From a virus, in IMG/VR virus record IMGVR_UViG_3300046535_001092, positions 1 to 64,000 of that record: DNA of 64,000 bases. One strand, given 5' to 3'. This document shows positions 1 to 64,000 of this stretch, piece by piece. Position numbers and translations under genes: made by a program. The notes beneath the pieces were generated by a model. It saw only the letters and a list, made by a program, of their open reading frames with translations. It was not told where the DNA came from and made no database searches. Numbering within the stretch: the first letter of the stretch is position 1; the number at the start of each line of letters is the position of its first letter.

Positions 1-28
1 ACCGAGGCAATAAAACTATATGCCATAG

Positions 29-1105
29 TTATCTACGCCTACCATAATGCATAATGGTGGTGGGGATCGAACTTACACTAGCGCGAAGAGCAGAGGTTAG
101 GGGACCAAAAGTAAAGAAGGTTGATCCAGGTTTCTGGTTGTTGTACTCAGAAAGCATCCAAGAGGTTGAGCGTACCACACTCGACTGTCTGATCTCGTCG
201 TAACTTCCTTCCCAGTTATTACCGAGACCACTAGGACTCGTTCCAAAAAAGGACTGTGCAGCTGATCCTACAGTAGCTGTAAGTGCTGCAGTAGTGTTGT
301 CGAGGACTCCATCAATATAGTAGGAGGTTGTTCCACCAACACCAGCCACTACTGGTCTCGTAATATGAAGCAGATGCCAATTGCCTGTTGTAACAGTGAT
401 TGTACCTGTGATGGTTGCACTACTCGTACCCATAGCACCAATACTAAGGAGATTGCTATTAATGAAGACTCCTAGGGATTTATCAAGGTTATCGGCGACT
501 GCACGATTGGTGCCTGAGGAGGTAGGCTTGATCCACACTCCTAGAGTAAAGTTGTTGTCCGTATAGTTAAACACTGCAGCAGGGAAACTAACTGAGGTGC
601 CTCCTGTAACTGCTGCTCCCCCTCCACCTTGAACCCCTGTGACGGCTGTAGCACTATTATTGGTGCCATCAAAACCGTTTAATGCGGAATCCGCCACACT
701 GACTGAGGAACCATTTCCTAAGTGACAGACAAGGCCATAGTCATTAATGGACCAGAGTGTAAAGGTACCATCGGTACCATCTGTATTAAGACTGGGATTT
801 CCTACAGCGAGGTAGAAGACTGTGTCAGTAGAAGCAGAGAGTGTAGGAATCCTAATATGCATCTCAAATGCACCTGTCGAGGCGACGTAGGTGCTTGGGA
901 CTAGTTCAAAGAGTAGTGGTATACTTAAAGCTATATCTGCATAAGGACGGATATCATAACCGCTCGTGTTCTGGGCTTTTCCTCCGTTAGCAATCGTGGC
1001 GAAGGCACTGTCCGAAGACCAGAGAGCTGCAACGAAGTTCGTAGAATTGATCGATCCACATTGCGTGTGATCGATGGTAACCTTTTTATAGTGAGTGAAT
1101 GCCAC
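29..1105 (-). CDS. Virion/tail protein with DUF2341-like N-terminus and LamG/concanavalin A-like lectin domain
   Basis: YKKVTIDH..GYDIRPY..RIPTLS...FYLAVGN start; LamG-type FTLGVWIKP..WHLLHITR..YYIDG..GSYDEIR..RS..W...EYNNQ; lies in structural operon. Confidence 0.75.
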   Translation of the reverse strand: MAFTHYKKVTIDHTQCGSINSTNFVAALWSSDSAFATIANGGKAQNTSGYDIRPYADIALSIPLLFELVPSTYVASTGAFEMHIRIPTLSASTDTVFYLAVGNPSLNTDGTDGTFTLWSINDYGLVCHLGNGSSVSVADSALNGFDGTNNSATAVTGVQGGGGAAVTGGTSVSFPAAVFNYTDNNFTLGVWIKPTSSGTNRAVADNLDKSLGVFINSNLLSIGAMGTSSATITGTITVTTGNWHLLHITRPVVAGVGGTTSYYIDGVLDNTTAALTATVGSAAQSFFGTSPSGLGNNWEGSYDEIRQSSVVRSTSWMLSEYNNQKPGSTFFTFGPLTSALRASVSSIPTTIMHYGRRR

Positions 1106-1108
1106 TAT

Positions 1109-1552
1109 CTATCCATTCAATACAACTATACCTGAGGGGAGGACTTTGTATCTAGGATCATGATCATAAGCGTCACGCTGACGCTCGACTACGTCAGTGA
1201 ATGGGATGCAGTGGCGGTCAGTGGAACCGTGGAGGTGAGAGAACTGAGCTAGGAGACGCTTCTGCTGGATCTCACATTCATCTCTACCACACAAATGGGC
1301 ATCGCACCGCAGGCAGTAGCCTCGGCGTATACCAGAACCAGGTTGGGGAGTCCATGTGTACTGACAATGGCAACACTGCTCCTGCTCGCCTTCAATCTTA
1401 TTTCCGTCTCCATCATAGGTGACGAAGTAGGCTGAAGGTTTATGTCCTCTTATCAAGGGAACTCCTGAATTGTTATTGGGGATCTGGGACTGAGTTGGGG
1501 GCGGGGTCGGGGACTGAGGATCTGATATCGATACGATCTGGTCCTGCTGCAA
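1109..1552 (-). CDS. Cys-rich (zinc-binding-like) hypothetical protein
   Basis: QCCHCQ..RRGYCLRCDAHLCG..C; co-oriented and tightly packed in operon. Confidence 0.55.
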   Translation of the reverse strand: MQQDQIVSISDPQSPTPPPTQSQIPNNNSGVPLIRGHKPSAYFVTYDGDGNKIEGEQEQCCHCQYTWTPQPGSGIRRGYCLRCDAHLCGRDECEIQQKRLLAQFSHLHGSTDRHCIPFTDVVERQRDAYDHDPRYKVLPSGIVVLNG

Positions 1553-1796
1553 TTGCTAGTGTGATAGCTTCTCTCTGTTCGTCCTCTGAGAGGAATGACA
1601 TGAGAGTAGGGTTACTAGCAAAGACAGCTTTGATGGTGAGCGGCTTTCCCATTGATGGACACTTGCCACAACAGAATCTACGCTCACCCTCGGGCATGGT
1701 TGGAGATCCACAAGGGAAATCCATATATTCGTCCGCATGGAGCTTCATGTCCATGCGGTCGTGCTTTAAACAGCAACTCATATTTAACCTTTCCAC
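1473..1796 (-). CDS. Cys-rich hypothetical protein
   Basis: CCLKH..CGS..FCCGKCP; co-oriented in operon, but overlaps the next ORF so starts are uncertain. Confidence 0.45.
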   Translation of the reverse strand: MERLNMSCCLKHDRMDMKLHADEYMDFPCGSPTMPEGERRFCCGKCPSMGKPLTIKAVFASNPTLMSFLSEDEQREAITLAIAAGPDRIDIRSSVPDPAPNSVPDPQ

Positions 1797-1905
1797 ACTC
1801 TGGGTTCTCTAAATACCCATCTGAATACCTTAGCGAAGAATGAATTAGTTCTATCGAACCAAATATCCCCACCTGTGTGATGGGCTGAATAATGATGGTT
1901 AAACA

Positions 1906-2364
1906 TTATTCGTCGAAGTAGATGGACCAGTTGAGGACGTCTGAACCCTGGGCGAAGGTTGTAACCCAATCGATTCCGTTTGAGAAGGTCAATGGAACGA
2001 CTAGTTCTCCGCCTGGGATTGAGACCCACCGATAGCCACCACGCATATGGAAGCCCCAACGACCAAGCTCAACGCCTAGGGTTGGTGCAGTTGTCTGTGT
2101 GTTGTTGGCTAGGGTGACTGAGGCACCTGCCTTAGCGTCAAGGGGCGATGGGGTGATTGCGTTGGTAAAGACGCCGACAGTTGACTGACGACTTGCTTTG
2201 ATGGTGTAGGTGTTGTCTGCTGAGTTTGCAGCAGGGCCTGCCGACCACTCATAGACCTTCGACGCAGCCATTGTTGCTGAAGCTGGGTTGAGGATGTTAA
2301 CGTTACCGGCTGTTGCTGCTGTGGTGTTCATGCCAGGGCCGATTGTTGATGAGACGTAGCGCAT
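1906..2364 (-). CDS. Putative virion structural protein
   Basis: AGGAG RBS before ATG at 2364; Thr/Ala/Gly-rich beta-type composition. Confidence 0.55.
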   Translation of the reverse strand: MRYVSSTIGPGMNTTAATAGNVNILNPASATMAASKVYEWSAGPAANSADNTYTIKASRQSTVGVFTNAITPSPLDAKAGASVTLANNTQTTAPTLGVELGRWGFHMRGGYRWVSIPGGELVVPLTFSNGIDWVTTFAQGSDVLNWSIYFDE

Positions 2365-2392
2365 GTAATTCTCCTGAAAGTTGTGAAGGGGA

Positions 2393-2734
2393 TTAGGTCC
2401 AGATGAGGCGAACACCCTCTACGTCAATATCTACGTTAAGGATGATGGGAGCGAGAGGGTCAATAGCAATGCTTGATGGGTGAGTTGCGTGGAGGACTAT
2501 GCCTGTGTCGCCTGAGGAACCTTTGAGTGTGAGGACTGCTGCATTGCTTGCTGGAGGAACAAGAGTAAGAGCAACTGCATCAAGAGGAACATCAAGGGTA
2601 TTATCTCCTGCTGCGAAGAACATTAATTCAGCCTGGACTGGGCTGGTTGGATTGGTAGCTCCGAAGGGAAACTCTGTACCGTTGAGATCTCCTGAGTAGG
2701 AGATGTTGATAACTCGGCGGGATGTGGTGGACAT
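2393..2734 (-). CDS. Putative virion structural protein
   Basis: ORF coupled to upstream gene; LTLKG..GDTGI.LH motif. Confidence 0.5.
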   Translation of the reverse strand: MSTTSRRVINISYSGDLNGTEFPFGATNPTSPVQAELMFFAAGDNTLDVPLDAVALTLVPPASNAAVLTLKGSSGDTGIVLHATHPSSIAIDPLAPIILNVDIDVEGVRLIWT

Positions 2735-2949
2735 TACTTTCTACCGATTCCGGAGTCTACTTTGATAGCTGGATACTTGGCTTTGACTTTGGCTCGGACT
2801 GTGGCTTTCTCCTGAGCAGATCCGAAGGAGGCTACGCGGGCTAGAGCGTTTCTGGCGTGGTTAGCGTCTTCGATAGGGTATCTGCCACCAGCCAGGGCGA
2901 AGGAGGAGCTTGGAATCTTTTTGCGGGCTGCTGCTGTTAGCTTAGCCAT
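2734..2949 (-). CDS. Small basic protein, DUF6582-like
   Basis: IPSSSFALAGGRYPIEDANHARNALARV resembles that family as recalled. Confidence 0.6.
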   Translation of the reverse strand: MAKLTAAARKKIPSSSFALAGGRYPIEDANHARNALARVASFGSAQEKATVRAKVKAKYPAIKVDSGIGRK

Positions 2950-2951
2950 GA

Positions 2952-3386
2952 CTAGTTCTTAACCACACCTGTAAGGGTGATAGAAGAGGCTCCTGTGTAG
3001 GTGCCTACAGTTGTGTACTTGACTCTAAGCTGTGATCCTAGGAGACCTGTGAGGATAGTGTTGACTGTGAGGGCGCCGTCGCCTGGGGTGATTGCTGGAG
3101 CTAGGGCGATGCAGGTAACAACCGCTGAGACCTTCGTGGCTGTTGTGGTTGCGAAGCTAAACTCCATGATATCGATCCAGGTGTGACCGTTATCGAGGGT
3201 GGTTTGGACGAAGAAGTCTGCTGAGGTTCCACCACCAACACGCACGAAAGTAGCCTGAACAGCAAGATAGTTCATGCCATCAAGGTTCAGGATTGGAGTA
3301 GAGGTTGATCCAGTTACAGCAGCTGCTAAGGTTGTAGTAGGGAGAAGTGTGAGAAACCTTCCACCTGAGATTGTATGTGATAGCAT
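2952..3386 (-). CDS. Putative virion structural beta-sandwich protein
   Basis: VQTTLDNGHTWIDI..LRVKYT motif, Thr-rich. Confidence 0.55.
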   Translation of the reverse strand: MLSHTISGGRFLTLLPTTTLAAAVTGSTSTPILNLDGMNYLAVQATFVRVGGGTSADFFVQTTLDNGHTWIDIMEFSFATTTATKVSAVVTCIALAPAITPGDGALTVNTILTGLLGSQLRVKYTTVGTYTGASSITLTGVVKN

Positions 3387-3395
3387 TACTAAACC

Positions 3396-3629
3396 TTATG
3401 TGAGGTTAATGAAGGTCTTCCAAACTGAGCCGTCGAAGATAGCTACTGAGGTGTGGGATGAGCCGCCTGCCGAGATTGTACCTGAGGTTGTAGTAGCGTC
3501 TGTTACTAGGGTGATGGTGCCAATTGTGGGAGCTGTTGGGAGCTTTGTAAAGGTACGACCCTTAAGACGTAGAAGCCCACGTAGGAAGACGTTTCCTAGG
3601 ATGGTTGGATTCTTAGTCGATGTTGACAT
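3396..3629 (-). CDS. Small structural protein
   Basis: LPTAPTIGTITLVTDA...AIFDGSVW, a module typical of phage fibre/decoration proteins. Confidence 0.5.
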   Translation of the reverse strand: MSTSTKNPTILGNVFLRGLLRLKGRTFTKLPTAPTIGTITLVTDATTTSGTISAGGSSHTSVAIFDGSVWKTFINLT

Positions 3630-3644
3630 GAATAGGTCCTAAAT

Positions 3645-3677
3645 AAAAATGGGCCTACCTTTCTAGAAGATAGGCCC
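3645..3677 (-). terminator. Rho-independent terminator
   Basis: GGGCCTA..TAGGCCC hairpin with A-run on its left (U-tract on minus strand). Confidence 0.6.
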
Positions 3678-3711
3678 GTGACGTGGGAAACGTCAAGTTG
3701 GTAGATGGAGG

Positions 3712-4203
3712 TTAGTCGTCTAGTTCGTCAAGATTCTCGGAGAATCTGGGCTTAGCGGCTTCGTCAATACAATGGGCAGCAATCTCTTTTAGATTTCTTA
3801 ATCCCCATACAGAGATTAACTTGAGACGCTGCGAGACTTCCTTTACCGGCCAGTCAATGTCGATTCCCTTATCTCTACGCCTTGTAACTTTGACTAGGCC
3901 ACCGCAGAAGGAGCCTGGTTTGAGCTTGTTGATAAGGTTGATCTCTTCGCTATCGAGGAAGGCAGGATCAACTATGAGGCCGTGCTGGTGAAATACTCTC
4001 TTGAGCTTTGGTTTGGGTGAGCCATCCTTATTGTCCCAAGGAGTCTTACCCTTACGAGTAAAGATGTTAAGTTTGGTAGGACGGGCTGTTTCAATAGCCT
4101 GTGTGAGGGCGGAGGCGAGTTCGTTGACTGTGGTCTGGTTGTTTGTCGGGTTTGTCGGAGCGACTACGGGTTCGACGACGGCGATTGCTTTCTTACGTGG
4201 CAT
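3712..4203 (-). CDS. Hypothetical protein (late operon)
   Basis: 163-aa ORF from ATG 4203, acidic C-terminus. Confidence 0.55.
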   Translation of the reverse strand: MPRKKAIAVVEPVVAPTNPTNNQTTVNELASALTQAIETARPTKLNIFTRKGKTPWDNKDGSPKPKLKRVFHQHGLIVDPAFLDSEEINLINKLKPGSFCGGLVKVTRRRDKGIDIDWPVKEVSQRLKLISVWGLRNLKEIAAHCIDEAAKPRFSENLDELDD

Positions 4204-4310
4204 GGTGTGGATGGAGGAAATGAGCCTTAGGGTTCCCACCCTACCGGCACAGTTGTCTCAATATGAGACGGTATGGGGCTAGTTAGAGTCCAGCCCCAAG
4301 ACTGAGGTTA

Positions 4311-4811
4311 TTAGCCAGCACCGTTCATGAATGGGTAGCTTAGGTATACTGCACCTGCTCCCGAACCTGAAACGGTTGTGCCTACAACTGCACCATCTAT
4401 CTGGTCGCCCGACACAACTGCGTCGTCGATTTTGCCAGTTGAGGCCGAGTAGACCTTAGCGTTTGCAACTGCAGCACCGTTGTAGAGTGCAGTTGTTGAT
4501 AGGCCATAGATCTGATACCAACCAGCTTTCGCTGTGGTGTCTACGATGGCGTTGGCAATGGCTACTGGACCACGAACGCCAGTGACCGAGAGAGCGGACT
4601 GGAATACGTTGGTTGTTGAGAGGCCAAAGCTGACAAGTGAGCCGTCTACAGTGGAGGCAACTCCCTGTAGGAAGACATACTCGTTGCCTGCAGCATCTTT
4701 CTTTCTAGTGCCTAGGCGGAAGTCATAGACTGTGGTTCCGTGCGAACCGATTGCTGTTGGTGGGTGTTCCCACTGTGTGTAGACGGTTGTTACCCAAGCT
4801 GGACGTGCCAT
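4311..4811 (-). CDS. Putative capsid cement/decoration protein
   Basis: RLGTR..DAAGNEYVFL..GPVAIA..GWYQIYG; downstream of MCP. Confidence 0.55.
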   Translation of the reverse strand: MARPAWVTTVYTQWEHPPTAIGSHGTTVYDFRLGTRKKDAAGNEYVFLQGVASTVDGSLVSFGLSTTNVFQSALSVTGVRGPVAIANAIVDTTAKAGWYQIYGLSTTALYNGAAVANAKVYSASTGKIDDAVVSGDQIDGAVVGTTVSGSGAGAVYLSYPFMNGAG

Positions 4812-4903
4812 GTGATGAGCCTTTCTGTCTAGACAATCAGGGACACCTAATGGTGTTTAGACTAGAGTAAGAAGTGGGGGGCCGAAGCCCCCCTGAGTGA
4901 GGG

Positions 4904-5200
4904 TTATAGAGTACCGAGTGAAGCGAGGATTGCATCAGCTTCTGCCTTGAGAGCGTCTAGCTGATCCTGAGAGACCGGAGTGCCTGCAGCAATCTGTGCC
5001 TGAAGGTCTACAATGGTCTGGTTTAGGGCTGAGAATCTTGCAGGTAGTGCGTCAACGGCAGCTTTGATTGCATCTAGATCTGCCTGGAGTTCCTGTTCTG
5101 TTGCCATAATCTTATCCACCTTTCTATGGAGTGTTAGTAGTAGTTCTAAGACAAGTATTAGAGGATCATGTTGACTGAACTTGTTGCCATGATCATTCAC
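4904..5200 (-). CDS. Coiled-coil hypothetical protein
   Basis: KVDKIMATEQELQADLDAIKAAV heptads. Confidence 0.5.
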   Translation of the reverse strand: MNDHGNKFSQHDPLILVLELLLTLHRKVDKIMATEQELQADLDAIKAAVDALPARFSALNQTIVDLQAQIAAGTPVSQDQLDALKAEADAILASLGTL

Positions 5201-5276
5201 ATAGTCTCTACACTTTCTAAACCACTGTTGTGGTTGGTTATGGTGAGTGACAGTGCGACGACGACGAGGAGAGAGG

Positions 5277-6041
5277 TTATGTTCCGACTGCTACCCAGGC
5301 TACGTTTTCTGTGCCTGCGGAAGCTGAACCTGCGAGTACCCATCCATATACGTCTACCGAGCCACCAGTGATGGTGCCGTAGGTTACGAATGCTGTACCT
5401 GCTGAGACTGCTGTAGAACGGTTGAGAGCGACTGCGAAGCCTAGGACAGTTGTTAGACCTGTTGCGACTGGGGTTGGGTTGGAGCCGTCAAGAGCTGTGA
5501 TACCACGAGCAACCTTATAGCCTGCGGCTACACCTGTGGTTAGGAGGTTTGTTGTGATACCTGTGGCGATTGAGGAGACACCAGCGTTGGTGATAGCAAC
5601 GTCGCCTGTGAGGGGTACGTCTGTGGCTACGTTAGAGCCATTACCGACAAAGAGGTGGGCTGAGGTTAGAGTTGAGGTTAGAGCCGAACCACCACCTGAA
5701 GTTGAGGAGATGGAGTGCCAGGCTAGCTTGTCGCAATAGAAGATGACAGAGGCTGATGCTCCCTGTGCGAAGGCAGCGTTTGTACCACCACCATCTACTG
5801 TTCCACCAATTGGTGGATAGACTTTGAGGATAGCTGCGTTAACGTTGAGGATGATTACGAATTTTCCACCAACAGTTGGGGGAACCTTAGGGAGTCGAAC
5901 TCCTTTAGCAGCATCTGCGCCTGTGACGCGATAAACGGTTTCAGAGAATGGGGTGAGTGAGGTTGCGTCGGTGTTAACTGTTCCTAACGCTGCTACCGTT
6001 CTTACTCCCATCGTCTGACCCATCATTGGAGCGAAATTCAT
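5277..6041 (-). CDS. Putative head fibre/decoration protein
   Basis: Immediately after MCP; Gly/Thr/Ala-rich modular beta protein. Confidence 0.55.
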   Translation of the reverse strand: MNFAPMMGQTMGVRTVAALGTVNTDATSLTPFSETVYRVTGADAAKGVRLPKVPPTVGGKFVIILNVNAAILKVYPPIGGTVDGGGTNAAFAQGASASVIFYCDKLAWHSISSTSGGGSALTSTLTSAHLFVGNGSNVATDVPLTGDVAITNAGVSSIATGITTNLLTTGVAAGYKVARGITALDGSNPTPVATGLTTVLGFAVALNRSTAVSAGTAFVTYGTITGGSVDVYGWVLAGSASAGTENVAWVAVGT

Positions 6042-6109
6042 GTTGAGTCCTTATAAAGAGAGTCCTCCCCACCTAGTTTATAGATGAGGAGGACTGTTGG
6101 AGTTAAGAG

Positions 6110-7057
6110 TTACGGAGCCTGCGAGATAACTGCTAGACGTGACTTGTTATTGGTCACGAACTGTAGTGCAGAGTAGATCTTGAACACGAATGCGTTCTGA
6201 TCTGGGATCTCGATGGTGTTACCCTTGTCGCGGAAGTACTGCTTCGAGCAGACTAGGTTGTACGACTTGGGGTTGAGGAAGTAGATCTTGTCTGCACCGT
6301 ACTGAGAGTAGACATAGCGGCTGGTCTTGAACGCGAGGACCTTGAAGCCTGCGTCGGCTTCGCTGGTGTCGTTGAACCGCTGTAGGGTCTGTAGCTGCGA
6401 CTCGTAGAGAGCCTGAGCTGTTGCACCCGAGATTAGGAACTTAGGTGCGAGAGTTGACCCGCTACCCTTTGCCGCTGTATCCCACGCTGTTGTCATTGTG
6501 GCTTCGATATCAGTTGCATCGGTGTATGTGGTTGCGTAGTTTCTCCACCATGTTTCCACGGCTGAGTCGATGGCTCCGACAACGCCCTGACCTGTGGTAG
6601 GTACTAGGTTGTCTAGACCCTGGAGTTCGTCTCCACCTGCAGTCGAGGTTGTGAAGATGTTGCGCTCGATGAGGTCGTCATGGGTATTGATTGCATTCTC
6701 AAGGATCTGCTTGACTAGTGCAATCTTCTGGTTCTCGGAGGGGTTCTTTGCGTCATCGCCCTTGGTCCAGACCACGGGAACTGAAAGCTGAGCAACTGGG
6801 TAAGATGCCGAGGTGACTACGATTGTCTTTAGGAGCGAAGCCGTGTCCTGGTCTGAGGCGAGGATGGCTGCGTCTGGGTTCGGACGGTAGTCTAGGGGTG
6901 CTTCGATGTGGTCGCCTAGTGAGACACGAGTAACGGCGCCCTGGCGCTCTAGTTCTCGCATTGCGGCAGACTCAACCCACTGGTTGGCAGCCTTTCTCAT
7001 CTCCGCTAGAACAGCTGGGTAGCTGACTGCGACAATCTGTTCAATATCTAATGCCAT
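6110..7057 (-). CDS. Major capsid protein (HK97 fold, PaP3/LUZ24-like podovirus type)
   Basis: 315 aa; follows scaffold and portal; GL..L..GVVGAID...WWRN, AGF..L.F, IYFLN motifs. Confidence 0.85.
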   Translation of the reverse strand: MALDIEQIVAVSYPAVLAEMRKAANQWVESAAMRELERQGAVTRVSLGDHIEAPLDYRPNPDAAILASDQDTASLLKTIVVTSASYPVAQLSVPVVWTKGDDAKNPSENQKIALVKQILENAINTHDDLIERNIFTTSTAGGDELQGLDNLVPTTGQGVVGAIDSAVETWWRNYATTYTDATDIEATMTTAWDTAAKGSGSTLAPKFLISGATAQALYESQLQTLQRFNDTSEADAGFKVLAFKTSRYVYSQYGADKIYFLNPKSYNLVCSKQYFRDKGNTIEIPDQNAFVFKIYSALQFVTNNKSRLAVISQAP

Positions 7058-7515
7058 GTGTGTAGGTACCTATAGAAAAAGGGTTGTTAAAGGTTAACTT
7101 TTGGCTCATTGACGGGGAGTAGAACCCGATAGTTGAACTTTTAACCCTAGTTCTAGGGCACTAACAAGGAAGGACTCGGTCGCAAGCTACTCGCTATGGT
7201 TGGCTTTGGCTATATTAACGTCCCGTACCGAGGGAAGGACGAAGAGATTATCTAAACAGGGTTCCCTGTCTATTGAAGCAGGTTAGCAGCCTTTAGCCGG
7301 GTATGCCGGTCTACCCACTGATCAGTTTAGATAAGGTGGCGGTCCATCCCCGGCAAGCCGCCGTTCCAGCATCCCTTTCGGGACCGGATATGGCAAACCA
7401 AGGATGGGCCATATAAAATTTGTTCACTGTAACCCGGTGAGGGGGCGGTAAAGGCTTTATCGGGTGGGGTTTGGGTGATAAAGCCCGTACCTGGAGGAAG
7501 GAGGAGGGGGAGCTT
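7058..7515 (-). ncRNA. Long structured 5' leader or ncRNA upstream of MCP
   Basis: No credible ORF; multiple inverted repeats (TTATCTAAAC/GTTTAGATAA, GGCTTTATC/GATAAAGCC, GGTCCATCC/GGATGGGCC); directly downstream of a promoter. Confidence 0.55.
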
Positions 7516-7520
7516 TATAC

Positions 7521-7549
7521 ATAGTAGCACATCTAGTACTAAATGTCAA
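7521..7549 (-). promoter_or_regulatory. Sigma70-type promoter for the capsid leader
   Basis: Minus strand TTGACA-17 nt-TACTAT with extended TGn. Confidence 0.75.
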
Positions 7550-7571
7550 GTCCCCTACCATTAGGAGTGTG

Positions 7572-8642
7572 TTATTTGAGGGTCTGCACCTGCTCTGTGA
7601 TGATATCCTCTAGACTACGATTGCCCTTAGACTGCGAGGGGGATGGTCTTGAGGCTGAGGTGGGGGCTGAGGTGGAGGTTGGGGCAGCCTTGAGTTCTGC
7701 AAGGACCTTCTTACGGGTTGCAGTCTCGACTTCCTTGACCTTCTTGTCGAATTCTGCCTGGGCTGAGGCTAGCTTCGGTAGGACTACGCGGCGGTAGGCT
7801 CCTTCTAGAGAGAGGCGTCCGTCATGCTGCAAGGCTCGGACGATGTCGCCTTCGTTCTCGTTGAAGTGGGGCCACCGACGGGCTTCATCGATCTCGGCCT
7901 GGACTTTGGGAATGAGCTGCTGAACCTGCTGATGGGCACGATACTCCTGCTCGATTGGACCGAAACGTTTGTCCACTTCCTGGAGGGTTTCCTGGCGGGC
8001 TTGCATGCGATTCCAGGCGTTGAGGGCCTTGAGTCCGTCCATGGAGTAGACCATGGAGCCATCTGAGAGGCGCTGGTCGGGCTGAGGCATGTCGTCTACG
8101 ACTGGGCCTATGGGCTGCTGTGTCTGGACTACTGGGGGCTGGGCTGCTGCCTGGGATTGTGAGGCGATGGCCTGGAAGATCTCCCGATAGGCTGGGATGG
8201 TTGCTAGCATCTCTAGGAATCGCTGAGGATCGTTGGCTAGAACCTGCTCGAACTGGGCTACCTTTGTTAGTCTACCTTCGTAGTCCTTGACCTTAGCCTC
8301 ATATTGGTCGAGCTGGGGCTTGTAGGTGGACTCGACCTCCTTGGCCTGGCGTTCAACGATCTTCTTGACGCGTGAGTAGGGGATCCTGTTCTCACGGCCT
8401 GGGGAAGACTGGGAGGGGATACCGAACTTCTTGGAGAACTCGTCTTCCTCCTTAGGCTCGGCTGCCTGGGCTACAGGAGAGGCGGCTTCGGGAGCTGGGT
8501 CAGGGGTAGGAGTGTCGGAGAGAGAGGCATCTGGGGCAGCCTCGACGGTTTCAGGGGTATCTGAGGAGGTGTCGTCGGCTGGGGTGACGGCATCTTCAAT
8601 GGAGCCTGTGATGACGTCTTCGAGGTCGATTGGGTCTGACAT
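7572..8642 (-). CDS. Capsid scaffolding protein
   Basis: Acidic disordered N-terminus, RIPYSRVK motif, long helices; lies between portal and MCP. Confidence 0.75.
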   Translation of the reverse strand: MSDPIDLEDVITGSIEDAVTPADDTSSDTPETVEAAPDASLSDTPTPDPAPEAASPVAQAAEPKEEDEFSKKFGIPSQSSPGRENRIPYSRVKKIVERQAKEVESTYKPQLDQYEAKVKDYEGRLTKVAQFEQVLANDPQRFLEMLATIPAYREIFQAIASQSQAAAQPPVVQTQQPIGPVVDDMPQPDQRLSDGSMVYSMDGLKALNAWNRMQARQETLQEVDKRFGPIEQEYRAHQQVQQLIPKVQAEIDEARRWPHFNENEGDIVRALQHDGRLSLEGAYRRVVLPKLASAQAEFDKKVKEVETATRKKVLAELKAAPTSTSAPTSASRPSPSQSKGNRSLEDIITEQVQTLK

Positions 8643-8924
8643 TTGGTTTCCTTTTTGACGGGTTGGACCGTCTGGTTACGCTCAGTTGGCGATACGGTTG
8701 AGGTTGATGGGACTGAAGTACCTCAAAATGGAGCTGATGTACATCAAGTCTTAACTGACTTACGTTTACGATATGCAAAATTGTTAATGATTTTAACGAT
8801 TTGCGTGAGTGAGTTAACTCAACCCTAGTGTATGAGTGATTAACTCAAACTCACTAAAGCTACGGACAACCCTTTAGGAGGGTTGTCCTCGCAAAGAGCT
8901 AGTTAAGTAGAAAGTAAACTAGGA

Positions 8925-8953
8925 TTGACTTACGTAGAAATCTATGGTATGAT
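8925..8953 (+). promoter_or_regulatory. Sigma70-type promoter for HNH gene
   Basis: TTGACT-17 nt-TATGAT, then AAGGAG RBS. Confidence 0.65.
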
Positions 8954-8975
8954 CCTTTCTTTTTAAGGAGTTTAT

Positions 8976-9392
8976 ATGACCGAAGCTAAGAAACTATGTA
9001 TTAAGTGTGAGCTACGAGAAGTAATGATGGACTATGTGAGACAGAAGCCTGGAGTATATTGCCATAAGTGTCAAGATGAGATATACCGGGAAGAGTACAA
9101 AAGAAATAGACCAGGGCGATTAGTTAAGTTGAGAAATAAGAGCAAGGAGAATAAAGCTTTTATTCGGGAATTAAAGACTAATGCAGGATGTATGGACTGC
9201 GGAGAATGCTATCCTTTTTATGTTATGGAGTTTCATCATCTTAATCCGCAATTCAAAACTAAATCTATTTCACAAATGATGGGGTATACACGAGAGACAC
9301 TCCTAAAAGAAATTAGTAAATGTGTATTACTATGCTCTAACTGTCATAGGATTAGATCCTACAGTGAAGGTTATGATGATAGTGTAGATTAG
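8976..9392 (+). CDS. Free-standing HNH endonuclease
   Basis: CMDCG..MEFHHL..K..IS.M..KCVLLCSNCHR. Confidence 0.85.
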   Translation: MTEAKKLCIKCELREVMMDYVRQKPGVYCHKCQDEIYREEYKRNRPGRLVKLRNKSKENKAFIRELKTNAGCMDCGECYPFYVMEFHHLNPQFKTKSISQMMGYTRETLLKEISKCVLLCSNCHRIRSYSEGYDDSVD

Positions 9393-9721
9393 TTAATGGA
9401 GCCGGTGGCCTTGGCGATAATCTGGGTCCATTCGGCACGTTGTTCGGGGGATAGTTCGGTGACTTGCTTGACACGATGGGAGATGGTGAGGACGTGAGCA
9501 CGTTGGACGAAGATCTCCTCGCCTTGTAATAGGATGTCGGGGTTAGCAGGTGATGGCTTGGAGACTAGGGTGATGGTGATTTGGGTACCACCGAAGACGA
9601 TGGAGTCTCCGGCATCATGGTCGATGGAGACTGGGAGGAGATAGCCGTTCTCAAAGAGGAAGTCGTAGTCGTCAATGAGGTGGGTGGGGAGGTCTCCAGT
9701 TGTGATGAACATCTCAGACAT
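9389..9721 (-). CDS. Hypothetical protein
   Basis: ORF coupled to HU-like gene. Confidence 0.55.
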   Translation of the reverse strand: MSEMFITTGDLPTHLIDDYDFLFENGYLLPVSIDHDAGDSIVFGGTQITITLVSKPSPANPDILLQGEEIFVQRAHVLTISHRVKQVTELSPEQRAEWTQIIAKATGSIN

Positions 9722-10094
9722 TCTCTTTGTCCTTCTCTCGGATGTATTCGTAGCACTTGTAGGCGTAGGTGGGATTGAGGGGGGTGAACTCGTCGGCCTT
9801 GCCTAGGTAGGCGTCGTTGACTAGGTAGTTGACGTAGGTGCCTGGTTTGAACTTAACCTTCTTTCGCCTGGGAACCTTGATAACCTTAGGCATGAGAGGG
9901 GTATGAATTTTAACGGCCTTGTAGGTGACGAGGGAGAAGGTTCCGAAGCCCTTGATTTGGACATAGTCCCCACGCCTGAGGGCTTTGATCATGGCCTGGC
10001 CTATGATGTACATGATCTTGCGGACTTCGTGGTCGGATAGGCCAGTGAGGGCTGAGATCTCTGAGACAAGATTGTAGTTGGCTTTACTTGGCAC
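9714..10094 (-). CDS. HU/IHF-family DNA-binding protein
   Basis: ALRRGDYVQIKGFGTF..IKVPRRKKVKFKPG. Confidence 0.85.
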   Translation of the reverse strand: MPSKANYNLVSEISALTGLSDHEVRKIMYIIGQAMIKALRRGDYVQIKGFGTFSLVTYKAVKIHTPLMPKVIKVPRRKKVKFKPGTYVNYLVNDAYLGKADEFTPLNPTYAYKCYEYIREKDKENV

Positions 10095-10432
10095 TATCTT
10101 CTAGACCTTCTAGATTCTTTCTCCATCTGTCTTTGTTCTACTATACGGGGATTGGGGTTCGGGGTGTCTCCATGGACGGAGTAACCTGTATCATAGGCTA
10201 CTCGTTTGAGTTCTGACTTTGATCGGAATCGTCGGGGGGAGCCGTCAGGGTTGCAAATTCCATGACGGATTTCAATATCGATTTCGTCACCATCAATTTG
10301 TGGGGAGTAGGGTAGCCATAGGTTGTCCAGAGGCTCACCACAAGTGGGACACTGGGGGTGTGGGGTGTAGATGGAGTGGACATAGTCTAGGAATTGGTGG
10401 CCGTTAGAGCAGCCGAGGTCATAAGTTGGCAT
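10094..10432 (-). CDS. FmdB-like zinc-ribbon protein
   Basis: MPTYDLGCSNGH..QCPTCG; directly downstream of portal. Confidence 0.7.
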   Translation of the reverse strand: MPTYDLGCSNGHQFLDYVHSIYTPHPQCPTCGEPLDNLWLPYSPQIDGDEIDIEIRHGICNPDGSPRRFRSKSELKRVAYDTGYSVHGDTPNPNPRIVEQRQMEKESRRSRR

Positions 10433-12609
10433 TACTTCTGGTCTCCTCTACGCTTGTTGATCTTGCCCATGGTTGACCAGGTTGGGTGAGCGTTACCTGG
10501 GGTTGGAGGTGGGGGCGGAGGGTTAGGAGGGATTGGGGTGGACATCGGCGGAGGGGCCTGAGGAAGTGGAGGTGGACCTCCTGGACCCTGCGGAGCGCCT
10601 GGAGGTGGGGGCATGCCAGGAGGTGGGGGTTGTCCAGGCATTCCTGGGGGAGGAGGCATGCCTGGGGTACCTGGTGGGACAGCGGGTGGGGTGACTGCCT
10701 CCTGGATGAGCTTCTTGGCCTGGTCGATGAGTTCCTGCTCGGGAGCCTGGCCTGATTTGATAAGGAAGGCTAGGGCGAGTGGGTTCATCATGTCCTCGAC
10801 TCCGGTGAGACGGAGGGAGATGTTGGGTTCGACTGGAGGCTTTGGAGATGGGGCCTGGATGACGACGGCAGGGTCTAGACCGGATAGGGTGGCAATCTCC
10901 TTGAGGACGGGTTCAAGGTTGATGAAGCCTGACTTGGCTGTGAAGTTGATGAACTGGAGTAGCCGCTGTAGACGCTGATTGGAGTCTAGGAGGACTGTGG
11001 AGTCAGCGAGGACGGAGTAGGCGAGGGTGCGGCAGACTGCAGGATCAAAGCCCTGACCGAATGACTCTGGTGGTTCGTAGAGACAGAGGAGGCCACCTAG
11101 GATCTCGGCGATGGTGACTAGGAACTTGGCTACCTTTGCACGTTCACGGGCAATCTGAGATTTGGGTGAGGGCGAAGCACCTTCTTCTCCAACCTTGGAG
11201 GAGGCTGAGACTTCAGAGGTCTCTTGGTTGTCGGAGAGTTGCCATGCTTCTAGGAGGTCGGTCTTGGCAATCTTGTCGAAGGTGAAGTTTTCTGTGGGCA
11301 TAGCGGCACGAGAGACTTCGGTGATGATCTTGTCGCCTGCTCCTTGGACTGGGATGAAGGCCTGCCAAACTCCGCGCATGAGTCCTTGCATAATAGCGGG
11401 GTCGACTCGGTTGACATCTACGGTGCGGACGGGGAGGGATCTCTGGCGCTGGAGGATCATCTGGGTACGAGCGGCGTTGATCTCGTTGACCTGTGGACGA
11501 CCGATAGCGGTGTCGGATGGGGGGATTGTTTCGTCTGTGAGATAGGCTAGGGTGAGGACGGGGATGGGGAACTTCATTGCCCCGATTAGTTGGCCTGAGT
11601 TTGGGTCAGTCTTCTGTCCCTTCCAGGGTTCGTCGATGACTGGTTCGGTCTTGCCCTGGATGAAGACAAGGTGGTGGATGGAGAAGTAGGACTTCGCAGC
11701 TTCGTCGTACTGGAACTCCTTATAGAAGACCTCATCGAATCCAACCATCTCGTCTGCGATGGTCTTGTCTTTGTCGATGTCGTGGACTAGGCGGTCGAGG
11801 GTGTTACGTTCCTCACCTAGGATAGCATCTCTGTCTGAGTCTTTGAGCTTGAACCTTTGAACGGCCTGTGCCCAGGTGATTCTACCTGAGCGTCCGATCC
11901 ATGGGGCCTGCTGGAAGTCTGAGCCTGTGAAGTTGATAGGCCAGAGGAGATCGGCAGGGGAGATTCTAGAGATAGTGTAGCGGTGATCGAGGATGCGGGG
12001 GATGGTGGTGGTAGGGATGGGGGAGCCGTCAGGCATAGTGGTGGGAGGGATACCATCTGGGCCTGCTGCGAGGGTGGAGGGATCGAGGACGGGCATCTCT
12101 ACGTCTTCGGTGATGGCTTCGTGGGCGATAAGGACAGCACCTATGCCCGAGGCGTTGATGACATCGGGGAGAACTTCATCTGTGGCTGCTTCTATGCCTG
12201 CGACGACTAGGGTATCGTTGAGGCGTTGTTCGAAGGAATGCAGCCATGGGCCTGCATCTAAGGTTTGTGGTGGGTGATTGACATGGACTACAGGGACCTG
12301 GGAGAAGAGGGCTGCAACCTTAGCCTTCGTGAGTGACCAATCTAGGTTGACTACGACTCGGTCTTCGTCGGTCTGGGACTGGAAAGGTTTGCCTCTGCGG
12401 TAGTCGATGTTGATGGTCCAGTTCTGAATAAGCTTCCTGCGATATTGTTTGCAGGCGTCGATCCTAGTCATGAACTCTGACCATAGCTTCTTCTTAGCTG
12501 GGTCTACATCGGCAGACTTCTCGGCTGTAGGAGCGGTGGGGTTTTTCTGTGGGCCTGGGACGGATTCGTCTGAGGTTTGGGTTAGGTTAGTTCCGAAGTC
12601 TGATGGCAT
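10432..12609 (-). CDS. Portal protein
   Basis: 725 aa after TerL; helical core; Pro-rich C-terminal tail. Confidence 0.75.
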   Translation of the reverse strand: MPSDFGTNLTQTSDESVPGPQKNPTAPTAEKSADVDPAKKKLWSEFMTRIDACKQYRRKLIQNWTINIDYRRGKPFQSQTDEDRVVVNLDWSLTKAKVAALFSQVPVVHVNHPPQTLDAGPWLHSFEQRLNDTLVVAGIEAATDEVLPDVINASGIGAVLIAHEAITEDVEMPVLDPSTLAAGPDGIPPTTMPDGSPIPTTTIPRILDHRYTISRISPADLLWPINFTGSDFQQAPWIGRSGRITWAQAVQRFKLKDSDRDAILGEERNTLDRLVHDIDKDKTIADEMVGFDEVFYKEFQYDEAAKSYFSIHHLVFIQGKTEPVIDEPWKGQKTDPNSGQLIGAMKFPIPVLTLAYLTDETIPPSDTAIGRPQVNEINAARTQMILQRQRSLPVRTVDVNRVDPAIMQGLMRGVWQAFIPVQGAGDKIITEVSRAAMPTENFTFDKIAKTDLLEAWQLSDNQETSEVSASSKVGEEGASPSPKSQIARERAKVAKFLVTIAEILGGLLCLYEPPESFGQGFDPAVCRTLAYSVLADSTVLLDSNQRLQRLLQFINFTAKSGFINLEPVLKEIATLSGLDPAVVIQAPSPKPPVEPNISLRLTGVEDMMNPLALAFLIKSGQAPEQELIDQAKKLIQEAVTPPAVPPGTPGMPPPPGMPGQPPPPGMPPPPGAPQGPGGPPPLPQAPPPMSTPIPPNPPPPPPTPGNAHPTWSTMGKINKRRGDQK

Positions 12610-12633
12610 GATGTCCTATAATATGAAGGGAGG

Positions 12634-14055
12634 TTACTTGACGCTCTCACTGCCGAGAGTAAACTTCTGTCCACGCTTCTCTCTCATCCAGGGACGCATA
12701 GGTGAGCCACCTGAGCCTGGGCCACGACGTTCCATGGAGGATGAGGAGATGAGGAAGTAGGCGAGGGCTACGACTGCATGGTCTTCCTTGTGATCTGCCA
12801 TAGCAAGGGGACGCTTGGGATTGTAGCGCATCTGTGGGATGGTCTTGACGAGGTAGGGACAGCCGTCACGACCGTGGTTGTAGATTTGTAGGCGGGGGAG
12901 ACTATCACCAGCTTCTTCGGCCAAGGCAGTGTGGACGGCAGCGGCGAACATCTCCCTATCGTTAATGGACTTTTCCATGGGAATTCCACAGGCTTCGTAC
13001 ATATCCTTGATAGTACGGATATCAGCGGTGGTATTGATGTCCATTGTGGGGTCACAGTAGGTAATAGCGACTCGTTTGACCCCGAGTTGGTGGTCGATTT
13101 CCTTGATTTCCTCTGCAATCTCTGAGGCAACCTTCTTATACCAGAGCTTTTCGTGAAAGACGATGTAACGGTTGCCGAGATGGGCGATCCAGAGGCAGAT
13201 TGTGGGGTCGGGGAACCATCCAGCATCGATTGCACGGTAGACAGTGGCATGTTTGAGGAGGGTTTCTAGGTCAATGTCGGGGATTACGTGGTAGGGTTTG
13301 CCCATGTTGGTGGGATGGAAGTCAAAGAGGGCATTCTCGAGGACGAATTCTCCATCTACCCAGGCCTTACGGACGTGTGCAGCGAGACCAGCGAACCTCT
13401 TGCGGTATTGGACAGCATCGATGGCGAGGTTATCCTCAAGGTTTGCGTGGATGGCGTACCAATCCTCAGGATTGTAGTCCATATCCTCTTCAGGATCGAC
13501 GTCTTTGGCTACGAAGTACTGGAGGACTTGGGATGCAGAGGGTCCGAGGGGGTTAGTAGCCGCCCTAACCATTGCAGTAAGGCCAGATCCCTTGGTGACT
13601 CGCACCGAAGCTGCAAGTTTAGTGAACATATCCCACTCGAAGGTGGAGAGTTCGTCGAATCCCATCCAGGCGAATTCAGTTGATAGGAGATTGAGGACAT
13701 CGGCGTCTGATTGACAATGAGAGAACCAGCCAGTAGAACCATTAGGATACCTTGCAATGTGTTTGGTGGAGTTATAGGTACCACCGATTGCCTTCATCTC
13801 TCTGGGAACGTGGATGAGGTGGGACTTTTCTAGCTCAGGGAAGGTACGACGGAGGATGAGGTAGCGGAATCCTGGGTGGGAAAGCGCACGCATGTGGGCA
13901 TCCCATCGGAGGGCCTCGCTTTTGCCTGAACCTCGGCCTCCCCAGAAGAGTACGTTAGGTTCCTGGCGGGAGTGGAACTCTAACTGCTTGGGGAATGGAG
14001 TGTAGAGGATCTTCTCAACTCCTAGGTCGTCAGTGATTATGATGGAGTTACTCAT
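12634..14055 (-). CDS. terL: Terminase large subunit
   Basis: Walker A GGRGSGKS, LRRTFPEL, Walker B FDEL, ATNP, nuclease IDAG..DPT..DH. Confidence 0.92.
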   Translation of the reverse strand: MSNSIIITDDLGVEKILYTPFPKQLEFHSRQEPNVLFWGGRGSGKSEALRWDAHMRALSHPGFRYLILRRTFPELEKSHLIHVPREMKAIGGTYNSTKHIARYPNGSTGWFSHCQSDADVLNLLSTEFAWMGFDELSTFEWDMFTKLAASVRVTKGSGLTAMVRAATNPLGPSASQVLQYFVAKDVDPEEDMDYNPEDWYAIHANLEDNLAIDAVQYRKRFAGLAAHVRKAWVDGEFVLENALFDFHPTNMGKPYHVIPDIDLETLLKHATVYRAIDAGWFPDPTICLWIAHLGNRYIVFHEKLWYKKVASEIAEEIKEIDHQLGVKRVAITYCDPTMDINTTADIRTIKDMYEACGIPMEKSINDREMFAAAVHTALAEEAGDSLPRLQIYNHGRDGCPYLVKTIPQMRYNPKRPLAMADHKEDHAVVALAYFLISSSSMERRGPGSGGSPMRPWMREKRGQKFTLGSESVK

Positions 14056-14401
14056 CTTCCTTCTCCACATCTATCACATTAACTGCTGGTAGCTCCTTAG
14101 GCTTCTCTATGCCACCGATCTTGAAACCAATATTGATGGATGGACCGATTCTATTCTGGTCTACCTGCTTAGGTTTGTCGACTGAGATGTCTACCATGGT
14201 CACCCCATCCTCATTAGGCATGTGTTCTATGAGAAAGGAGGTAGCCTTATTAGCTGTCTCATGATCCTTATTAGCCATAGCTGCCCGAGCATTCTCCATA
14301 TGGAGTTCGAACACCTCCATAGCTCTCTCCATGATGGCCTCTCTAGCCTCCCTAACCTTGGAGAAGAAAGGATTCTTAATAGGTTCCTTATGGATAGCCA
14401 T
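14048..14401 (-). CDS. Putative terminase small subunit
   Basis: Small helical protein directly upstream of and overlapping terL. Confidence 0.5.
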   Translation of the reverse strand: MAIHKEPIKNPFFSKVREAREAIMERAMEVFELHMENARAAMANKDHETANKATSFLIEHMPNEDGVTMVDISVDKPKQVDQNRIGPSINIGFKIGGIEKPKELPAVNVIDVEKEDE

Positions 14402-14604
14402 TACTTCTTACCTTCCTGGTCACTCATAGCGGGCTTCTTTGGGCCTGATGCATGCACTTGAGGTTTCCTTAGGGAGATAGCAAGCTTGTCTAATTGGGAT
14501 TTAAAAAATTCTAAAAGGAGGTCAGACATTGGAAAGGGGGTGGGGGGTCGAAGGCGGGCCGAGATTGAGACTGAGAGGAGGGATGTACCTAATTTGTAAT
14601 GCGT

Positions 14605-14633
14605 AGTATAACACAAGCATGCCAATAAGTCAA
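14605..14633 (-). promoter_or_regulatory. Sigma70-type promoter of packaging/structural operon
   Basis: Minus strand TTGACT-17 nt-TATACT with extended TGn. Confidence 0.7.
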
Positions 14634-14700
14634 GTCTTATCTACTGTTTAGGGTATAATTAGGTCATTTAGCTATATACTTGGTCCCGCCCCGCCCGCCG

Positions 14701-14780
14701 AACGGACACAGGCGTACTCCAACGGACACGGGCCGACATAGGCGCACCCTAACGGACACCATATGACACCACCCGCCACG
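14701..14780. repeat. Phased degenerate 10-bp tandem repeats (AACGGACAC consensus)
   Basis: aacggacaca/ggcgtactcc/aacggacacg/ggccgacata/ggcgcaccct/aacggacacc/atatgacacc/acccgccacg. Confidence 0.7.
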
Positions 14781-15482
14781 ATGTCCGTCTGGCGACCATA
14801 GCCTGCCAGTGTGACTGCCGAGCTAACCCATAGTAGGCGTGAGACTTACGCCGAACGGACTAGCAGCCCGATATGACAGCGCCGACGCCGGCCAATGTGA
14901 CAAGACTGTGAAAACAGGGGGATCTACCTACTTCGGGGTATAGACAGACTATTCAATCCGCCATAGGCTGAGCACTCGGTCGGGCAAGACGGCGGCAAGG
15001 TCGCCAAGGCAAGCCAGCAAGACAAGCGGTTGACAACCGGAGCGCAGAAGGGGCAAGTCGATTACCTTCCGCCAAATACCACGATGGATAGCAGCACGAA
15101 GGGCCGAGAGCCGGACGGATACGGGAGCCTTCTCCTCATCGCCAGCCGCCTCTAAGCGCCTAACTTCCCCCATAGGGACGCCAGACAGATCAGCCTCTTT
15201 TCAGCGTCTAGGGCCAACGACGACGCCATGCACCGCGCACCGACTGTGACAACCGACCGACTAGCTAGCGGCGGGAACCCTACAGCGGACACGGCAAGCG
15301 GCCTCTAACATCGCCCTAGCCTGCAACAACGCGCAACTCTACCCAGTGGCCTACCCTATCGGGCTAAGTTCACTAACGCGGAATATGCCGATGCCGGATA
15401 CCACGCTCCGGCCTTTCGTCCTGCTACCCATCCCCATGTAAGCGCCTCATAGGGCCGTCTAAGGTTCGACCTGGAGCAACCA

Positions 15483-15716
15483 ATGGACCGAACCAAGACG
15501 TTAAGCAGCCTGCCCCCTGCCGAACTTCCCATGCAGCTAGACAGCGCCTCACACAACATTGACGAATATCTACACAGCACACCGAAAGCCGGACAAACCA
15601 TCGGAGAGATCGTCCGCATGGCACAACCGGCAATCGTCGCCTTGCAGATCCTTCGCGGCGAACTGGACGTAACCGACGCACGGATCACCCTAGAACGCGC
15701 AGAGAGACAACAGTAA
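15483..15716 (+). CDS. Hypothetical protein (GC-rich segment)
   Basis: GGAG RBS; protein-like helical sequence. Confidence 0.5.
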   Translation: MDRTKTLSSLPPAELPMQLDSASHNIDEYLHSTPKAGQTIGEIVRMAQPAIVALQILRGELDVTDARITLERAERQQ

Positions 15717-15777
15717 ACACTTGAGATCCTTAGACGGTCGTATCAGTCGCTTACATGGACATAACATGAGACCCCGG

Positions 15778-15807
15778 TTGACACGCCAGCCGGGACGGAG
15801 CTACAGT
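15778..15807 (+). promoter_or_regulatory. Sigma70-type promoter
   Basis: TTGACA-18 nt-TACAGT. Confidence 0.55.
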
Positions 15808-15892
15808 CCGCAAGTCGGCCACGGCATCCCGCCGAGCCGAGCGCAACCGAGCCGGGACCACGGACCCCGGCACTTGATAGGAGTTAGTTATT

Positions 15893-16426
15893 ATGGCTGG
15901 AGAAGTAGCGCGACAGATGGCCGCGACCCCCTTGCAGAAGGACGAAGCCGCCAAGCCGGAAGCCAAGACAGAGAAGAATCCGATCTTCGCCTTGCTTGGA
16001 CGCCCGAAGATCGTAGCAGGACCGGGAACCCGCTACGCGCGGACGGAAGGATGGGGCAAGGACAAGAAACCCCACCGGGACGGCGGAACCAACGAGACAA
16101 TCGCTTTCGCCGTGTTCACGCCGTTTAAGGGCTTGGAATTGCCCCTTGTCGCCACGGTCTACTGCGAACGCTTCACCGCAACTGTTACCGAAGGCGGGAA
16201 AACGGTTGTCAAGAATCGTCGCAAGCTGAACGTGTCGATTCCGTTCCTGAAGCCTGAGAAGCGCGACGGGGACGGCAACAAGGCAGCGGCGCTGGCAAAG
16301 GCGGAAATCGAAACCATGTTCCGCAACTGGGAAAAGACCACGGACCCCACCGAACGCGCCAAGGGGACCGCATCCAGCTCCGACGCCGGAGAGGATGACC
16401 CCGACGCGCCGACCGCAACCGAGTAA
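15893..16426 (+). CDS. Hypothetical early protein with acidic tail
   Basis: AGGAG RBS, own promoter and terminator, high-GC3 codons. Confidence 0.7.
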   Translation: MAGEVARQMAATPLQKDEAAKPEAKTEKNPIFALLGRPKIVAGPGTRYARTEGWGKDKKPHRDGGTNETIAFAVFTPFKGLELPLVATVYCERFTATVTEGGKTVVKNRRKLNVSIPFLKPEKRDGDGNKAAALAKAEIETMFRNWEKTTDPTERAKGTASSSDAGEDDPDAPTATE

Positions 16427-16447
16427 CACTCTCACACCTACCTCACC

Positions 16448-16484
16448 AAAGGCTCTATAAGGATTCGTCCTTATAGGGCCTTTT
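16448..16484 (+). terminator. Rho-independent terminator
   Basis: GGCTCTATAAGGA-TTCG-TCCTTATAGGGCC followed by TTTT. Confidence 0.75.
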
Positions 16485-16830
16485 CCTATTTATACCCATG
16501 TATCTATCAATTAGCCGACGGTCGTCAGGGCTGCCGAGGATGCCCCAAGACGCGAGCCGAACCGCCCAACGGGGCAAGGTGGCGGGGGGCCTGTGGAAAA
16601 CCCCACCGGGCGAACGCTGGACCCCTTCCCGGCCCGCCGTGGTGCGGTTCCCGAACCGGTTCGACGGCAGTTGACAGCCGGCCGGGAGCCGTGCGAGGAT
16701 TCGCAGGTCGGGCGGCGCTGCCGCTCGGCGGTCGGGGGCCAGGTCGAACGGCTGACCCGAACCGTAACCCAAACCAATACTTAATAGTTAATAACTACTA
16801 AGTAACTTATTGAGAAGGGAGTTAGATACA

Positions 16831-17622
16831 ATGAATTGCATCGAATGTTCTAATGACCTTGGAGATAAGGGATTTGGGATCTTCACTTGTGATCAGTGCC
16901 TCACATTGTTGAAGTTCTCAGCTATTGAAGGATTGACACTCTATTCCAAGTCTATTGGAACTAAGAGTGGATTGACACTCCAAGAGAAAGAGGAACGATG
17001 GAATAACCTTACTCCTAAAGTTGGGATCTTGTATGACGATGGTATCAATGTTGAGGCTACTGAAGCTCTTAACTTTGATCCCAAGTGCATTAGTTGTTAT
17101 AACCGTCTTGAGAGTGTCAACAATGTCTACGGTAGAATAATTGTTGGTAGTTTCAAGGTTGTTAAACAGTATCTTGAGACTGTCTCACTTAATCCATTGG
17201 TTGAAGTTCCTACCATGAGGATTTATGGCGTCCCTGTTTATAAGAAGGGATGGGCTTGTAAGTCCTGCTTTGATATGCTCTATGGTTCCACTTATCTTAA
17301 TGATAAGTTGGTTGTCATGAGAATGTTTGAGACAATAGAACTTCCCCAAGTGAAGATTAGTGATAGAGCTACTACGATCAATGGTGCCATTGGTAGAGAG
17401 AGAATCTCCCGTCCTAAAGTAAGTATCGTTAGGACTGGTCCTGATGGGACTGAAGATGAATGGCCTGATTATCGTGGTATGGCTACTGCTAAGCCTAAGG
17501 TAGAGGAACCCGTAGATATTAAGTCTTATGGGTACTTCATGAAGCCTAAGGATAGACGTAAGAATATCCTGGAGGATGACTCAATCATCGTAGATGAGAG
17601 ATCAAACTGGAGGAACAAGTGA
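16831..17622 (+). CDS. Hypothetical protein with several CxxC motifs
   Basis: CIEC, CDQC, CISC, CKSC; ATG 16831 after GGGAG. Confidence 0.6.
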   Translation: MNCIECSNDLGDKGFGIFTCDQCLTLLKFSAIEGLTLYSKSIGTKSGLTLQEKEERWNNLTPKVGILYDDGINVEATEALNFDPKCISCYNRLESVNNVYGRIIVGSFKVVKQYLETVSLNPLVEVPTMRIYGVPVYKKGWACKSCFDMLYGSTYLNDKLVVMRMFETIELPQVKISDRATTINGAIGRERISRPKVSIVRTGPDGTEDEWPDYRGMATAKPKVEEPVDIKSYGYFMKPKDRRKNILEDDSIIVDERSNWRNK

Positions 17623-20098
17623 GATTCACAACTCCTAAGTTTTATAGTCTCTACAATCTCCTATGGTACATTCCACGTCCCATAGTGAGATATGAGGCTG
17701 TACGATTTGGTACTGAGTTGTACACTCGTGTATGGTTGTTGGGTATTGTTGTTGGCACTTATGTCGATGAGATATTCGACGACTACTATTGCAAGAGCTA
17801 ACTGGAGGAACAATAGATGAAGTTCTAATCTAACTACGTCATGTGACTCTGTTGGGCAGGTAAAACAGGGACGTACTAATACCTGCTTAGTGTATACTTG
17901 AAATGAAAAGTATATAGTCCCGAACACGATAAGTATAAGAACTTAAAGACTTGTGGCTTTGGTATACGGAAGCCACACCTATTTAGTCTCTAAGTAATCC
18001 TATCACTGGTACACTAACACCAGTCGGTATATACCTAATAGACCAGTTTGATGGGATTTCTTAGACACTAACTTGGAGGTCACCTTGAGACTTGCTAAGA
18101 GTGAGACAGTTGGGACAGGTAGGAAACGTGGGATGTATGAGACTGAGTATGGCAATGTTTGCTATGTCTCTGGTCCCAATGCTAAATCAGCATATGACAT
18201 AGATGCTGATCAGAGAATCCCTATCGCCCTTGTCACCTTCAAGTACATTGGTCCTGCTCACTAGGAGGGTCGCATGCTACAAATCATCGAAGCAGACAAG
18301 ACTGTGACTGTGTATCACAGAATCACAGCCATTCACAACGATCTCACTGTCAACCTTGATCCTCAGACAAGAGTGGTTGCAGCCTTTGTTGAGGGTGATG
18401 TTGAACTGTGGAGAGTGATTGACGGTGATCGTGGAGTTGACGAGTTGAAGAACTACTACAACTTCCAGCGTGAGGAAGTTGGCATGGTCAACTACAAGAT
18501 CATGGTGGTGGTTGAATGAACATGATCATTGCTTGTGATGGCAAGCTCTACCTTGTCAATGAAGCTGCCTATATGGAGCTTGAAGGAGAGCCAATCACCA
18601 CTATCATTGGATGGGTCAAGTCCAATGGTATCCTCATGGACACCAAGTTCATGGATCTTGACGCCTTCATCCTTGAATTAGAGAGGGGCAAATGAACGTC
18701 ACAATCAACTTCGATTACGTTACCTCTGAGTGGAGAGTAACGTATATTGAGACTGACAAGACCTGTATCTCTGCCACTGGTAAGACTCTCAAAGAGGCTC
18801 TAGAAGGTCTTAAGAGTGACCAGTTGATGTGGCAGATCATTATCTGGTTTGGTATTCACCCTCTCTTTATGATGGAGCATAAGAAGTGACCGCCATCATC
18901 ATCGACAAGACCACTAACCAGGTGCTTGACATTCGATGTGAAAGGGTTGAGTCAATTGATGACTACTTTTTCACAGTCCACTTCAAGGGAGTGATACTTC
19001 CTAGATACTTCCCTAGGACGGAGTTCAGACTTGCAGGTACAACTTACTAGTCCCCCTATCTGGACTTGCAAGCTCTGTCTCAATCCTAAGACTTGCCACC
19101 TCTACTATCCTTCAGAGCGTAAGAAGAATGAAGGTCGTAGAGTGTGTATTGCTTGTTGTAGGACAAGGGACAGACAAGCAGACCAGATCTACGTCAAGAG
19201 GTTAGATGATGCTTAGTTTCTTTGAGCAGATGCAGACCTGGCCTAACGCTAGACTCAAGCATGCCTATGAGACTGGCGATAGAGCCGTCAAACGCTATGT
19301 GATCTACATACTTGAACATCGTCCAGAACACACTCCAGTGTGGGGAGCATCATTGTATGTTAGGCCAAGACCCTTTGCCATCGCCATCCCCAAAGAAACC
19401 GAAAGCACAAAGGTTTCATAATCCCACTGTTGGGATTCAGTATCCCTATGGGCAATCCCTTAGGTTTGCCTATGACGTAGAGTTCGGGCTTGTTGTGATT
19501 GTCTCGGGGAGAATCACAGTAGGAGGGATTGAGGAGATGGAGTTCATTGATATGTTTGGAATTGAAGCCTTCCAACAGATCATCTCGGGGAAGTGATGAT
19601 TAAGATTAGATGGTACGGAAAATGGTACTGGTCTGTACGTAAGATCGTACCCTTCTACGTGCGGCTCAACGAGAAGTGTTTCTTTCTTGGTCCCCTTGGG
19701 ATCAACTGGTGGTAGTAATGACCCTTACAGGTGGTTTTGCCTCATTCTCTGAAGAACGTAGATTGAGGTTCCAACTGGAGACTAGAACCCTTGAAGAATT
19801 GCGAGGGATGCTAGAGAAGTTTCCAGAGGGATCAGCAATCCGTACACTTGTCGCTGAGATCATTGAAACAAGGGAGAAGAAGTCATGATCCAACAGAAGG
19901 GTGCAGTGATTGAAGGTTATGTGAAGAATGAAGAGGATGCAAACAATCCTGAACTCTTTGCAGAAGCCTTGCAAGCTCTTATTGACAAACGTCCCAACGA
20001 CAAGATGGTGATGTTTGCTGGCATGTTCAGCACAGAGATGGCTCACAAGATCATTGGCATGCTGACACCACACGGGAAGAGGATGTAAGGGAGGTCAA

Positions 20099-20449
20099 AT
20101 GTTGAAGGTGATTGTTGATCGTGAGAGGTGGTTGAGAGGTGAGGGATCTAATGCCTCAGCTCTCTACAGAGAGGATGGCAAGATGTGCTGCATGGGATTT
20201 GCAGCCATCGCTGCGGGCTACAAGAAGTCTGACTTGCTCGGTCTCAAGTCCATTCACTCCTTGGAGATTGCTACTAGACAGAGAGTAATTGTGGCACCTG
20301 AGAATTGCTCGATTACAGAGGATGAGAATAATCTGAAGTATCATCCTCTCTACGTGCAGAACGATGCAGGCTTGACCACAGATGCAGAGAAGGAAGAGAC
20401 TCTGATCCGCATGGGCAAGAAGGTTGGCATCGAGTTCTCTTTCGTCTAA
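20099..20449 (+). CDS. Hypothetical protein, CC-motif paralog family
   Basis: WLRG..ALY...KMCCMG..ND; GGAGG RBS. Confidence 0.6.
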   Translation: MLKVIVDRERWLRGEGSNASALYREDGKMCCMGFAAIAAGYKKSDLLGLKSIHSLEIATRQRVIVAPENCSITEDENNLKYHPLYVQNDAGLTTDAEKEETLIRMGKKVGIEFSFV

Positions 20450-22412
20450 TTCACAGTCAAACAAGATTGCCACACGGTAGTTGCAACTAGTTGTGTGGTA
20501 GGCTGTGAGACTCGACTAAGCGAGTATAAATAGCTTTTAGGCTTAGTGCGCTCCATTCACCTTAGGGTGGATGGGGGTAAAGTCCGTATACTTGCTCACA
20601 CAAGTATAACAGCATAACGGACAAGGTGAGTAAGGACGTTATGCCTGTATGGATGTTGGGACTATGTTATGGGCTTGCTTGTTACGTCCCTCCTATAAAT
20701 AAAGCGGGTCTGTGCCTCTGGATCAATTGCTAGTCTGACGCTAGAGGCGAGATAGTGACTAGCCAAAGGGTGGCTGTGTTAGGAACCTTGGTAGTGGTGC
20801 AAGCCACATAAACTACCAGCTATTTAATCATATGACTAGCGATACACTCCTAGACCACCTCCTTGATAGGATCAAGTCCTATAGGGATTGCAGGCATCAG
20901 TGGCTCAGAATGGGGCATCTAGAACGTGCTCTATTCTATGAGACTAAGCTTGTAGGTGTAGTTGAGTTATTGGAGGTATATGATTGCAGATCTGTAGGAG
21001 GTTTTGGTAAGGGTCAGCCTAAAGGTCAAGACCTTATGCAACGAGTTAGGTGGCTCTTAAAGAAATATGAAGAAAGGGTTTGACCATAGGCAGCTGTGAT
21101 GGGTAATTGGTTATTGAAGGTAGTAACAAGTCTACTTTACCCGGAGTAAAACGCTACCTACCCTATGGTCAATTAGGTTTAGCCTCTCACATAATCAACA
21201 CGATAGCCATGCTGGGAAAGTCTAATAGTTGGTCCTGCAATTGCTGGTGCTCGTAATCAACATAAGGCCTTAGGCGTTGGGCTTAGGAACCTTATACAGT
21301 AATTGTTGCCCATTAATGGTTCTCGCCATGGGGCAGTTAGATGGTGTGGAATCCGTGTCCTGAGTGTGTTACTTGGGGTGTGAGAGGCTATCACAGATTG
21401 TTGGGATAGGAAATGGTATATGGGCCTGGCCGACTTCTACCGGCAGCATTGTCCATATCGTAGAGAAGCCTATCCTGACAATATAATCACGCTAAAGGGA
21501 GGGTTGCAAGTGCAGTCCAAAGAACAGAAGCGTAAGGATGGTGAGGAGCGCAATAAGCAGTGGCAAGAGATGTCTACTGCTGACAAGATTGCCTCCTTGA
21601 AGGGTCGCAGAGGAAAGTCAAAGCGTCAGATGAAGAAGTTGGAGGAGTCCAAGTGAATCTCCACCAGTTCTACTTTGACAGTTGGATACTGGCTAAGAAG
21701 ATGAGGTGGAGAATTGGGCAAGCATTGTTCAATAACCTCATGGATGTGAGGCCAGAGCTTGCAGAGAAGTTGAGGGGAACTAAGAATGATCCCTTCTTCT
21801 CTGAGTCTCCAACAGATCCCCGCTACGACGCAGCTATCAAGATCATCGAGAAGGAGTGGTTTGAAGATGCCAGTCCACGCCAAGACTCCTGAGGACTGTA
21901 AACATCTCAGGAACTTTGGTTTCCCCATCTTTGAAAGTCCTGTAACCCATATCGAGTCCATAACTCTTGGGTCACTTGCTGGTTTGTATGCTAGCCATAG
22001 TAAGAGTGATATCCTTTGTCCATACTGTAAAGTGGCATTGGATGAGGCTACTTCTCTTACTATGTTAGTGAGAGTAGTCAAGATAACTGGCGATTGTATA
22101 GGACTTGTAGAGGTAGCTCCAGAAGGTCAAAGGGCTCTTAAGTGTTCTGAATGTGAATCCAGATTCACCTTACCAAAAGGTGGAGGTTACGATGCCAGTT
22201 CCAGTTCATAAGCTCTCGTCAGTGCTTGAACAACAGCTTGCACCACGTCTATCAACCTCATTGGCTGATAGATTGATCTGTGGGGCAATCGACATCTCAC
22301 AACATGTCCTTGATCGTAAGGACCGACAGGGGTCCAACAAGCGTACCAGGTCATCCATCACAGTCACCTTGGGCCATTTGAAGGACTATGAGGAACGTGG
22401 AGGGAAGCTCTA

Positions 22413-22808
22413 ATGGACGAAGGCAAGACGTTAAGTGAGAGCATTGACTATGGGAAGCTCAACCCAGACGTTAAGGCTGCATGGATTGCTGCTCTGAGAT
22501 CTGGATCTTATGAGCAGGGAACATCTGTCATGAAACAAGTAAAGAGCCTCAGTGGTAGCCTAGATGACTGCAAGTACTGCTGCCTTGGAGTCTTGCTTGA
22601 GATCAAGGGAGTTCCATCACGATTGGCTGGGATGGTTTCTTACTGCTTCCAAGACAAGAACGGCTTCAACCTGAGAACTGCCTTGGACGATACCCTGAGA
22701 CATAGGTATGGACTTACTATCTTAGCTCAGGGTAAGCTCATTCAGATGAATGACAGTGATGCCAAGTCATTCCCTGCTATTGCAGACTGGATTGAGGAGA
22801 CGCTGTGA
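22413..22808 (+). CDS. Hypothetical protein, CC-motif paralog family
   Basis: KAAWIAALRSGSYEQ..YCCLGV..MND..F..IADWIE. Confidence 0.7.
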   Translation: MDEGKTLSESIDYGKLNPDVKAAWIAALRSGSYEQGTSVMKQVKSLSGSLDDCKYCCLGVLLEIKGVPSRLAGMVSYCFQDKNGFNLRTALDDTLRHRYGLTILAQGKLIQMNDSDAKSFPAIADWIEETL

Positions 22809-23657
22809 GTCGTATCACTGTGGGCAAGTGGATGATTGTACTAGGCATCATAGGCCTTGTAGTCTTCCACTTTGCCCTATTTATCAAAGTTGAGGGAGTA
22901 AAGTGAAGTCTAACTTCTGCAAGCACGATGAGCATGCTGGATGTGCTCCACATGGTAGGATGATCTCTCCTGAAGGTAAGCACTTCCGATGTGATTGCAC
23001 TTGCCATCCCAAACCATCTCTTGTTAAGAGGATGGTTGAGGATGAAGATGACGACGATGACTAAGGAGTGGAAAGAGGTTCCACAGGTTATGTTCTTCTC
23101 GTGGTCAGCTAAGGCACAGTGGACATATCTTGCTAAGAGAGACCTAAACTCGGCTGAACTCGCATTAGAACATGGGGACTTGAAGTCTGCTAAGTGGTAT
23201 AGGGAGCGGGCTGAGACCTACATGGATGAGGCTAAAGATGCTAAGGAAGGCTAACACCTGGCTACATCGTCTGTTCTGCATGCATGTTGACACAGCTAAG
23301 AAGACCGACACGGGTAAGACAAGAGTGTGGTTGGAGTGTATGAGTTGTGGTTGGACATCTACTGGTTGGCAAGTCAAGTGAGACTCCACACCACTAAACC
23401 AGTGCTTGTCACCCTACTTGGAGCTATAGCATTTGCTATCTTCGGGTATGGAGGGTTTCTACTCGTATGGATGACTCAGTTGGAGTTCAATCATGGCAGT
23501 AAACGGTTGGACTCTCCCACCTTGGATAGTAGAGGCCATAGAAGCTGGTACCGTGAAGGTAGTCAAAGTTAAGGATAAGAGGTTTGGGGAGTATGAGTGC
23601 CTGTATGGGTCAGTGATTGGCCCACATGGAGTGCTTGTTAACTTCCTTTGAGGTGTT

Positions 23658-24104
23658 ATGAGTGTTCCAGGTCTAGTTAAAGTTATTAGCGGTGGGCAAA
23701 CAGGGGTAGATAGGGTAGGCCTAGAGGTTGCAAAAGAGAAGGGACTTGAGACAGGTGGAACCGCTCCAAGGGGCTACAAGACTGAGAAGGGCTTCGATGT
23801 CTCCCTCAAGGACTATGGGCTTGTTGAAGATACTTCGTACGACTATAATCCACGGACTCGTGCGAATGTCAGAGATAGTGATGGAACTGTCATATTTGGT
23901 AATACTACCAGTGTTGGCAGCAAGCTTACTATTAGACTTTGCAAGGACTACAAGAGGCCCTATCTTGAGAACCCTTCTATCACTGAGCTACGTCAGTGGC
24001 TCTTGTTTAATAAGATTGCTGTCCTTAACGTGGCAGGCAATAGGTTGAGCCAGAATGCGACGGCTGCCCATTATGCTAGAGGCATCCTCATGGAGGTGTT
24101 ATGA
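23658..24104 (+). CDS. SLOG-superfamily protein (MoCo-carrier/YpsA-like)
   Basis: VISGGQTGVDR..GG.AP.G..TE.G..YGL.E..RT..NVRDSDGT..LNVAGNR. Confidence 0.85.
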   Translation: MSVPGLVKVISGGQTGVDRVGLEVAKEKGLETGGTAPRGYKTEKGFDVSLKDYGLVEDTSYDYNPRTRANVRDSDGTVIFGNTTSVGSKLTIRLCKDYKRPYLENPSITELRQWLLFNKIAVLNVAGNRLSQNATAAHYARGILMEVL

Positions 24105-24650
24105 AGGATATTGTGTTTGGGATTATCACTCTGCTTATAGTATGTGTACTAGCTGGTACCGCAGTTAGTGCTTGCTATATCACTACCTTTCTGCCCCTCA
24201 AGAATGGCTATTGTCAGACCTATATTCAGCCTACAAGCTGGAGTGGTAGTGGTTTCTGGAGTTGGCAGCCATGCCATAAGGTGAATCCCTAATGGAAAAG
24301 ATCATTGTAGCAGAGATGAAACCTGACTGGCTTGAGCCATATAGGACTATGGGACAGGATATCCCAGTCGTAGTTGCTCGACTCAATGCTAGTCCTAACT
24401 ACATGCCAAGGACTAGACTTGATTGGGGCATGATTAGTTGTGCTCTAAGAGATGGCTATGAGGTTAGGATTAGACCGAGAAAGAAGTGAGACTCTAAGTG
24501 AGCCATCTAATCCCTTGTATGAGACATTCCGGTATCTGGCGACCTCCATACTGGTTTAGTTTCTCCTAGGTGCTTTAGATGGCTCTCTTAGGTTCTCACT
24601 GAGACTCTAGGAATACCATTGAACAGCCTCGAAAAAGCGAACACTCATAA

Positions 24651-24722
24651 GTCTAATTAGCTCAGTATGGTAGAGCATCAGCTAAAACCTGAGGGTCGGT
24701 GGTTCGATCCCACCATTAGACA
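24651..24722 (+). tRNA. Atypical tRNA or tRNA-like element, apparent anticodon AAA
   Basis: Acceptor GTCTAAT/ATTAGAC, D arm GCTC-AGTATGGTA-GAGC, T arm GGTGG-TTCGATC-CCACC; anticodon stem only 4 bp (TCAG/CTGA); loop CTAAAAC; no encoded CCA. Confidence 0.7.
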
Positions 24723-24915
24723 GCGACGTGGGTGATTAGGTTCAATGGTATTCTTATGGTCTTACATCTCCATCGCTACACAAAGTTGCAAGACAATGCC
24801 TTCGTCCGAACATGCAAGAAGTGTGGTAAGAAGCAGGGGTTGTCTACCATAATTGCATGCCCGATGTTGGTTGTACGTTGTTGGAAGACGCTAAGGAATC
24901 TACCTAGACAGTCGT

Positions 24916-25260
24916 ATGATAAGGGAGGTCAAAGTGCCACAGACATATACAAAGATGGATCCCACTGAGAAGGCTAAGTGGGTTGCAGCTCTGAGGTCTG
25001 GAGACTACAAGCAGTGTACACAGGTTCTCTACAGTCCTAAGTCTAACTCCTATTGCTGTCTTGGAGTTAAGCTTGAAGTAGTAAATAGGCTTACTCGTGC
25101 TGATGGAATTTATATGCCAACTTTCAAGGAGCTTGCTACTTTAGATTGGAAGCGGGTTGTAGGCATTGATTATGGTGCAATCGGCAGGCTTATCAACATG
25201 AATGACAAAGAGGACCAGAACTTCAATCAGATCGCTGATTGGATTGAGGCTAACCTCTAA
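24916..25260 (+). CDS. Hypothetical protein, CC-motif paralog family
   Basis: KAKWVAALRSGDYKQ..YCCLGV..MND..F.QIADWIE. Confidence 0.7.
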   Translation: MIREVKVPQTYTKMDPTEKAKWVAALRSGDYKQCTQVLYSPKSNSYCCLGVKLEVVNRLTRADGIYMPTFKELATLDWKRVVGIDYGAIGRLINMNDKEDQNFNQIADWIEANL

Positions 25261-25605
25261 CACTTGCGGAGGTCAAAGATGGAGTTAGGTGCAGATAAGG
25301 CCTTAGAGATTACTCGATAGGAGAAGGCATGCCACAGAACCTTATGGTCCATCGAGGCTTGTTCACAGGCTATCACTATGCTGTGCATGCTTCTTACCAC
25401 AATCGTAGACCTACCTTGGAGTTCTTTGAGAGGGAGCCTGAGGCTATCAAGGATGCCAAGCTCAAACTCTACAATTGTAGTAGAGTAACAGTATACTCGC
25501 TTGAGGACTGTACCTTTGTAGGTAAGGCAATACTTGAGTCCAGGTCAGCTAAGAAGAAGCTGGTCAAGTTGAAGGAATATCAGATAAAGGACGGAGAGTA
25601 AGAAG

Positions 25606-25965
25606 ATGGCATCAGCTAGAGGGATGAGTTGTTGTGGGCTTGCGGAGATTGCTGGTATCTCCTATGGTACTCCTGAGGAGGCTATGCGGACTATTGTCCT
25701 ATATAGCTCTCACAACGAATATAGGATCCAACCAGTAATGATCTTCACTGGTGCCTCAACTACTAAGACTCCGCCAGCCTACTCTGAGAAGTTCAAGGCC
25801 CTCATTGAGAAGGAGAAGCTTGGTGATGTGACTGTGATTGAGGCCTCTGCAAAGAATCCTAACAGTCATAACTATATCACCACGTATGTGTGGCGTACCA
25901 ATAAGAAGAACTTGAAGGCTTGGTACACAGGGGCTAAGAAGAAGGCTCCAAGGGTCGTTAACTAG
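25606..25965 (+). CDS. Hypothetical protein, CG-x-x-E paralog family
   Basis: SCCGLAEI..IFTG..LG.V..NPNSHN.I..YVW..WY. Confidence 0.65.
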   Translation: MASARGMSCCGLAEIAGISYGTPEEAMRTIVLYSSHNEYRIQPVMIFTGASTTKTPPAYSEKFKALIEKEKLGDVTVIEASAKNPNSHNYITTYVWRTNKKNLKAWYTGAKKKAPRVVN

Positions 25966-27434
25966 AGATTGTGGTCCCTCAAATCATCTGGGGGCGTAAG
26001 CTGGCATGGGAACTCAACTAGCCCAAACTACACAAGGGCACATATGTCTACCGAGTAGTAACTAGGTGTCTATTAATTTAGTGTAACATCCTAGTGAATA
26101 GTAAGGTAGATGGCGTCTATCATTTGATAGTAGAGATTGCATACAGGCCACATAACTTCGTCATCATCATGCGCTACCTCATCTATGTCGTTGTCGGTGT
26201 TCCAGTGTTCATCTATTACACCCTCCTGAGTGCTTATGATGATTGGAGACTGTCTTGCAGATAAAGGCTGCTACACTCTACAAGAAGGGTCAGGCTCTCA
26301 TAGACAAGTTCAACCCCTGCAATATCACCACAGATGATAAGGGCTATATTCATTGTAGTCTAGGTAGAAAGCCTAGCCGACCAGGAACCACTTACTGTTG
26401 TGATGATTGTAAGTATGTCAGTGATGAGGGTTGTACTGTTAAGTCTCTGGGCTGTAAGTTGGGGATGTGCTTCCAAGGTCCGGTGAGAGACTTCTGGAAG
26501 CAGGAGACTCCATTCCCTCCAGAGTTTATCGTTGAGATGAACAAGCTCCAAGACAAGGCACATAAGGCTCGCTACAACCTAACCTGTCGAACCATCACTA
26601 AGGAGTTAAATGGGTAATCGTATTAGATTGAAGCCCCTCTCCAAGCGTCTATCGGTGGGGGAGAAGCGTCGTAGACTGGCTAGGATTGCAAGGAGAAAGC
26701 TGAAAAATGGCTAGAATCATCGTCGGTGGATCAACTAACCCCTTTGTTAGTGTGGGGCAAGCACAAGAAGGAGAGTAACATGCCAGCCTATGCAATCAAA
26801 TCATCACGCTATATCAGCGACAGGAAGACATTGTACTTCAAGACCAGTGTTCCTGCTGGAGACATTTGCGAAGCCATTGCAAACTTCAAGGAGGTACATA
26901 GACATGAAAGGGTAACTGGAATCGACTGTAACGATAACGAGAGGATTGTAAGACAGGATCGTGCCTGGTATATACCAAACACGGCTGCGGCTCGTTAATT
27001 GTAGGCCAGACTCAAGCCATATGTGTTTGAGTCTGCTCTAGAGATAACGAACAACCAACCTAAGGAGTGAGCATGGCTGGATTGAGTGTGCGTAAGGACT
27101 ATAAGGATGCTGTTGAGAGGCACTTCAAGACCCTAGATGGGGCTGGAGACATTCTCAAGAAGGTGGCGGCGGGGGCAGAGTTTGAAGAGCTTGAGACTGG
27201 CGCAGAGGATGCTCTTAGAGGTGGAGAGAGACGAGAGATTCACTATGTCAAGCTGAAGAATGGCGAAGAGAAGATCCGGATTGAGGTCTACTACCTTTCT
27301 TAAGGGTTTAGGCGGTCTAGCTGATTGTCCAGTGAATTCTGTCGCTAGTATGCTGCTACGCTGACAATGCCTAGTAAGCTCTGCGGGCAGAGACCGCCTA
27401 AAGTATTTATTAACATTTGAGTGGAGATGGTCGC

Positions 27435-28229
27435 ATGAGATTACCACCGTTCAAGGATGAGATTGCAGACAAGAACACAGGGTCAGGCTACTACGGTACC
27501 AATGAGGAGCCTGCTGTGTTGAAGGAGTTGATTAGGGGAAGGATCTACAATAAGGCAGGGTCGATTGCAAGTGGTGGAGAGATGCCCATCCTTATACTCC
27601 TGCCTGTGTGTAAGGAAGTTGTGGCTATTGACCACAGCTATCGCTCCCTGGCCGCATGTTATCTCAAGGTGCTTCTATTGGATGCACTTGGTCCTGAGAA
27701 GCTCTATGAAGTGCTGAGGGTTAATAACTCTCCCCTCTTTATAGAGACTTGTAAGCAGTTTAACGACATGATTCCTGCTGGAATTATGAAGCATGCTGGG
27801 GCTGTAGCAGGCTATCCTGGGAACTATACAGTAGCTACTCTTGCTGGCTCTATCTATGGGGAGATGCGTAGGGAGTGGCTACTCCTGCCCAAGACCGTGC
27901 TTGCGGCTGCATACAGACGATTAGAGAGGCTCACGTTTGTGCATGGGGATCTGGTTAATGACTTGCCTAAGTATGGTAAGTTTAACCTGTTGTATATGTC
28001 TAATGCTCATGAGCATGCTAATCGTGATGCTAAGTATCCCAAGATTGACGACTTTGACAAGATTGTCAAGCCTAATGGATCTGTCCTGCATGTCACTACG
28101 AACTATACGACGATAGTTCCTAAGAAGTATCCTGGCTGGACGGTTGCAAAGACTCTGACAGGGATTCGTACTGCTTGGAACTACCATCTGTTTAAGAAGG
28201 ATCCTGCTGCCACACAAGTGACAGTGTAA
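27435..28229 (+). CDS. SAM-dependent transferase-like protein (DUF3419/BtaA-like)
   Basis: YYGTNE, SIASGGE, VVAIDHS, LTFVHGDL, LLYMSN. Confidence 0.55.
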   Translation: MRLPPFKDEIADKNTGSGYYGTNEEPAVLKELIRGRIYNKAGSIASGGEMPILILLPVCKEVVAIDHSYRSLAACYLKVLLLDALGPEKLYEVLRVNNSPLFIETCKQFNDMIPAGIMKHAGAVAGYPGNYTVATLAGSIYGEMRREWLLLPKTVLAAAYRRLERLTFVHGDLVNDLPKYGKFNLLYMSNAHEHANRDAKYPKIDDFDKIVKPNGSVLHVTTNYTTIVPKKYPGWTVAKTLTGIRTAWNYHLFKKDPAATQVTV

Positions 28230-28470
28230 GGGGTTAGGAACCTCAGGTAATGTCTGCTTATTCATAGTGCGAGTCATTGCGACTCCATATACTATGGGCG
28301 GTAGGTAACGCACAAGTGGTGTAGATTACAGCACAGGGGTTCCTAATATTTGAGGGTGTAACATGTGTATATTGATCATAGGTGGGTTGGTTGTGGCCTT
28401 CGCTATACTTGTAGCTGGAGGGCTGCTGTTCGCCTTTGAGATTGCAAAGAAGTTGGGACTTTAACAAGGA

Positions 28471-28755
28471 GTGAGTATGTTGACATTCTTAGGTAAGATT
28501 TTCACATTCCTTGGTTGGAGTAGGGACGATTGGAAGTGGATCTGGACCCAGTTAGTCGCTGCTATGGGACTTGTAACCTTAGGAGCAGTTGACGTACCTA
28601 TGTGGGTGATGTTCCTATTTGGTGTCACTATGTCTACCACGGCTATTCATTGGGTACAGTTTGTGTGCGGAGTTATCTTTTGGGTGTCTGGCAGGATGGC
28701 AACTAGTCCTCTTTATGGAAGAAATAACTTCCCCCCATCTAGTGCTGGTATGTAA
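28471..28755 (+). CDS. Small membrane protein
   Basis: Two to three hydrophobic segments; AAGGAG upstream. Confidence 0.55.
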   Translation: MSMLTFLGKIFTFLGWSRDDWKWIWTQLVAAMGLVTLGAVDVPMWVMFLFGVTMSTTAIHWVQFVCGVIFWVSGRMATSPLYGRNNFPPSSAGM

Positions 28756-29339
28756 TATGACCTTCAATGAAATCAAGGCTAAGTGGAATGAGGAGCAGTT
28801 CCCCCCACAGGAGCCATATGTTGCTGGTAAGAAGATTGAGGAGCCGTCTGCTGATTTCTGGCTCCTCCTTGTCTATATTGCATTTGTGATATTTGTAATG
28901 GGGTTACTATGATCTTAACCTGCTGCGGCAAGAAGCATAATGGTGCTAAGGCAATCATCAAGCACCTTGGTACGACAGAGTTTACTGGAGATCGTAGGAT
29001 GATATTCCAGTGTGACAAGCATAGAAGATTTACTGCTAAGTGCTACAACTGTAAACTCTGCCGCTATATTCATAAGATTGACAAGAAGCTGTGGAAGAAG
29101 AAGCTAACCCTAGATCAGTACACCGGTATTTATTCAGGTGGAATGCCTGGAACTTGGTTTGAAGGTTGTGAATAATGAGTAAGTCTAAGTCACATCCTTG
29201 TAAGCATCCTGAGAAGGCCCTACGACATGAGGGGGCCTTCGTAGTGTGTAAGAAGTGCTCTAAGATTGTGTATGATGCAATTGAAGAGTATAAGAAGAAG
29301 CGAGAGGCTGAGGGGATGTCTACCTCAGGATTGTAAGTT

Positions 29340-29606
29340 ATGCCTTATAAAGTTCGCATTAGGCGTAACAGTGACAATCTAATCAGAACCTATGATGACG
29401 ATTTAGATTGGCATGATAGCTCTATGTTCTGGTGGACTGAGGGTAACGCAGGGTGTGACTGTAATAGGGCCTTGTTCTTTGCTAGAGCGGTAGATGAAGA
29501 TGAGCCAGATTGGGATAATATCCCTTGTGGCGATAAACTTTACACTGTGTTAGATATTACTCTAGAAGATGGTCGAGTGATTGAGGTTGATGCTCCGGTA
29601 GCTTAA
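29340..29606 (+). CDS. Hypothetical protein
   Basis: FWWTEGNAGCDCNR..F motif. Confidence 0.65.
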   Translation: MPYKVRIRRNSDNLIRTYDDDLDWHDSSMFWWTEGNAGCDCNRALFFARAVDEDEPDWDNIPCGDKLYTVLDITLEDGRVIEVDAPVA

Positions 29607-29668
29607 CTGGAGAAAGCCTCGGACTTCTAATCCGATGACTGGGGGTTCGAATCCCCCCTGGAGCACCA
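29592..29668 (+). tRNA. tRNA-Arg(UCU)
   Basis: GCTCCGG/CTGGAGC acceptor + ACCA; anticodon arm TCGGA-CTTCTAA-TCCGA; T arm GGGGG-TTCGAAT-CCCCC. Confidence 0.92.
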
Positions 29669-31067
29669 TTTATGCTTAACGGCAAGCAGCTAAAACGACT
29701 AGTAAGTAAGATCCCAGATGATGCTATTGTCCAAGTAGCTGGACCTGACTCTGGCGGCTATGATTGGACATATTGTGATAAGGCTCAGATCACAAAAAGG
29801 AAGAATATCTACTTCATTAGTGGGGTCTTTGACGAAAGAGTTTTTAAGGACTAGTTATGTCTACCTTCTATGACAGGCTTATGACTAAGAAGAATCTGCC
29901 TAGAGTCCCAGTCCCTAAGCCCTCTGTTGTACACAAGGTGAAGGTTAAGACTAAGCATCGTAAGCGCAAGCACAAGGGAGAGGTCGAGGACTTGTATGAC
30001 TACTGAACTAGATAAGCTACTAACCAGGCTGCTCCTTCTTGCAGTTGTAGGGATTGCTAAGCTTCTTCTTAGTAGATTCCCAGACGAGACTACTGGAACC
30101 AAGATTCTTGGCACTATTGCCCGCCTTAAGGTGCTTGGGCAGAACGAGATGACTGGTAAGGACTACAAAGAATACTTTGAAGACATTGATGAGGAGTAGA
30201 ATATGAAGATTAAAGATAAGTGTGAGGCTGCACCCGCTAGATGGATAAAGGATCTCCCAACTGGGGCTGTCTTTACTACTAGAGATGGAAGAACCCTAAT
30301 GAAGGTTAGACAGTATTCTGCAACCACTACTACTGTTCATTACCTTGTAGACCTTGCTAGAGGTGTGTTCTGTAACTGGTCCGAGAATCTTCAAGGCTCG
30401 GAGACTGACCGACCAGAGCTTGAGAGCTACTACCCCAATGTTGAGCTTATCTTGAATAAGAAAGAGTAGCACTAGCTAGATAAATATGTGGGGTTTGAGG
30501 TATCATGCGCAAAGGCCGTCTCTCACTACTGAGAGATTTGGTAAAGGTCCTTCGATACTCCTCTTTACAGGGTGAAAAGACCCTGGCCCTGCTCACCCCT
30601 TCACCTTGAGGCTTTATGCAACAAGACGTTAGAATCATCAGGTTCACTTGTGATAGATGTGGTAACCAAGAGGAGTTTAAAAGAGTTGGTTATACCTATC
30701 CAGCTAGGCCTGTAGGATGGTCAACTAGGATAACCTATGGCCATGGACTTACTAACCACTCACAAGACGAAGATATCTGCTCTGGTTGTACAGCAGCTCT
30801 AGGGGGGATATTATGATTGGAGACTTCAGCGATGGTCCACAAGGCTCGGAGACTGAGGGGGGTCCTTTTGACCATACATGCCCGTGGCCTTGGCAAGACA
30901 AAGAGTGTCTTGCGTGTGGGGTCAGAGATTGTCCAAGCAGGGAAGCTCTTCACTATAGTAAGTATGGCTGCCCTACCTGTTCGCTTGCTAAGGTTGAAGA
31001 ATCCCCTACACTGCCTTTCGGAGAGCCAGAGGAAACACAGAGTAACCTTGAAAAGGAGTAGATTATA

Positions 31068-31442
31068 ATGGGTGAGTATATTAATTCACAGACGGCTAAG
31101 TTTGATAGATCGCATATCTCTTGTGGTGTGACTGAGGTTCATCACCTTCCTGCAAATACAGCTAAGACGGTGTTTGCTATCTCTAACTACTTCTACCATA
31201 AGGCCAATCCACGTCCTGGAGCCTTCATCATCTTCTCAGATGTGGTTGATCAGGGTGGAGAGAAGCGCGGTGAGCAGCTTGCAGCAGCTCTAAAGAAGCT
31301 TGATTGTGGTGAGATCATTGAGTCCGTTAAGGCTGTCAACCCACGTACAGGCAATGTCATTAGAGTATGGATCTTTACCCCAAATCATGAGACCTTCCGT
31401 AAGTGGTACCAGGAAGAGCTTGCAAACCGGATAGACGACTAA
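31068..31442 (+). CDS. Hypothetical protein, CG-x-x-E paralog family
   Basis: ISCGVTEV..IIFSD..GEI..NPRTGNVIRVWIF..WY. Confidence 0.65.
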   Translation: MGEYINSQTAKFDRSHISCGVTEVHHLPANTAKTVFAISNYFYHKANPRPGAFIIFSDVVDQGGEKRGEQLAAALKKLDCGEIIESVKAVNPRTGNVIRVWIFTPNHETFRKWYQEELANRIDD

Positions 31443-33867
31443 GGAGGGAGTATGAGGCCGCTACACTTCGTAGATGATGGTAAGGAGTATGCGATTGAGT
31501 TCAAGAGGAAGTTGTCTGATGTCACGTTACAGAGAATCGCTGGTGGTAACTCTGTCATGGGTCCTTCTACTTACCCTTATACTACCGTGGACATTGTGGA
31601 AGTGGATAAGTCTACGAGTCCATACACTCGTAGGGTACACCGTACGTTCACAGTAGGTTGTCACCATAAGGATAGATTCAATCGGGAGAAGGGTCGCATT
31701 AACGCTCTGCGCCAGGTCTCACGCACCGATAGCTTGAGTTATGAGTTTAAGGCTAAGCTGTGGCAGACCTACATGGAGCGGGCTAATGTCACCGACAGTC
31801 TTGAAGGTTAAGTGTACACATCCATTGCATTGGACAGGAAAGGTTAAACATGGCGGCAAAGTCCTTCTCTACTGCCACAAGTGCAACTCTTACGTGTGAC
31901 AAGTGTGGGGGTGCTTGTACACGTCGAATTCTAACACAGACCCCACACATTGATGTAGTTGGCAAGTCTAGTGGAGTAAATGCACTACAGTGGATCTGCG
32001 GAGTCTGCCTTCAATATTTGATAGGTTATCGCTGATGAAAGCTAAACTCACCATCACCCTCTCTGCCGAGTCTAAGGATGAGGTCATGAGTACCTTCCCT
32101 TCCGAGTACAAGTTTATAAGGGAATCGTTTGAGAAGGTGCTCAAGGATCATGGATTCATGGGAGTTGTCAAACCTGAACACACAGTTGTAAGGTGGCTAC
32201 TGGATTCAAGTTATGGGAATGAAGGATTACACGGGGAAGGCTAGGACTTGCGTGGGGGGTCTTAGTTGTTGTGGGACTAATTATGGCCCACAGAAGACTA
32301 AGAGAAGGACCCGCAGACATCAACGTAGAGTTGATAAGATGAAACTGAAGAAGGAGATTGAGGAATGAAGGCTATCTTCACTGAGAGGTTAAAAGAACAG
32401 TTCGGCAATATTGGTGTGGGTGCTACCTTTATTGTAGGTCCAGATTCCAAAGTAGTCTGTGTTAAGACTGCCAGAGCATTTGACGAGTCATATAATGCCT
32501 TTGACTTAGTTAACAATGTACGACTTGAGATGAGTGCTGGAGATCCTGTGTTCTTGGTTGATTGTGAGCTTAGGGTTAAGAGGGAGGTTTAGAGGAGGCT
32601 GCGGTGAATAGCTTTAAGAAGTGGAAGTTTCGCAAGAGGCTAAAGAAGGTGGTCAAATGGTATGGAAAAAGGTCGGGACTAACGAAGGAACAGAGGTCGA
32701 CAGTCCTAGAGAAGATGCTCTTAAGCCTAGGGTTATAGAATACACAGATCATGACCATGAATGGGCCTTTTTTCGAGCTACACATCCCCACTACTACTGT
32801 CAGGCTCTAAAAGACTCCCCCAATTGGCCCTATGTCACCCAAGAGGAACTGAAGGAGTCCGTCCGATGAAGATCTACACTAAGATTCTTGCTGGAGATGA
32901 CAGAGATGATGCTTGTAGAGAGGCTATTAAACAGCATTGTACTCACATGTTCTTTAATGGTAGGCTGTATAGAGTATCCTACTCTATAACTGAGATGCCT
33001 GGCTATGACAGTCTAAGAACCTGGTTAGAGAATAGACCTAATCCAAACGGTCAGTCCTACATTGAGGTTGTGTGATGAGCTACATACGCATCCCATCTAA
33101 CCCTGAACGTCTCCATATATTCCACGACAACGATGGAAGGGTGAAGATTAATCGGGGTCCATTCACTAAGTTGTTGAGTGTGAAGGCTAGTGACTTCAAT
33201 GCCCTAATCAACGCATATAACGAGTTTGACATGATCCCTGAAGGGGGATTTGAGGCTGGCAGGCTCACCCTTAAAGAGGAGGGATCTTGTAAGGATGCTG
33301 ACTACGGGAAGGTTATCCTTGAGATTAAGGGAGAGCCTGACTTAGAGATGTGGCTTGTGACCTGGCACTACATTGCTAGTCGTAGAGGTAGATTTACTAA
33401 GTTGAAGTCTCGGTTTACAGTGGAGAAGAAGAATGGTTAGAAGGACTTGCTATTCTATCGGATACACCTTAACTATTGGAGCTAATAGGTATGACAAACA
33501 TACCTTAGTAGCTGCTAATAGTCTTTCTGAGGTAGAAAGCTTATTCAGGGAGAGTGTTATTGGTCCTTGGACTTCCTTTAAGATAACCTCAGTCCAAAGT
33601 CAAGGTTCCATAGTTGTTGGAGGGGAAGATGCCTAAAGATGTCAAGAGCGTCTATAAGGTCTGCTACTACGCTAGTGATGGGTTTGGTCGTAGTGAGACT
33701 ACCTCTAAGAGCGTGTTGGTTATAGCAGAGAGCTTTGCAGAGGCAGAGGACTTGTTCTGGGATAATAAGCCTACTAAGGCTGAGACTGTCTGGTGGGTTG
33801 GGTGTGAGGGTAGAGTGCATGCAGGTAAGGTTTAGGGAGATTCGTGTAAGTAAGATTGGAGGTTAGG

Positions 33868-35019
33868 ATGGCTAGTTGTTTACAGGCACACAACGTATAT
33901 CTAGGTTGTGACCCTGAACTTTTCGTCGTTCGGAATGGTAAGGTGATTGGAGGGGAGAAGGTTATTAGCGAGAATGGCCTCCCTTACATGAGTCGGAAGG
34001 ATCCTACTAAGCCATGGGGTGGGACCATGGACGATACTAAGTGTAAGTTTGTACTCGATGGAGTGCAGATTGAGATGACCACATCCCCCTTCAGTTGTAG
34101 GGAGGTTATGGGCGATACGATTGCATGCGCCTTTGCAACCCTCAAGGAGCATCTCAAGAAGTATGATGCAAAGCCATGCTTTGATGCGGTTGTTGAGGTT
34201 GATCCTGAGGAGATGGCTACCCTGAGTGAGAAGGCTAGAATCTTTGGATGTGCTCCTTCTGAGAACATCTATGGTCCTCAACCGATTGAAGTGGATCCTA
34301 CAGTCTATCTTAAGAGAGCTGCAGGTGGTCATATCCATCTTGGACTGTTCAATCCTATCTTTGCTGGGATCGACTCAAAGATTGACTACCGGACTAGACT
34401 GGTTCCTATCCTTGACATCCTTGTGGGTAATACCTCAGTCATGGTGGACAGAGATCCTGGGGCTGTGGAGCGTAGAAAGGCTTATGGCAGAGCGGGAGAG
34501 TTTAGACTGCCCAAGCATGGACTTGAGTACCGTACCCTGTCTAACTTCTGGATTAAGGACTATAGACTGTTGTCCTTTGTGATGGGACTGTCGAGACTGT
34601 CTGTGGCTGTGCTTGGTAGCACACTACAGCGGACTATGTTCGACAATCCTAAGTATAGAGGGATCGCTGAGTATGCTCAATACTTAGATCAGCCTGACTA
34701 TGAGGCTGAGTTGCTGAAGAAGGTTGACATTGAGCAGATTCGGGCTGCCATCAACAAGAATGACTTAGATTTGGCTCAGAAGAACTTCGAAGGCGTCAAA
34801 GCCTTCCTTGCTGATCATGTTAGACGTCATACAAACATGGGTTTGAATTGGGAGACTGTGCCTAACTTTGAGTACTTTGTGAGTGAGGTTAATCGTGAGG
34901 GTCTTGGGAGATTCTTCAAGGAGGATCCTATTGAACACTGGACTAACCTCCCACTAAGTTTGGACAGACAGAATAGAGGTTGGGAACACTTCATCTCTAC
35001 ACTACCACGACGAGGTTGA
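33868..35019 (+). CDS. phiEco32-like COOH-NH2 ligase type 2
   Basis: LGCDPELFV, LDGVQIE, FGCAP, RAAGGHIHLG, YGRAGEFR, LEYRTLSNFW. Confidence 0.88.
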   Translation: MASCLQAHNVYLGCDPELFVVRNGKVIGGEKVISENGLPYMSRKDPTKPWGGTMDDTKCKFVLDGVQIEMTTSPFSCREVMGDTIACAFATLKEHLKKYDAKPCFDAVVEVDPEEMATLSEKARIFGCAPSENIYGPQPIEVDPTVYLKRAAGGHIHLGLFNPIFAGIDSKIDYRTRLVPILDILVGNTSVMVDRDPGAVERRKAYGRAGEFRLPKHGLEYRTLSNFWIKDYRLLSFVMGLSRLSVAVLGSTLQRTMFDNPKYRGIAEYAQYLDQPDYEAELLKKVDIEQIRAAINKNDLDLAQKNFEGVKAFLADHVRRHTNMGLNWETVPNFEYFVSEVNREGLGRFFKEDPIEHWTNLPLSLDRQNRGWEHFISTLPRRG

Positions 35020-35020
35020 T

Positions 35021-35743
35021 ATGGCAGACGCACTAAACATTGACAGATACCTTGGTAAGACCCTTAATAGGATCTCACTAGTGGGGATTGAGCTTGAAGG
35101 TGGGTGGCAAGTACTACCTCCAGGCACACAGCTTGCACATGATGGCAGTGTGAATCTGAGGAATGTGGATGTTCCTCTACAGGGAATTGGAGAACTGCCT
35201 AGCGAACCCATGCCGCCTATTAAGATGGCTTCATGGGTACGGAAGTTCTATCCGTCCCACACTAACTCCACTTGTGGCTTGCATATCCATATGAGCTTCA
35301 AGAGTGCTCTCCACTATGGTCAGTTGATGATCCCCGAATATCAGGAGACCATCTTTGACTACATGATTAAGTGGGCTAAGGAGGAGAAGCTTCCTAAGAC
35401 GCATGCCCTATGGAAGAGGCTTGATGGAACTAATCAGTACTGTAGGAAGATCTTTACTGCTGACCTACAGGCTCAGAAGACTAGCAAGTCTCACGACATG
35501 AATCTCCCAGGCAATAGATATACAGCGATTAACTATTGTCATGGTTTGCATGGGACGATGGAATGTAGACTATTGCCGATGCTGGAGAATGCTGAGACAG
35601 CTATTCGAGCTTTACGACATATCATGGATATTACTAATGCATGCCTTGTGGTAACAGCTAAGAAGGAGGCCAAGTTGAAGGCGAGTGCAGAGGTTAGAGG
35701 TGGAGAGGACGCTTGGGTGGAAGAAAGGAAGGTCATTGTATGA
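35021..35743 (+). CDS. Amidoligase (Amidoligase_2, glutamine synthetase-like fold)
   Basis: VGIELEG, HDGSV, GELPS, NSTCGLHIHMS, RYTAIN, TMECRL. Confidence 0.85.
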   Translation: MADALNIDRYLGKTLNRISLVGIELEGGWQVLPPGTQLAHDGSVNLRNVDVPLQGIGELPSEPMPPIKMASWVRKFYPSHTNSTCGLHIHMSFKSALHYGQLMIPEYQETIFDYMIKWAKEEKLPKTHALWKRLDGTNQYCRKIFTADLQAQKTSKSHDMNLPGNRYTAINYCHGLHGTMECRLLPMLENAETAIRALRHIMDITNACLVVTAKKEAKLKASAEVRGGEDAWVEERKVIV

Positions 35744-35863
35744 CAATGTTCACTCATAAGAAGTGGTATTGGAAGCCAACCATTTGTAGACGACCTAAGT
35801 ATACGTCACTGTGGTGGCTCAATCTTTATATTTCGTGGTAACAACGAAGGGGAGGGTAAAAGT

Positions 35864-37000
35864 GTGTGCGTGATTATGTTGGTGCAAGACAAGCGCCCTA
35901 CTGAGGAGATGATTAAGAAGGCATACGAGACCAATAGTCATGGTGCTGGTATTGCCTGGAAGCGTAATGACGCTGTCATCTGGAGAAAGGGCCTTGATCT
36001 TGATGAGATTAAGAGAATGGCAAAGAGTGTGCCTACTCCCTATGTCCTACACTTTAGGATTGCAAGTGTGGGCGGTCAGGCTAAGCAACTCTGTCATCCC
36101 TTCCCGATTGAAGAGGAAGCTCCTCTAGCGACAGAGGGTAAGACTAAGGGCTATGTCCTATTCCATAATGGACATTGGGGCAAGTGGAGAGACACTCTTC
36201 TTGAGCATCTACCTGGTAAGATTCCTGCTGGTAAGTGGTCAGATACTCGTGCCATGGCTTGGATGACTGCCTACTATGGTCTTGGCTTCCTTGAGTTTGT
36301 GGATGAGAAGGCCATTGCATTCGGACCTGGTGGATTTGAGGTGTTCAAGGCTACCGATTGGACAACGATTGAGGGAGTCTATTGCTCTAATTCACTCTTT
36401 CAGTATCGTACCCACAGGTATCATGGTGCTCATGTCTCCATTGATCCCATTTGTACATTCGGTAACTGTACAGTTAGGTCAGGTCTGGATAGTGATAAGA
36501 GGTGTAAAGAACACCCTTTAGTTCCAAAGGGGTTGGAAGCGACGGTCAGTGGCCAGAAGGATGGGAATACGGATTCATCTAAGGCCATCGACATTCAGCC
36601 CCTTCTGATTAATGGGGTTGCTAATCCTAAATATAGGGATCCACAAAGGCTTGCAGATGCTGTTGCAGCCTTTGGTGGCCCTGACCTTAGTAAGGGTCCG
36701 GTGGTTGGGTCGTTCTCTCCTGATGCTAGACTGAGATTGCAAGAAGATAAGAGCGAGTCTGGAGGTACTCGCGGCATGACCCCTTTTGCGATAGCTCAGC
36801 AACTCTTCAACGCGGGGAAGCTGAGCAAAGGGGAGTTGAAGAAGGCACGGAAAGCGCAATCCAAGTTAGATCGCCAGAAACAGAAGCTCTTGATGAAGGC
36901 AGTCAAGAAGCAGGTGAAAGAGGAGAAGCGTCGTTTGAAGTTAGCGCAAGAACGGATGCAGCGAGAACTAATGACACAACCTTGTTTCACGAAGCACTAG
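35864..37000 (+). CDS. Class II (Ntn) glutamine amidotransferase with long C-terminal extension
   Basis: N-terminal M-C, NSHGAGIAW, HFRIASVG, HPF, FHNG, SDT. Confidence 0.85.
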   Translation: MCVIMLVQDKRPTEEMIKKAYETNSHGAGIAWKRNDAVIWRKGLDLDEIKRMAKSVPTPYVLHFRIASVGGQAKQLCHPFPIEEEAPLATEGKTKGYVLFHNGHWGKWRDTLLEHLPGKIPAGKWSDTRAMAWMTAYYGLGFLEFVDEKAIAFGPGGFEVFKATDWTTIEGVYCSNSLFQYRTHRYHGAHVSIDPICTFGNCTVRSGLDSDKRCKEHPLVPKGLEATVSGQKDGNTDSSKAIDIQPLLINGVANPKYRDPQRLADAVAAFGGPDLSKGPVVGSFSPDARLRLQEDKSESGGTRGMTPFAIAQQLFNAGKLSKGELKKARKAQSKLDRQKQKLLMKAVKKQVKEEKRRLKLAQERMQRELMTQPCFTKH

Positions 37001-37173
37001 CACCACAGGGGGCTAGAAAGTTGTGTATTGAGGATTTCACGTGGGCCTGTTCTCTCAATCCAAAAGGACCATCAAAAGGTGGGCGAGTTATTTTGGACGA
37101 GGAGGAGATTAAGCGAGAGTCTCGGAGAAAGCAGGCCGAACAGGGTATTCAGGTGATTGGGAGGCTCTAAGGC

Positions 37174-37512
37174 ATGAATCAAGAAGAATTTCTCGCTTTC
37201 ATGCAGAAGAAGGAGCCTTCCTCTCCACTTCCCACTCAGACTATTGATGGTGAGGTTGATGGTGAGGTTGTCTATCCTGATCAGCATGCAAAGGATGATG
37301 GGGAGTATGCAGATGAGTTTGACGACCCAGAGGCTGCATTGCTATTGACTGTGGAGACTCTAGAGGATGTAGGTAGGATGTTGGATATGCTAGCAGTCAA
37401 GCATACGATTACAGATAGTATTCGTAGGCAGATTGTAGATCAGGCTAATGAGGTGTATCAGGTTATACACTCCATTGATGGGACCAAGGAACTTGAAAGG
37501 TCGGAGGTTTAA
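37174..37512 (+). CDS. Acidic hypothetical protein
   Basis: Asp/Glu-rich ORF inside the ligase cluster. Confidence 0.55.
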   Translation: MNQEEFLAFMQKKEPSSPLPTQTIDGEVDGEVVYPDQHAKDDGEYADEFDDPEAALLLTVETLEDVGRMLDMLAVKHTITDSIRRQIVDQANEVYQVIHSIDGTKELERSEV

Positions 37513-37514
37513 CT

Positions 37515-38276
37515 ATGTCATTCTATGTGTACTGTAATAGAGCGAGTGATGGGGCAGCCGAGCTTACGCGTGGGCTGGAAGGAACGCGGCTGCGCAGGTT
37601 TGATGGTATGGACTTCTGGCGTAAGGGCAAGCGGATTGTGCCTAAGAAGGGCGATATCATCATCTGTTGGGGATCTCCACTTCCTGAGATTGATGGAGTT
37701 AGAGTGTTGAATGGTGAGGATGACCATTACAATAAGTATCGGGCTGCGGAGTTTCTCAGCTTCAAGGGAATCCCCACAATCACAGCTGTTGCACAGTCCA
37801 GAAGACCTACCCCAGTAGACGCTAATGGTATGCCTATTGAGTGGGTTCCACGGACGTTCCATCATGTTGGTGGGAATGACCTGATTAAGCCTCCATATAA
37901 GCCTGACTTCTGGGTTAAAAAGGAGAACTTCGTTAGAGAGTTCAGGGTCCATAGCTTCGCCTCTAAGTCGATTAGAGCCGGTGTTAAGGTTCATAGAGAG
38001 GGGTTTGCTAATCCTAGTCCTTGGATTAGAAGCTTCGATGCAGGCTGGAGAATTAACTATGACAACTTCTCCTCTACTAAGCAGCTGAGAAGTCTTGCTC
38101 ATAAGGCTTGCAAGACCATGAATCTGGTGTTTGGAGCGGTAGACATCGCTGAGAAGGCTGATGGTACGATGGTGGTATTGGAGATTAATCGTGCTCCAGG
38201 GATTGAAGGTAACTCGATTCCTGCCTACTGTGCAGCTATTCAGAAGTGGGCTAAGGGAGAGAGCGAAGGAGAATAA
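37515..38276 (+). CDS. ATP-grasp peptide ligase (RimK-like)
   Basis: NK..A..L..GIP, REFRVH, WIRS, FGAVDI, VLEINRAPG. Confidence 0.85.
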   Translation: MSFYVYCNRASDGAAELTRGLEGTRLRRFDGMDFWRKGKRIVPKKGDIIICWGSPLPEIDGVRVLNGEDDHYNKYRAAEFLSFKGIPTITAVAQSRRPTPVDANGMPIEWVPRTFHHVGGNDLIKPPYKPDFWVKKENFVREFRVHSFASKSIRAGVKVHREGFANPSPWIRSFDAGWRINYDNFSSTKQLRSLAHKACKTMNLVFGAVDIAEKADGTMVVLEINRAPGIEGNSIPAYCAAIQKWAKGESEGE

Positions 38277-38673
38277 TATGAGTGTAAATTCGTTTGAGGA
38301 GCTAGATAAGGTCGTTAAGCCTGCAGAGAAGGCTAAAGAGGATCCTTGTGCCACTGCTCTAGTGGTTAGGACTAAGGAAGGGGAGGTTAGGTATCCGGCT
38401 GCTATCCCTTATACCCCAATTACTCGTCCTATCGTGCCTTATGCAGATAGTGGGCTTAGGGTGCATGATATTGACCTATATAAGCGTAGAAAGTCTAACG
38501 AGTATCGCCCAACGACCATTAGGTTTCCTAGAGAGGAACCACAGCAGATTAACATTCTAGGTACTCTGCCTGATGGGAAGGGGCATCTTATAGCTATGGT
38601 GGATGAGGACGGGATCATTAGACGGAGAATCATGAGCAGAGATGGTCACATTGGGAGTGTAGAGGATTAAAGC

Positions 38674-39390
38674 ATGCTACTACAGAACATGACAAGTTGT
38701 GGTATTCAGGAGATAGGGTCTATCCATACCCATCCTACAGCTGAGGATGCCCTAATCTCCTTCTGTAAACAGAAGACAGGATATTCTCCATCTCCTGAGA
38801 AGCCTTGCTTGCAGAGTAATCTGCATGAGTTCTACGTGTTTAGTGGGTTTATTGGGATGGATGGAGCAATCCGAGAGACTGCTCCCTATAACATTGTGCC
38901 TGAGTTTGTCAAGCTAATTGAAGACAATAATCTTGGGGAAGTGTGGAAGACTAAGGTTGGACGGAATAGAGCGGTTCATCCCAATCATACATATCAGGCA
39001 TATATTTGGAGTCCTGACGTAGAGCGGCTACAGGAGTGGTATCGTGGTACCCTTGTCAAGCCTACAGTTAAGGTTGAGGTTAAGGTTGAGACTATGCCTC
39101 AGGTTGTTCAGCGTGATGTGATGAACGCAGTTAGAAATATCGCTATGCAGGCTATTCCTGAGTTTGACAGAGCAGCTAGACTTGGTGCTGCACATGGTAG
39201 ACAAGCTAATCTAGAGGAACAGACTCAGCATGTACCAGATGCACCTAAGGTTGCTAAGGCTGCTGTAAAAGAAGAGAGAAAGCTGCCTCAGGCCTACTAT
39301 GATATCCCTGACAAGCCTGTTAGACGTGCTACAGTAAAGCTGGGGCTGAAGCCAAGAAAGAGACTTTTTAGACGAGGAGGAGGGTTCTAA
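38674..39390 (+). CDS. CG-x-x-E paralog family protein with C-terminal extension
   Basis: TSCGIQEI..YVFSG..LGEV..N..YQAYIWSPD..WY. Confidence 0.6.
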   Translation: MLLQNMTSCGIQEIGSIHTHPTAEDALISFCKQKTGYSPSPEKPCLQSNLHEFYVFSGFIGMDGAIRETAPYNIVPEFVKLIEDNNLGEVWKTKVGRNRAVHPNHTYQAYIWSPDVERLQEWYRGTLVKPTVKVEVKVETMPQVVQRDVMNAVRNIAMQAIPEFDRAARLGAAHGRQANLEEQTQHVPDAPKVAKAAVKEERKLPQAYYDIPDKPVRRATVKLGLKPRKRLFRRGGGF

Positions 39391-40196
39391 TGGCATTGCT
39401 AGGAAAGTCATTGAGTGTTGCTGAGACTGAGCCATGGGTGCTGGATGAGGGGCTTGCACTGATTCGAGCCATTCAGACTGACACTAGAAACTACGGCTAC
39501 CATATCGCATTGGGTGGTGGAGTTCTTAATAAGGGTAGATCAAGTAAGGATATTGATTTATTCTTCCTTCCTATGGAGGGTAAGGGTTTCACCATGCTCG
39601 ATAAGAAGCTGGTGGCATGGCTTATTAGTATGTGGGGTGAGCCTGAGGACATGACTAAGCCTTCTAAAGAAGGTCCTAAGTATAAGACTGTGAGATCACA
39701 GCCAGTGTTAAGAACGTCCCCATGGTCTCTTAACATTGATAACATTGTTGCTACTAATGCTCCACCACCCCCAGCCCCAGTAGCACCTAACAATCTAGGT
39801 GATGGTCTAACTGAAGCTCAGAGGGAGTATGCTAGATATCAGGAGCATGCTAGACAGATTAGGGATGAGAACAATAGGATAGAGGCCGAGAGACGAGCTA
39901 GACAAGCTGAGAATCTTATACCTGAACAACCTCTCCATCAGTACTATGTGGCTAACTATAATGCTGATGGGACTATGGACTTTAGAGTTAATCCAGTATT
40001 TGCTGAGACTGTAGCTGAGGGTCCAGCTCCTGATCCTATTCCTGGAACCATTGGTGCTGAGATGCAGGCAGCTAGTGCTGGTCTAGGTGTAATCACTGAG
40101 GCTTCTGTTGAGCCTTATAAGTCTGGAAGTTCTATCTATCGGTATAAGCTGAAGTTTCATCGTGGTGATGGTAGAATTGACGCGTTCATCGTTTAG
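39390..40196 (+). CDS. Pol-beta-superfamily nucleotidyltransferase-like protein with large insertion
   Basis: HIALGGGVL..SKDIDLFF; terminal RIDAFIV strand. Confidence 0.6.
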   Translation: MALLGKSLSVAETEPWVLDEGLALIRAIQTDTRNYGYHIALGGGVLNKGRSSKDIDLFFLPMEGKGFTMLDKKLVAWLISMWGEPEDMTKPSKEGPKYKTVRSQPVLRTSPWSLNIDNIVATNAPPPPAPVAPNNLGDGLTEAQREYARYQEHARQIRDENNRIEAERRARQAENLIPEQPLHQYYVANYNADGTMDFRVNPVFAETVAEGPAPDPIPGTIGAEMQAASAGLGVITEASVEPYKSGSSIYRYKLKFHRGDGRIDAFIV

Positions 40197-40208
40197 GAAG
40201 GGGAAGAA

Positions 40209-40694
40209 ATGGCTGAGACAATTAATATGATTAAGAGGGGTGAGACATGTATGCAGATCACCCTGCATCGGTCTGCGATTGGGCTAAGTGTCCATGTCAA
40301 GACCCATCCTGCTATTGAGGACTTCATGAGAAGTCTGGGAGATGGTCTTGTAAAACCAGTTGAGATCTATGGTAAGTCGTGGATCTCTATGCCTGGGTCC
40401 GAGAGAAGTCTGGAGATCTATAATATGGATCGTAGTCTGCCATATGATATGTATCGCCTAGATATCGCTGGTAGACCAATGGAGCAAGAGGGGCAGCTAA
40501 ATATGAGCTTCCTACGGCTTGCAGGTACAAGTGAGGGTAATGGGGTTACCTTTGGAGTGAAGGGCGTATATAGTTTGGAGTCCCTTAGAAATCTGAGAGA
40601 CAAGATTAGTGCCTCTGCTAGACAGCTCTATATCGAGTACCTCCGTCCGGTTGATCTCACTGTGACTGTGAGTACTCAGGAAATGGCAGGATAG
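40209..40694 (+). CDS. Hypothetical protein
   Basis: 161-aa ORF with RBS. Confidence 0.6.
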   Translation: MAETINMIKRGETCMQITLHRSAIGLSVHVKTHPAIEDFMRSLGDGLVKPVEIYGKSWISMPGSERSLEIYNMDRSLPYDMYRLDIAGRPMEQEGQLNMSFLRLAGTSEGNGVTFGVKGVYSLESLRNLRDKISASARQLYIEYLRPVDLTVTVSTQEMAG

Positions 40695-41323
40695 AATGGG
40701 TAGAGAAGCAAACGTTACGAAGGAGCGGGTCTGTCCGCTGTGTGCCAAGATTCTAGTTGTTACTGGTAAGGAACTTCGGTCACATATTGCAAATTGTAAA
40801 GGGTTAGAGGCATGAACTTTAGACAGTTTCTAAATCAGATTTCTGAGGTAGCTGGACATAGAAATGCTGCTACAGAGGTTAGGTTTCTGTTTTGGAATGA
40901 CATTTGTCCCTACACGGCAGGAGAGCCAGTGAAGGTGGAATGGGATAAGAAGAACAATGAAGTTACAGTCATTATCGGCCAAGAGCCGAAAGATTTCCTC
41001 TAACCTAGAGTTAGAAGGTCTTAGGGTGTTTGCCCTGAGGATCGGAGCGGGCTGGGTGGAAATTAGAGCCTCTGAGACTAAGCCAACTGGATACATCTCT
41101 AAGGCTACTAAGATGGTGGAGACCCCTGAACTATACTTTGACTCCAATGGCCGTGAACGGTCAAAGCTTGTCAAGAAGGAATTAGTTATAGAGATGATCC
41201 ACCATGAGGGAGGGGAGATTCTGTGCTCGCTGAAGACTTCTAAGTTTTCAGCCCTGACCAGGCTCCCACTCCCACCTAAAGGACACATCACCGAAGTCCC
41301 TGCTGAGCAGGCGAGTCGGTTTC

Positions 41324-41352
41324 TTGACAAATCGTGGAGACGGAAGCATAAT
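41324..41352 (+). promoter_or_regulatory. Sigma70-type promoter
   Basis: TTGACA-17 nt-CATAAT. Confidence 0.6.
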
Positions 41353-41889
41353 CTTTCCTAGCCTGCGGTGCCGTGGAGGGTTAGGTTGAGAGGGAAGGAG
41401 AGGTATGAGTGACTGTAAAGACAATGGTCTATATCATCAGAAGTTGGATCTGTTAATTAGTCTACAGAGAGAGTCAAACAGCCAACAGGCTGAGATTATA
41501 GAGCAGAATGAAGAGATTATCGAGAAACTGACTGAGATTAACTTGAGTGGCAGAGGGTATGACATTGAGAATTAAAAGCGTCCAATGTTCATATAGTGGG
41601 TGTGGCGATAGACGTAGACACCATGAGAATCCAGAGCCAAGAGGCATTAGAAATACCTTCATCGTTCCTGGAGATTCTAAAGGACCGTGGTTTTGCTCTA
41701 TAGAGTGCTCAGCTTATTATAAAGCGGTAGGAGATAATGGAAGACCCAACGCGCCAACAGAAAATAGACCTTATCCGTAAGCTAATGGATCGTGCTCTAG
41801 AGGCTATAGAAAGAGACTATCAAGAGGCTATGGCTAAGATCTACTTTAGTAAGGACTGGGGACCGAAAGAAGAGGAAGAGGATCATTAG

Positions 41890-42237
41890 GTGGACAAATC
41901 GGTAGACCCTGGACAGCTGGCGATAGACCTACTGTCTAGGTCCATATGTTCCGTACAGGTCGCAGCGGTCATTGTGGATAGAAAAGGTAGCATATTCGCA
42001 TGGGGATGGAATTCCTGTGGTTCAGACGGGTATGGTGAACATGCAGAATGTGCTGCCATCAGGCGGGCAAATCAACGTAGGTTAAAGCATGCTACGATAT
42101 ATGTGGCTGCAAGGCGTAGGGATAGGAAGTGGGACAAGTGCGTAACTGCTAAGCCCTGTCTATCTTGTCAGTATAGACTTGATAGATGGGGTCTTAGCGT
42201 GGTATTTAGAGATGGTAAAGGAGTGTGGAATGGGTGA
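41890..42237 (+). CDS. Zinc-dependent nucleotide/nucleic-acid deaminase
   Basis: VAAVIVD..GWN..HAECAAI..IYVA..KPCLSC. Confidence 0.85.
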   Translation: MDKSVDPGQLAIDLLSRSICSVQVAAVIVDRKGSIFAWGWNSCGSDGYGEHAECAAIRRANQRRLKHATIYVAARRRDRKWDKCVTAKPCLSCQYRLDRWGLSVVFRDGKGVWNG

Positions 42238-43447
42238 GCCTAGATGGGAACCTAGATATAGTGGCCCTAAAAAGAGTGGAATCTGTGTTTGTGGTCACTC
42301 TTGGGAAGATCACCATCTAGGTATAGTTATGAACTCAGACTATGCAAGAGAGACACAAGAAGGGTATATACCCCAAGAGTGTGAGTTCTTTGGATTTAAC
42401 GAGAGTGGCGGATTAGATGATAAGGGTAACTATCATTGTGGTAGTTATAAGGATGTGGGAGTAGAAAATGGTTAATTATGTCTATTTGAGTTTGGCTATT
42501 GCTGCTGGTATGGTCCTAGAGGCCCTAATTCTAGGTGCTATCGGTGCAAGCTTTAGATATTGGCAGTGGAGACGGTCTGAGCCACAGCGCAAGCTAATGG
42601 AAGAGAAGATGAGACAGTATTTGGAACAGGCAAGCAAGGCTGCAAGTGAGCAGGACGATCTGCCCCTATTCCCAACCTCAGGCTCTGTGAACTAACATGA
42701 ACTTCAACTCCAGTGGGCGTATTAAGACCTCTGTCTTAGCTAAGATGGCTAGGTTGAATGCATCTGTCTTGAGAGAAGATGGTAGGATTGAGAGGATGTG
42801 CAATCATGGGATTGGTCATACTGTTGGCAATGCTGCTGATACTCCTAGAGGTGAGTACTTCTGGAGCCATGGCTGCGACGGCTGTTGTACAGGATGGGAG
42901 AAGGATGATGGGACAGTCTATGAGGCTCTTCAACCTACTGAGGACTGAGGATGTCTCGGGTGTGAGTGGAGTGGGAAGGGTAGCTCAAGGAGTGCAATTC
43001 CATGATGGTCAGTGTGTTGTCTCATGGTTTGGGGTCTATCATAGTATAGAGGTACATCCCAATATTGAGACTGTAGAGAAGGTTCATGGACATGAAGGAA
43101 AGACTAAGGTTGAATGGTTAGACTAACATCCCCCTGAGCAGGGGGTTAACCGATGGGTGAGGTGTAACTATTGATTATAGTTGCTATTATCGTGGCGGTG
43201 ATTGGATTGAGAGTGGTGTTGGAGTATAGAGGAAAGATATAATGCAGTATAAGATAGTTTATACACATGGATCATGGTATACGTTTCCATATGAAGTGTA
43301 TAGAAAGTATAGTTTTGGGTGGGCTATAGTTAACACTTACCTTACTCTAAAAGGAGCCAAGCGTAAGGTAGCTAAGATCGCTAGAGAAGAAGCTAAAAAG
43401 AGTGGTAAGGACTCTGACAGTGAAACTATATGGGAAGGGGTTATCGT

Positions 43448-43621
43448 ATGAGATTAAAGGTTAGTAGAGACAGTAATCGTAAGGCGTATCTAAGGGTTCC
43501 ACGCTCACTTCTACGTAAGATTGGAGTTAAGAATGGAGACACCATTAAGGCCGAGTATGTTCAGTATAGCCTGCCGCATCCTTCAATTGGACCTGGCTAC
43601 ATCACTATCTTTAGAAAGTAA
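43448..43621 (+). CDS. AbrB/MazE/SpoVT-like DNA-binding protein
   Basis: AYLRVPRSLLRKIGVKNGDTI. Confidence 0.65.
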   Translation: MRLKVSRDSNRKAYLRVPRSLLRKIGVKNGDTIKAEYVQYSLPHPSIGPGYITIFRK

Positions 43622-43629
43622 GGTATCTA

Positions 43630-43791
43630 ATGAACGCTAAGGTTAAGCTCGACTACAAGACAGGGGAGTACTATTTAGTACTCCCTCCAGAGGTTGTTAA
43701 TCTCCTTAAGTGGGGAGATGGGACTAAGCTTGTAGTGGATGTCCCTACTACACATAAGGATCAGATTGTGGTACATAGATATGGTAGCTGA
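43630..43791 (+). CDS. Second AbrB/MazE/SpoVT-like protein (53 aa, not in ORF track)
   Basis: Manual translation MNAKVKLDYKTGEYYLVLPPEVVNLLKWGDGTKLVVDVPTTHKDQIVVHRYGS. Confidence 0.6.
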   Translation: MNAKVKLDYKTGEYYLVLPPEVVNLLKWGDGTKLVVDVPTTHKDQIVVHRYGS

Positions 43792-44146
43792 GTTTATCCT
43801 TAAGTATAATGACGGAAGGGAGGCTATGAGGTTTGCCTTCCACCCTAGGTCATTCTTTAGATGGTTAGCTACTCCTGGACAGGAGATTATCTGTGAGGAT
43901 GGATATAAGATTAATGAGATTAGTACTATGTGCCATACACCCCTACAAAGCTCTCTTATAACAGAGTATATACCTGAAGATCCTGAAGATGATTGGAGAG
44001 ACTATTAATGTCTAAATCCTTATGTCCTACATGTAAATTACCGATTAAAAAGGGTGACATCCACGGTATAATGGATGCATCTTATTCTATCTACTGTATA
44101 GTGTCTATGATTACTACAAATCCTAAGAAACTAGGAGTTATTAAGA

Positions 44147-44374
44147 GTGAGTAGACATAAATATGAGGTGTGGTGTAAGGAGTGTGGCTGCATCATGTCT
44201 AAGAGAGAAGGGAAGTATGGACAATTCTACGGTTGCACGGGCTATCCTAGATGCAGGAATACGAGAACTCTTAGGGACGCTGAGGTTGAGGAGACTGAAG
44301 AAGATCAATCGCGTCTACGATCAAGGCTGGAGCGTATGGATGACCTCGACACAAATGAAGGAGAAGAAAGATGA
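44147..44374 (+). CDS. Topoisomerase-type C4 zinc-ribbon protein
   Basis: CKECG..M..REGKYGQFYGCTGYPRC. Confidence 0.8.
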   Translation: MSRHKYEVWCKECGCIMSKREGKYGQFYGCTGYPRCRNTRTLRDAEVEETEEDQSRLRSRLERMDDLDTNEGEER

Positions 44375-44551
44375 TAGACGTTACACAGAAGATTATTGAC
44401 CTCGCCATCAAGCGTGACATAGAAGGTATGAAGAACACATTAGAGATGGCTGGATGGGATCAGATCTCCGTGGAGGGCTTTCTAATCGGCTTCACCCGTG
44501 GTCAGTGGCGAGCTTCCTACCCCCTAGAAGTCTACTTTCAAGGAGCATCAA

Positions 44552-44980
44552 ATGTCTGAGTCCCGCCCCCCTGACGACACCCCGCGCCCGAGTGATGGTG
44601 ATTCGATGGCGTCTGCCGAATATCCGAATAAGGCAGTCCGGTTGGCTCACGAGCCGACCGCGTGTAAAGCGCCCATCGAGTCGCCTTCCATCGCCCCTGA
44701 CGACACCCCCACACGCCTCGATGAGATAGAGAAGCGGTGGCAAGATCAGGCCGACATCAATACCGACGTGCAATTCCTGCTGGCCGAAGTCTCCCGTCTC
44801 CGCGAGGCAGGAAATGAAATAGCTAAGGAGCTACATGCGGCTATCAATGAGCCCATGTATGCCGGGACTCGGCGGGATTGGATATGGAGAGCACAAACAG
44901 CCGAGGCCGAAGTCTCCCGTCTCCAGCAGGAGAATGCCAGACTGTCTGACATCCTTGAACGTTACAGCATCGAAGACTAG
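44552..44980 (+). CDS. GC-rich modular hypothetical protein with internal repeats
   Basis: PDDTP x2 and AEVSRL x2 encoded by exact DNA repeats; AAGGAG RBS. Confidence 0.6.
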   Translation: MSESRPPDDTPRPSDGDSMASAEYPNKAVRLAHEPTACKAPIESPSIAPDDTPTRLDEIEKRWQDQADINTDVQFLLAEVSRLREAGNEIAKELHAAINEPMYAGTRRDWIWRAQTAEAEVSRLQQENARLSDILERYSIED

Positions 44981-45264
44981 GCTGAGGTGCCTGCCCCCGC
45001 AGGGGGCGAGGTGCATCAGCCGGGTCGCCCTCTCATCCTTACCCCACCCGCTCCGCAGCGTGGGGGGTCTGGGGGGAGCGGAGAAAGCTGGGGGGTACTT
45101 AGGGGGGTTTGAGTGAGTTAACTCACACAGTAGGGGTGATGGGTCACCCATCAGTGCTGCATGCCCTTTGTTTGCAGAGAGTTGTGGGTGATGGGTCACC
45201 CCTCAAAATGCTGATGTAACTCAAAGTGTACTGCGCAGTCGACACCACAACATATGGTGGTTTG

Positions 45265-45293
45265 TTGACATCTGTGGATGGTCGTGCTATCGT
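45265..45293 (+). promoter_or_regulatory. Sigma70-type promoter of replication module
   Basis: TTGACA-17 nt-TATCGT with extended TGn. Confidence 0.6.
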
Positions 45294-45373
45294 TTGAAAT
45301 TCGGAATTTGTAAAGATGTAAATATGCCAAATCAACCTATCGTTATCAACGTTCGACAAAGTGGGGAGAATGA

Positions 45374-46351
45374 TTGGCAGATACTAAAAGGTTTCTCACC
45401 CTTGATGACTTGACACATATGCCTCAACCTCAATGGCTTATCGAAGGTCTCTTCGAAGTTAATGGTTTGGTAATGTTGGCTGGTCCTCCAGGTAACTATA
45501 AGTCCTTCTTGGCCTTAGACTGGCTTCTTTGTATGTCCACGGGACTCAAGTGGTGTAACAGATTGACTACACCGGCAAAGACCCTATATGTGTTAGGTGA
45601 GGGTAAGGCATCATTGCTAAAGAGAATGGAGACATGGATCACCTACAATGACCTAGGAGAGCGAGAGATGGAGAGGCTAAAGGAGAACTTCAGAGTCACC
45701 TTTAATGTGCCTCAGATGGCATCCAAGGCCTCCACAGATAACCTCCTGAATGACTTAGAGAATGAGAACTTCCATCCCTCTGTCATCGTAATTGATACCT
45801 TCGCTAGGTCGTTCGTAGGCCTCGACGAAAATAGTCAAAAGGATACCGGCTTATGGATTGAGAGTGCTGAGCGTCTAAGGGAAAAGGGGATGGCTGTGAT
45901 ATTCCTACACCATACCAAGAAGAATATGGATTATGGCCTCCAGTATCGTGGTTCGTCTGCTATAATGGGAGCCATGGACACAGCTATGGTCCTATCTAAG
46001 GATGGTCAATCAGCTAGGGTTGTTCTTAAGGTTGTGAAGCAGAAGGACCATGAGGAAGCTAAGCCTATGACCTTCATTAGACAGGTCATTGGATCGTCTA
46101 GAGAAGAGGGATCAGTTGTGCTAGTCCCTGCCCCCTCTATTGACGAGAGGTTTACTGTCGAGGGTCAGCATATTGATGAGGTTATCAAGCAATTAATTAG
46201 AGATGATACCTTCGAATCCGATCGAGCTAGAAGTCGTATCCTAGTCACAAGTTATGGGTTTACTGATAGTGCTGCCCAAAGTCGAGTAGCAGCCATGAAG
46301 AAACGAATGGAGAAGGAGAAGGATAATGAGCAAGCCCTTGTCACCAGATGA
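45374..46351 (+). CDS. RepA/AAA_25-type replicative helicase
   Basis: WLIEGL, GPPGNYKSFLALD, GEG, VIVIDT, DEN, LHHT, RGSSA, KQKD. Confidence 0.85.
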   Translation: MADTKRFLTLDDLTHMPQPQWLIEGLFEVNGLVMLAGPPGNYKSFLALDWLLCMSTGLKWCNRLTTPAKTLYVLGEGKASLLKRMETWITYNDLGEREMERLKENFRVTFNVPQMASKASTDNLLNDLENENFHPSVIVIDTFARSFVGLDENSQKDTGLWIESAERLREKGMAVIFLHHTKKNMDYGLQYRGSSAIMGAMDTAMVLSKDGQSARVVLKVVKQKDHEEAKPMTFIRQVIGSSREEGSVVLVPAPSIDERFTVEGQHIDEVIKQLIRDDTFESDRARSRILVTSYGFTDSAAQSRVAAMKKRMEKEKDNEQALVTR

Positions 46352-46459
46352 CCTAGATTGTCCTGACTGTGGAACGAAGATGAAGCATAAGTTTACTACG
46401 ACCTTTTGGACCCGCCACGATACTTATCAGTGTCCTAAATGTGGCAGATGGGAGATGAG

Positions 46460-46786
46460 ATGAGTAAACACTACGTAAAGCCTGAGAGTTGCCGCCCCCC
46501 TCATAAGGTCACACACCCTGAAGCCGTAGATGACCTATATGAGTCTATTCTAAATGAGGGATGGAGGGTGGGAGCACCCTCCCTAGTAGGCTACATTGAT
46601 GACCATAAGATTCAGCTCCTAAGTGGCACACATCGGCATGCAGCTGCCTCTAGAATTAGTGGGTTCAGGATTCCAGTCTATATCATCAACAAGTCAGCCG
46701 TTCAACATTCTGTAGGCAATCCACTAGCGTGGAAGAGAATCATGGAGTTAGGTGATGAAGAAGGAACAATGGGAATCTTTAGTTAA
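46460..46786 (+). CDS. ParB/Srx-like domain protein
   Basis: L.ESI..EGW..P..LLSGTHR.AA. Confidence 0.6.
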   Translation: MSKHYVKPESCRPPHKVTHPEAVDDLYESILNEGWRVGAPSLVGYIDDHKIQLLSGTHRHAAASRISGFRIPVYIINKSAVQHSVGNPLAWKRIMELGDEEGTMGIFS

Positions 46787-46834
46787 GCTAGTTCTAGCTT
46801 TCCTAGTGGGTAACGTTCTCGGTCAAGCATTAGT

Positions 46835-47983
46835 ATGGGGGATAAAGTATTGGAAATAAAGCAGCTTAGGCTATATTCTAAGTCAAGTGTTGGGGTGGAT
46901 TGGACCTGTCCTCGTAAGTACTACTATAACTATGAGTATGAAGGTAAGGGGATTGTCTCGCATAGTACGTCTTTGCAGTTATTCACTGGTACTAGCTTGC
47001 ATGATGGGCTGGCTGCTATTGCACTACAGCACATGGCTGGCTCTGTGGATATCGATCTTATTGGTGAGACTGCTCGGCAGCAGATGCTTGAGGCCCTCCT
47101 TCCTAAGACCCAAGGTGAAGTAGATGGTGAGGAATTTGCTATGGAGCAAGCTGCCCTTGTAGAGGGTCTCCTTAGGGGATTCTATTTGCATGCATGGCCC
47201 TTACTTATGCAGCAGTATCCTAATATTAAGATGCTTGAACAGCCCCTTGTGTATAAGCATGACGGGGTAGGGATGATGGCTAAACCAGACATTGTCCTCT
47301 CAGATAACGATGGAATCAATGTCTATGTCGAATATAAGTCTACGTCTAGTAAGAAAGATACATGGATTAATAGCTGGGATACTGCTATCCAGCTCCATTC
47401 TACTGTCAAAGCTATTGAAGCAAAGTTAGGAGAGAAGGTTGAAAGTGTCATTGTCCAAGGGCTTTATAAGGGTTATGAAAGCTACGGTAAGCAATCGTCT
47501 CCGTTCTGCTACGCATACAAACGCAACGGTAACCCTCCATTCACGCAGGATCAATACGAGTATGCTTACAAGGCCGGGTTCAAGCGGTACCCGACGTGGC
47601 AGCTTCCAGGCGGAGTGAAGGAGTGGGTGGAGACTATGCCCTCCCACGTCTTAGCTGAACAGTTCCCTCAAACTCCTCCTATCTTCATCAATGAACCATT
47701 GATTGAGGCCTTCTTTAAGCAGAGAGCCATCAGGGAACATGAGATTCTTACTGCCTCCCAACTTATGGAGAAGTATAAGGATGATCCTGGTCAGGTCCAA
47801 TACGAACTTGATAGAGTCTTCCCGCAGAAGTTTGACCAATGTCGTCCATCCTTTGGCTCCCCCTGCTCCTACCTTAAGTTGTGTCATGGGAGTGTGCAGG
47901 ATCCTATCGCACAGGGCTACAGTTGGAGAGACACCGAGCATCAGAGTGAGTTTAGAAAGATTGCAGAAGGGATGACAGACTAA
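46835..47983 (+). CDS. PD-(D/E)xK exonuclease (RecB/Cas4-like)
   Basis: CPRKYY, GTSLHDGL, KPDIV, VEYKST, QL, C-terminal C..C..C. Confidence 0.8.
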   Translation: MGDKVLEIKQLRLYSKSSVGVDWTCPRKYYYNYEYEGKGIVSHSTSLQLFTGTSLHDGLAAIALQHMAGSVDIDLIGETARQQMLEALLPKTQGEVDGEEFAMEQAALVEGLLRGFYLHAWPLLMQQYPNIKMLEQPLVYKHDGVGMMAKPDIVLSDNDGINVYVEYKSTSSKKDTWINSWDTAIQLHSTVKAIEAKLGEKVESVIVQGLYKGYESYGKQSSPFCYAYKRNGNPPFTQDQYEYAYKAGFKRYPTWQLPGGVKEWVETMPSHVLAEQFPQTPPIFINEPLIEAFFKQRAIREHEILTASQLMEKYKDDPGQVQYELDRVFPQKFDQCRPSFGSPCSYLKLCHGSVQDPIAQGYSWRDTEHQSEFRKIAEGMTD

Positions 47984-47984
47984 G

Positions 47985-48470
47985 ATGCCTACTATTGCAG
48001 AGCTATTTACTGTAGGGTTTCCTGCAGTTCTTCAAAATATGAAGGGTGGAAGGAGATGGGTTGACCGTGACCTAGAGGCCCTCCAACAGCGTGGGAGAAT
48101 CCTCCTCCTGCATCATCTAGGTATTCATGTAGAGCTATATAATGATAGGGGACCTAATAGAATCTATCCAATAGTAGAAGTTAGAGTCCCTATTGTGTGG
48201 ACTAAGAGGGATGACAATCAGACTGATAATGAGATTATCAGTCTTACCGCTCGGCTAATTGAGAATGGTATACACTCCCATGATGATATCCTCCTGGAGA
48301 GAATTAGGAATCATAGGGCATATGTAGCTGAGCAATATCGCTACATGATCTCTCAACCTGTAGAGGTTGAGGGTACTAATGGAGGTATTATGTGCATGCT
48401 ATCTACAGCTGCAGCCTTTGTCCCAGATGAGACCTCCCTAGACATACCAGAAGAATTTGAGGATTACTAA
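47985..48470 (+). CDS. Internally deleted paralog of the major capsid protein
   Basis: Collinear matches to MCP 6110-7057: PAVL, WV, LG.H.E, YP..VP.VWTK.DD, EN.I..HDD, QY. Confidence 0.8.
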   Translation: MPTIAELFTVGFPAVLQNMKGGRRWVDRDLEALQQRGRILLLHHLGIHVELYNDRGPNRIYPIVEVRVPIVWTKRDDNQTDNEIISLTARLIENGIHSHDDILLERIRNHRAYVAEQYRYMISQPVEVEGTNGGIMCMLSTAAAFVPDETSLDIPEEFEDY

Positions 48471-48772
48471 TGTCACCAAACCGTAACTATATCGCAGGGA
48501 GAGCGTTTGAGTATAAGATCATGGCTCAATGGAAGGCTAAAGATAATATTGTCATGCGAACTGCTGGCAGTCATGGGCCTTTTGACGTTATTGCTATTGA
48601 CCCAGGACATGTTTGTACCCTGATCCAATGCAAAAGGGTCGCTAAGATGGGTCAGGCTAATGCTCTTATTGAGAAGTGGAAGACCAATCCCCCTATCAAA
48701 CAGGGGAACTATCATTTGTGTCTGGAGGTATATGTGAGTGAGGATAGGGAGCAGATGAGGGTGGTGCTATGA
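48470..48772 (+). CDS. Holliday junction resolvase (Hjc-like)
   Basis: GRAFEY, RTAGSHGPFDVIA, LIQCK. Confidence 0.85.
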   Translation: MSPNRNYIAGRAFEYKIMAQWKAKDNIVMRTAGSHGPFDVIAIDPGHVCTLIQCKRVAKMGQANALIEKWKTNPPIKQGNYHLCLEVYVSEDREQMRVVL

Positions 48773-48814
48773 TTAAAGGTATATTATTTGTTATAGCTGT
48801 AGTAGTGTGGGTTT

Positions 48815-49768
48815 ATGTCTTGGTTACTGGAATTGATGGTGAGGAGTCAGATGTTTAAGTTTATTATGAGTAGAGTTGGGTTAGAAGTGTTGGGTGGGGT
48901 TGCGGCTACTGTGTTAGGTGTGTGGCTACACTCCCACTTTGGACCTGTTGCTATGCAGGTTGTGCAGACCACTCCCACAGTTCAGACAGTGTATGTGGAT
49001 AGACCTACTATTGACACTAAGGTGGTTAATCAGGTAGTGAAGGACCCTAAGGAACAGGCTATCATTAAGGAACTATTGTCAGAGAATAGGGCTTTGAAGG
49101 TGACTGTTACCACACTTACTGATACTGTGGCTGAGCTTAAACAGACAGGCGGGACTACGAATGGTGGGGTGATTACCCCTGTTCCAGTGGACACTGCTGC
49201 AACAGAACCACTTCCTGCCCATCCCCTGTTCAACTTTAAGGATTGGCAGTTATCAGCCACCTATAATGATATTCAGTTTAGTTACACTCTAGATCAGAAG
49301 TTTCATATCATCTCCACAACTGGTAGGGAGGTTGATGGTAGGAAGGTTAGTATTGTACAGTTGTTCCAGGAGGGGCCTAATGGGGAGAGGCTAGCTATCC
49401 CGGCCACCACTACAGCCATTCAGTCTGACCTAACTACTAACCATTGGATGTTCAATCCTAGAATCCAGGGTGGATTGGCTCTTACCTTTAAGGATAAAGT
49501 TAATGAGGCAGGTGGAATCGTAGGCCTACAGTGGCTCAAGTATGGTAAGGGATCATCTGCCGAGGATGTCTCCCTCTCTCTGCTCACACCTACAGTGTTC
49601 CTGTCTAAGTCTATTAGGGAGCTAGGGGTTATGCCTATCTCATATAATCTAGGTCAACTCCCTCATCAGCCCTTCACCAACTTGTGGGTATCCCCATATA
49701 TCGGTGTAGTGGATAGCGGGGGTGTGGATATTAGTAGGGTTGGTGTGGTGCTAAGTGCTACATTCTAA
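48815..49768 (+). CDS. Membrane-anchored protein with coiled coil and C-terminal beta region
   Basis: N-terminal TM helix, coiled segment, amphipathic strands ending in F. Confidence 0.55.
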   Translation: MSWLLELMVRSQMFKFIMSRVGLEVLGGVAATVLGVWLHSHFGPVAMQVVQTTPTVQTVYVDRPTIDTKVVNQVVKDPKEQAIIKELLSENRALKVTVTTLTDTVAELKQTGGTTNGGVITPVPVDTAATEPLPAHPLFNFKDWQLSATYNDIQFSYTLDQKFHIISTTGREVDGRKVSIVQLFQEGPNGERLAIPATTTAIQSDLTTNHWMFNPRIQGGLALTFKDKVNEAGGIVGLQWLKYGKGSSAEDVSLSLLTPTVFLSKSIRELGVMPISYNLGQLPHQPFTNLWVSPYIGVVDSGGVDISRVGVVLSATF

Positions 49769-50235
49769 AGGAGAAAAAGGATGAACGAACTATTACAGGC
49801 GACGTTGGATTGGAAGAAGGCTAACCCAGACCCAGAGGATGACTTCTTCTTTGAGAAGGAAGCTCTAACATTAGGCCAGTGGAACACGGGATCTACTACA
49901 GACGAGGCTAGAACCATGACTTGGGGCTACCAATCCCCACACTACGAGGATATCACCAGGTCTACTAATCCCTTCTGGAGAAATACTCAGGTTGAGCCTC
50001 CTGGTCCTATTGTTCACCTTGACTGGTCTGGCTGGCGGGAGCGAGATAATCTTCCCGGCTTCAGAGGGAACTGGCAGGCAGTCCTACCAGACGGTGATCT
50101 AGTCAACTCTCCAGTAAACATTAGTGCTAGCGACTATAACAATGTTCCCTTTAGGGAGAGAGCCTATATGAATGCCTTTGAGATTGCTACTAACCTAGTT
50201 AGGGAAGCTTACCCTAATGCTAGAATCGGCTAAGA

Positions 50236-50265
50236 TTGACCCCCTAGCATGCGATGTGCTATAAT
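50236..50265 (+). promoter_or_regulatory. Sigma70-type promoter for protease cassette
   Basis: TTGACC-18 nt-TATAAT with extended TGn. Confidence 0.65.
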
Positions 50266-50301
50266 ATAGGTCTTTCGTTAACCTTAAGGAGATAGCTAAG
50301 A

Positions 50302-50628
50302 ATGAAGAAACTGTTTGTTATGTTGATGTTACTGGTAAGCACAGCTGTATGTGCTCAAAGTATGGTCGTTACTGGAAAGGTTACAAACCTAGTCGCTGTA
50401 GCAGTAACTACAGCCGAGGGAGATCAGGTTATTGAGACAGATGTTACAGTTGTCGATTCTAAGGGGAAGGGTACTACATTTAGGGTTAGAGGAGGAGATC
50501 TGAATGGCCTAACCTTAAGAGCTAGTTACGAACAGGTTCCCAAGAAGGGCGAGAATATGAAAGTTCACCTTGCTATGAAGAACGGTCACTATAGACTAGA
50601 GCATGGTCAACAGAGTGTGGAGAAGTAA
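50302..50628 (+). CDS. Secreted small beta protein coupled to metalloprotease
   Basis: Signal peptide MKKLFVMLMLLVSTAVCA; TAATG coupling to next gene. Confidence 0.7.
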   Translation: MKKLFVMLMLLVSTAVCAQSMVVTGKVTNLVAVAVTTAEGDQVIETDVTVVDSKGKGTTFRVRGGDLNGLTLRASYEQVPKKGENMKVHLAMKNGHYRLEHGQQSVEK

Positions 50629-51761
50629 TGTTTAAGAAACTACTACCGATTGCTATGCTCCTAAGCTGTGTCGTTGGGCTTGGGGCTTATGTCTCAAATG
50701 GTGTATTTTGGCCCAATGTTCCTGTAAAGTATTATATTAATACGGCTAATACTTCAGGAATGAATCCTGCCACAGTTGTCTCAGATATTCAGGCAGGAGG
50801 TAATGCTTGGGCTACACAGGCTAGCTCAGGTGCTACCCTATCTTATCAAGGTACAACAAGTGATCCTTGCACATTTGCTTATGATCAGAAGAATCATGTG
50901 TGCTTTAGGGTAGATTCTGGTGGGTGGATTGCTTATACCCAAATCTACACATTCACTGGTCAGACAGCTATTCTTGATGCTGATATGATTGTGAACACTA
51001 CCTATCCATTATTTACAGATGATCAACAATGTAATGGTGGATATTCTATTAAGAATACAGTTACACATGAGTTTGGACATCTGTTTGGTCTAGGTCACTC
51101 AGCTGATCCTACAGCTACAATGTATCCTACTGCTAATGCTTGTGAGACAAGCAAAGAGGTGCTATCAGCCGATGATATTGCTGGTATCCTTTCTCTATAC
51201 CCTACAGCTGGACCTCCTCCACCTGCTGCACCAGTCTTAACCTCTGTTTCTCCATCTAGTGGCGCTCAGGGTACTACAGTTCCAGTAACATTGAGTGGTT
51301 CTAACTTTGTTATTAGTGGGACCTCTCCAAATATTAGTGGTAGTGGAGTTACATTTAGCAATATTGTAGCAAATAACACTACATCTATGACGGCTAACTT
51401 TGTGATTAGCTCAGCAGCAGTTGCAGGTGCAAGAACAGTCACTGTAACCACATCAAGTGGAACGAGTGGAACACAGCCATTTACAGTCACGGTTCCTCCT
51501 CCACCATCTGCTCCAGCTACCCCATCTAACCCCTCACCTGCCAACATGGGTACGGTTAGACATAACTCCAACACTACTCTCACATGGGTTGCTGCGGGAG
51601 CTACCAGATACACAGTTGTACTTGATGGAGTTGCCCACGCAGTCACCCCCGCCAGTTATAAGGCCGGTAAGGTTAGCGTAGGAGTACATACATGGTCAGT
51701 TACAGCTACTAATAACACTGGTAGCACGAATGGTCCAACCTGGACATTTACATCTAACTAA
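50628..51761 (+). CDS. Secreted matrixin (M10) metalloprotease with IPT/TIG and Ig-like domains
   Basis: Signal peptide; HEFGHLFGLGHS; Met-turn ATMYP; LSADDIAG; PVLTSVSPSSG..VTLSGSNF. Confidence 0.9.
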   Translation: MFKKLLPIAMLLSCVVGLGAYVSNGVFWPNVPVKYYINTANTSGMNPATVVSDIQAGGNAWATQASSGATLSYQGTTSDPCTFAYDQKNHVCFRVDSGGWIAYTQIYTFTGQTAILDADMIVNTTYPLFTDDQQCNGGYSIKNTVTHEFGHLFGLGHSADPTATMYPTANACETSKEVLSADDIAGILSLYPTAGPPPPAAPVLTSVSPSSGAQGTTVPVTLSGSNFVISGTSPNISGSGVTFSNIVANNTTSMTANFVISSAAVAGARTVTVTTSSGTSGTQPFTVTVPPPPSAPATPSNPSPANMGTVRHNSNTTLTWVAAGATRYTVVLDGVAHAVTPASYKAGKVSVGVHTWSVTATNNTGSTNGPTWTFTSN

Positions 51762-52418
51762 GGAACCTAGGGAGTTAAATGTTCACCTTAAATAATCTAT
51801 TGATTGTGTTAGCTGTTCTAGGGATTATCTACTTATTCCGTAGACTCTAACTTCTTATGTATGGTCGTGTGAGGACCCCCCACTGGGGGTGATACCTCTC
51901 AAACCATGGGGCTAAATGCCCTGGACGACCCCGGAGGTACTGAGACCCTCCACCTATTGTGTCCCCAACCTCTTGCACCACGAGGGGTTGGGGATTGTTA
52001 TTTGTGGGCAGATCGTGGTAAGATTGGAGAGTGAAAATGAGCAAGGTTCCTGAGGTCCTCCCCACCTTCTTAGTGAAGGCTATGTGGAGAGCGACAGCGA
52101 TTAAAATGAAGGTAGTAGCTAAGGATGAAGAGGATGCTTGGGACAAGGCTGCGAAACTTGTAAAGAAGATGGAAGGGGGAAGTTCTTGTATAGAGATAAA
52201 GGTAATGGGGACGATCTAGCACAAACTCCAATCACCTTAGGGTTTATGGTTGCTATTGAAACTACAATTCTTGACTCAGAGAGGGTCATTGCTGAAGTAG
52301 TAAGCCAAGCTATTATGAAAGAGTTTGGTTTGAGAGGTATTGATATTAAGAGTCTAGATGTAGCTGAACTCGGTCCAATTGATTGTTATAATGATGACGA
52401 ATTAGATGAAGAGGATGA

Positions 52419-53315
52419 ATGAGAAAACGTACCATTCTGATGTACTCCCGCTCTAGAGGGGGTAAGACTACTCAGATAGCTGAGCTTGCTGAGTATGTCT
52501 ACAAGACCACAGGTAAGAAAACCCTCGTCTACTCGATTGACAAGGGCGGCATTGGGCCTATGATCCCCCATATTGAAGTGGGCATGGTAGACTTGGTCTT
52601 ACTAGAGAATAGTGACCCATGGATTTTCCTCTCAAAGTTGTCTAAGGGACATGTTAGGGATGCTAGTGGTAAGTGGGTTGAAGCTGACCTCTCTAAGTAT
52701 GGTATGATTGCTAACGAATCCCTAACCGGATTTGGTGATGCATTCATGAACTCCCTCGCAGACAAGAGTGCCCAAGGAGTTAACATTGGAGGACAAGCTA
52801 ATGTCTCCTTCAATATCCAAGACGGGACCGAGAGTTTGAAGATTGGTGGTTCCAACATGGCCCACTACAACGTAGTTCAGACTAGAATCTTAGACGAAGT
52901 ATGGCGCTCACAGAAGTTGAATGTCCCATACATTGTATGGACAGCCTCGGCATCCAAAGAGGATGATGAGAATGCAGGCGGGAAAGTGATTGGGCCAGCC
53001 GTAGTTGGTAAGAAATTGACTGCGGAGATGCCTAGACACTTCGACCTAACCTTCAGATTGGATTGTCTCCCTGCTCAAATGGGCAAACCAGAGCGACATA
53101 TCCTCTACCTCGGGAACACCGTTGACCTAGCTGCAGGTAATGCAGTAGGCTTAGGTAACACCCGAGTCCCCCTGAATCCTGGGGTGAAGGAAATGGATTC
53201 AAGCATTGAACCGGCTTCGCTCGTGAAGGCACTCTCGATGATTGAACAGGCAGAAGGTGCAGCGAAGGAAGCACTGATTAAGAGAATGGAGGCATCGAAG
53301 TTTGTAGCTAAGTAG
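52419..53315 (+). CDS. Sak4/AAA_24-like P-loop ATPase (recombination)
   Basis: LMYSRSRGGKTT, ESLT, GPAVVGK, FD; followed by an SSB-like gene. Confidence 0.7.
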   Translation: MRKRTILMYSRSRGGKTTQIAELAEYVYKTTGKKTLVYSIDKGGIGPMIPHIEVGMVDLVLLENSDPWIFLSKLSKGHVRDASGKWVEADLSKYGMIANESLTGFGDAFMNSLADKSAQGVNIGGQANVSFNIQDGTESLKIGGSNMAHYNVVQTRILDEVWRSQKLNVPYIVWTASASKEDDENAGGKVIGPAVVGKKLTAEMPRHFDLTFRLDCLPAQMGKPERHILYLGNTVDLAAGNAVGLGNTRVPLNPGVKEMDSSIEPASLVKALSMIEQAEGAAKEALIKRMEASKFVAK

Positions 53316-53318
53316 GTC

Positions 53319-53347
53319 TTGACAACGTGTGAAGTTGTGAGTATGAT
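53319..53347 (+). promoter_or_regulatory. Sigma70-type promoter
   Basis: TTGACA-17 nt-TATGAT. Confidence 0.7.
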
Positions 53348-53385
53348 AGTCAAATCGTAAACATTGTTTAGGAGAGTAGAAAAAT

Positions 53386-53964
53386 ATGGCAGATCTAAGC
53401 GCACTAGGCGGTCTACAGGCAGTTGAACCACTCGACCTCGCAAACTACGTTGATGCGAAGGAGTCGACTTTTCGTCTTGCCCCCAAGGGTGTCTATACCC
53501 TCCAGGCCCCACCATCGTTCCCAACGGCTGCGTTCTCTAGAACTAAGTCAGGGAACCTCTCAATCCAGGTTGATCCGACGATTGCTGGACCCTCGAACGA
53601 AGGTTACACAATCCGGTTCGTAAAGATTTCTGGCAAGCAGTTCGACCGCTCAGGCCAGAAGGTCTCCCAGATTGGTGACTATCTCCGTGCTTGTGGGTAC
53701 AAGGGTACTCTTCGTAATGAGCAGGAGCAGGCTGACGCAGTTGAGTCAACAGCGAATCAGGTCTATCAGGCCAAGATTGATTGGAGAGCCTTTAACAAGA
53801 AGACCGGCTTCACAGTTGAGGGTATGGAGCGTTTCCCAAAGCGGGAAGACGGCACCTACCAGTCATGGATTGAGGACCCCACAGATAAGGATGAGAATGG
53901 TAAGGCTGTCAGAGTGCCTGCTAGACTCTACATCCCACTCAATGGGTTCATTCCCGCCCTCTAA
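53386..53964 (+). CDS. Putative ssDNA-binding protein (DUF669-like)
   Basis: PKGVY.L, TKSGN, YLRACG; downstream of Sak4-like gene, with own promoter and terminator. Confidence 0.55.
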   Translation: MADLSALGGLQAVEPLDLANYVDAKESTFRLAPKGVYTLQAPPSFPTAAFSRTKSGNLSIQVDPTIAGPSNEGYTIRFVKISGKQFDRSGQKVSQIGDYLRACGYKGTLRNEQEQADAVESTANQVYQAKIDWRAFNKKTGFTVEGMERFPKREDGTYQSWIEDPTDKDENGKAVRVPARLYIPLNGFIPAL

Positions 53965-53996
53965 TAGCTTCGCTGTTAGAGTCGTGTAAGGTTGAC

Positions 53997-54026
53997 GGGG
54001 TAGGGGAATTGTCCTCTACCCCATTT
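53997..54026 (+). terminator. Probable terminator
   Basis: GGGGTAGGGGA-attg-TCCTCTACCCC then ATTTGT. Confidence 0.5.
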
Positions 54027-54525
54027 GTGTCTTAGGGGGTCCTAAAGGTAAAGATGGATAACATTGGAAAAAGTGAAGCAACAGGTGAGGATATTGAGAA
54101 GATTATTTCTAAGTTAGAGCCAGTTCTAGAGAAGGAACCCCGTACCCATGTTCTCATGGCCTGTCTAGCCATTGCATTGATTGCTAATGACCCAGACATT
54201 ACCACCGAGAGGCTCGTGACTGGGGTAAGGGACTTGAGTCAGTGGATTTGCCTCTACCTAGATGATTCTAGTGGAGCTACCCAGTTCATCCCTACAGATA
54301 AAGCTAAACTAAACTAAGGTTAATATGATATTATTTGGAGTTGGGTTCGTAGTTGGAACACTTCTAGGAGGATTCGTAGCTATTGTAGCTATAGATAACT
54401 CTATTGGCCTGTTAAGAAGGAGATAGATATGTTTTATATTGTTATGTTAGTGTTAGGTATTGCTATTGGTTACTATGGTGTCGAGACAATCATCACCTAC
54501 ATTAAGAGTCTATTGAGTAAATAGT

Positions 54526-55230
54526 ATGCATGTAGATCTAGAGTTAGTCTTCAACTTGATGAGGTTCTACCAAGTAGGTATTATAGGTAGTGCTACAAGA
54601 AACTATGAGGGTGCTAAGGATATTGATGTCCTCTTCCTCCACTTCTCAGAGTTTAGTGATGCATGTATAAGGTTTGGGGTTAAGTATCAGGGATGGGATG
54701 CTCATAATGGTCACATTAGGATAACTAAACTTGAGCGACCTGAGATTGATAAGCCTATCCAACTCATTAACCTTGCATCTGTGTCTAGTTTTGAGGAGCA
54801 TCCCCACCAAGTCCTTCTACCTGATGGCTCTCTCCTAAATGAGGGCCATTATTATGTTAAGGAAGATGGATGGAAGTATGACAAAGTGATTAAACTAGAT
54901 AGGCGTAAGGAGTCTAAGCAGGTGATTGCGATGGACTTCGATGGAACCATTAGGGACTGGGACACCTCCAAGCCCCTACCTGGGGTGAAGGATGCCATCA
55001 ACCTCCTCAGGGAGCATGGCTTTAAGGTCCTCATACACAGTGCAAACACTGTCAAGTTCATCGAGCAGTGGATGAATGATAATGATATTAGATATGATGG
55101 GATCTGGTCTGGAGCGGGTAAGCCCGTTGCAAGCATATATGTGGATGACCGAGGATTTAAGCTGCAGGACTGGTCTACAGATCTAGCACATATCCTAGAG
55201 ACTCTAGCTAATGAAGGGGTTAGGTGGTAA
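54526..55230 (+). CDS. Fusion of minimal nucleotidyltransferase-like domain and HAD phosphatase
   Basis: IIGSA..AKDIDVLF; then MDFDGTI..IHSA..GKP..YVDDR. Confidence 0.7.
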   Translation: MHVDLELVFNLMRFYQVGIIGSATRNYEGAKDIDVLFLHFSEFSDACIRFGVKYQGWDAHNGHIRITKLERPEIDKPIQLINLASVSSFEEHPHQVLLPDGSLLNEGHYYVKEDGWKYDKVIKLDRRKESKQVIAMDFDGTIRDWDTSKPLPGVKDAINLLREHGFKVLIHSANTVKFIEQWMNDNDIRYDGIWSGAGKPVASIYVDDRGFKLQDWSTDLAHILETLANEGVRW

Positions 55231-55429
55231 CAAGAAATGATAGATAGTGCTAATCAGTCTATGGGCGATAGAGTTTTTGATATCGTGGAGAAGATTCATC
55301 GACTTAGGAATGATGTTACTATGGCTAAGTTAAATGCAGCCTTTACTATGGAGTTAGAAGAAAGGCTACAGATAGCAGCTGACATTCTAACTAAGGTTGA
55401 GAAGGTCCTTATGGAAATTGAAGGCAATA

Positions 55430-55918
55430 ATGAATGAGCCTAAACATAATCGTGGGAGGAGTGTTCAAGAGGTCTGTACCCCTCATGAGTTTCTAGAAGC
55501 TCTCAAGAAGAAGCTAGGAATGAATGGCGGTAACTTCTATTATGACCTAGCAGCGACAGAGGAGAATAAGGTTACACGACTATGCTATACACCCGAGCAG
55601 GATTCCCTGGTTCAGAGTTGGTACAGTTATGGTATATGGAACTTCTGCAATCCTCCATATGGAGATATCACTCCTTGGGTCCAGAAGGCCTATCTGGAAT
55701 GTAGAAACCATAATGCTCATACTGCCATGCTTGTGCCAGCAAGTGTGGGATCTAATTGGTGGAGAGATAATGTGGATGGCAAAGCCGATGTCCTCTTCCT
55801 CAATGGTCGTATTACATTCGTAGGCCATAATGCTCCCTATCCTAAGGACTGTGCTATACTTCTCTATGCTCCCTTCTTAAATGGTAACTATAGTGTATGG
55901 AGTTGGAACAATGACTAA
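55430..55918 (+). CDS. Phage DNA N6-adenine methyltransferase (T1 Dam-like)
   Basis: TP..F, DLAA..N, DSL..W, CNPPY, WV.KA, LVPA, FLNGRITF. Confidence 0.88.
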   Translation: MNEPKHNRGRSVQEVCTPHEFLEALKKKLGMNGGNFYYDLAATEENKVTRLCYTPEQDSLVQSWYSYGIWNFCNPPYGDITPWVQKAYLECRNHNAHTAMLVPASVGSNWWRDNVDGKADVLFLNGRITFVGHNAPYPKDCAILLYAPFLNGNYSVWSWNND

Positions 55919-56152
55919 GAAGCATGATGATTATGACTATGGTGATAACTTCGATGTCGATAGTGACTACGAAGCCTACAATGATTATATGGACTACCTA
56001 GACGAGAACGCGGAAAGATATGACCATGTAGATGGCTATAGTGTTGACCAGTATAAGGCTGAGATTACCCTAAGACTCGTTGAGGCTATTGATGATTTCC
56101 TAACCGTAGGCACCGTCTCCGAGCTATTAAAGATTGTAGCGGAAAACACTTA

Positions 56153-58948
56153 ATGCTGCCTAAACCATCTTCGTGTATTGGTTGTAGTTTATATGAGAAG
56201 CCCCACGGTAAGACTATGGGCTTCTCCATACCCTGTGGGACAGGTAGGAACGGAGTACTTATTGTAGCAGAGGCCTTGGGAGAGCACGAAGAGAAAGAAG
56301 GAATGGCCCTAGTTGGGAAGACTGGTCAGACCCTCTTCCAACAGCTAGCTAGGGTAGGGATCGAGAGGGATGACTTCACCATCTTCAACACAGTTGCATG
56401 CAGACCCCCCAATAATAAGCTTGCTAAGATGGTCTATGAGCAGGATGCTATTGCCCACTGTGCTCCTAACCTCGACAAAGCCATTGAGGATGCCCACACA
56501 ATCGCTAAGGCTAATGGTAAGAACTTCGTAATATTAACTCTCGGAGTCATCGCCTTTAAGAGGGTGATGGGATTGGACTATAAGAAGGATGCGAACTTCC
56601 TTAAAGCGGATTATATTGGATACCCTCATTGGAGTGACAAGTATGCTTGCTGGGTTATGGCTACTGACCATCCCTCTTACCTCCTACGCGGGAATACTCA
56701 TCTATGGCCTGTCCTGCAGTTTGTATTTAAGCGGGCTTTGGAGATTGCTGATGGGGGCCTTACACTCTACGACCGACCATACGATCTAGACCCTACCCCC
56801 ACAGGATTCGATGAGTGGATCAAAGGCTACGAACGTAGTCTAGTAGAGGACAAAGAGAATCCCCTCTCCTATGACATTGAAACCCCATATAAGAAGAAGA
56901 AGTCTGAGGATGACCTAGCTAATGAGGATGATGCTGATCATACAATTCTTAGGATATCTTTTAGTTATTTTAGCAGTGGAAGTACTCATACTTGTAGTAT
57001 TAAATGGAGTGCTGAGTATCTGGCAGGGATTGAACGACTATTTAAAATAGCCCCTTTCGTCCTGGGGTGGAACAGTGATAATTATGATTACCCCAGAGTC
57101 TCGCGCCACGTTAAGATTCATGGCATTAGCGTTGATGGCATGGTTGCTTGGCATATTCTTAATTCGTCTCTCCCTAAAGGACTGGGGTTCGTTACTCCAT
57201 ACTATGTTCAGAACACTCTGATGTGGAAGCATCTGTCAGAGTCTCAGCCTGCCTTCTACAATGCGAAGGATGCTGATATGGCCCTACAGAACTACCTAGG
57301 GATTAAGAAGGATCTGATTAGGAATAAGCTGTGGGAAGTGTTTGAGATCCATGTCCTCAGGATCAATGAGGCCCTCAACTATATGACAGGGATTGGGGTG
57401 TTGAGAGACACCAAGATGAGGGATGAAGCAGAGCTTCGCCTGCAGGGTGTGTTAGATGGTATTGAGAAGAAGATGGAGGACGTGGTTCCTGTCGAGGCCA
57501 GGAAGCTGAAGTTCTATAAGAAGACTCCTAAGGTTATCAAGGAAGGGATGTTTGAAGTTGAGAAAGACTATCCAGTCAAATACTGCGGAGTATGTGGGGT
57601 CTATAGACCAACTAAAGGACATGCTAAAGTTTGTCCTACTTATGTTGTTGTTGAGATACTTGAGAGACAAAAGGTCTGGGCAGAACCCTTAGAGTTTAAG
57701 ATCTCTAAGCTAGGCATGACCAACTACCAGAAGTCTCTCAGGCATATGGCAGTTGTTAATAGGAGAGAGCAGAAGGTTACGTTCGATGAGGATGCTATTG
57801 TTAGACTAATGAAGGACTATCCTAAGGATCCCCTTTATCCCCTCATTATTAGCCATAGGAAGACTCAGAAACTCCTCTCCACCTATGTAGGTGTAACTCA
57901 GGAGAGTGGGAGAGTAAGGGGAGGGATGCCAGTAGGTAAGGACGGACGCATTCATGCCACCTACACCCATAACCCATCAACATTGAGGTTTGCATGTGAA
58001 GATCCTAATTTACAGAATCTACCGAGACCTAATCCGAGTGATCCTAACGATCCTGTTAATATCATTAGGAATCTTATTATTGCCTCTCCTGGCAATATAC
58101 TTTATGCTAGAGACTTCTCTGGCATCGAGGCTGTACTCACGGGATACTTTGCCATGGACCCCAAATACATTCGTATTGCTAAGAGGGATATCCATACGTA
58201 TTACACGGTGCATGCCTTATATGAGCTTGAGGGTGGGGCTAGAATAAAGGCTAGCGACCTCCCCGACCTAGACTGGCCTGATGACCGTCTATTCCCCTAC
58301 CTAGAACAGCTCAAGAAAGAGTTCAAGCGGGAGAGAAATAGTCTATATAAGCATCTGGTTCATGCTGCTAACTTCATGCAGAGTCCTAAGGGTGCTCAGG
58401 AGAAGATCTTCTCAGAGACCAGGATTGAGTATCCTATTAAGACAGTAGCAAAGGTAATGGATGTCTACTACTCTCTATTCCCGTCTATTCGTAGATGGCA
58501 TAAGGCAGTGTTAGATGAGGCCGAGAAGGATGGATACTTACGCAACCCGTACGGTTACGTCCATAGATTTTCAAAAGTCTACGACTATACGAGAGAGTAT
58601 GGTGAATGGGTTAAGAAAAGTGGCCCGGATAGTAACAAGGTAATCGCGTTTAAGCCTCAGTCTACTGCAGCTGGTATTATCAAGGAGGCTATCCTAGAGC
58701 TATTCTTCAATCGGTTTGAAGAGGCTGGTCAATACCTTAGGTTGCAGGTCCATGACGAGCTTCTTAGTGAGATTCCTAGAGGAGAGTGGGAGAGGGTAGA
58801 CGGGATTATGAGAGAGGTTATGGAGAGACCTAACCCACAGATGAGGATGCCTGAGAGTTGGGGTATGGGCGAATACCTCTCAATATTGACTGAGGCTAAG
58901 GCTGACCTTTCTGAGGTTAGTCGGTGGGGGAGTATGAAAGGACTATGA
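56153..58948 (+). CDS. Family A DNA polymerase with N-terminal uracil-DNA-glycosylase-like domain
   Basis: UDG-like C..C, AEALG..E, VG..G, N...CRPP, HPS; exonuclease DIET/YD/YNAKD; polymerase PNLQNLP, DFSGIE, QVHDEL. Confidence 0.92.
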   Translation: MLPKPSSCIGCSLYEKPHGKTMGFSIPCGTGRNGVLIVAEALGEHEEKEGMALVGKTGQTLFQQLARVGIERDDFTIFNTVACRPPNNKLAKMVYEQDAIAHCAPNLDKAIEDAHTIAKANGKNFVILTLGVIAFKRVMGLDYKKDANFLKADYIGYPHWSDKYACWVMATDHPSYLLRGNTHLWPVLQFVFKRALEIADGGLTLYDRPYDLDPTPTGFDEWIKGYERSLVEDKENPLSYDIETPYKKKKSEDDLANEDDADHTILRISFSYFSSGSTHTCSIKWSAEYLAGIERLFKIAPFVLGWNSDNYDYPRVSRHVKIHGISVDGMVAWHILNSSLPKGLGFVTPYYVQNTLMWKHLSESQPAFYNAKDADMALQNYLGIKKDLIRNKLWEVFEIHVLRINEALNYMTGIGVLRDTKMRDEAELRLQGVLDGIEKKMEDVVPVEARKLKFYKKTPKVIKEGMFEVEKDYPVKYCGVCGVYRPTKGHAKVCPTYVVVEILERQKVWAEPLEFKISKLGMTNYQKSLRHMAVVNRREQKVTFDEDAIVRLMKDYPKDPLYPLIISHRKTQKLLSTYVGVTQESGRVRGGMPVGKDGRIHATYTHNPSTLRFACEDPNLQNLPRPNPSDPNDPVNIIRNLIIASPGNILYARDFSGIEAVLTGYFAMDPKYIRIAKRDIHTYYTVHALYELEGGARIKASDLPDLDWPDDRLFPYLEQLKKEFKRERNSLYKHLVHAANFMQSPKGAQEKIFSETRIEYPIKTVAKVMDVYYSLFPSIRRWHKAVLDEAEKDGYLRNPYGYVHRFSKVYDYTREYGEWVKKSGPDSNKVIAFKPQSTAAGIIKEAILELFFNRFEEAGQYLRLQVHDELLSEIPRGEWERVDGIMREVMERPNPQMRMPESWGMGEYLSILTEAKADLSEVSRWGSMKGL

Positions 58949-59355
58949 TTTATTTAATAGGTAGTCTAAGGAATCCTAAGATCCCTGAGATAACTAATAG
59001 ACTAAGTGAGGCTGGACATGAAGTGTTCTCGGATTGGTATGCTGCTGGAGAGCATGCTGATGATGCTTGGAGGGATTATGAAAAAGGTAGAGGTAGAAGT
59101 TACATCCAGGCTCTTAGAGGATATGCTGCGAAGAACGTATATGAGTTCGATAGAAGGCACTTGGAGAGAGCGGATACTGTTATCCTGGCTGCCCCTGCCG
59201 GTAAGTCTGGTCATCTTGAACTTGGCTGGGCGTTGGGACAGGGTAAGAATGGTTATTACCTCCTTGACTCGCCGGATAGATGGGATGTAATGCTACAGTT
59301 CTGCACAGGAGTATACACAGATATTGAGGACTTAATAGATGAACTTAAAGATTGA
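58945..59355 (+). CDS. Nucleoside 2-deoxyribosyltransferase-like protein
   Basis: IYLIGS, GHEVF.DW, D...L..AD, SGHLELGWALG. Confidence 0.75.
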   Translation: MIYLIGSLRNPKIPEITNRLSEAGHEVFSDWYAAGEHADDAWRDYEKGRGRSYIQALRGYAAKNVYEFDRRHLERADTVILAAPAGKSGHLELGWALGQGKNGYYLLDSPDRWDVMLQFCTGVYTDIEDLIDELKD

Positions 59356-59487
59356 CCTCCTCCCTATTGCAATGAACACATGTATGACCTTTGGTTATGC
59401 CTATAAAGGTAATGAGCCTGGGAAGACAGTCTATTGGTTAGGTGCGACTGTGATTACCCTCGGTCTATATATGATGAAAGGATAAGC

Positions 59488-59733
59488 ATGCCGTATATTG
59501 GAGTGGATAGAAGGGCGGCTCTAATTAATGGAGCACCTATGGAGACCCCAGGCGAATTAAACTATATGATTACCAGCCTAATATTAGAGTATCAGGGGCT
59601 GAAGGGGTTGTCGTACCAGACAATTAATGATATAATCGGTGCCCTAGGCGGGGCCTCCCATGAGTATTATCGAAGAGTGGCTGTGCCCTACGAGTATCAG
59701 AAACAGTTAGATAATGGAGATGTATTTCTATGA
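59488..59733 (+). CDS. DUF6899-like protein
   Basis: MPYI..R..PGELNY.IT..Y..IND..GAL..EYYRR..PYE..K..NGDV. Confidence 0.7.
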   Translation: MPYIGVDRRAALINGAPMETPGELNYMITSLILEYQGLKGLSYQTINDIIGALGGASHEYYRRVAVPYEYQKQLDNGDVFL

Positions 59734-60068
59734 AGATTGCATTCAGTTCTGCACCGTTCGGTAAGGTTGGAAGTGATGACTTTAAACAGGTAGGGGAGCT
59801 TATTGCTCAGCCTAATGGCTACTCGATTCTTAAGTGGGGTCCAACCACAGGGAATGGACAGTCTCCCATCAACCCAGGCACCATCTTAGGAATCAATCCT
59901 GAGGGGGTATATTCGGCAGGGGATGCCTCCCTTATTGGTAATGGGCAGCAGTTCAAGCTTGTGAGCGGCTCACTTGTTATTAGGCCTAATATTAACATTA
60001 ATGATGGGTCTATTCTTATTCCTGGGGCACCTACGGTAGCGTATGTGATTGCCGCTAGGGAGCTATAA
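59730..60068 (+). CDS. Small beta protein, tandem paralog 1
   Basis: Shares FSS.PFGK.GSDDFKQVG and YVIAAR with next gene. Confidence 0.7.
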   Translation: MKIAFSSAPFGKVGSDDFKQVGELIAQPNGYSILKWGPTTGNGQSPINPGTILGINPEGVYSAGDASLIGNGQQFKLVSGSLVIRPNININDGSILIPGAPTVAYVIAAREL

Positions 60069-60373
60069 TGAAGCTCCTCTTTAGTTCAGTGCCATTTGGT
60101 AAGGCCGGGAGCGATGATTTCAAACAAGTAGGGGATACTCAGCCTAATGGAACAGTGCAGTGGGGACCTACTGATGCGAATGGCAGGGTACCTAATAACC
60201 CCCAAACGGTGTTAAGTGTCCAGCCTGATGGGGCTTATCAGACGAGACCACTAGGGTCTAATGGCCCATTTGAGGTCATGAAGTTTACCGGCTCTGAGTT
60301 GATTGTTAGACCTAATACAGGGGACTTTGGTGGCCCCACCACTGGGTATGTGATTGCAGCGAGGACATTATGA
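60068..60373 (+). CDS. Small beta protein, tandem paralog 2
   Basis: Same conserved ends; LSVQPDG..QTRP.G..GPFE. Confidence 0.7.
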   Translation: MKLLFSSVPFGKAGSDDFKQVGDTQPNGTVQWGPTDANGRVPNNPQTVLSVQPDGAYQTRPLGSNGPFEVMKFTGSELIVRPNTGDFGGPTTGYVIAARTL

Positions 60374-61524
60374 GTAATAGTTTGATTCTTCTATCAGGGG
60401 GTAGTGGGGGAGGGGGTGGAAATGCAGGTCAAAAGGGTAGGATCTGGATTGATAACCTAGTCTTCAGGGATGCCTCAGGAGCCATTTGGCCTTGGAGAGG
60501 GGTAACAGCCTTTACCCTCTATTTGAAGTGGCTACAGGGCAGGGAAGGGGCTGTAGACCCCCTCCTAAGCAACTGGCTAGCCAACTGTCCAGGTCTCAAC
60601 GTGGTTAGGGTCCTAGGGATGGTCAATAGCTTCGCACACCTCCATCCTCAGGAGTGGCCTGACTACTACTCCCAACTTAAGCCCTTCGCCGACCACCTAC
60701 TCAATGTGTGGGGGATCCGGGTGGAGTTCGTTATCTTTGCAGATAGCGGGGATATCATGCCAGATCCTAACCAGCAGAATGTTCATGCCTCCATTATAGT
60801 AGATACCCTAAGTGGGTGTGAGAATGTCTTCATCGAGGTTGCTAACGAGCCTTCACAGCATACTAACCTGGATGGTGGGGATGCTAGAGCCTTTGATATC
60901 TACTATAGTATTAGAAGTAGAGGGTTGCTGGTGGCTACAGGGGCTGGAGATGGAGATTATCCTGGTGACTATATCACTGTCCATACTCCTAGAGATGATC
61001 AGTGGCCTAGAAAGGCTAAGGATCTCCTAGATGTCAGAGACATTACTCATAGTCCATGTGTGGGGGATGAGCCTATGGGCTGTGCAGAGGTCTTCATTGA
61101 TGGTAAGAGAGACACCAACCCACGCAACTTTGCTGATTATGCCGCTACTGCTCAGTTAGAGGGAGCAGGAGCCACCTTCCACTCAGACGCAGGGATCAAT
61201 GGGGAAGTCTTTGGACCTGTGACGGCTGCATGCGCTAAGGCATGGTTCGCAGCGGCTGCCTGGGTACCACCTCAGGCTCAGCTGGAGCAGTTCCTACGTG
61301 GACAGGTCAACACCCCATGTATGTGGACTCATGCCCCAGGAGATGAACCTGGACCCTGCCAGCACGATGATAGTATCGAGATTAGAAGCTATGGTAAGAT
61401 CATCGGGAGTGAGTGCTGGGTTACTCAGGTTCAGACCCAGAGAGCTAGTCCTACCGTATGTGGTGGGTGGGCTATTGATAGTGTTGGACCCTCAACTGGT
61501 CTGACTAAGTTTAGGAGAGTTTGA
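60370..61524 (+). CDS. Clan-A (GH5-like) TIM-barrel glycoside hydrolase
   Basis: F.D..G..W.WRG, N..RV, EVANEP acid/base, H..R, GDEP nucleophile, TFH. Confidence 0.7.
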   Translation: MSNSLILLSGGSGGGGGNAGQKGRIWIDNLVFRDASGAIWPWRGVTAFTLYLKWLQGREGAVDPLLSNWLANCPGLNVVRVLGMVNSFAHLHPQEWPDYYSQLKPFADHLLNVWGIRVEFVIFADSGDIMPDPNQQNVHASIIVDTLSGCENVFIEVANEPSQHTNLDGGDARAFDIYYSIRSRGLLVATGAGDGDYPGDYITVHTPRDDQWPRKAKDLLDVRDITHSPCVGDEPMGCAEVFIDGKRDTNPRNFADYAATAQLEGAGATFHSDAGINGEVFGPVTAACAKAWFAAAAWVPPQAQLEQFLRGQVNTPCMWTHAPGDEPGPCQHDDSIEIRSYGKIIGSECWVTQVQTQRASPTVCGGWAIDSVGPSTGLTKFRRV

Positions 61525-61937
61525 TGAAAATATATATTGCAGGGCCTTGGGTCCAGAAAGAGGACATTGCTAAGATTGCTTTACAGGTTGAAGCCGAAGG
61601 CCATAAGATTACCCATAAGTGGTGGGAAGTAGAGAATGGTGAAGAGTTAGAGGCTAATAGAGAGCCTGCAGAGCTAAGAAGGCAGGGACAGCTAGACCTA
61701 GCAGGTGTAATGAATGCTGATACTGTTCTGCTAATTAATAGTATGAAGAGTGAGGGTAAGGCTGTTGAACAGGGTATTGCCTTAGGGCAGGATATACCTA
61801 TCATTGCTGTGGGTAAGAGAGGGGAACACTCTAATAACGTATTTCATTACCTACCTAACTATAGATGGGTTGATGATGTTGAACATGCCATTGAAGAACT
61901 TCAGTGGATTGATGCTGTAAAGGGGATGAATGTCTAA
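61521..61937 (+). CDS. Second nucleoside 2-deoxyribosyltransferase-like protein
   Basis: KIYIAG, GHKITHKW, DLAGVMNAD, GKAVEQGIALG, NVFH. Confidence 0.75.
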   Translation: MMKIYIAGPWVQKEDIAKIALQVEAEGHKITHKWWEVENGEELEANREPAELRRQGQLDLAGVMNADTVLLINSMKSEGKAVEQGIALGQDIPIIAVGKRGEHSNNVFHYLPNYRWVDDVEHAIEELQWIDAVKGMNV

Positions 61938-62250
61938 GGATCTATTAGCTAAACATTATGACGAAGTCGTGAGTAAGACCTGGAACTATGCACATAGATG
62001 TGAGACCGAGAGGGACCATACTACTAATGCAGTCCTAGGGTTGGTGGGTGAGGCTGGTGAGGTAGCTGATGCCCATAAGAAGCTATGGTTCCATGCCCCC
62101 AAGGATAGATTACATGATATCAAGCTAGAGTTAGGGGATGTTCTCTACTATCAGTCCAAGCTCCATAATATTTATGGGGTGACTATGGAGGAGTTGCTGG
62201 CTATGAACAAGGCTAAGTTGTTTGAGCGATATGAGGTTATTTCCATTTGA
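61930..62250 (+). CDS. MazG-like NTP pyrophosphohydrolase
   Basis: LGLVGEAGEVAD..KK..ELGDVLYY..N.AKL.ERY. Confidence 0.88.
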   Translation: MSKDLLAKHYDEVVSKTWNYAHRCETERDHTTNAVLGLVGEAGEVADAHKKLWFHAPKDRLHDIKLELGDVLYYQSKLHNIYGVTMEELLAMNKAKLFERYEVISI

Positions 62251-62266
62251 AGGTAGGAGGATGTCG

Positions 62267-62755
62267 ATGGCGTACACACAGGATCTAGAGAGAATCACTA
62301 ACCCCAAGCAAGATGAGACCTCCAAACCTTCCAACCCTAAGGACATCATAGGGAGTGATAAGCTCCCTTTACACCTTTGGCCGGAGACAGCTACCGCGAT
62401 GGGCTGCCTCGGCCTTTTGGATGGGATGCTCAAGTATGGCAGGAACAACTGGAGAGCCGTGGGAGTCAGGCCATCTATCTATGTAGATGCTTTGAAGAGA
62501 CATGTGAATGCGTGGTTCGACGAGGGGGAGGAGATGGACCCAGACTCTGGCCTACCTCACTTAGCGCATGCACTAGCCTGCCTAGCAATCATCGTAGACT
62601 CCCAAGCTACAGGTAATATGAATGATGATAGGATGATTAGGGGAGGCTACCGAAGGTTGGTGAACACCCTCACCCCTCATGTTAAGCGCCTAAAGGATCT
62701 ACATAAGGACAAGAGTCCATATCACTATAGTATTAAGGATAACAAAGATGTTTGA
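62267..62755 (+). CDS. dATP/dGTP diphosphohydrolase-like protein (DUF5664)
   Basis: NPKD..G..KLPL.L.P, G.LKYGRNNWR, RH..W..GEE.D.DSGLPHLAHA. Confidence 0.85.
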   Translation: MAYTQDLERITNPKQDETSKPSNPKDIIGSDKLPLHLWPETATAMGCLGLLDGMLKYGRNNWRAVGVRPSIYVDALKRHVNAWFDEGEEMDPDSGLPHLAHALACLAIIVDSQATGNMNDDRMIRGGYRRLVNTLTPHVKRLKDLHKDKSPYHYSIKDNKDV

Positions 62756-63136
62756 AATCGTACGAGTCGGTGACTATGTATTTAGAATTGACCTAAGATC
62801 TGGTCAGACTTGGAAGCTTATGGGATACGGTCTAGAGGCTCCAGTTTGGGTAGAGGTAAAGGAAAAAGGATGAGCGATGACAAAGGTATCCGAGACCACC
62901 TAAAGGATCTCACAGATAGAATTAGAGAGACAGATCTACTGGAGCGTATTAAGAAGTTGGAGAGAAAGAAATGACTGATGAACAGCTGTTAGAGGTAGTA
63001 GAGGCCATCGAGGAGAGACTCGATAGGCTAGAGTACAAAGTGTTTATGCGCCTATGGGATAGTCCTAAGCGTGTAAGGGAGGACCTAGAGAAGATTAAGA
63101 AGATCCAATCTAGGGTTAAGAAAGTCAGTAGATAAT

Positions 63137-63180
63137 AAAAAAGGCCCCAACCAAGTTAATGGAAGGGGCCTTTAGTTTTT
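63137..63180. terminator. Bidirectional Rho-independent terminator
   Basis: AAAAAAGGCCCC...GGGGCCTTTAGTTTTT between convergent genes. Confidence 0.75.
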
Positions 63181-63196
63181 GTAGGGTGCGTCTAGG

Positions 63197-63868
63197 TTAC
63201 TTACGCTCGGTGATGAACTTGATTAGGGTGTCCTGGGGGATTCCTGCAGACATCGAGCAGAACCCTTGATACTCAATAGGCACACCGAAGGGGTTACTGA
63301 TTCTGCAGAACCCTCCAGTAATCATACCCACCAACTCACCTCTCTGATTAAGAACAGGTGCCCCACTATTTCCATTAGCAGATGCGAGGTTAAGGATCAT
63401 GCGACCTCCAGGCCAGTTGGTTGCCTGGAAGCCGATATGGGCAATAGTGCCTGGGGTAAAGATGAGTTCGCTGAAGAATAGAGGGAAGCCTAGGACATAG
63501 ACTGAGTCTCCCTGCTTAACCTTCTTATCTGCTAGCTCAAGACGAGGAGTAGACTTCCCACCCTTGAACATCGCTATGTCTTTAGGAATATTAGCTACAA
63601 TAACCTGTGCTGGAACCCCACCTATCTTATAGCCGTCCATAAGGACAACTGAGGGGGCCTCCTCGGTGGTTACACAGTGTCCCGCACTCATCCAGACAAT
63701 CTCTCCCTGTGATACGGTGGAGTAGGCTGTACACATAGCTTGTAGTTCGCCCATATCGTTGAACCTCTCTAGGAGAGCAACAGACTCTGAGGGCTGTCCT
63801 GCTGAAAGATTAAGGGGCTGAAGGGCAAGGGCAATTCCAAGGAGCAGGGAGAAGAGTCTGAACTTCAA
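63197..63868 (-). CDS. Secreted trypsin-like (S1) serine protease
   Basis: Signal peptide; SAGHC, DIA, GNSGAPV triad motifs. Confidence 0.88.
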   Translation of the reverse strand: MKFRLFSLLLGIALALQPLNLSAGQPSESVALLERFNDMGELQAMCTAYSTVSQGEIVWMSAGHCVTTEEAPSVVLMDGYKIGGVPAQVIVANIPKDIAMFKGGKSTPRLELADKKVKQGDSVYVLGFPLFFSELIFTPGTIAHIGFQATNWPGGRMILNLASANGNSGAPVLNQRGELVGMITGGFCRISNPFGVPIEYQGFCSMSAGIPQDTLIKFITERK

Positions 63869-64000
63869 GGGGGCCTCCTTTCAGGAGGTGTCAACTGGCT
63901 GGGGGAACGCTTGTCGAGGGGGATCGCTTCTTTCTGGGCTTAGTTAGATTGAATGGGGTAACGGACTTAATCATAGCCCGAGGAATGAAGGTACGGCCAC

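Follow-up and report, generated by a model that had tools for sequence, protein, structure and literature searches.

Early intergenic gaps of an uncultured phage contain RNA folds of several unrelated kinds, part of them closed by long duplexes

The question of what self-cleaving ribozymes do for phage operons dates back to 2011 and is still open. Hammerhead, twister and pistol ribozymes occur in clusters that flank small phage and prophage genes (PMC3088659; Harris et al. 2015, PMC4604425), and for those flanking prophage genes a part in processing long phage transcripts has been proposed (Perreault et al. 2011, PMC3088659). The locus described here brings this question to a single early operon, in which one pistol ribozyme occupies intercistronic positions alongside long duplexes and closed folds. 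The source is an uncultured phage with a 97-kb genome, of which a stretch of 64,000 nucleotides was analysed (the window). Its early region covers about 17.8-30.7 kb on the + strand and appears to be read as one polycistronic transcript. Roughly 19% of this region is non-coding, compared with about 8% of the 31.5-63 kb block, and the intergenic structures lie on the transcribed (+) strand. An initial annotation had proposed ten domains in these gaps, each closed by a long terminal duplex, as one shared architecture from which small structured RNAs would be excised. This proposal was partly confirmed: the early gaps do hold RNA folds with long closing duplexes, and these are of several unrelated kinds. 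The region offers a defined candidate set: one ribozyme, four orphan folds (E3, E4, E8 and E9) and a tRNA-like RNA enclosed by a putative processing stem. The features are as follows.

17983-18071, + strand: E1, 89-nt Y-shaped fold, closing helix of 4+6+9 bp with two 1x1 mismatches, z -4.9
20510-20582, + strand: predicted pistol self-cleaving ribozyme, Rfam RF02679
21080-21172, + strand: E3, 93-nt domain with a perfect 11-bp closing duplex, moderate as a closed domain, z -1.7
21180-21390, + strand: E4, 211-nt rod-like branched fold with a perfect closing duplex of 12-13 bp, z -3.7
24485-24600, + strand: E5, 116-nt long hairpin, basal helix of 7+6+11 bp with two 1x1 mismatches, z -6.8
24602-24762, + strand: E6, enclosing a tRNA-like gene at 24651-24722
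26992-27050, + strand: simple hairpin with 24-nt arms, absent from the initial annotation
27307-27402, + strand: E8, 96-nt three-way junction with a perfect 12-bp closing duplex, z -3.0
28234-28346, + strand: E9, 113-nt multi-branch fold closed by 11 pairs (one G-U), z -4.2
29592-29668, + strand: ordinary tRNA-Arg(UCU) between ORFs, without a closing duplex

Perfect inverted repeats of at least 11 bp with 40-260 nt separation occur six times in the 2.38 kb of early non-coding gaps. Among 1000 dinucleotide shuffles of the same gaps the mean was 0.051 and none reached six, an enrichment of about 100-fold. The density of 2.5 per kb in the early gaps compares with 0.06 per kb in the 31.5-63 kb block and with 0.08-0.15 per kb in 1.2 Mb of other phage loci, and 7 of the 10 such repeats in the whole 97-kb genome fall within the 9 kb between 21080 and 30073. 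The sequences and coordinates of the previously listed arms were correct.

21080-21090 with 21162-21172: perfect arms, 11 bp
21180-21191 with 21379-21390: perfect arms, 12 bp
21996-22006 with 22054-22064: perfect arms, 11 bp, the sixth perfect repeat and a new addition to the list
24500-24510 with 24575-24585: perfect arms, 11 bp, within 26-nt arms (88%)
24611-24624 with 24740-24753: perfect arms, 14 bp, within 23-nt arms (87%)
27307-27318 with 27391-27402: perfect arms, 12 bp
28234 with 28346 (outer pair): 11 pairs, one G-U

Inverted repeats of this sort could in principle be DNA-level features or leftovers without RNA function, such as recombination scars, gene-cassette boundaries, protein-binding sites or decayed mobile elements. 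Several arms are indeed perfect over 11-14 bp, E1 folds equally well on the minus strand (-34.2 against -30.1 for the + strand), and TTAGGAACCT recurs exactly three times in the early gaps, once as an E9 arm. However, the helices extend through G-U pairs and favour + strand RNA, and the interiors fold too; inspection of the flanks revealed neither target-site duplications nor direct repeats, and the elements form no repeated family, having neither paralogues nor common k-mers. We consider a purely DNA-level origin very unlikely. Most of the folds are more stable as + strand RNA, their G-U pairs becoming C-A mismatches on the other strand; in E4, where 14 of 75 pairs are G-U, the energies are -78.2 and -54.4 kcal/mol for the + and - strands, with -40.9 against -30.9 for E9 and -26.6 against -20.5 for the 26992-27050 hairpin. 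A MITE or other mobile element with terminal inverted repeats was rejected, as neither related copies in the window nor target-site duplications were found. A CTCTAAG/CTTAG motif common to the arms of E1, E5 and E6 was likewise discarded: with 63 genomic occurrences, about 2.7 times the random estimate, CTCTARG is not specific to these arms.

Robust closing duplexes were obtained at 17983-18071, 21180-21390, 24485-24600, 24602-24762 and 27307-27402 (in-context closing-pair probability about 1.0 for each) and at 28234-28346 (0.76). For 21080-21172 the outcome was moderate, as the 11-bp arms are perfect but the closing pair reached a probability of only 0.38. The minimum-free-energy z-scores of the ten annotated windows were, in order, -4.9, -5.2, -1.7, -3.7, -6.8, -4.4, -1.6, -3.0, -4.2 and -1.65, values that are inflated because the windows were picked by their arms. 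Scores for the ten whole gaps, which are free of this selection bias, were -4.4, -3.6, -1.7, -1.25, -3.8, +0.85, -3.0, -2.8, -2.25 and -0.5, compared with a mean of -0.64 (sd 1.37) for coding windows. Whole-gap folding was better than that of coding windows in 6 of the 10 gaps, and two of the ten lacked unusual structure. The expectation that the domains fold better than shuffles was thus borne out for most examples and failed for two. At ~25969-26152 (window z -1.6, whole-gap z +0.85) folding was no better than in shuffles, and the supposed 3' arm falls inside a probable ORF, 26094-26264 (coding score 17); at ~30488-30605 (window z -1.65, whole-gap z -0.5) only local hairpins were found.

The closing duplexes are not classical terminators, as had been proposed: a scan gave terminator-like sites only at 16448 and 17952, and the hairpin at the latter (17952-17977) precedes E1. 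The stated lack of U-tails was largely confirmed in the scan, E8 being the exception. This fold begins 3 nt past a stop codon and is followed by GUAUUUAUU, but with a 'loop' of 72 nt it does not constitute an intrinsic terminator. The interiors are unrelated, again as annotated. Single-sequence covariance models of E8 and E9 found only themselves in the window and in 0.97 Mb of phage loci, no common k-mer was detected, and searches for an Rfam family, paralogue or homologue of the unassigned folds were negative.

The example at 20519-20596 had been misread, since its proposed closing pair has a probability of 0.00 and the gap contains a predicted pistol ribozyme. The RF02679 match scores 57.4 bits against a gathering score of 34.5 (E 2e-8) and covers the full model, 1-68. 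When set against the pistol family features described earlier (PMC4604425), P1 consists of 20510-14/20521-25 (ACUCG/CGAGU), and a 6-bp pseudoknot pairs ACUAAG (20515-20) with CUUAGU (20542-47), fully compensatory to the consensus UCUGGG/CCCAGA. P3 has 11 bp (20551-61/20566-76), while P2 is formed by four Watson-Crick pairs between CUUU (20534-37) and AAAG (20579-82). This register lies 1 nt off that of the cmscan alignment, where two of the pairs are marked as non-canonical. On the right, P2 and P3 are joined by the 2-nt junction G20577-U20578, the predicted cleavage site. The annotated 20519/20596 pairing competes with P1. Pairing of the P1 3' strand with 20587-20596 (10 bp) was considered as a conserved switch and dismissed for lack of enrichment: the best run averaged 5.85 in 103 other pistols and 5.7 in controls.

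Since it holds this predicted self-cleaving ribozyme, at least one early gap is very probably a genuine site of RNA processing. As in ribozyme-punctuated operons, a canonical pistol lies in an intergenic gap among small phage genes; unlike in those operons, there is one ribozyme only, and the remaining gaps hold no known ribozymes. Apart from the pistol and tRNA, Rfam returned no family at E<=10 within 16000-33000, including hammerhead, twister, hatchet and HDV-like ribozymes, riboswitches and large ncRNAs, and hammerhead CUGANGA cores were absent from the early gaps. The notion of one shared architecture thus gave way, as the examples include a ribozyme that needs no RNase III, a tRNA-like gene and two windows at chance level.

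In phage T7, RNase III cuts the early RNA at hairpins between the cistrons, and these hairpins afterwards stabilise the 3' ends on their upstream side. The folds described here resemble T7 R0.3-R1.3 (by description only) in being stable hairpins without U-tails between early cistrons, and E1, E5 and E6 share with them irregular helices, about two turns long and interrupted by small internal mismatches. Unlike the simple T7 hairpins of about 50-60 nt, the present folds span 90-210 nt and have branched interiors, and four have closings of only 11-13 bp. RNase III favours roughly two helical turns, for which 11-13 bp is short. The basal helices of E1 (19 bp), E5 (24 bp) and E6 (23 bp), all with 1x1 mismatches, have the quasi-continuous double-stranded length of about 20 bp or more typical of RNase III targets, whereas E3, E4, E8 and E9 reach only 11-13 bp. 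An RNase III architecture common to all examples is not supported.

Our preferred reading, which we put slightly below an even chance, is that the gap folds act in cis as punctuation that cuts and stabilises one polycistronic early RNA. The pistol would cleave itself at G20577/U20578, so that the upstream message would end in a 2',3'-cyclic phosphate and the downstream RNA would begin with a 5'-OH. Host RNase III would cut the 19-24 bp basal helices of E1, E5 and E6; at T7 RNase III sites, the upstream message keeps a protective 3' hairpin after such cleavage. A Pfam search of 30 larger proteins found no phage-encoded RNase III, RNA ligase or RtcB. The shorter folds (E3, E4, E8, E9 and the 26992 hairpin) may mainly protect ends or insulate, compacting untranslated spacer. 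They begin -7 to +4 nt from the upstream stop, and the first element of five gaps starts within this same distance of a stop codon. Since such interiors would need no specific sequence, punctuation would account for their being unrelated, and the lack of shared sequence, paralogues or an Rfam family is expected if pairing alone matters. The pistol and the duplexes use the same kind of intercistronic position, and ribozymes and nuclease-targeted stems may therefore stand in for one another in cutting and stabilising a long message. Several observations count against cis-acting punctuation: the branched interiors of 60-190 nt far exceed what processing or protection needs, E8 has a 6-nt loop-loop complementarity that hints at a specific three-dimensional fold, E1 has no + strand preference, four closings have 11-13 bp, and structure is unremarkable in two of the ten gaps.

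The positions of individual folds are as follows. E1 lies in the leader of the first small-gene cluster, 3 nt 5' of a GGAGG Shine-Dalgarno sequence (18075-18079). The closing duplex of E3 overlaps the TGA stop of the orphan ORF 20832-21083, which has no homologue besides itself, so that 20450-21419 may be non-coding throughout. E5 starts on the stop codon of ORF 24292-24489. The 26992-27050 hairpin bridges the gap between ORFs 26726-26998 and 27067-27303 (whole-gap z -3.0). E9 begins 4 nt past a stop codon and ends 16 nt 5' of ORF 28363-28464, a probable 33-aa membrane peptide.

E6 differs from the other folds in its content. ARAGORN called a tRNA at 24651-24722, and Rfam RF00005 scored it at 54 bits against 29. 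It has a 7-bp acceptor stem, D and T arms and an above-threshold cloverleaf score, but in place of the canonical 5-bp anticodon stem it has 4 bp (UCAG/CUGA) with the loop CUAAAAC and stem deletions in the alignment, and because of this non-canonical stem we call it tRNA-like. Two helices carry the gene: an inner one, CACUCAU/GUGGGUG, and outside it a leader-trailer duplex of 23 bp. This flank duplex is the strongest among 140 phage tRNAs (-39.6 kcal/mol against a median of -19.0), and tRNA-Arg(UCU) of the same region provides an internal contrast, with -18.4 kcal/mol at rank 75 of 140. A pattern search of IMG/VR for the odd anticodon arm of E6 gave 0 matches.

In bacterial rRNA operons the flanks of 16S and 23S form long duplexes that are cut by RNase III. 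The leader-trailer duplex of E6 similarly encloses a stable RNA gene within a longer transcript, and RNase III cleavage there would free the tRNA-like precursor from the mRNA as the 16S/23S flanking stems do. Unlike the rRNA stems, E6 encloses a 72-nt tRNA-like molecule, and no comparable duplex occurs among the 140 phage tRNAs. Theta (HDV-like) ribozymes adjoin phage tRNAs (Kienbeck et al. 2024, PMC10879173), and E6 would resemble them as a phage route to tRNA release from a longer transcript without the usual host enzymes alone. It differs from them in that its flanks form a duplex, and Rfam gave no HDV-like match adjoining either tRNA.

The tRNA-like gene also bears on the earlier suggestion of an RNA arsenal, in which stable small RNAs, the tRNA mimic included, would be excised at the closing duplexes and then, as decoys or sponges, target host defence or RNA-binding proteins in trans. 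With its abnormal 4-bp anticodon stem and AAA anticodon, the tRNA-like element may have no part in translation, the interiors are large, branched and each stable, and an early-region site suits host take-over functions. Nevertheless, no element resembles a known decoy or protein-binding class in Rfam, homologues or paralogues of the elements were not found, and two examples are otherwise explained (ribozyme and tRNA) while two are not above chance. The arsenal thus found no support, and we assign it a low probability.

The stop-codon geometry raises another possibility, that the closed folds mainly affect translation or transcription by coupling neighbouring cistrons (bringing the stop beside the next ribosome-binding site) or by hiding the spacer from Rho. 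The 5' arms start at or near stop codons, and 13-32 nt separate the ends of the 3' arms from the next start; moreover, the gaps are long for a phage (about 19% against 8% non-coding), and long untranslated gaps would need protection from Rho. However, this reasoning is purely geometric, no arm sequesters a Shine-Dalgarno sequence, and E3, E5 and E6 are followed by more non-coding sequence rather than by a start codon. We regard such a role as unlikely.

Should the message turn out not to be processed, the orphan folds would be candidate members of new RNA classes. At least one of E3, E4, E8 and E9 could be an undescribed functional RNA with the closing duplex as its P1, either a self-cleaving ribozyme or an element that senses a ligand or protein and regulates the downstream gene in cis; E8, E9 and the 211-nt E4 are the best candidates. 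New ribozyme classes have been found near known ones in phage DNA (PMC4604425), a precedent for this proposal, and all four folds are sited just 5' of ribosome-binding sites. In E8, the hairpin loops AUUGUC (27324-29) and GACAAU (27363-68) are perfectly complementary, a run of six that was matched by 0 of 300 shuffles; yet the complementarity can equally form an alternative nested helix, only 2.3 kcal/mol worse. Four different new classes in one phage would be improbable, and the folds did not recur in the window or in 1.2 Mb of pistol-bearing phage loci, nor did they give hammerhead cores or Rfam matches at E<=10. All in all, a new class among them is distinctly unlikely in our estimate.

Two unrelated pistol-bearing phage contigs, L029 and L021, show ribozymes mixed with distinct stem-closed domains at equivalent positions, which speaks for the punctuation reading. 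In L029 an 11-bp long-range duplex is P3 of a pistol with a large insert, which favours the new-class proposal. Were that proposal true, stem-closed modules would represent an unrecognised, recurrent packaging of such RNAs. Near pistols in 103 phage loci, long-range duplexes were only weakly enriched (0.12 versus 0.08 per kb), a further point against cis-acting punctuation.

Searches for relatives usable in covariation analysis came back negative. Megablast and blastn against GenBank phages gave no match save the tRNA-Arg, tblastn with the DNA polymerase and terminase gave at most 31% identity to cultured phages, JGI metagenome contigs yielded only unrelated cpYpsA carriers, and GTDB genomes included no close relative. 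Searching IMG/VR with four query proteins revealed one relative, L001, whose DNA polymerase is 68% identical; this 34-kb fragment does not include the early region, and no closed folds were seen in the replication-region gaps common to both. Proteins identical to those of this phage were present on 9-10 contigs.

Six perfect inverted repeats (at least 11 bp, arms 40-260 nt apart) were counted in ten non-coding gaps of the early region (about 17.8-30.7 kb), which were set from the coding profile and amount to 2.38 kb in total. The mean in 1000 dinucleotide-preserving shuffles was 0.051, and six repeats were reached by 0/1000 of them. Repeat density was 2.5 per kb in these gaps. Elsewhere in this genome, the 31.5-63 kb block had 0.06 per kb, and 1.2 Mb of contigs from other phages had 0.08-0.15 per kb. 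As many as 7/10 such repeats of the whole genome fall within 21,080-30,073. The initial annotation had proposed here a series of duplex-closed RNA domains, and its inverted repeats were placed correctly in the window. The folds and RNA genes discussed below are as follows.

RNA features of the early region
17983-18071, plus strand, stem-closed fold E1, no Rfam family
20510-20582, plus strand, predicted pistol self-cleaving ribozyme, Rfam 57.4 bits vs gathering score 34.5
21080-21172, plus strand, stem-closed fold E3, no Rfam family
21180-21390, plus strand, stem-closed fold E4 (211 nt), no Rfam family
24485-24600, plus strand, stem-closed fold E5, no Rfam family
24602-24762, plus strand, stem-closed fold E6, holding the tRNA-like gene
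24651-24722, plus strand, tRNA-like gene, 54 bits, enclosed by the initially proposed domain 24608-24756
26992-27050, hairpin absent from the initial annotation, no Rfam family
27307-27402, plus strand, stem-closed fold E8, no Rfam family
28234-28346, plus strand, stem-closed fold E9, no Rfam family

Structural statements are based on thermodynamic prediction together with shuffling controls, and for closing-pair probabilities every gap was folded together with its flanks. The pairs 17983/18071, 21180/21390, 24485/24600, 24602/24762 and 27307/27402 closed with a probability near 1.0; 28234/28346 reached 0.76, 21080/21172 reached 0.38, and 20519/20596 had zero probability. The z-scores of the initially chosen windows ranged from -1.6 to -6.8 but are biased, because those windows were picked by their complementary ends. 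Over whole gaps, z was -4.4, -3.6, -1.7, -1.25, -3.8, +0.85, -3.0, -2.8, -2.25 and -0.5, compared with a mean of -0.64 (sd 1.37) for coding windows. By this comparison, structure in the gaps 25966-26093 and 30470-30615 is nothing out of the ordinary, and the domains proposed at about 25969-26152 and 30488-30605 find no support; the 3' arm of the former also lies inside a probable ORF.

For most elements the plus-strand RNA gives the better fold, with G-U pairs in use: E4 has 14/75 G-U pairs and reaches -78.2 kcal/mol on the plus strand vs -54.4 kcal/mol on the minus strand, and E9 reaches -40.9 vs -30.9. E1 is the exception, with no better fold as plus-strand RNA. That the arms are DNA-level or vestigial repeats is thus hard to credit, even though E1 would suit such a reading. 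The 10-mer TTAGGAACCT occurs in exactly three copies (20779, 21283 and 28234), all in early non-coding gaps. Its copy at 28234 is the 5' arm of E9, with an inverted copy at 28337; when one mismatch is allowed, there are 15 matches vs 5.2 expected.

The helices differ in length. Basal helices of 19, 24 and 23 bp, broken by 1x1 mismatches only, close E1, E5 and E6, while the closing helices of E3, E4, E8 and E9 have 11-13 bp. In five gaps the first structure starts close to the stop codon of the preceding gene (-7 to +4 nt), and the last arm stops short of the following start codon by 13-32 nt, leaving the Shine-Dalgarno sequence on its 3' side. This placement might be read as serving translational coupling or anti-Rho insulation, which we regard as unlikely. 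As initially stated, the elements do not resemble terminators: 0 closings matched in a consensus terminator scan. The motif (C/G)UAUUUA lies directly 3' of four stable helices in the genome (16486, 17979, 20820 and 27403, the last being E8), and may mark weak termination or pausing peculiar to the phage or its host.

Rfam identified three known RNAs in the early region. The pistol at 20510-20582 was read against the defining features of its family (PMC4604425). P1 is ACUCG/CGAGU, and its loop ACUAAG forms a 6-bp pseudoknot with CUUAGU (20542-47), fully compensatory with respect to the consensus UCUGGG/CCCAGA. P2 has four Watson-Crick pairs (CUUU/AAAG), shifted by one nucleotide from the cmscan register, P3 has 11 pairs, and the strictly 2-nt junction G20577-U20578 is the predicted cleavage site. 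The closing duplex initially drawn at 20519-20596 (AGCGAGUAUA with UAUACUUGCU), which has zero probability in context, would destroy P1 of this ribozyme. An anti-P1 segment was also considered as a regular feature downstream of pistols, and it did not recur in 103 other phage pistols.

The tRNA-like gene in E6 has normal acceptor, D and T arms, an anticodon stem of 4 bp and the loop CUAAAAC. Its leader and trailer form two helices, an inner one of 7 bp and an outer one of 23 bp. This flank duplex (-39.6 kcal/mol; RNAduplex, 60-nt flanks) is the strongest of 140 phage tRNAs, whose median is -19.0, and the ordinary tRNA-Arg of the phage (29592-29668) ranks 75/140. The exact 10-nt direct repeat TGAGACTCTA (24487-24496 and 24600-24609) opens the 5' arms of the neighbouring E5 and E6. 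Because both arms begin alike, the 5' arm of E5 could serve as an alternative partner for the outer 3' arm of E6, in a pairing that would enclose both folds.

None of E1, E3, E4, E5, E8, E9 and the 26992-27050 hairpin had an Rfam match at E<=10, and no hammerhead core was found in the unassigned folds. The initial view that the interiors are unrelated was borne out: the unassigned folds share no k-mers, and covariance models of E8 and E9 searched against the window and about 1 Mb of phage loci gave no paralogues or homologues. In the three-way junction E8, six nucleotides of one hairpin loop are complementary to the other hairpin loop; 0/300 shuffles had a run this long. A nested alternative built on the same pairing is less stable by only 2.3 kcal/mol, so a tertiary contact is no more than a candidate. 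Of the readings considered, a new functional RNA among E4, E8 and E9 would be the most interesting; the E8 loops would suit it and the covariance searches lend it no relatives, and we consider it quite unlikely. The decoy arsenal of the initial annotation draws on the size of the interiors and the odd tRNA-like RNA; nothing else was found in its favour, and it seems very improbable.

The simplest account fitting every part, which we put forward tentatively and at somewhat less than even confidence, is that these structures punctuate a polycistronic early RNA in cis. We infer that the region is transcribed as a single unit and cleaved by RNase III, and that the shorter closed folds have a stabilising role. 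In T7, RNase III hairpins direct transcript cutting and then protect the upstream 3' end. For ribozymes the same job has been proposed: prophage hammerheads flanking genes would divide long phage transcripts into gene-length mRNAs (PMC3088659). On its anatomy, the predicted pistol would show that processing occurs in at least one gap. The 19-24 bp duplexes of E1, E5 and E6 are RNase III-sized, and a cut in E6 would free a tRNA-like precursor, just as bacterial rRNAs are freed from flanking stems. With their position against stop codons, and with nothing shared detected among their interiors, the shorter closed folds might provide end protection or insulate long untranslated spacers.

A search of IMG/VR with a degenerate pistol pattern gave 119 stretches, none a relative of this phage, and two of them, L021 and L029, carry similar stem-closed arrays.

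Stem-closed features of the two stretches
L021, 3029-3139 and 3411-3520, two domains of about 110 nt, each with a perfect 13-bp closing duplex
L029, 4225-4520, minus strand, pistol with a structured insert of about 220 nt inside its P3 stem (CAAUCGAAAGA / UCUUUCGAUUG)
L029, 5468-6020, minus strand, two adjacent cassettes of about 275 nt, each with an 11-12 bp perfect closing duplex

The L021 domains occupy successive intergenic gaps just upstream of a pistol (3860-3926, 74.7 bits). In L029, 2.2 kb next to a twister-like match and a pistol match hold five distinct long-range duplexes. One is P3 of the insert-bearing pistol, of which Rfam scores the 5' half only (31 bits, below the gathering score), and two others enclose small ORFs. 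Each cassette contains a small ORF, one preceded by a GGAGA ribosome-binding site; therefore, long-range stems there also enclose whole small genes. Over all pistol loci, duplex enrichment near pistols was only 0.12 vs 0.08 per kb. Stem-closed arrays are thus a habit of some phages and not a general pistol companion.

The phage genome is 97,163 bp long, its ends overlap by about 22 bp, and the window is its first 64 kb. Structural genes lie on the minus strand, and a long plus-strand block (about 16.8-63 kb) begins with numerous small early ORFs and continues with replication genes; hexamer coding scores, from a model trained on long ORFs of this phage, back the plus-strand reading across the early region. 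No close relative was present among 50,697 GenBank phage records, and collection scans gave no relative with the early region, its one related phage fragment (L001) lacking that part. Proteins identical to those of the phage occur in 9-10 assemblies. Among 30 of the phage's larger proteins, Pfam revealed neither a phage RNA polymerase nor an RNase III, RNA ligase or RtcB. Near the DNA polymerase lie a Dam-type methyltransferase, a nucleoside 2-deoxyribosyltransferase-like protein and a dATP/dGTP diphosphohydrolase N-terminal domain (55397-55918, 61521-61937 and 62222-62755), together a possible module for DNA base modification or for the nucleotide pool. CTCTARG occurs in 63 copies genome-wide on both strands, about 2.7 times the estimate for random sequence, an excess that fits the CTAG/TAG-rich composition of the phage. 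Coding signal is almost nil over 20450-21419 (about 970 nt). The sole sizeable ORF there (20832-21083, 83 aa, coding score 1.4) lacks a Shine-Dalgarno sequence and had no homologue but itself among 5.8 billion proteins. The 33-aa ORF at 28363-28464 scores poorly in the hexamer model; preceded by a GAGGG ribosome-binding site, it codes for one hydrophobic helix (MCILIIGGLVVAFAILVAGGLLFAFEIAKKLGL) and is probably a real small membrane peptide.

Follow-up and report, generated by a model that had tools for sequence, protein, structure and literature searches.

The phage genome analyzed here encodes a tRNA-shaped RNA with a shortened, AAA-bearing anticodon arm inside a long closing duplex. The tRNA is not alone in having such a duplex, which is one of three paralogous wrapper stems that each enclose a different insert. 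Our leading, still tentative, reading is that the element is a stem-clamped cassette within an early polycistronic transcript, in which cutting of the wrapper would free an RNA of tRNA shape that does not serve as a normal decoder. The window, that is, the whole stretch of DNA under analysis, is the initial 64-kb part of an IMG/VR virus record that is complete, spans 97,163 bp, and carries direct terminal repeats. The terminase of this phage reaches at most 31% identity with that of any cultured phage. The coordinates of the element, its parts and the related wrappers are given in Table 1.

Table 1. Positions, within the 64-kb window, of the three wrappers, the enclosing helices and the parts of the tRNA-shaped RNA.
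Feature	Position	Strand	Basis or remark
Wrapper hp0	17983..18071	+	head of the small-gene array; insert of ~40 nt; register, conserved blocks and two 1x1 mismatches as in hp1
Wrapper hp1	24487..24598	+	directly upstream of hp2; 24-pair stem, unrelated insert of ~64 nt
Wrapper hp2	24600-24764	+	insert is the tRNA plus the leader-trailer helix
5' arm of the closing duplex, copy hp2	24602..24624	+	conserved block UGAGACUCUAGG from 24600
3' arm of the closing duplex, copy hp2	24740..24762	+	23 pairs with the 5' arm, one C x U mismatch, two G.U
Perfect 14-bp inverted repeat (core)	24611-24624 / 24740-24753	+	exact by direct reading
Inner leader-trailer helix, 5' strand CACUCAU	24642..24648	+	stops 2 nt 5' of the tRNA
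Inner leader-trailer helix, 3' strand GUGGGUG	24728..24734	+	begins 5 nt past the discriminator base
tRNA-shaped cargo, 72 nt	24651..24722	+	ARAGORN and Rfam RF00005; no CCA encoded
Acceptor stem	24651-24657 / 24715-24721	+	direct reading
D arm	24660-24676	+	direct reading
A26	24677	+	direct reading
Anticodon arm, 15 nt	24678..24692	+	direct reading, Infernal alignment, ARAGORN
Anticodon stem UCAG / CUGA, 4 bp	24678-24681 / 24689-24692	+	direct reading
Anticodon loop CUAAAAC (C32 U33 A34 A35 A36 A37 C38)	24682-24688	+	anticodon AAA at 24684-24686
Variable loop GGGUC	24693-24697	+	direct reading
T arm	24698-24714	+	direct reading
Discriminator A, then GCG (CCA not encoded)	24722	+	direct reading
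Third folded domain of the 444-nt gap	24763..24933	+	ends at the GGAGG site / GTG start (24934) of the PF26948-family gene

The genomic context of the element fits RNA processing, with co-directional genes, no local promoter or terminator signal, folded early gaps, and a Pistol ribozyme in the same array. All of the genes that flank the element lie on the + strand in one array, and the gap that holds it is 444 nt long and heavily folded. This gap is bordered upstream by a 65-aa open reading frame, whose stop codon overlaps the 5' arm of wrapper hp1, and downstream by a PF26948-family gene with a GTG start at 24934 and a GGAGG ribosome-binding site before it. The long non-coding gaps of the phage measure 382 and 444 nt. 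Several early gaps form stem-closed domains with folding z-scores of -3 to -5, the whole 444-nt gap reaches z = -5.0, and the self-cleaving ribozyme (57 bits, Rfam) occupies another structured gap of the early small-gene array. The + strand folded better than the - strand in 11 of 12 domains, an advantage that is partly a composition effect, since the GC skew is positive. Sigma-70-like promoters and intrinsic terminators were not enriched, and none adjoins the element on the + strand. A pairing between anti-SD and SD sequences that would close the third folded domain appeared in one fold, but it was discarded, as its pair probability in a wider context was 0.02.

The initial annotation had described a tRNA with anticodon AAA, a 4-bp anticodon stem and no CCA, and all of these features were confirmed by ARAGORN, by Rfam/Infernal (54 bits) and by direct reading. 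ARAGORN draws a cloverleaf and names it tRNA-Phe(aaa) 24651-24722, and the match to the Rfam tRNA model RF00005 is full-length (model positions 1-71), against a gathering score of 29. By direct reading, the core invariants are all present (U8, A14, G15-C48, G18 G19, A21, A26.G44, G46, G53-C61, U54 U55 C56, and A58), and the departures from a canonical tRNA are confined to the anticodon arm, namely, its length of 15 nt, A34, and C38. A normal arm has 17 nt (5-bp stem and 7-nt loop), and the anticodon is AAA instead of the GAA of a normal bacterial tRNA-Phe or another anticodon of the normal set. The Infernal alignment deletes two model positions, both in this arm, and the ARAGORN fit of the arm needs N26 left out and an A.G pair on top. 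Calling the molecule a mimic, as had been done, is an overstatement, since the canonical tRNA model is matched with every core invariant and 4-bp anticodon stems occur in 5.6% of bacterial tRNA genes, where they arise by unpairing of an end pair and the arm stays at 17 nt (PMC13092985). The damage lies in the part of the tRNA that is not needed by RNase P, RNase Z, the CCA-adding enzyme, or other readers of the elbow, a point in favor of some function.

ARAGORN found two tRNAs in the whole genome, the second being a tRNA-Arg(tct) at 29592-29668. This tRNA-Arg(UCU) is canonical, encodes its CCA, reaches 70.5 bits with RF00005, and has no wrapper; its surroundings fold no better than shuffles, and the codon that it matches, AGA, is the commonest Arg codon of the genome. 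The element resembles such canonical phage tRNAs in its cloverleaf, its core invariants, a score above the Rfam threshold, and its early, co-directional position. In contrast to the tRNA-Arg, the element alone has A34, C38, a 15-nt arm, no CCA, and a 23-bp duplex together with a leader-trailer helix.

The enclosing helices were also borne out. The perfect 14-bp inverted repeat that had been proposed is exact and extends to 23 pairs, and the inner helix is present as 7 bp, including two G.U pairs, between the closing duplex and the acceptor stem. No other short-range perfect inverted repeat in the 97-kb genome is as long as the 14-bp core. Perfect inverted repeats of at least 12 bp with loops of 20 to 300 nt number three genome-wide, all of them in early intergenic gaps; block shuffles yielded 0.9 repeats of at least 12 bp and 0.0 of at least 14 bp. 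The minimum-energy fold of 24605-24760 is a cloverleaf atop a long stem (z = -3.7), and the pair probabilities in a 600-nt context were 0.98 for the closing stem, 0.95 (mean) for the inner helix, and 0.78 for the acceptor stem. A stem count that permits G.U pairs (18/20 pairs) was no better than in shuffles and was dropped as a statistic, and a second 14-bp complement (24822-24835 / 25388-25401), whose halves lie 552 nt apart, was estimated not to be significant genome-wide.

The three wrappers (hp0, hp1, and hp2) begin with nearly identical sequence and align in register over 24 pair positions, with 63-71% identity among their 5' arms as counted from the alignment. The blocks that they have in common are U.AG.CUCUA(A/G)G....CC on the 5' side and GG...U(U/C)CUUA on the 3' side, and two of the three (hp0 and hp1) carry 1x1 mismatches at two identical positions. 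Compensatory double changes keep the pairing at 9 of the 24 positions, a count that rests on three sequences in a family found by motif-guided search within one genome, and G.U pairs are scattered besides. No Rfam matches were obtained in the inserts of hp0 and hp1, a regex search with the two conserved blocks returned no convincing further copies, and the motif TGAGACTCTA was not significantly enriched genome-wide (12 matches versus 7.8 expected). Since the inserts of the three wrappers are unrelated, the stem would be a reusable clamp kept at the RNA level on the + strand, with the tRNA as one of its cargos. As judged from the sequence, the closing duplex is a selected structure, in view of its being the longest repeat, the shuffle result, the pairing of 0.98, and the compensatory family aligned in register.

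In the mechanism proposed for the cassette, the early array would be transcribed into long polycistronic RNAs, and the wrapper of ~24 bp would be the recognition or cleavage site of a double-strand-specific endonuclease, with the host RNase III as the default candidate. A cut in the wrapper would part the messages on either side and release the insert. The freed tRNA insert would then be trimmed at its 5' end by RNase P, while a 3' processing enzyme and the CCA-adding enzyme would act on its 3' end; these steps are expected because the full core is kept (acceptor stem, D/T elbow, and tertiary invariants). Since the arm is one pair short and carries A34-A35-A36 and C38, the product is probably not a normal decoder, and its main roles would be those of a processing signal and a stable small RNA of tRNA shape. 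The initial annotation had suggested, among other options, a tRNA-like domain of a larger RNA freed by RNase III-type cleavage, and this became the best-supported reading through the three-copy stem family and the folded gap, with cleavage as a prediction. The duplex is of the kind expected for an RNase III site, that is, intramolecular, ~20 bp or more and within the predicted transcript, as it has 23 pairs and one mismatch. In transcripts of E. coli, the intergenic regions are enriched for RNase III sites (PMC6212723).

Several observations weigh against parts of this mechanism. Searches of the phage genome for RNase III, a CCA-adding enzyme, RNA ligase, integrase, and Ro60 found none encoded, and the phage thus has no RNase III gene of its own, which counts against the RNase III step. 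Moreover, the tRNA-Arg is made without a wrapper, so that a wrapper is not required for tRNA release, and the leader-trailer pairing beside the acceptor stem could slow RNase P. The conserved blocks and 1x1 mismatches could equally constitute a binding site for a phage protein, or the wrapper could insulate folding, as nothing in the sequence specifies RNase III. A tRNA-repair context was also considered and was rejected.

The wrapper resembles the RNase III stems of the T7 early intercistronic regions and those enclosing 16S and 23S rRNA in being a duplex of about two turns with small mismatches, in lying between cistrons, in recurring as a family, and in enclosing an RNA to be released. It differs from them in that its sequence is unlike any known site and its cleavage is only predicted. 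RNase III has a role in the processing of the T4 tRNA cluster, and we know of no described case of a single tRNA as the enclosed cargo of an RNase III stem. The element can also be compared with tRNA punctuation, as in mitochondrial transcripts, the MALAT1 mascRNA, and the gammaherpesvirus TMERs, where a tRNA fold is the RNase P/Z cleavage signal in a longer transcript. The RNAs of these systems often have a shortened anticodon arm and are not charged with an amino acid. A tRNA fold within a longer transcript is common to both, whereas the dsRNA clamp belongs to the element only; the punctuation systems are eukaryotic or organellar, and to our knowledge none of them pairs a tRNA fold with a dsRNA clamp.

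The YrlA Y RNAs (RF02553; PMC4201824) resemble the element in having a tRNA-like module that is joined to a long stem and recognized by tRNA enzymes, and the YrlA of M. smegmatis is cut by RNase P and has CCA added (PMC4201824). In YrlA, however, the Ro60-binding stem leaves from the position of the anticodon arm and the acceptor is capped, whereas in the element, the stem continues from the acceptor end. Identity with YrlA was rejected, as there is no RF02553 match at the element, the sole hit in the genome (9.5 bits) falls in the T arm of the tRNA-Arg, and there is no Ro60 gene, with no TROVE (Ro60) match in the six frames of the complete genome. The tRNAs with 4-bp stems (Fakih et al. 2026, PMC13092985), including the Blastocrithidia-type tRNA-Trp CCA, have four Watson-Crick pairs and a 7-nt loop as the element does, and the ARAGORN drawing of the element, with A.G on top, is formally an "unpinned top pair" as in that class. 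Nevertheless, those tRNAs have 17 nt, a mismatched end pair, and a CNN anticodon, whereas in the element, two nucleotides are missing (a whole pair, or N26 and one base of the variable loop) and the anticodon is ANN.

Phage tRNAs, short-stem tRNAs, and intercistronic dsRNA processing stems are thus known kinds. Undescribed in the searchable literature are a truly shortened AAA anticodon arm, a tRNA as enclosed cargo, and a three-copy clamp with compensatory changes. Phage tRNAs are now being re-read as weapons against host defenses that cleave tRNAs; likewise, a short anticodon stem is coming to be seen as a means by which a tRNA alters decoding. The element unites an arm shorter than any of the published 4-bp class, A34, and a reusable dsRNA clamp that is also found around two further unrelated inserts. 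If the clamp is a processing device, it would provide a compact rule for releasing small RNAs and separating messages without promoters or terminators, and an active cargo would be the equivalent, in a bacterial virus, of the tRNA mimics without decoding function that eukaryotic viruses have.

An alternative to the cassette with a non-decoding product is a working phage tRNA-Phe(AAA) that is excised, receives CCA, is charged by PheRS, and is used on the ribosome, its short stem relaxing wobble (UUU, perhaps UUC) and its altered anticodon arm perhaps conferring insensitivity to a host tRNA nuclease. We consider this possible but unlikely. In its favor are the complete tRNA core, the presence of A35, A36, and A73, and that of G10, U20, A26, G44, and U59, which we take to be Phe identity elements of the E. 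coli type. However, C38 abolishes the A36-A37-A38 motif; MiaA requires A36-A37-A38, and in a codon-anticodon helix made entirely of A.U pairs with C38, the usual support from position 37 is lost. Codon usage is divided: UUU makes up 35% of the Phe codons overall, 29% outside the early/middle + strand genes, and 46% within them, so that it is somewhat commoner in early genes, but the preferred Phe codon is UUC, most so outside early genes.

Published work likewise bears on this decoding question from both sides. Bacterial tRNAs with 4-bp anticodon stems are common, and a 4-bp Trp-CCA tRNA showed expanded decoding in E. coli (PMC13092985), while phage tRNAs have been proposed to evade anticodon nucleases through changes in the anticodon loop (PMC10264068). 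The arm of the element, however, is 2 nt shorter than those of the published 4-bp cases, which keep 17 nt, and A34 is rare apart from Arg-ACG, with ANN tRNAs amounting to 2.9% of bacterial tRNA genes (PMC13092985). Furthermore, the 2.9 million viral contigs of IMG/VR contained no tRNA that joins this type of body to a CUAAAA loop, be the arm short or of normal length. With its A34, C38, and 15-nt arm, and with UUU as a minor Phe codon, the cargo is probably poorly suited to decoding, which lends in silico support to the earlier view that it is not an ordinary decoder.

The element could also be a decaying tRNA gene, in which a captured tRNA-Phe-like gene underwent G34A, lost a stem pair, and stays in the wrapper as neutral cargo; we regard this explanation, too, as improbable. 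It accords with the element being a singleton, since no collection searched held a homologue. Neither the gap nor hp1 had a blastn match among 50,697 phage records, and blastn of the tRNA alone retrieved just ordinary tRNAs, for Ile, Phe, Asn, and Met; among the unannotated matches, the best, in Pseudoalteromonas phage C7, proved to be a normal tRNA-Asn. Exact and degenerate anticodon-arm patterns had no hits in IMG/VR, metagenome contigs, or GTDB genome contigs, and the short-arm pattern had none in the metagenome and genome collections. No comparable region was reached through the neighbor genes (cpYpsA, the PF26948 protein, a 270-aa protein, and TerL). The TerL relatives, 55-67% identical, are short structural-gene fragments without the early region, and the searches with cpYpsA, the PF26948 protein, and the 270-aa protein yielded no close relatives with a comparable region and no relative in the genome collection. 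The PF26948 protein matched proteins of 99% and 50% identity, and none of 80 PF26948 loci from metagenomes, which are distant relatives, had an adjacent tRNA.

Decay would also be consistent with the Rfam score of the element, which at 54 bits is below the 70.5 bits of the neighboring tRNA-Arg, with the non-coding gaps of 382 and 444 nt that the phage tolerates, and with codon usage that reveals no need for such a tRNA. On the contrary, the damage is limited to the anticodon arm, with the tertiary invariants and four helices intact. The loss of exactly one pair amounts to two matched deletions that leave a clean 4-bp helix, a 7-nt loop, and U33, and the surrounding stems show compensatory maintenance. 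It is important to consider that, because no homologue was found, there is no covariation for the tRNA itself. Consequently, selection on it is not demonstrable, the intact core could reflect a recent origin, which weighs against the cassette reading, and the intact core and matched deletions of a single sequence do not prove selection.

A bolder extension of the cassette reading is that the phage makes non-decoding tRNA-shaped RNA from wrapper cassettes, acting as a defense decoy, as a mask of tRNA-Lys(UUU), or as a natural short-helix tRNA that decodes with altered wobble, with the wrappers as a general device for small-RNA release; this we put forward as a speculation that is rather unlikely to hold as a whole. 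Less probable still is that the RNA is specifically a tRNA-shaped effector and no by-product, either a decoy or sponge for a host nuclease, sensor, or modification enzyme that targets tRNA, or a kissing partner of tRNA-Lys(UUU). The initial annotation had raised a decoy for anticodon nucleases, tRNA sensors, or synthetases as a candidate role. Such a role would be in line with an intact elbow and acceptor combined with a deviant anticodon arm, as in non-decoding mimics such as YrlA (PMC4201824), and defenses that target tRNA and phage tRNA countermeasures are well documented (PMC10264068; PMC11555353). By direct reading, the U33-A37 stretch (AAAA) is complementary to the anticodon loop of tRNA-Lys(UUU), and this AAAA / UUU complementarity would suit a kissing interaction. 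However, there is no partner gene, as the phage is without Ro60/TROVE, RNA ligase, and CCA-adding enzyme, the YrlA model is unmatched, conservation support is absent, and the target is conjectural.

A DNA-level feature, such as the terminal repeats of a miniature mobile element, a cruciform, or a tRNA-based attachment site, is barely credible: a perfect 14-bp inverted repeat does surround the tRNA gene, and tRNA genes are often integration targets, but the helix runs on through G.U pairs, which are mismatches in DNA, the element ends have no target-site duplication, the phage has no integrase, and the stems differ by compensatory changes instead of being identical repeat copies. The specific candidates of an attP site or an integrative element were rejected, as no integrase was found.

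Finally, the initial annotation had linked A34 to a phage deaminase that could edit it to inosine, and this link was not upheld, since neither NCBIfam nor the solved structures gave a TadA match for the protein encoded at 41890-42237. The protein, of 115 aa, is a generic deaminase of the CDA fold with an HAE motif (Pfam dCMP_cyt_deam_1 at 8e-11), and it gave weak matches to an anti-phage dCTP deaminase and to RibD.

The tRNA-shaped RNA with anticodon AAA and its wrapper stem, the duplex that encloses it, lie in an early array of co-directional genes with folded intergenic gaps, where several other structured RNAs were found. The array also carries a Pistol self-cleaving ribozyme scoring well beyond the gathering score of its family, within a strongly folded gap of 382 nt (folding z-score, -4.7). 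The other two wrapper copies hold unrelated inserts, neither of which matched an Rfam family. Two further intergenic RNA domains are each closed by a perfect inverted repeat; the sequences of these closing stems differ from those of the wrapper family.

Features around the tRNA-shaped element and further downstream (window coordinates; z, folding z-score)
Feature	Position	Strand	Detail
Wrapper stem copy	17983-18071	+	insert ~40 nt
Pistol ribozyme, RF02679	20510-20582	+	57.4 bits vs gathering score 34.5
Stem-closed RNA domain	21170-21400	+	12-bp repeat 21180/21379; z = -3.6
Circularly permuted YpsA SLOG-family protein, PF12694	23658-24104	+	6e-33
Wrapper stem copy	24487-24598	+	insert ~64 nt
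Second perfect 14-bp complement	24822-24835 / 25388-25401	+	arms 552 nt apart
PF26948-family gene	24934-25260	+	first downstream of element
Stem-closed RNA domain	27305-27403	+	12-bp repeat 27307/27391
tRNA-Arg(UCU)	29592-29668	+	canonical; CCA encoded
phiEco32-like COOH-NH2 ligase, PF14395	33856-35019	+
RimK-like ATP-grasp	37515-38276	+	weak match

The second 14-bp complement flanks the entire PF26948 gene on both sides, and its pairing would fit a stem around one whole message; with arms this far apart, however, such a match does not stand out clearly from the genome-wide chance expectation (~0.2 by our own estimate). PF26948 is a widespread family of small phage proteins with the conserved motifs AALRSG, SYCCLGV and IADWIE.NL, and none of its 371 database relatives has a known function. 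Three genes upstream of the element lies the PF12694 gene, whose family is nucleotide-binding and found in conflict systems. Further downstream, the nearness of the COOH-NH2 ligase to the RimK-like match suggests a peptide-ligating or nucleotide-modifying module.

The tRNA-Arg(UCU) is set tightly between two ORFs, overlapping the upstream stop codon and ending 3 nt before the next ATG. AGA accounts for 34% of Arg codons, more than any other, so this gene looks like an ordinary codon-supplement tRNA. According to the whole-genome codon table, codon use is atypical for a genome of 48% GC: AAG makes up 78% of Lys codons, and among Leu codons CUA, CUC and CUU dominate while CUG is rare. This unusual Lys and Leu usage may help to place the host of the phage.

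Follow-up and report, generated by a model that had tools for sequence, protein, structure and literature searches.

Mini-MCPs: an undescribed family of A-domain-less paralogues of the major capsid protein in large soil and groundwater phages, about half of them with predicted Tat export signals

The plus-strand gene at positions 47985..48470 of the window (the whole stretch of viral DNA analysed here, i.e. positions 1-64,000 of a complete virus record that is 97,163 bp long and has direct terminal repeats) encodes an intact, diverged, collinear and doubly deleted paralogue of the major capsid protein (MCP) of the same phage, which we refer to as the “mini-MCP”. Mini-MCPs are an undescribed family of old MCP paralogues that belong to a clade of soil and groundwater phages of roughly 90-107 kb; they are predicted to keep the N-arm, a stub of the E-loop, the spine helix and the P-domain sheet of the HK97 fold, without the A-domain and the tip of the E-loop, and about half of them carry what appears to be a canonical twin-arginine (Tat) export signal. 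Since this is a family of reduced capsid proteins, about half of which bear export signals, the capsid fold seems to have been reused in a non-capsid job; our literature search found no paper on an A-domain-less or exported MCP paralogue. The two paralogous genes of the window and the structural elements of the mini-MCP are the following:

47985..48470, plus strand: mini-MCP gene, 161 aa plus stop, assigned by homology to the MCP
6110..7057, minus strand: MCP gene, 315 aa, a full-length HK97-fold major capsid protein; the mini-MCP derives from the lineage of this paralogue
47994..48089, plus strand: N-arm helices, aa 4-20 and 28-35, aligned to MCP 5-37 (model secondary structure and hhalign)
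48099..48203, plus strand: shortened E-loop hairpin and P-domain strand, aa 39-73, ending in the family-invariant P69..W72
48225..48305, plus strand: spine helix, aa 81-107, with the motif TEN.KI.LV..L.EN.I.SHDD common to the MCP
48312..48425, plus strand: C-terminal P-domain strands, aa 110-147, aligned to MCP 267-304 (hhalign E 1.2e-9; two-piece HMM matches)
48426..48467, plus strand: acidic tail DETSLDIPEEFEDY, 14 residues with a net charge of -7, modelled with low confidence

The full-length paralogue is an established type of capsid protein: it matches the major head protein family phrog_9953 (E 8e-30) and is Mx8-like by tblastn, its nearest named relatives being the capsid proteins of Myxococcus phage Mx8 and Stenotrophomonas phage BUCT555. 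An earlier note on this DNA had given the coordinates and lengths of both genes correctly, and had exchanged the owners of the peptides that it quoted: VGFPAVLQNM, for instance, belongs to the mini-MCP and VSYPAVLAEM to the MCP.

The collinear alignment of the two proteins that the note had described is borne out by BLASTP (E 3e-17, 32% identity), which places residues 4-106 of the mini-MCP on MCP 5-132 with a 23-residue gap; the Smith-Waterman score of this N-terminal match is 156, against 29.9 +/- 4.3 for 1000 shuffled controls (z = 29). The weaker C-terminal match that was also claimed is not significant in pairwise comparison (E 1.7; z 0.37), and it stands at the profile level, where hhalign places residues 111-149 from the C-terminus of the family on residues 267-304 from that of the MCP clade with a probability of 96.4% and E 1.2e-9; for the N-terminal part, the corresponding value is E 1e-29, and the N-arm is the best-conserved part that the mini-MCP and the MCP have in common. 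The HMM of the mini-MCP family also matches the MCP gene of the window as two collinear pieces, at 6653-7069 (E 4e-31) and 6146-6262 (E 2e-6); both pieces recur in 7 related virus records, while in 3 more only the N-terminal piece rises above the threshold. On the BLASTP and profile alignments, the mini-MCP consists of MCP 2-52, 81-134 and 267-304, followed by the 14-residue acidic tail. MCP residues 53-80 (28 residues, the tip of the E-loop) have no counterpart, and the junction at aa 107-110 stands in for the approximately 132 residues of MCP 135-266, i.e. the A-domain; the missing segments had been estimated beforehand at about 61-84 and 135-265, close to these boundaries. The added acidic tail was likewise rightly noticed, coming directly after the MCP-like part; it is rare in the family, where most members do without it.

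The structure of the mini-MCP was modelled with AlphaFold2 on the alignment of the family (pLDDT 94.5, pTM 0.86), as the single sequence gave a pLDDT of only 31. The model consists of two N-terminal helices, a short hairpin, a long strand, a 27-residue helix and two more strands. In an exhaustive structural comparison with 48,161 PDB representatives, the top 50 matches are all HK97-fold capsid or encapsulin chains: the best reach Z 10.1 (PDB ID: 2e0z), 9.7 and 8.6, HK97 prohead I reaches Z 8.0, between 111 and 148 of the 161 residues are aligned, and the matched ranges of the capsid chains jump across the A-domain. Foldseek, which had been proposed as the check together with AlphaFold, returned nothing at E <= 0.001 from either the PDB or BFVD; above this threshold, encapsulins and HK97 chains lead the PDB list and a few capsid proteins occur in the BFVD list, so an exhaustive aligner was needed to make the fold match. 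The model agrees with what the note had anticipated from HK97 topology, namely an N-arm, a spine helix and a P-domain sheet without A-domain or E-loop tip.

The mini-MCP would be unable to build capsomers, because the A-domain, which forms the penton and hexon rings, is missing, and it would thus be a soluble module; a prediction of its complex with the MCP (score 0.05) speaks neither for nor against an association of the two. It is homologous to an established MCP, and it falls short of a capsid subunit in that it has no A-domain and a truncated E-loop, is encoded outside the head cluster, and is absent from one complete relative (G002).

The family was collected by an exhaustive HMMER search of 1.84 billion representative sequences, which yielded at least 107 sequence clusters with both deletions. 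Its 107 representatives at E <= 1e-3 are all 103-260 aa long and most are aligned over residues 3-148, with no full-length MCP among them; neither the mini-MCP of the window nor 65 of its relatives match a Pfam or PHROG family. Residues P69 and W72 are nearly invariant among the 107 representatives, S115 and T141 are nearly invariant in the 65-member alignment, the HDD motif and the motifs in common with the MCP are kept, and the spacing across the A-domain junction is identical in most members. The family is therefore a conserved group of intact ORFs and the mini-MCP is not a decaying fragment; the note's view of an intact, diverged ORF held up, with the same deletions found in at least 107 clusters, which speaks against neutral decay. 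In a tree of 44 well-aligned mini-MCPs and 18 MCPs, all mini-MCPs lie on one side of a branch with SH-aLRT 100, and since they form this single supported group, we consider them to have arisen once and long ago, the mini-MCP of the window not being a recent copy of its phage's own MCP; the common deletion boundaries also speak for one origin of the family. This 62-row tree was used in place of a 124-row tree rooted by Mx8 and BUCT555, of which the rooting failed (outgroup branch 3.7).

The nearest relative of the mini-MCP of the window is only about 40% identical to it. Searches of GenBank phages with tblastn and megablast gave no relatives, a search of IMG/VR for related loci found none with the mini-MCP or with the family members P0005 and P0007, and sequence searches of the ESM Atlas and the PDB gave no usable lead for the mini-MCP or for g317, a neighbouring gene described below. 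Some relatives depart from the common architecture. The one in G009 (L129:1456-1776, minus strand), of 106 aa, has only the N-arm and the spine helix, without the C-terminal strands, and its acidic end (..DFGEYDE), which contains aromatic residues, is reminiscent of the tail of the mini-MCP of the window; P0087 (260 aa) has an extra C-terminal stretch that resembles part of the MCP A-domain (..AGFKVLEV..) and may therefore be an intermediate or a truncated MCP; and P0060 (249 aa) has a second N-arm-like segment (..LRELERSGAIQRVNF..) after the domain.

Many members of the family extend beyond the domain at the N-terminus. The extension is at least 22 aa long in 62 of the 107 representatives, and 49 of the 107 have a pair of arginines among their first 20 residues; the logo reads [N/T]-R-R-x-F-[L/I]-K, after which come a hydrophobic stretch, in many cases a proline, and an AxA-type site. 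Curated short Tat models match only weakly (among 12 members, TIGR01409 in 2, at E 0.038, and PF10518 in 1, at E 0.017), so the assignment rests on inspection of the motif. In approximately 42 members, among them those of the window and of a second complete genome (G001), the protein begins at the domain itself, with M-P-x-I; the mini-MCP of the window begins with MPTIAELF and thus lacks the Tat motif, and because an in-frame stop lies 4 codons upstream of its ATG, it has no signal peptide.

On the tree, the mini-MCPs that adjoin the MCP branch bear the signal, and signal-bearing forms are basal and widespread. At least 2 switches of the signal are forced by strongly supported branches, with 8 occurring on the best tree, which suggests an exported ancestor and repeated loss of the signal; because 49 of the 107 representatives have a Tat signal and the members nearest to the MCPs are signal-bearing, the original workplace of the family was most likely outside the cytoplasm. 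The mini-MCP of the window looks like a form that has lost the signal and gained the acidic tail. Only one member with the Tat form, P0005, could be tied to a phage genome, through a contig size of 90,120 bp that is the same as that of the MCP P0204; the gene neighbourhoods that we compared cover three full-length mini-MCPs, all signal-less.

In the window, the mini-MCP gene lies 41 kb from the head-morphogenesis cluster, on the opposite strand and among replication genes, the last two points being as the note had observed; the plus-strand genes around it encode a helicase, a ParB_N protein, an exonuclease, a Sak4-like annealing protein and a DNA polymerase. Its surroundings include the following features:

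45265..45293, plus strand: promoter-like site TTGACA-17-TATCGT, 5' of the helicase gene, a consensus match, the number of such sites equalling the shuffle expectation
46835..47983, plus strand: PD-(D/E)XK (Cas4-like) exonuclease, directly 5' of the mini-MCP gene
48470..48772, plus strand: small PD-(D/E)XK / Hjc-like resolvase candidate, below the Pfam cut-off, its ATG overlapping the mini-MCP stop
48815..49768, plus strand: g317, with a membrane anchor at the N-terminus, then a coiled coil and a beta-rich domain whose end, ..SATF, resembles that of outer-membrane proteins; no Pfam family

The tight coupling that had been reported between the exonuclease and resolvase genes is seen on both sides: 2 nt separate the exonuclease stop from the ATG of the mini-MCP, and the TAA of the latter overlaps the next ATG (TAATG). 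The promoter-like site 5' of the helicase gene, the best one in these surroundings, is the likely start of a unit made of the genes for the helicase, the ParB_N protein, the exonuclease, the mini-MCP, the Hjc-like protein, g317 and g150.

A homologue of g317 is found directly 5' of the mini-MCP homologue in G001 (L107 3232-4146) and about 0.5 kb upstream of it in the metagenome locus L071, and it is absent from G002, which has no mini-MCP; since L141 and L142 carry a g317 homologue without a mini-MCP within 5 kb downstream, a two-gene module remains a lead and the linkage is only suggestive. Downstream, positions 50236-51995 hold a self-contained unit with a strong promoter-like TTGACC-18-TATAAT (50236-50265) and a terminator with a 15-bp stem (51961-51995). 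This promoter-like site leads g108 (50302-50628) and g377 (50628-51761), both with Sec-type signal peptides, the second, which also has a TIG domain and Pro-rich linkers, being a matrixin-like zinc metalloprotease (Peptidase_M10, E 7e-15); it is unusual for a phage replication region to encode a secreted protease. With the membrane anchor of g317 and the Sec signals of the g108/g377 pair, the neighbours of the mini-MCP would fit an envelope theme.

Other observations concern the exonuclease gene and the layout of the window. In several relatives (G001 L140:3-1919; L057, L063, L069), an insert of about 250 codons splits the exonuclease gene; in the 638-aa ORF of G001, a LAGLIDADG_3 domain (E 1.6e-5) lies between the two halves of the nuclease, which suggests an intein with a homing endonuclease, and the exonuclease of the window has no such insert. 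In the minus-strand region, approximately 510 bp of non-coding DNA (7058-7571) separate the MCP gene from a scaffold-like gene (7572-8642). GC skew is positive on the plus strand in 31 of 32 two-kb windows (the exception being 14001-16000), and coding switches from the minus strand (1-14.4 kb, structural genes) to the plus strand despite this uniform skew.

The mini-MCP is present in the complete genomes G000 (that of the window) and G001 (98,575 bp, with a signal-less mini-MCP); the third, G002 (99,793 bp), carries the MCP and lacks both the mini-MCP and g317. The gene is therefore accessory, occurring in two of the three complete relatives. The MCP is 70-86% identical across many metagenome contigs of 60-107 kb and the exonuclease is 53-64% identical across the same clade; soil and groundwater are the sources of the metagenome loci retrieved with the exonuclease. 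Among 69 exonuclease-centred metagenome loci, the mini-MCP occurs in one (L071, a frameshifted contig); in the relatives, the exonuclease gene directly abuts the Hjc-like gene or is followed by other genes, and the mini-MCP is not found at this junction, so that the stretch from the exonuclease to Sak4 can be regarded as a variable region.

Between G000 and G001, the mini-MCPs are 30-34% identical, and each of the five shared neighbouring genes compared is better conserved, namely Sak4 (64%), g192 (58%), the exonuclease (45-50%), Hjc (40%) and g317 (36-40%); the identity of the MCPs is 73.5%. A scan of GTDB found MCP homologues in three MAG genomes and the mini-MCP in none of them, nor was it found in a sample of 400 more genomes from the phylum to which G017 belongs (Acidobacteriota). 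An MCP homologue of the more distant subgroup (L152/L159, G017:C1:1981043-1981195) is located within an Acidobacteriota MAG, on a contig of 4.07 Mb; it probably represents a prophage and gives a clue to the hosts of the wider capsid group. G014, of the same subgroup, is labelled as a provirus in IMG/VR.

Our tentatively preferred reading, which we hold at somewhat under an even chance, is that the mini-MCP is a putative binding module that serves in conflicts, either with other phages or with the host, and not in building the phage's own head. The ancestral mini-MCP would have folded in the cytoplasm and then been exported by the Tat pathway to the periplasm; the form in the window, having lost the signal and acquired the acidic tail, would stay in the cytoplasm, and would be expressed together with the genes for replication and recombination, either before the structural operon or separately from it. 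As a soluble domain it would offer only the surfaces of the N-arm, the spine helix and the P-domain, and may bind a partner that would otherwise attach to the same surfaces of a capsid, the candidates being, for example, the scaffold or the ejected internal proteins of a superinfecting relative or, alternatively, a host envelope factor. Among the considerations against this reading are that the motifs in common with the MCP may be a fold-stabilising core and not a kept binding surface, and that the position in a replication and recombination operon, together with the acidic tail, would also fit a role in DNA metabolism. A narrower version of the binding module, which we regard as quite improbable in its specifics, is that mini-MCPs are capsid-surface mimics for exclusion, which would trap the scaffold or ejected proteins of an incoming relative and block delivery or assembly; the mini-MCPs would be positioned, by Tat export or in the cytoplasm, where the proteins of the incoming phage appear, and scaffold and ejected internal proteins may pack on the N-arm, the spine helix and the P-domain.

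A part in the assembly of the phage's own head is unlikely, given that the mini-MCP is dispensable, diverges much more rapidly than the MCP and is predicted to leave the cytoplasm in roughly half of the family. Such a part would consist in binding the scaffold or the MCP through the N-arm and the P-domain, as a timer, chaperone or size regulator. Scaffolding proteins dock at the N-arm in P22-like and 80alpha-like phages, and it is the N-arm that the mini-MCP has best conserved with the MCP; the window also has a separate scaffold-like gene, of 356 aa, upstream of that of the MCP. A complete relative, G002, does without the mini-MCP, and the gene lies outside the structural module; exported forms cannot meet procapsids in the cytoplasm, and an identity of 30-34% for the mini-MCP, against 73.5% for the MCP, is unexpected for a partner that has to fit a conserved protein.

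The earlier note had proposed a decoy, i.e. a non-assembling capsid mimic, made early, that occupies or pre-triggers host defences which recognise capsids; we find this quite unlikely. The mini-MCP of the window is predicted to be cytoplasmic, lacking a signal, and to share a transcript with early or middle genes, whose strand is opposite to that of the structural operon; sequence motifs of the genuine MCP are retained in its N-arm and P-domain, and it is accessory and diverges rapidly, which is typical of counter-defence genes. The defence proteins Avs7, Avs8 and Avs10 have been reported to grip the penton- and hexon-forming face of the A-domain, in contrast to Lit and CapRel, which read short motifs (bioRxiv 10.64898/2026.01.04.697583). 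The proposal is weakened because the face bound by the three Avs proteins is the one that the mini-MCP lacks (bioRxiv 10.64898/2026.01.04.697583), and because about half of the family, and probably its ancestor too, would be exported from the cytoplasm. Moreover, an identity of 32% to the phage's own MCP makes a poor mimic of the short linear motifs read by Lit and CapRel, and the mini-MCP belongs to an old paralogue lineage and is no recent copy of that MCP; binding to an abortive-infection sensor would also be expected to trigger it rather than block it, unless the mini-MCP is an inert competitor. For the signal-less copy of the window, a decoy of motif-type sensors that see the N-arm or the P-domain is conceivable.

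An accessory role in replication or recombination, in which the tail (..DIPEEFEDY) recruits the exonuclease, the resolvase or the polymerase and the capsid-derived body is a mere scaffold, is very unlikely. We liken the acidic, aromatic-ended tail, on our own assumption, to the C-terminal tails of SSB or T7 gp2.5. The translational coupling between the exonuclease and Hjc-like genes fits this role, as do the charge of -7 of a tail that is rare in the family and the similarly acidic and aromatic end of the 106-aa variant of G009; what speaks against it is that most family members have no such tail and that the position is not conserved, the exonuclease gene abutting that of Hjc in relatives, where the mini-MCP follows g317.

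It is very improbable that the mini-MCP acts as a poison subunit, one that co-assembles with, or caps, the capsid proteins of a related phage in the same cell and thereby ruins its heads. The contact surfaces of the P-domain and the N-arm are kept, the ring-forming domain is gone and the gene is accessory and variable, all of which would suit a poison; the phage's own, closely related MCP would be endangered as well, and exported forms cannot work in this way. That the gene is a functionless remnant of a capsid-gene duplication is barely credible, its absence from one complete relative being outweighed by 107 diverged clusters of intact ORFs with conserved core positions and a confidently predicted compact fold, by the maintained translational coupling, and by signal peptides that appear to have been repeatedly remodelled and not left to decay.

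Several known systems resemble the mini-MCPs in part. With the Mx8-type HK97-fold MCPs (phrog_9953), they have in common a homologous N-arm, spine helix (E 1e-29) and C-terminal P-domain strands (E 1.2e-9), and the motifs VW(T/S)xxD(D/E), TEN.KI.LV and ENxIxSHDD; unlike these MCPs, they are of half the length, lack the A-domain (about 132 aa) and the E-loop tip (about 28 aa), lie outside the structural module, are accessory and often carry an export signal, and have no PHROG or Pfam match of their own. T4 gp24 is, like the mini-MCP, a diverged duplicate of the MCP of the same genome (gp23), and its structure is among the matches of our model (PDB ID: 1yue, Z 5.8); it is a full-length fold that builds vertices, whereas the mini-MCP would form no capsomer rings and is encoded outside the head-gene cluster. 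The exclusion proteins T5 Llp, TP-J34 Ltp and P22 SieA are small, accessory, fast-evolving and envelope-targeted phage proteins, and our best guess would place the exported mini-MCPs in the same functional class, a putative assignment that is based on accessory status, divergence and predicted export; unlike the mini-MCPs, these are Sec-exported lipoproteins or membrane proteins and not Tat substrates, have no kinship with them in sequence or fold, and are not derived from capsids. The Family 4 or “A-domain encapsulins” (DUF1884 / PF08967, PDB ID: 2PK8) consist of the A-domain only (Andreas & Giessen 2021, PMC8346489). They too are natural HK97-fold proteins that have shrunk to between about a third and half of the size and serve outside virus capsids, but they are cellular, occurring in enzyme operons of hyperthermophilic archaea and some Bacteroidetes, while the mini-MCPs are phage-borne and often Tat-signalled; the mini-MCP is the reciprocal truncation, having kept all but the A-domain, and has no match to DUF1884 or to Pfam.

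The HK97 fold is the commonest protein building block of viruses. To our knowledge, its known reuses, i.e. encapsulins, gene transfer agents and satellites, all still form shells, and we know of only one radical truncation of it, to the A-domain alone. The mini-MCPs are a natural, conserved and phage-borne family with the other half of the fold, about half of which appears to be export-signalled; as an A-domain-less module that is predicted to fold, they offer a natural test of which parts of the HK97 fold are autonomous, which bears on its proposed origin by domain insertion. They are also a concrete candidate for a capsid-derived weapon or shield in the conflicts of phages and, if the reading as exclusion mimics is true, would represent a new principle of phage-phage exclusion, drawn from the phage's own capsid gene. 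Approximately 100 unannotated clusters can now be named, and even if the function turns out to be mundane, the annotation of a “hypothetical protein” that recurs in large soil and groundwater phages is corrected.
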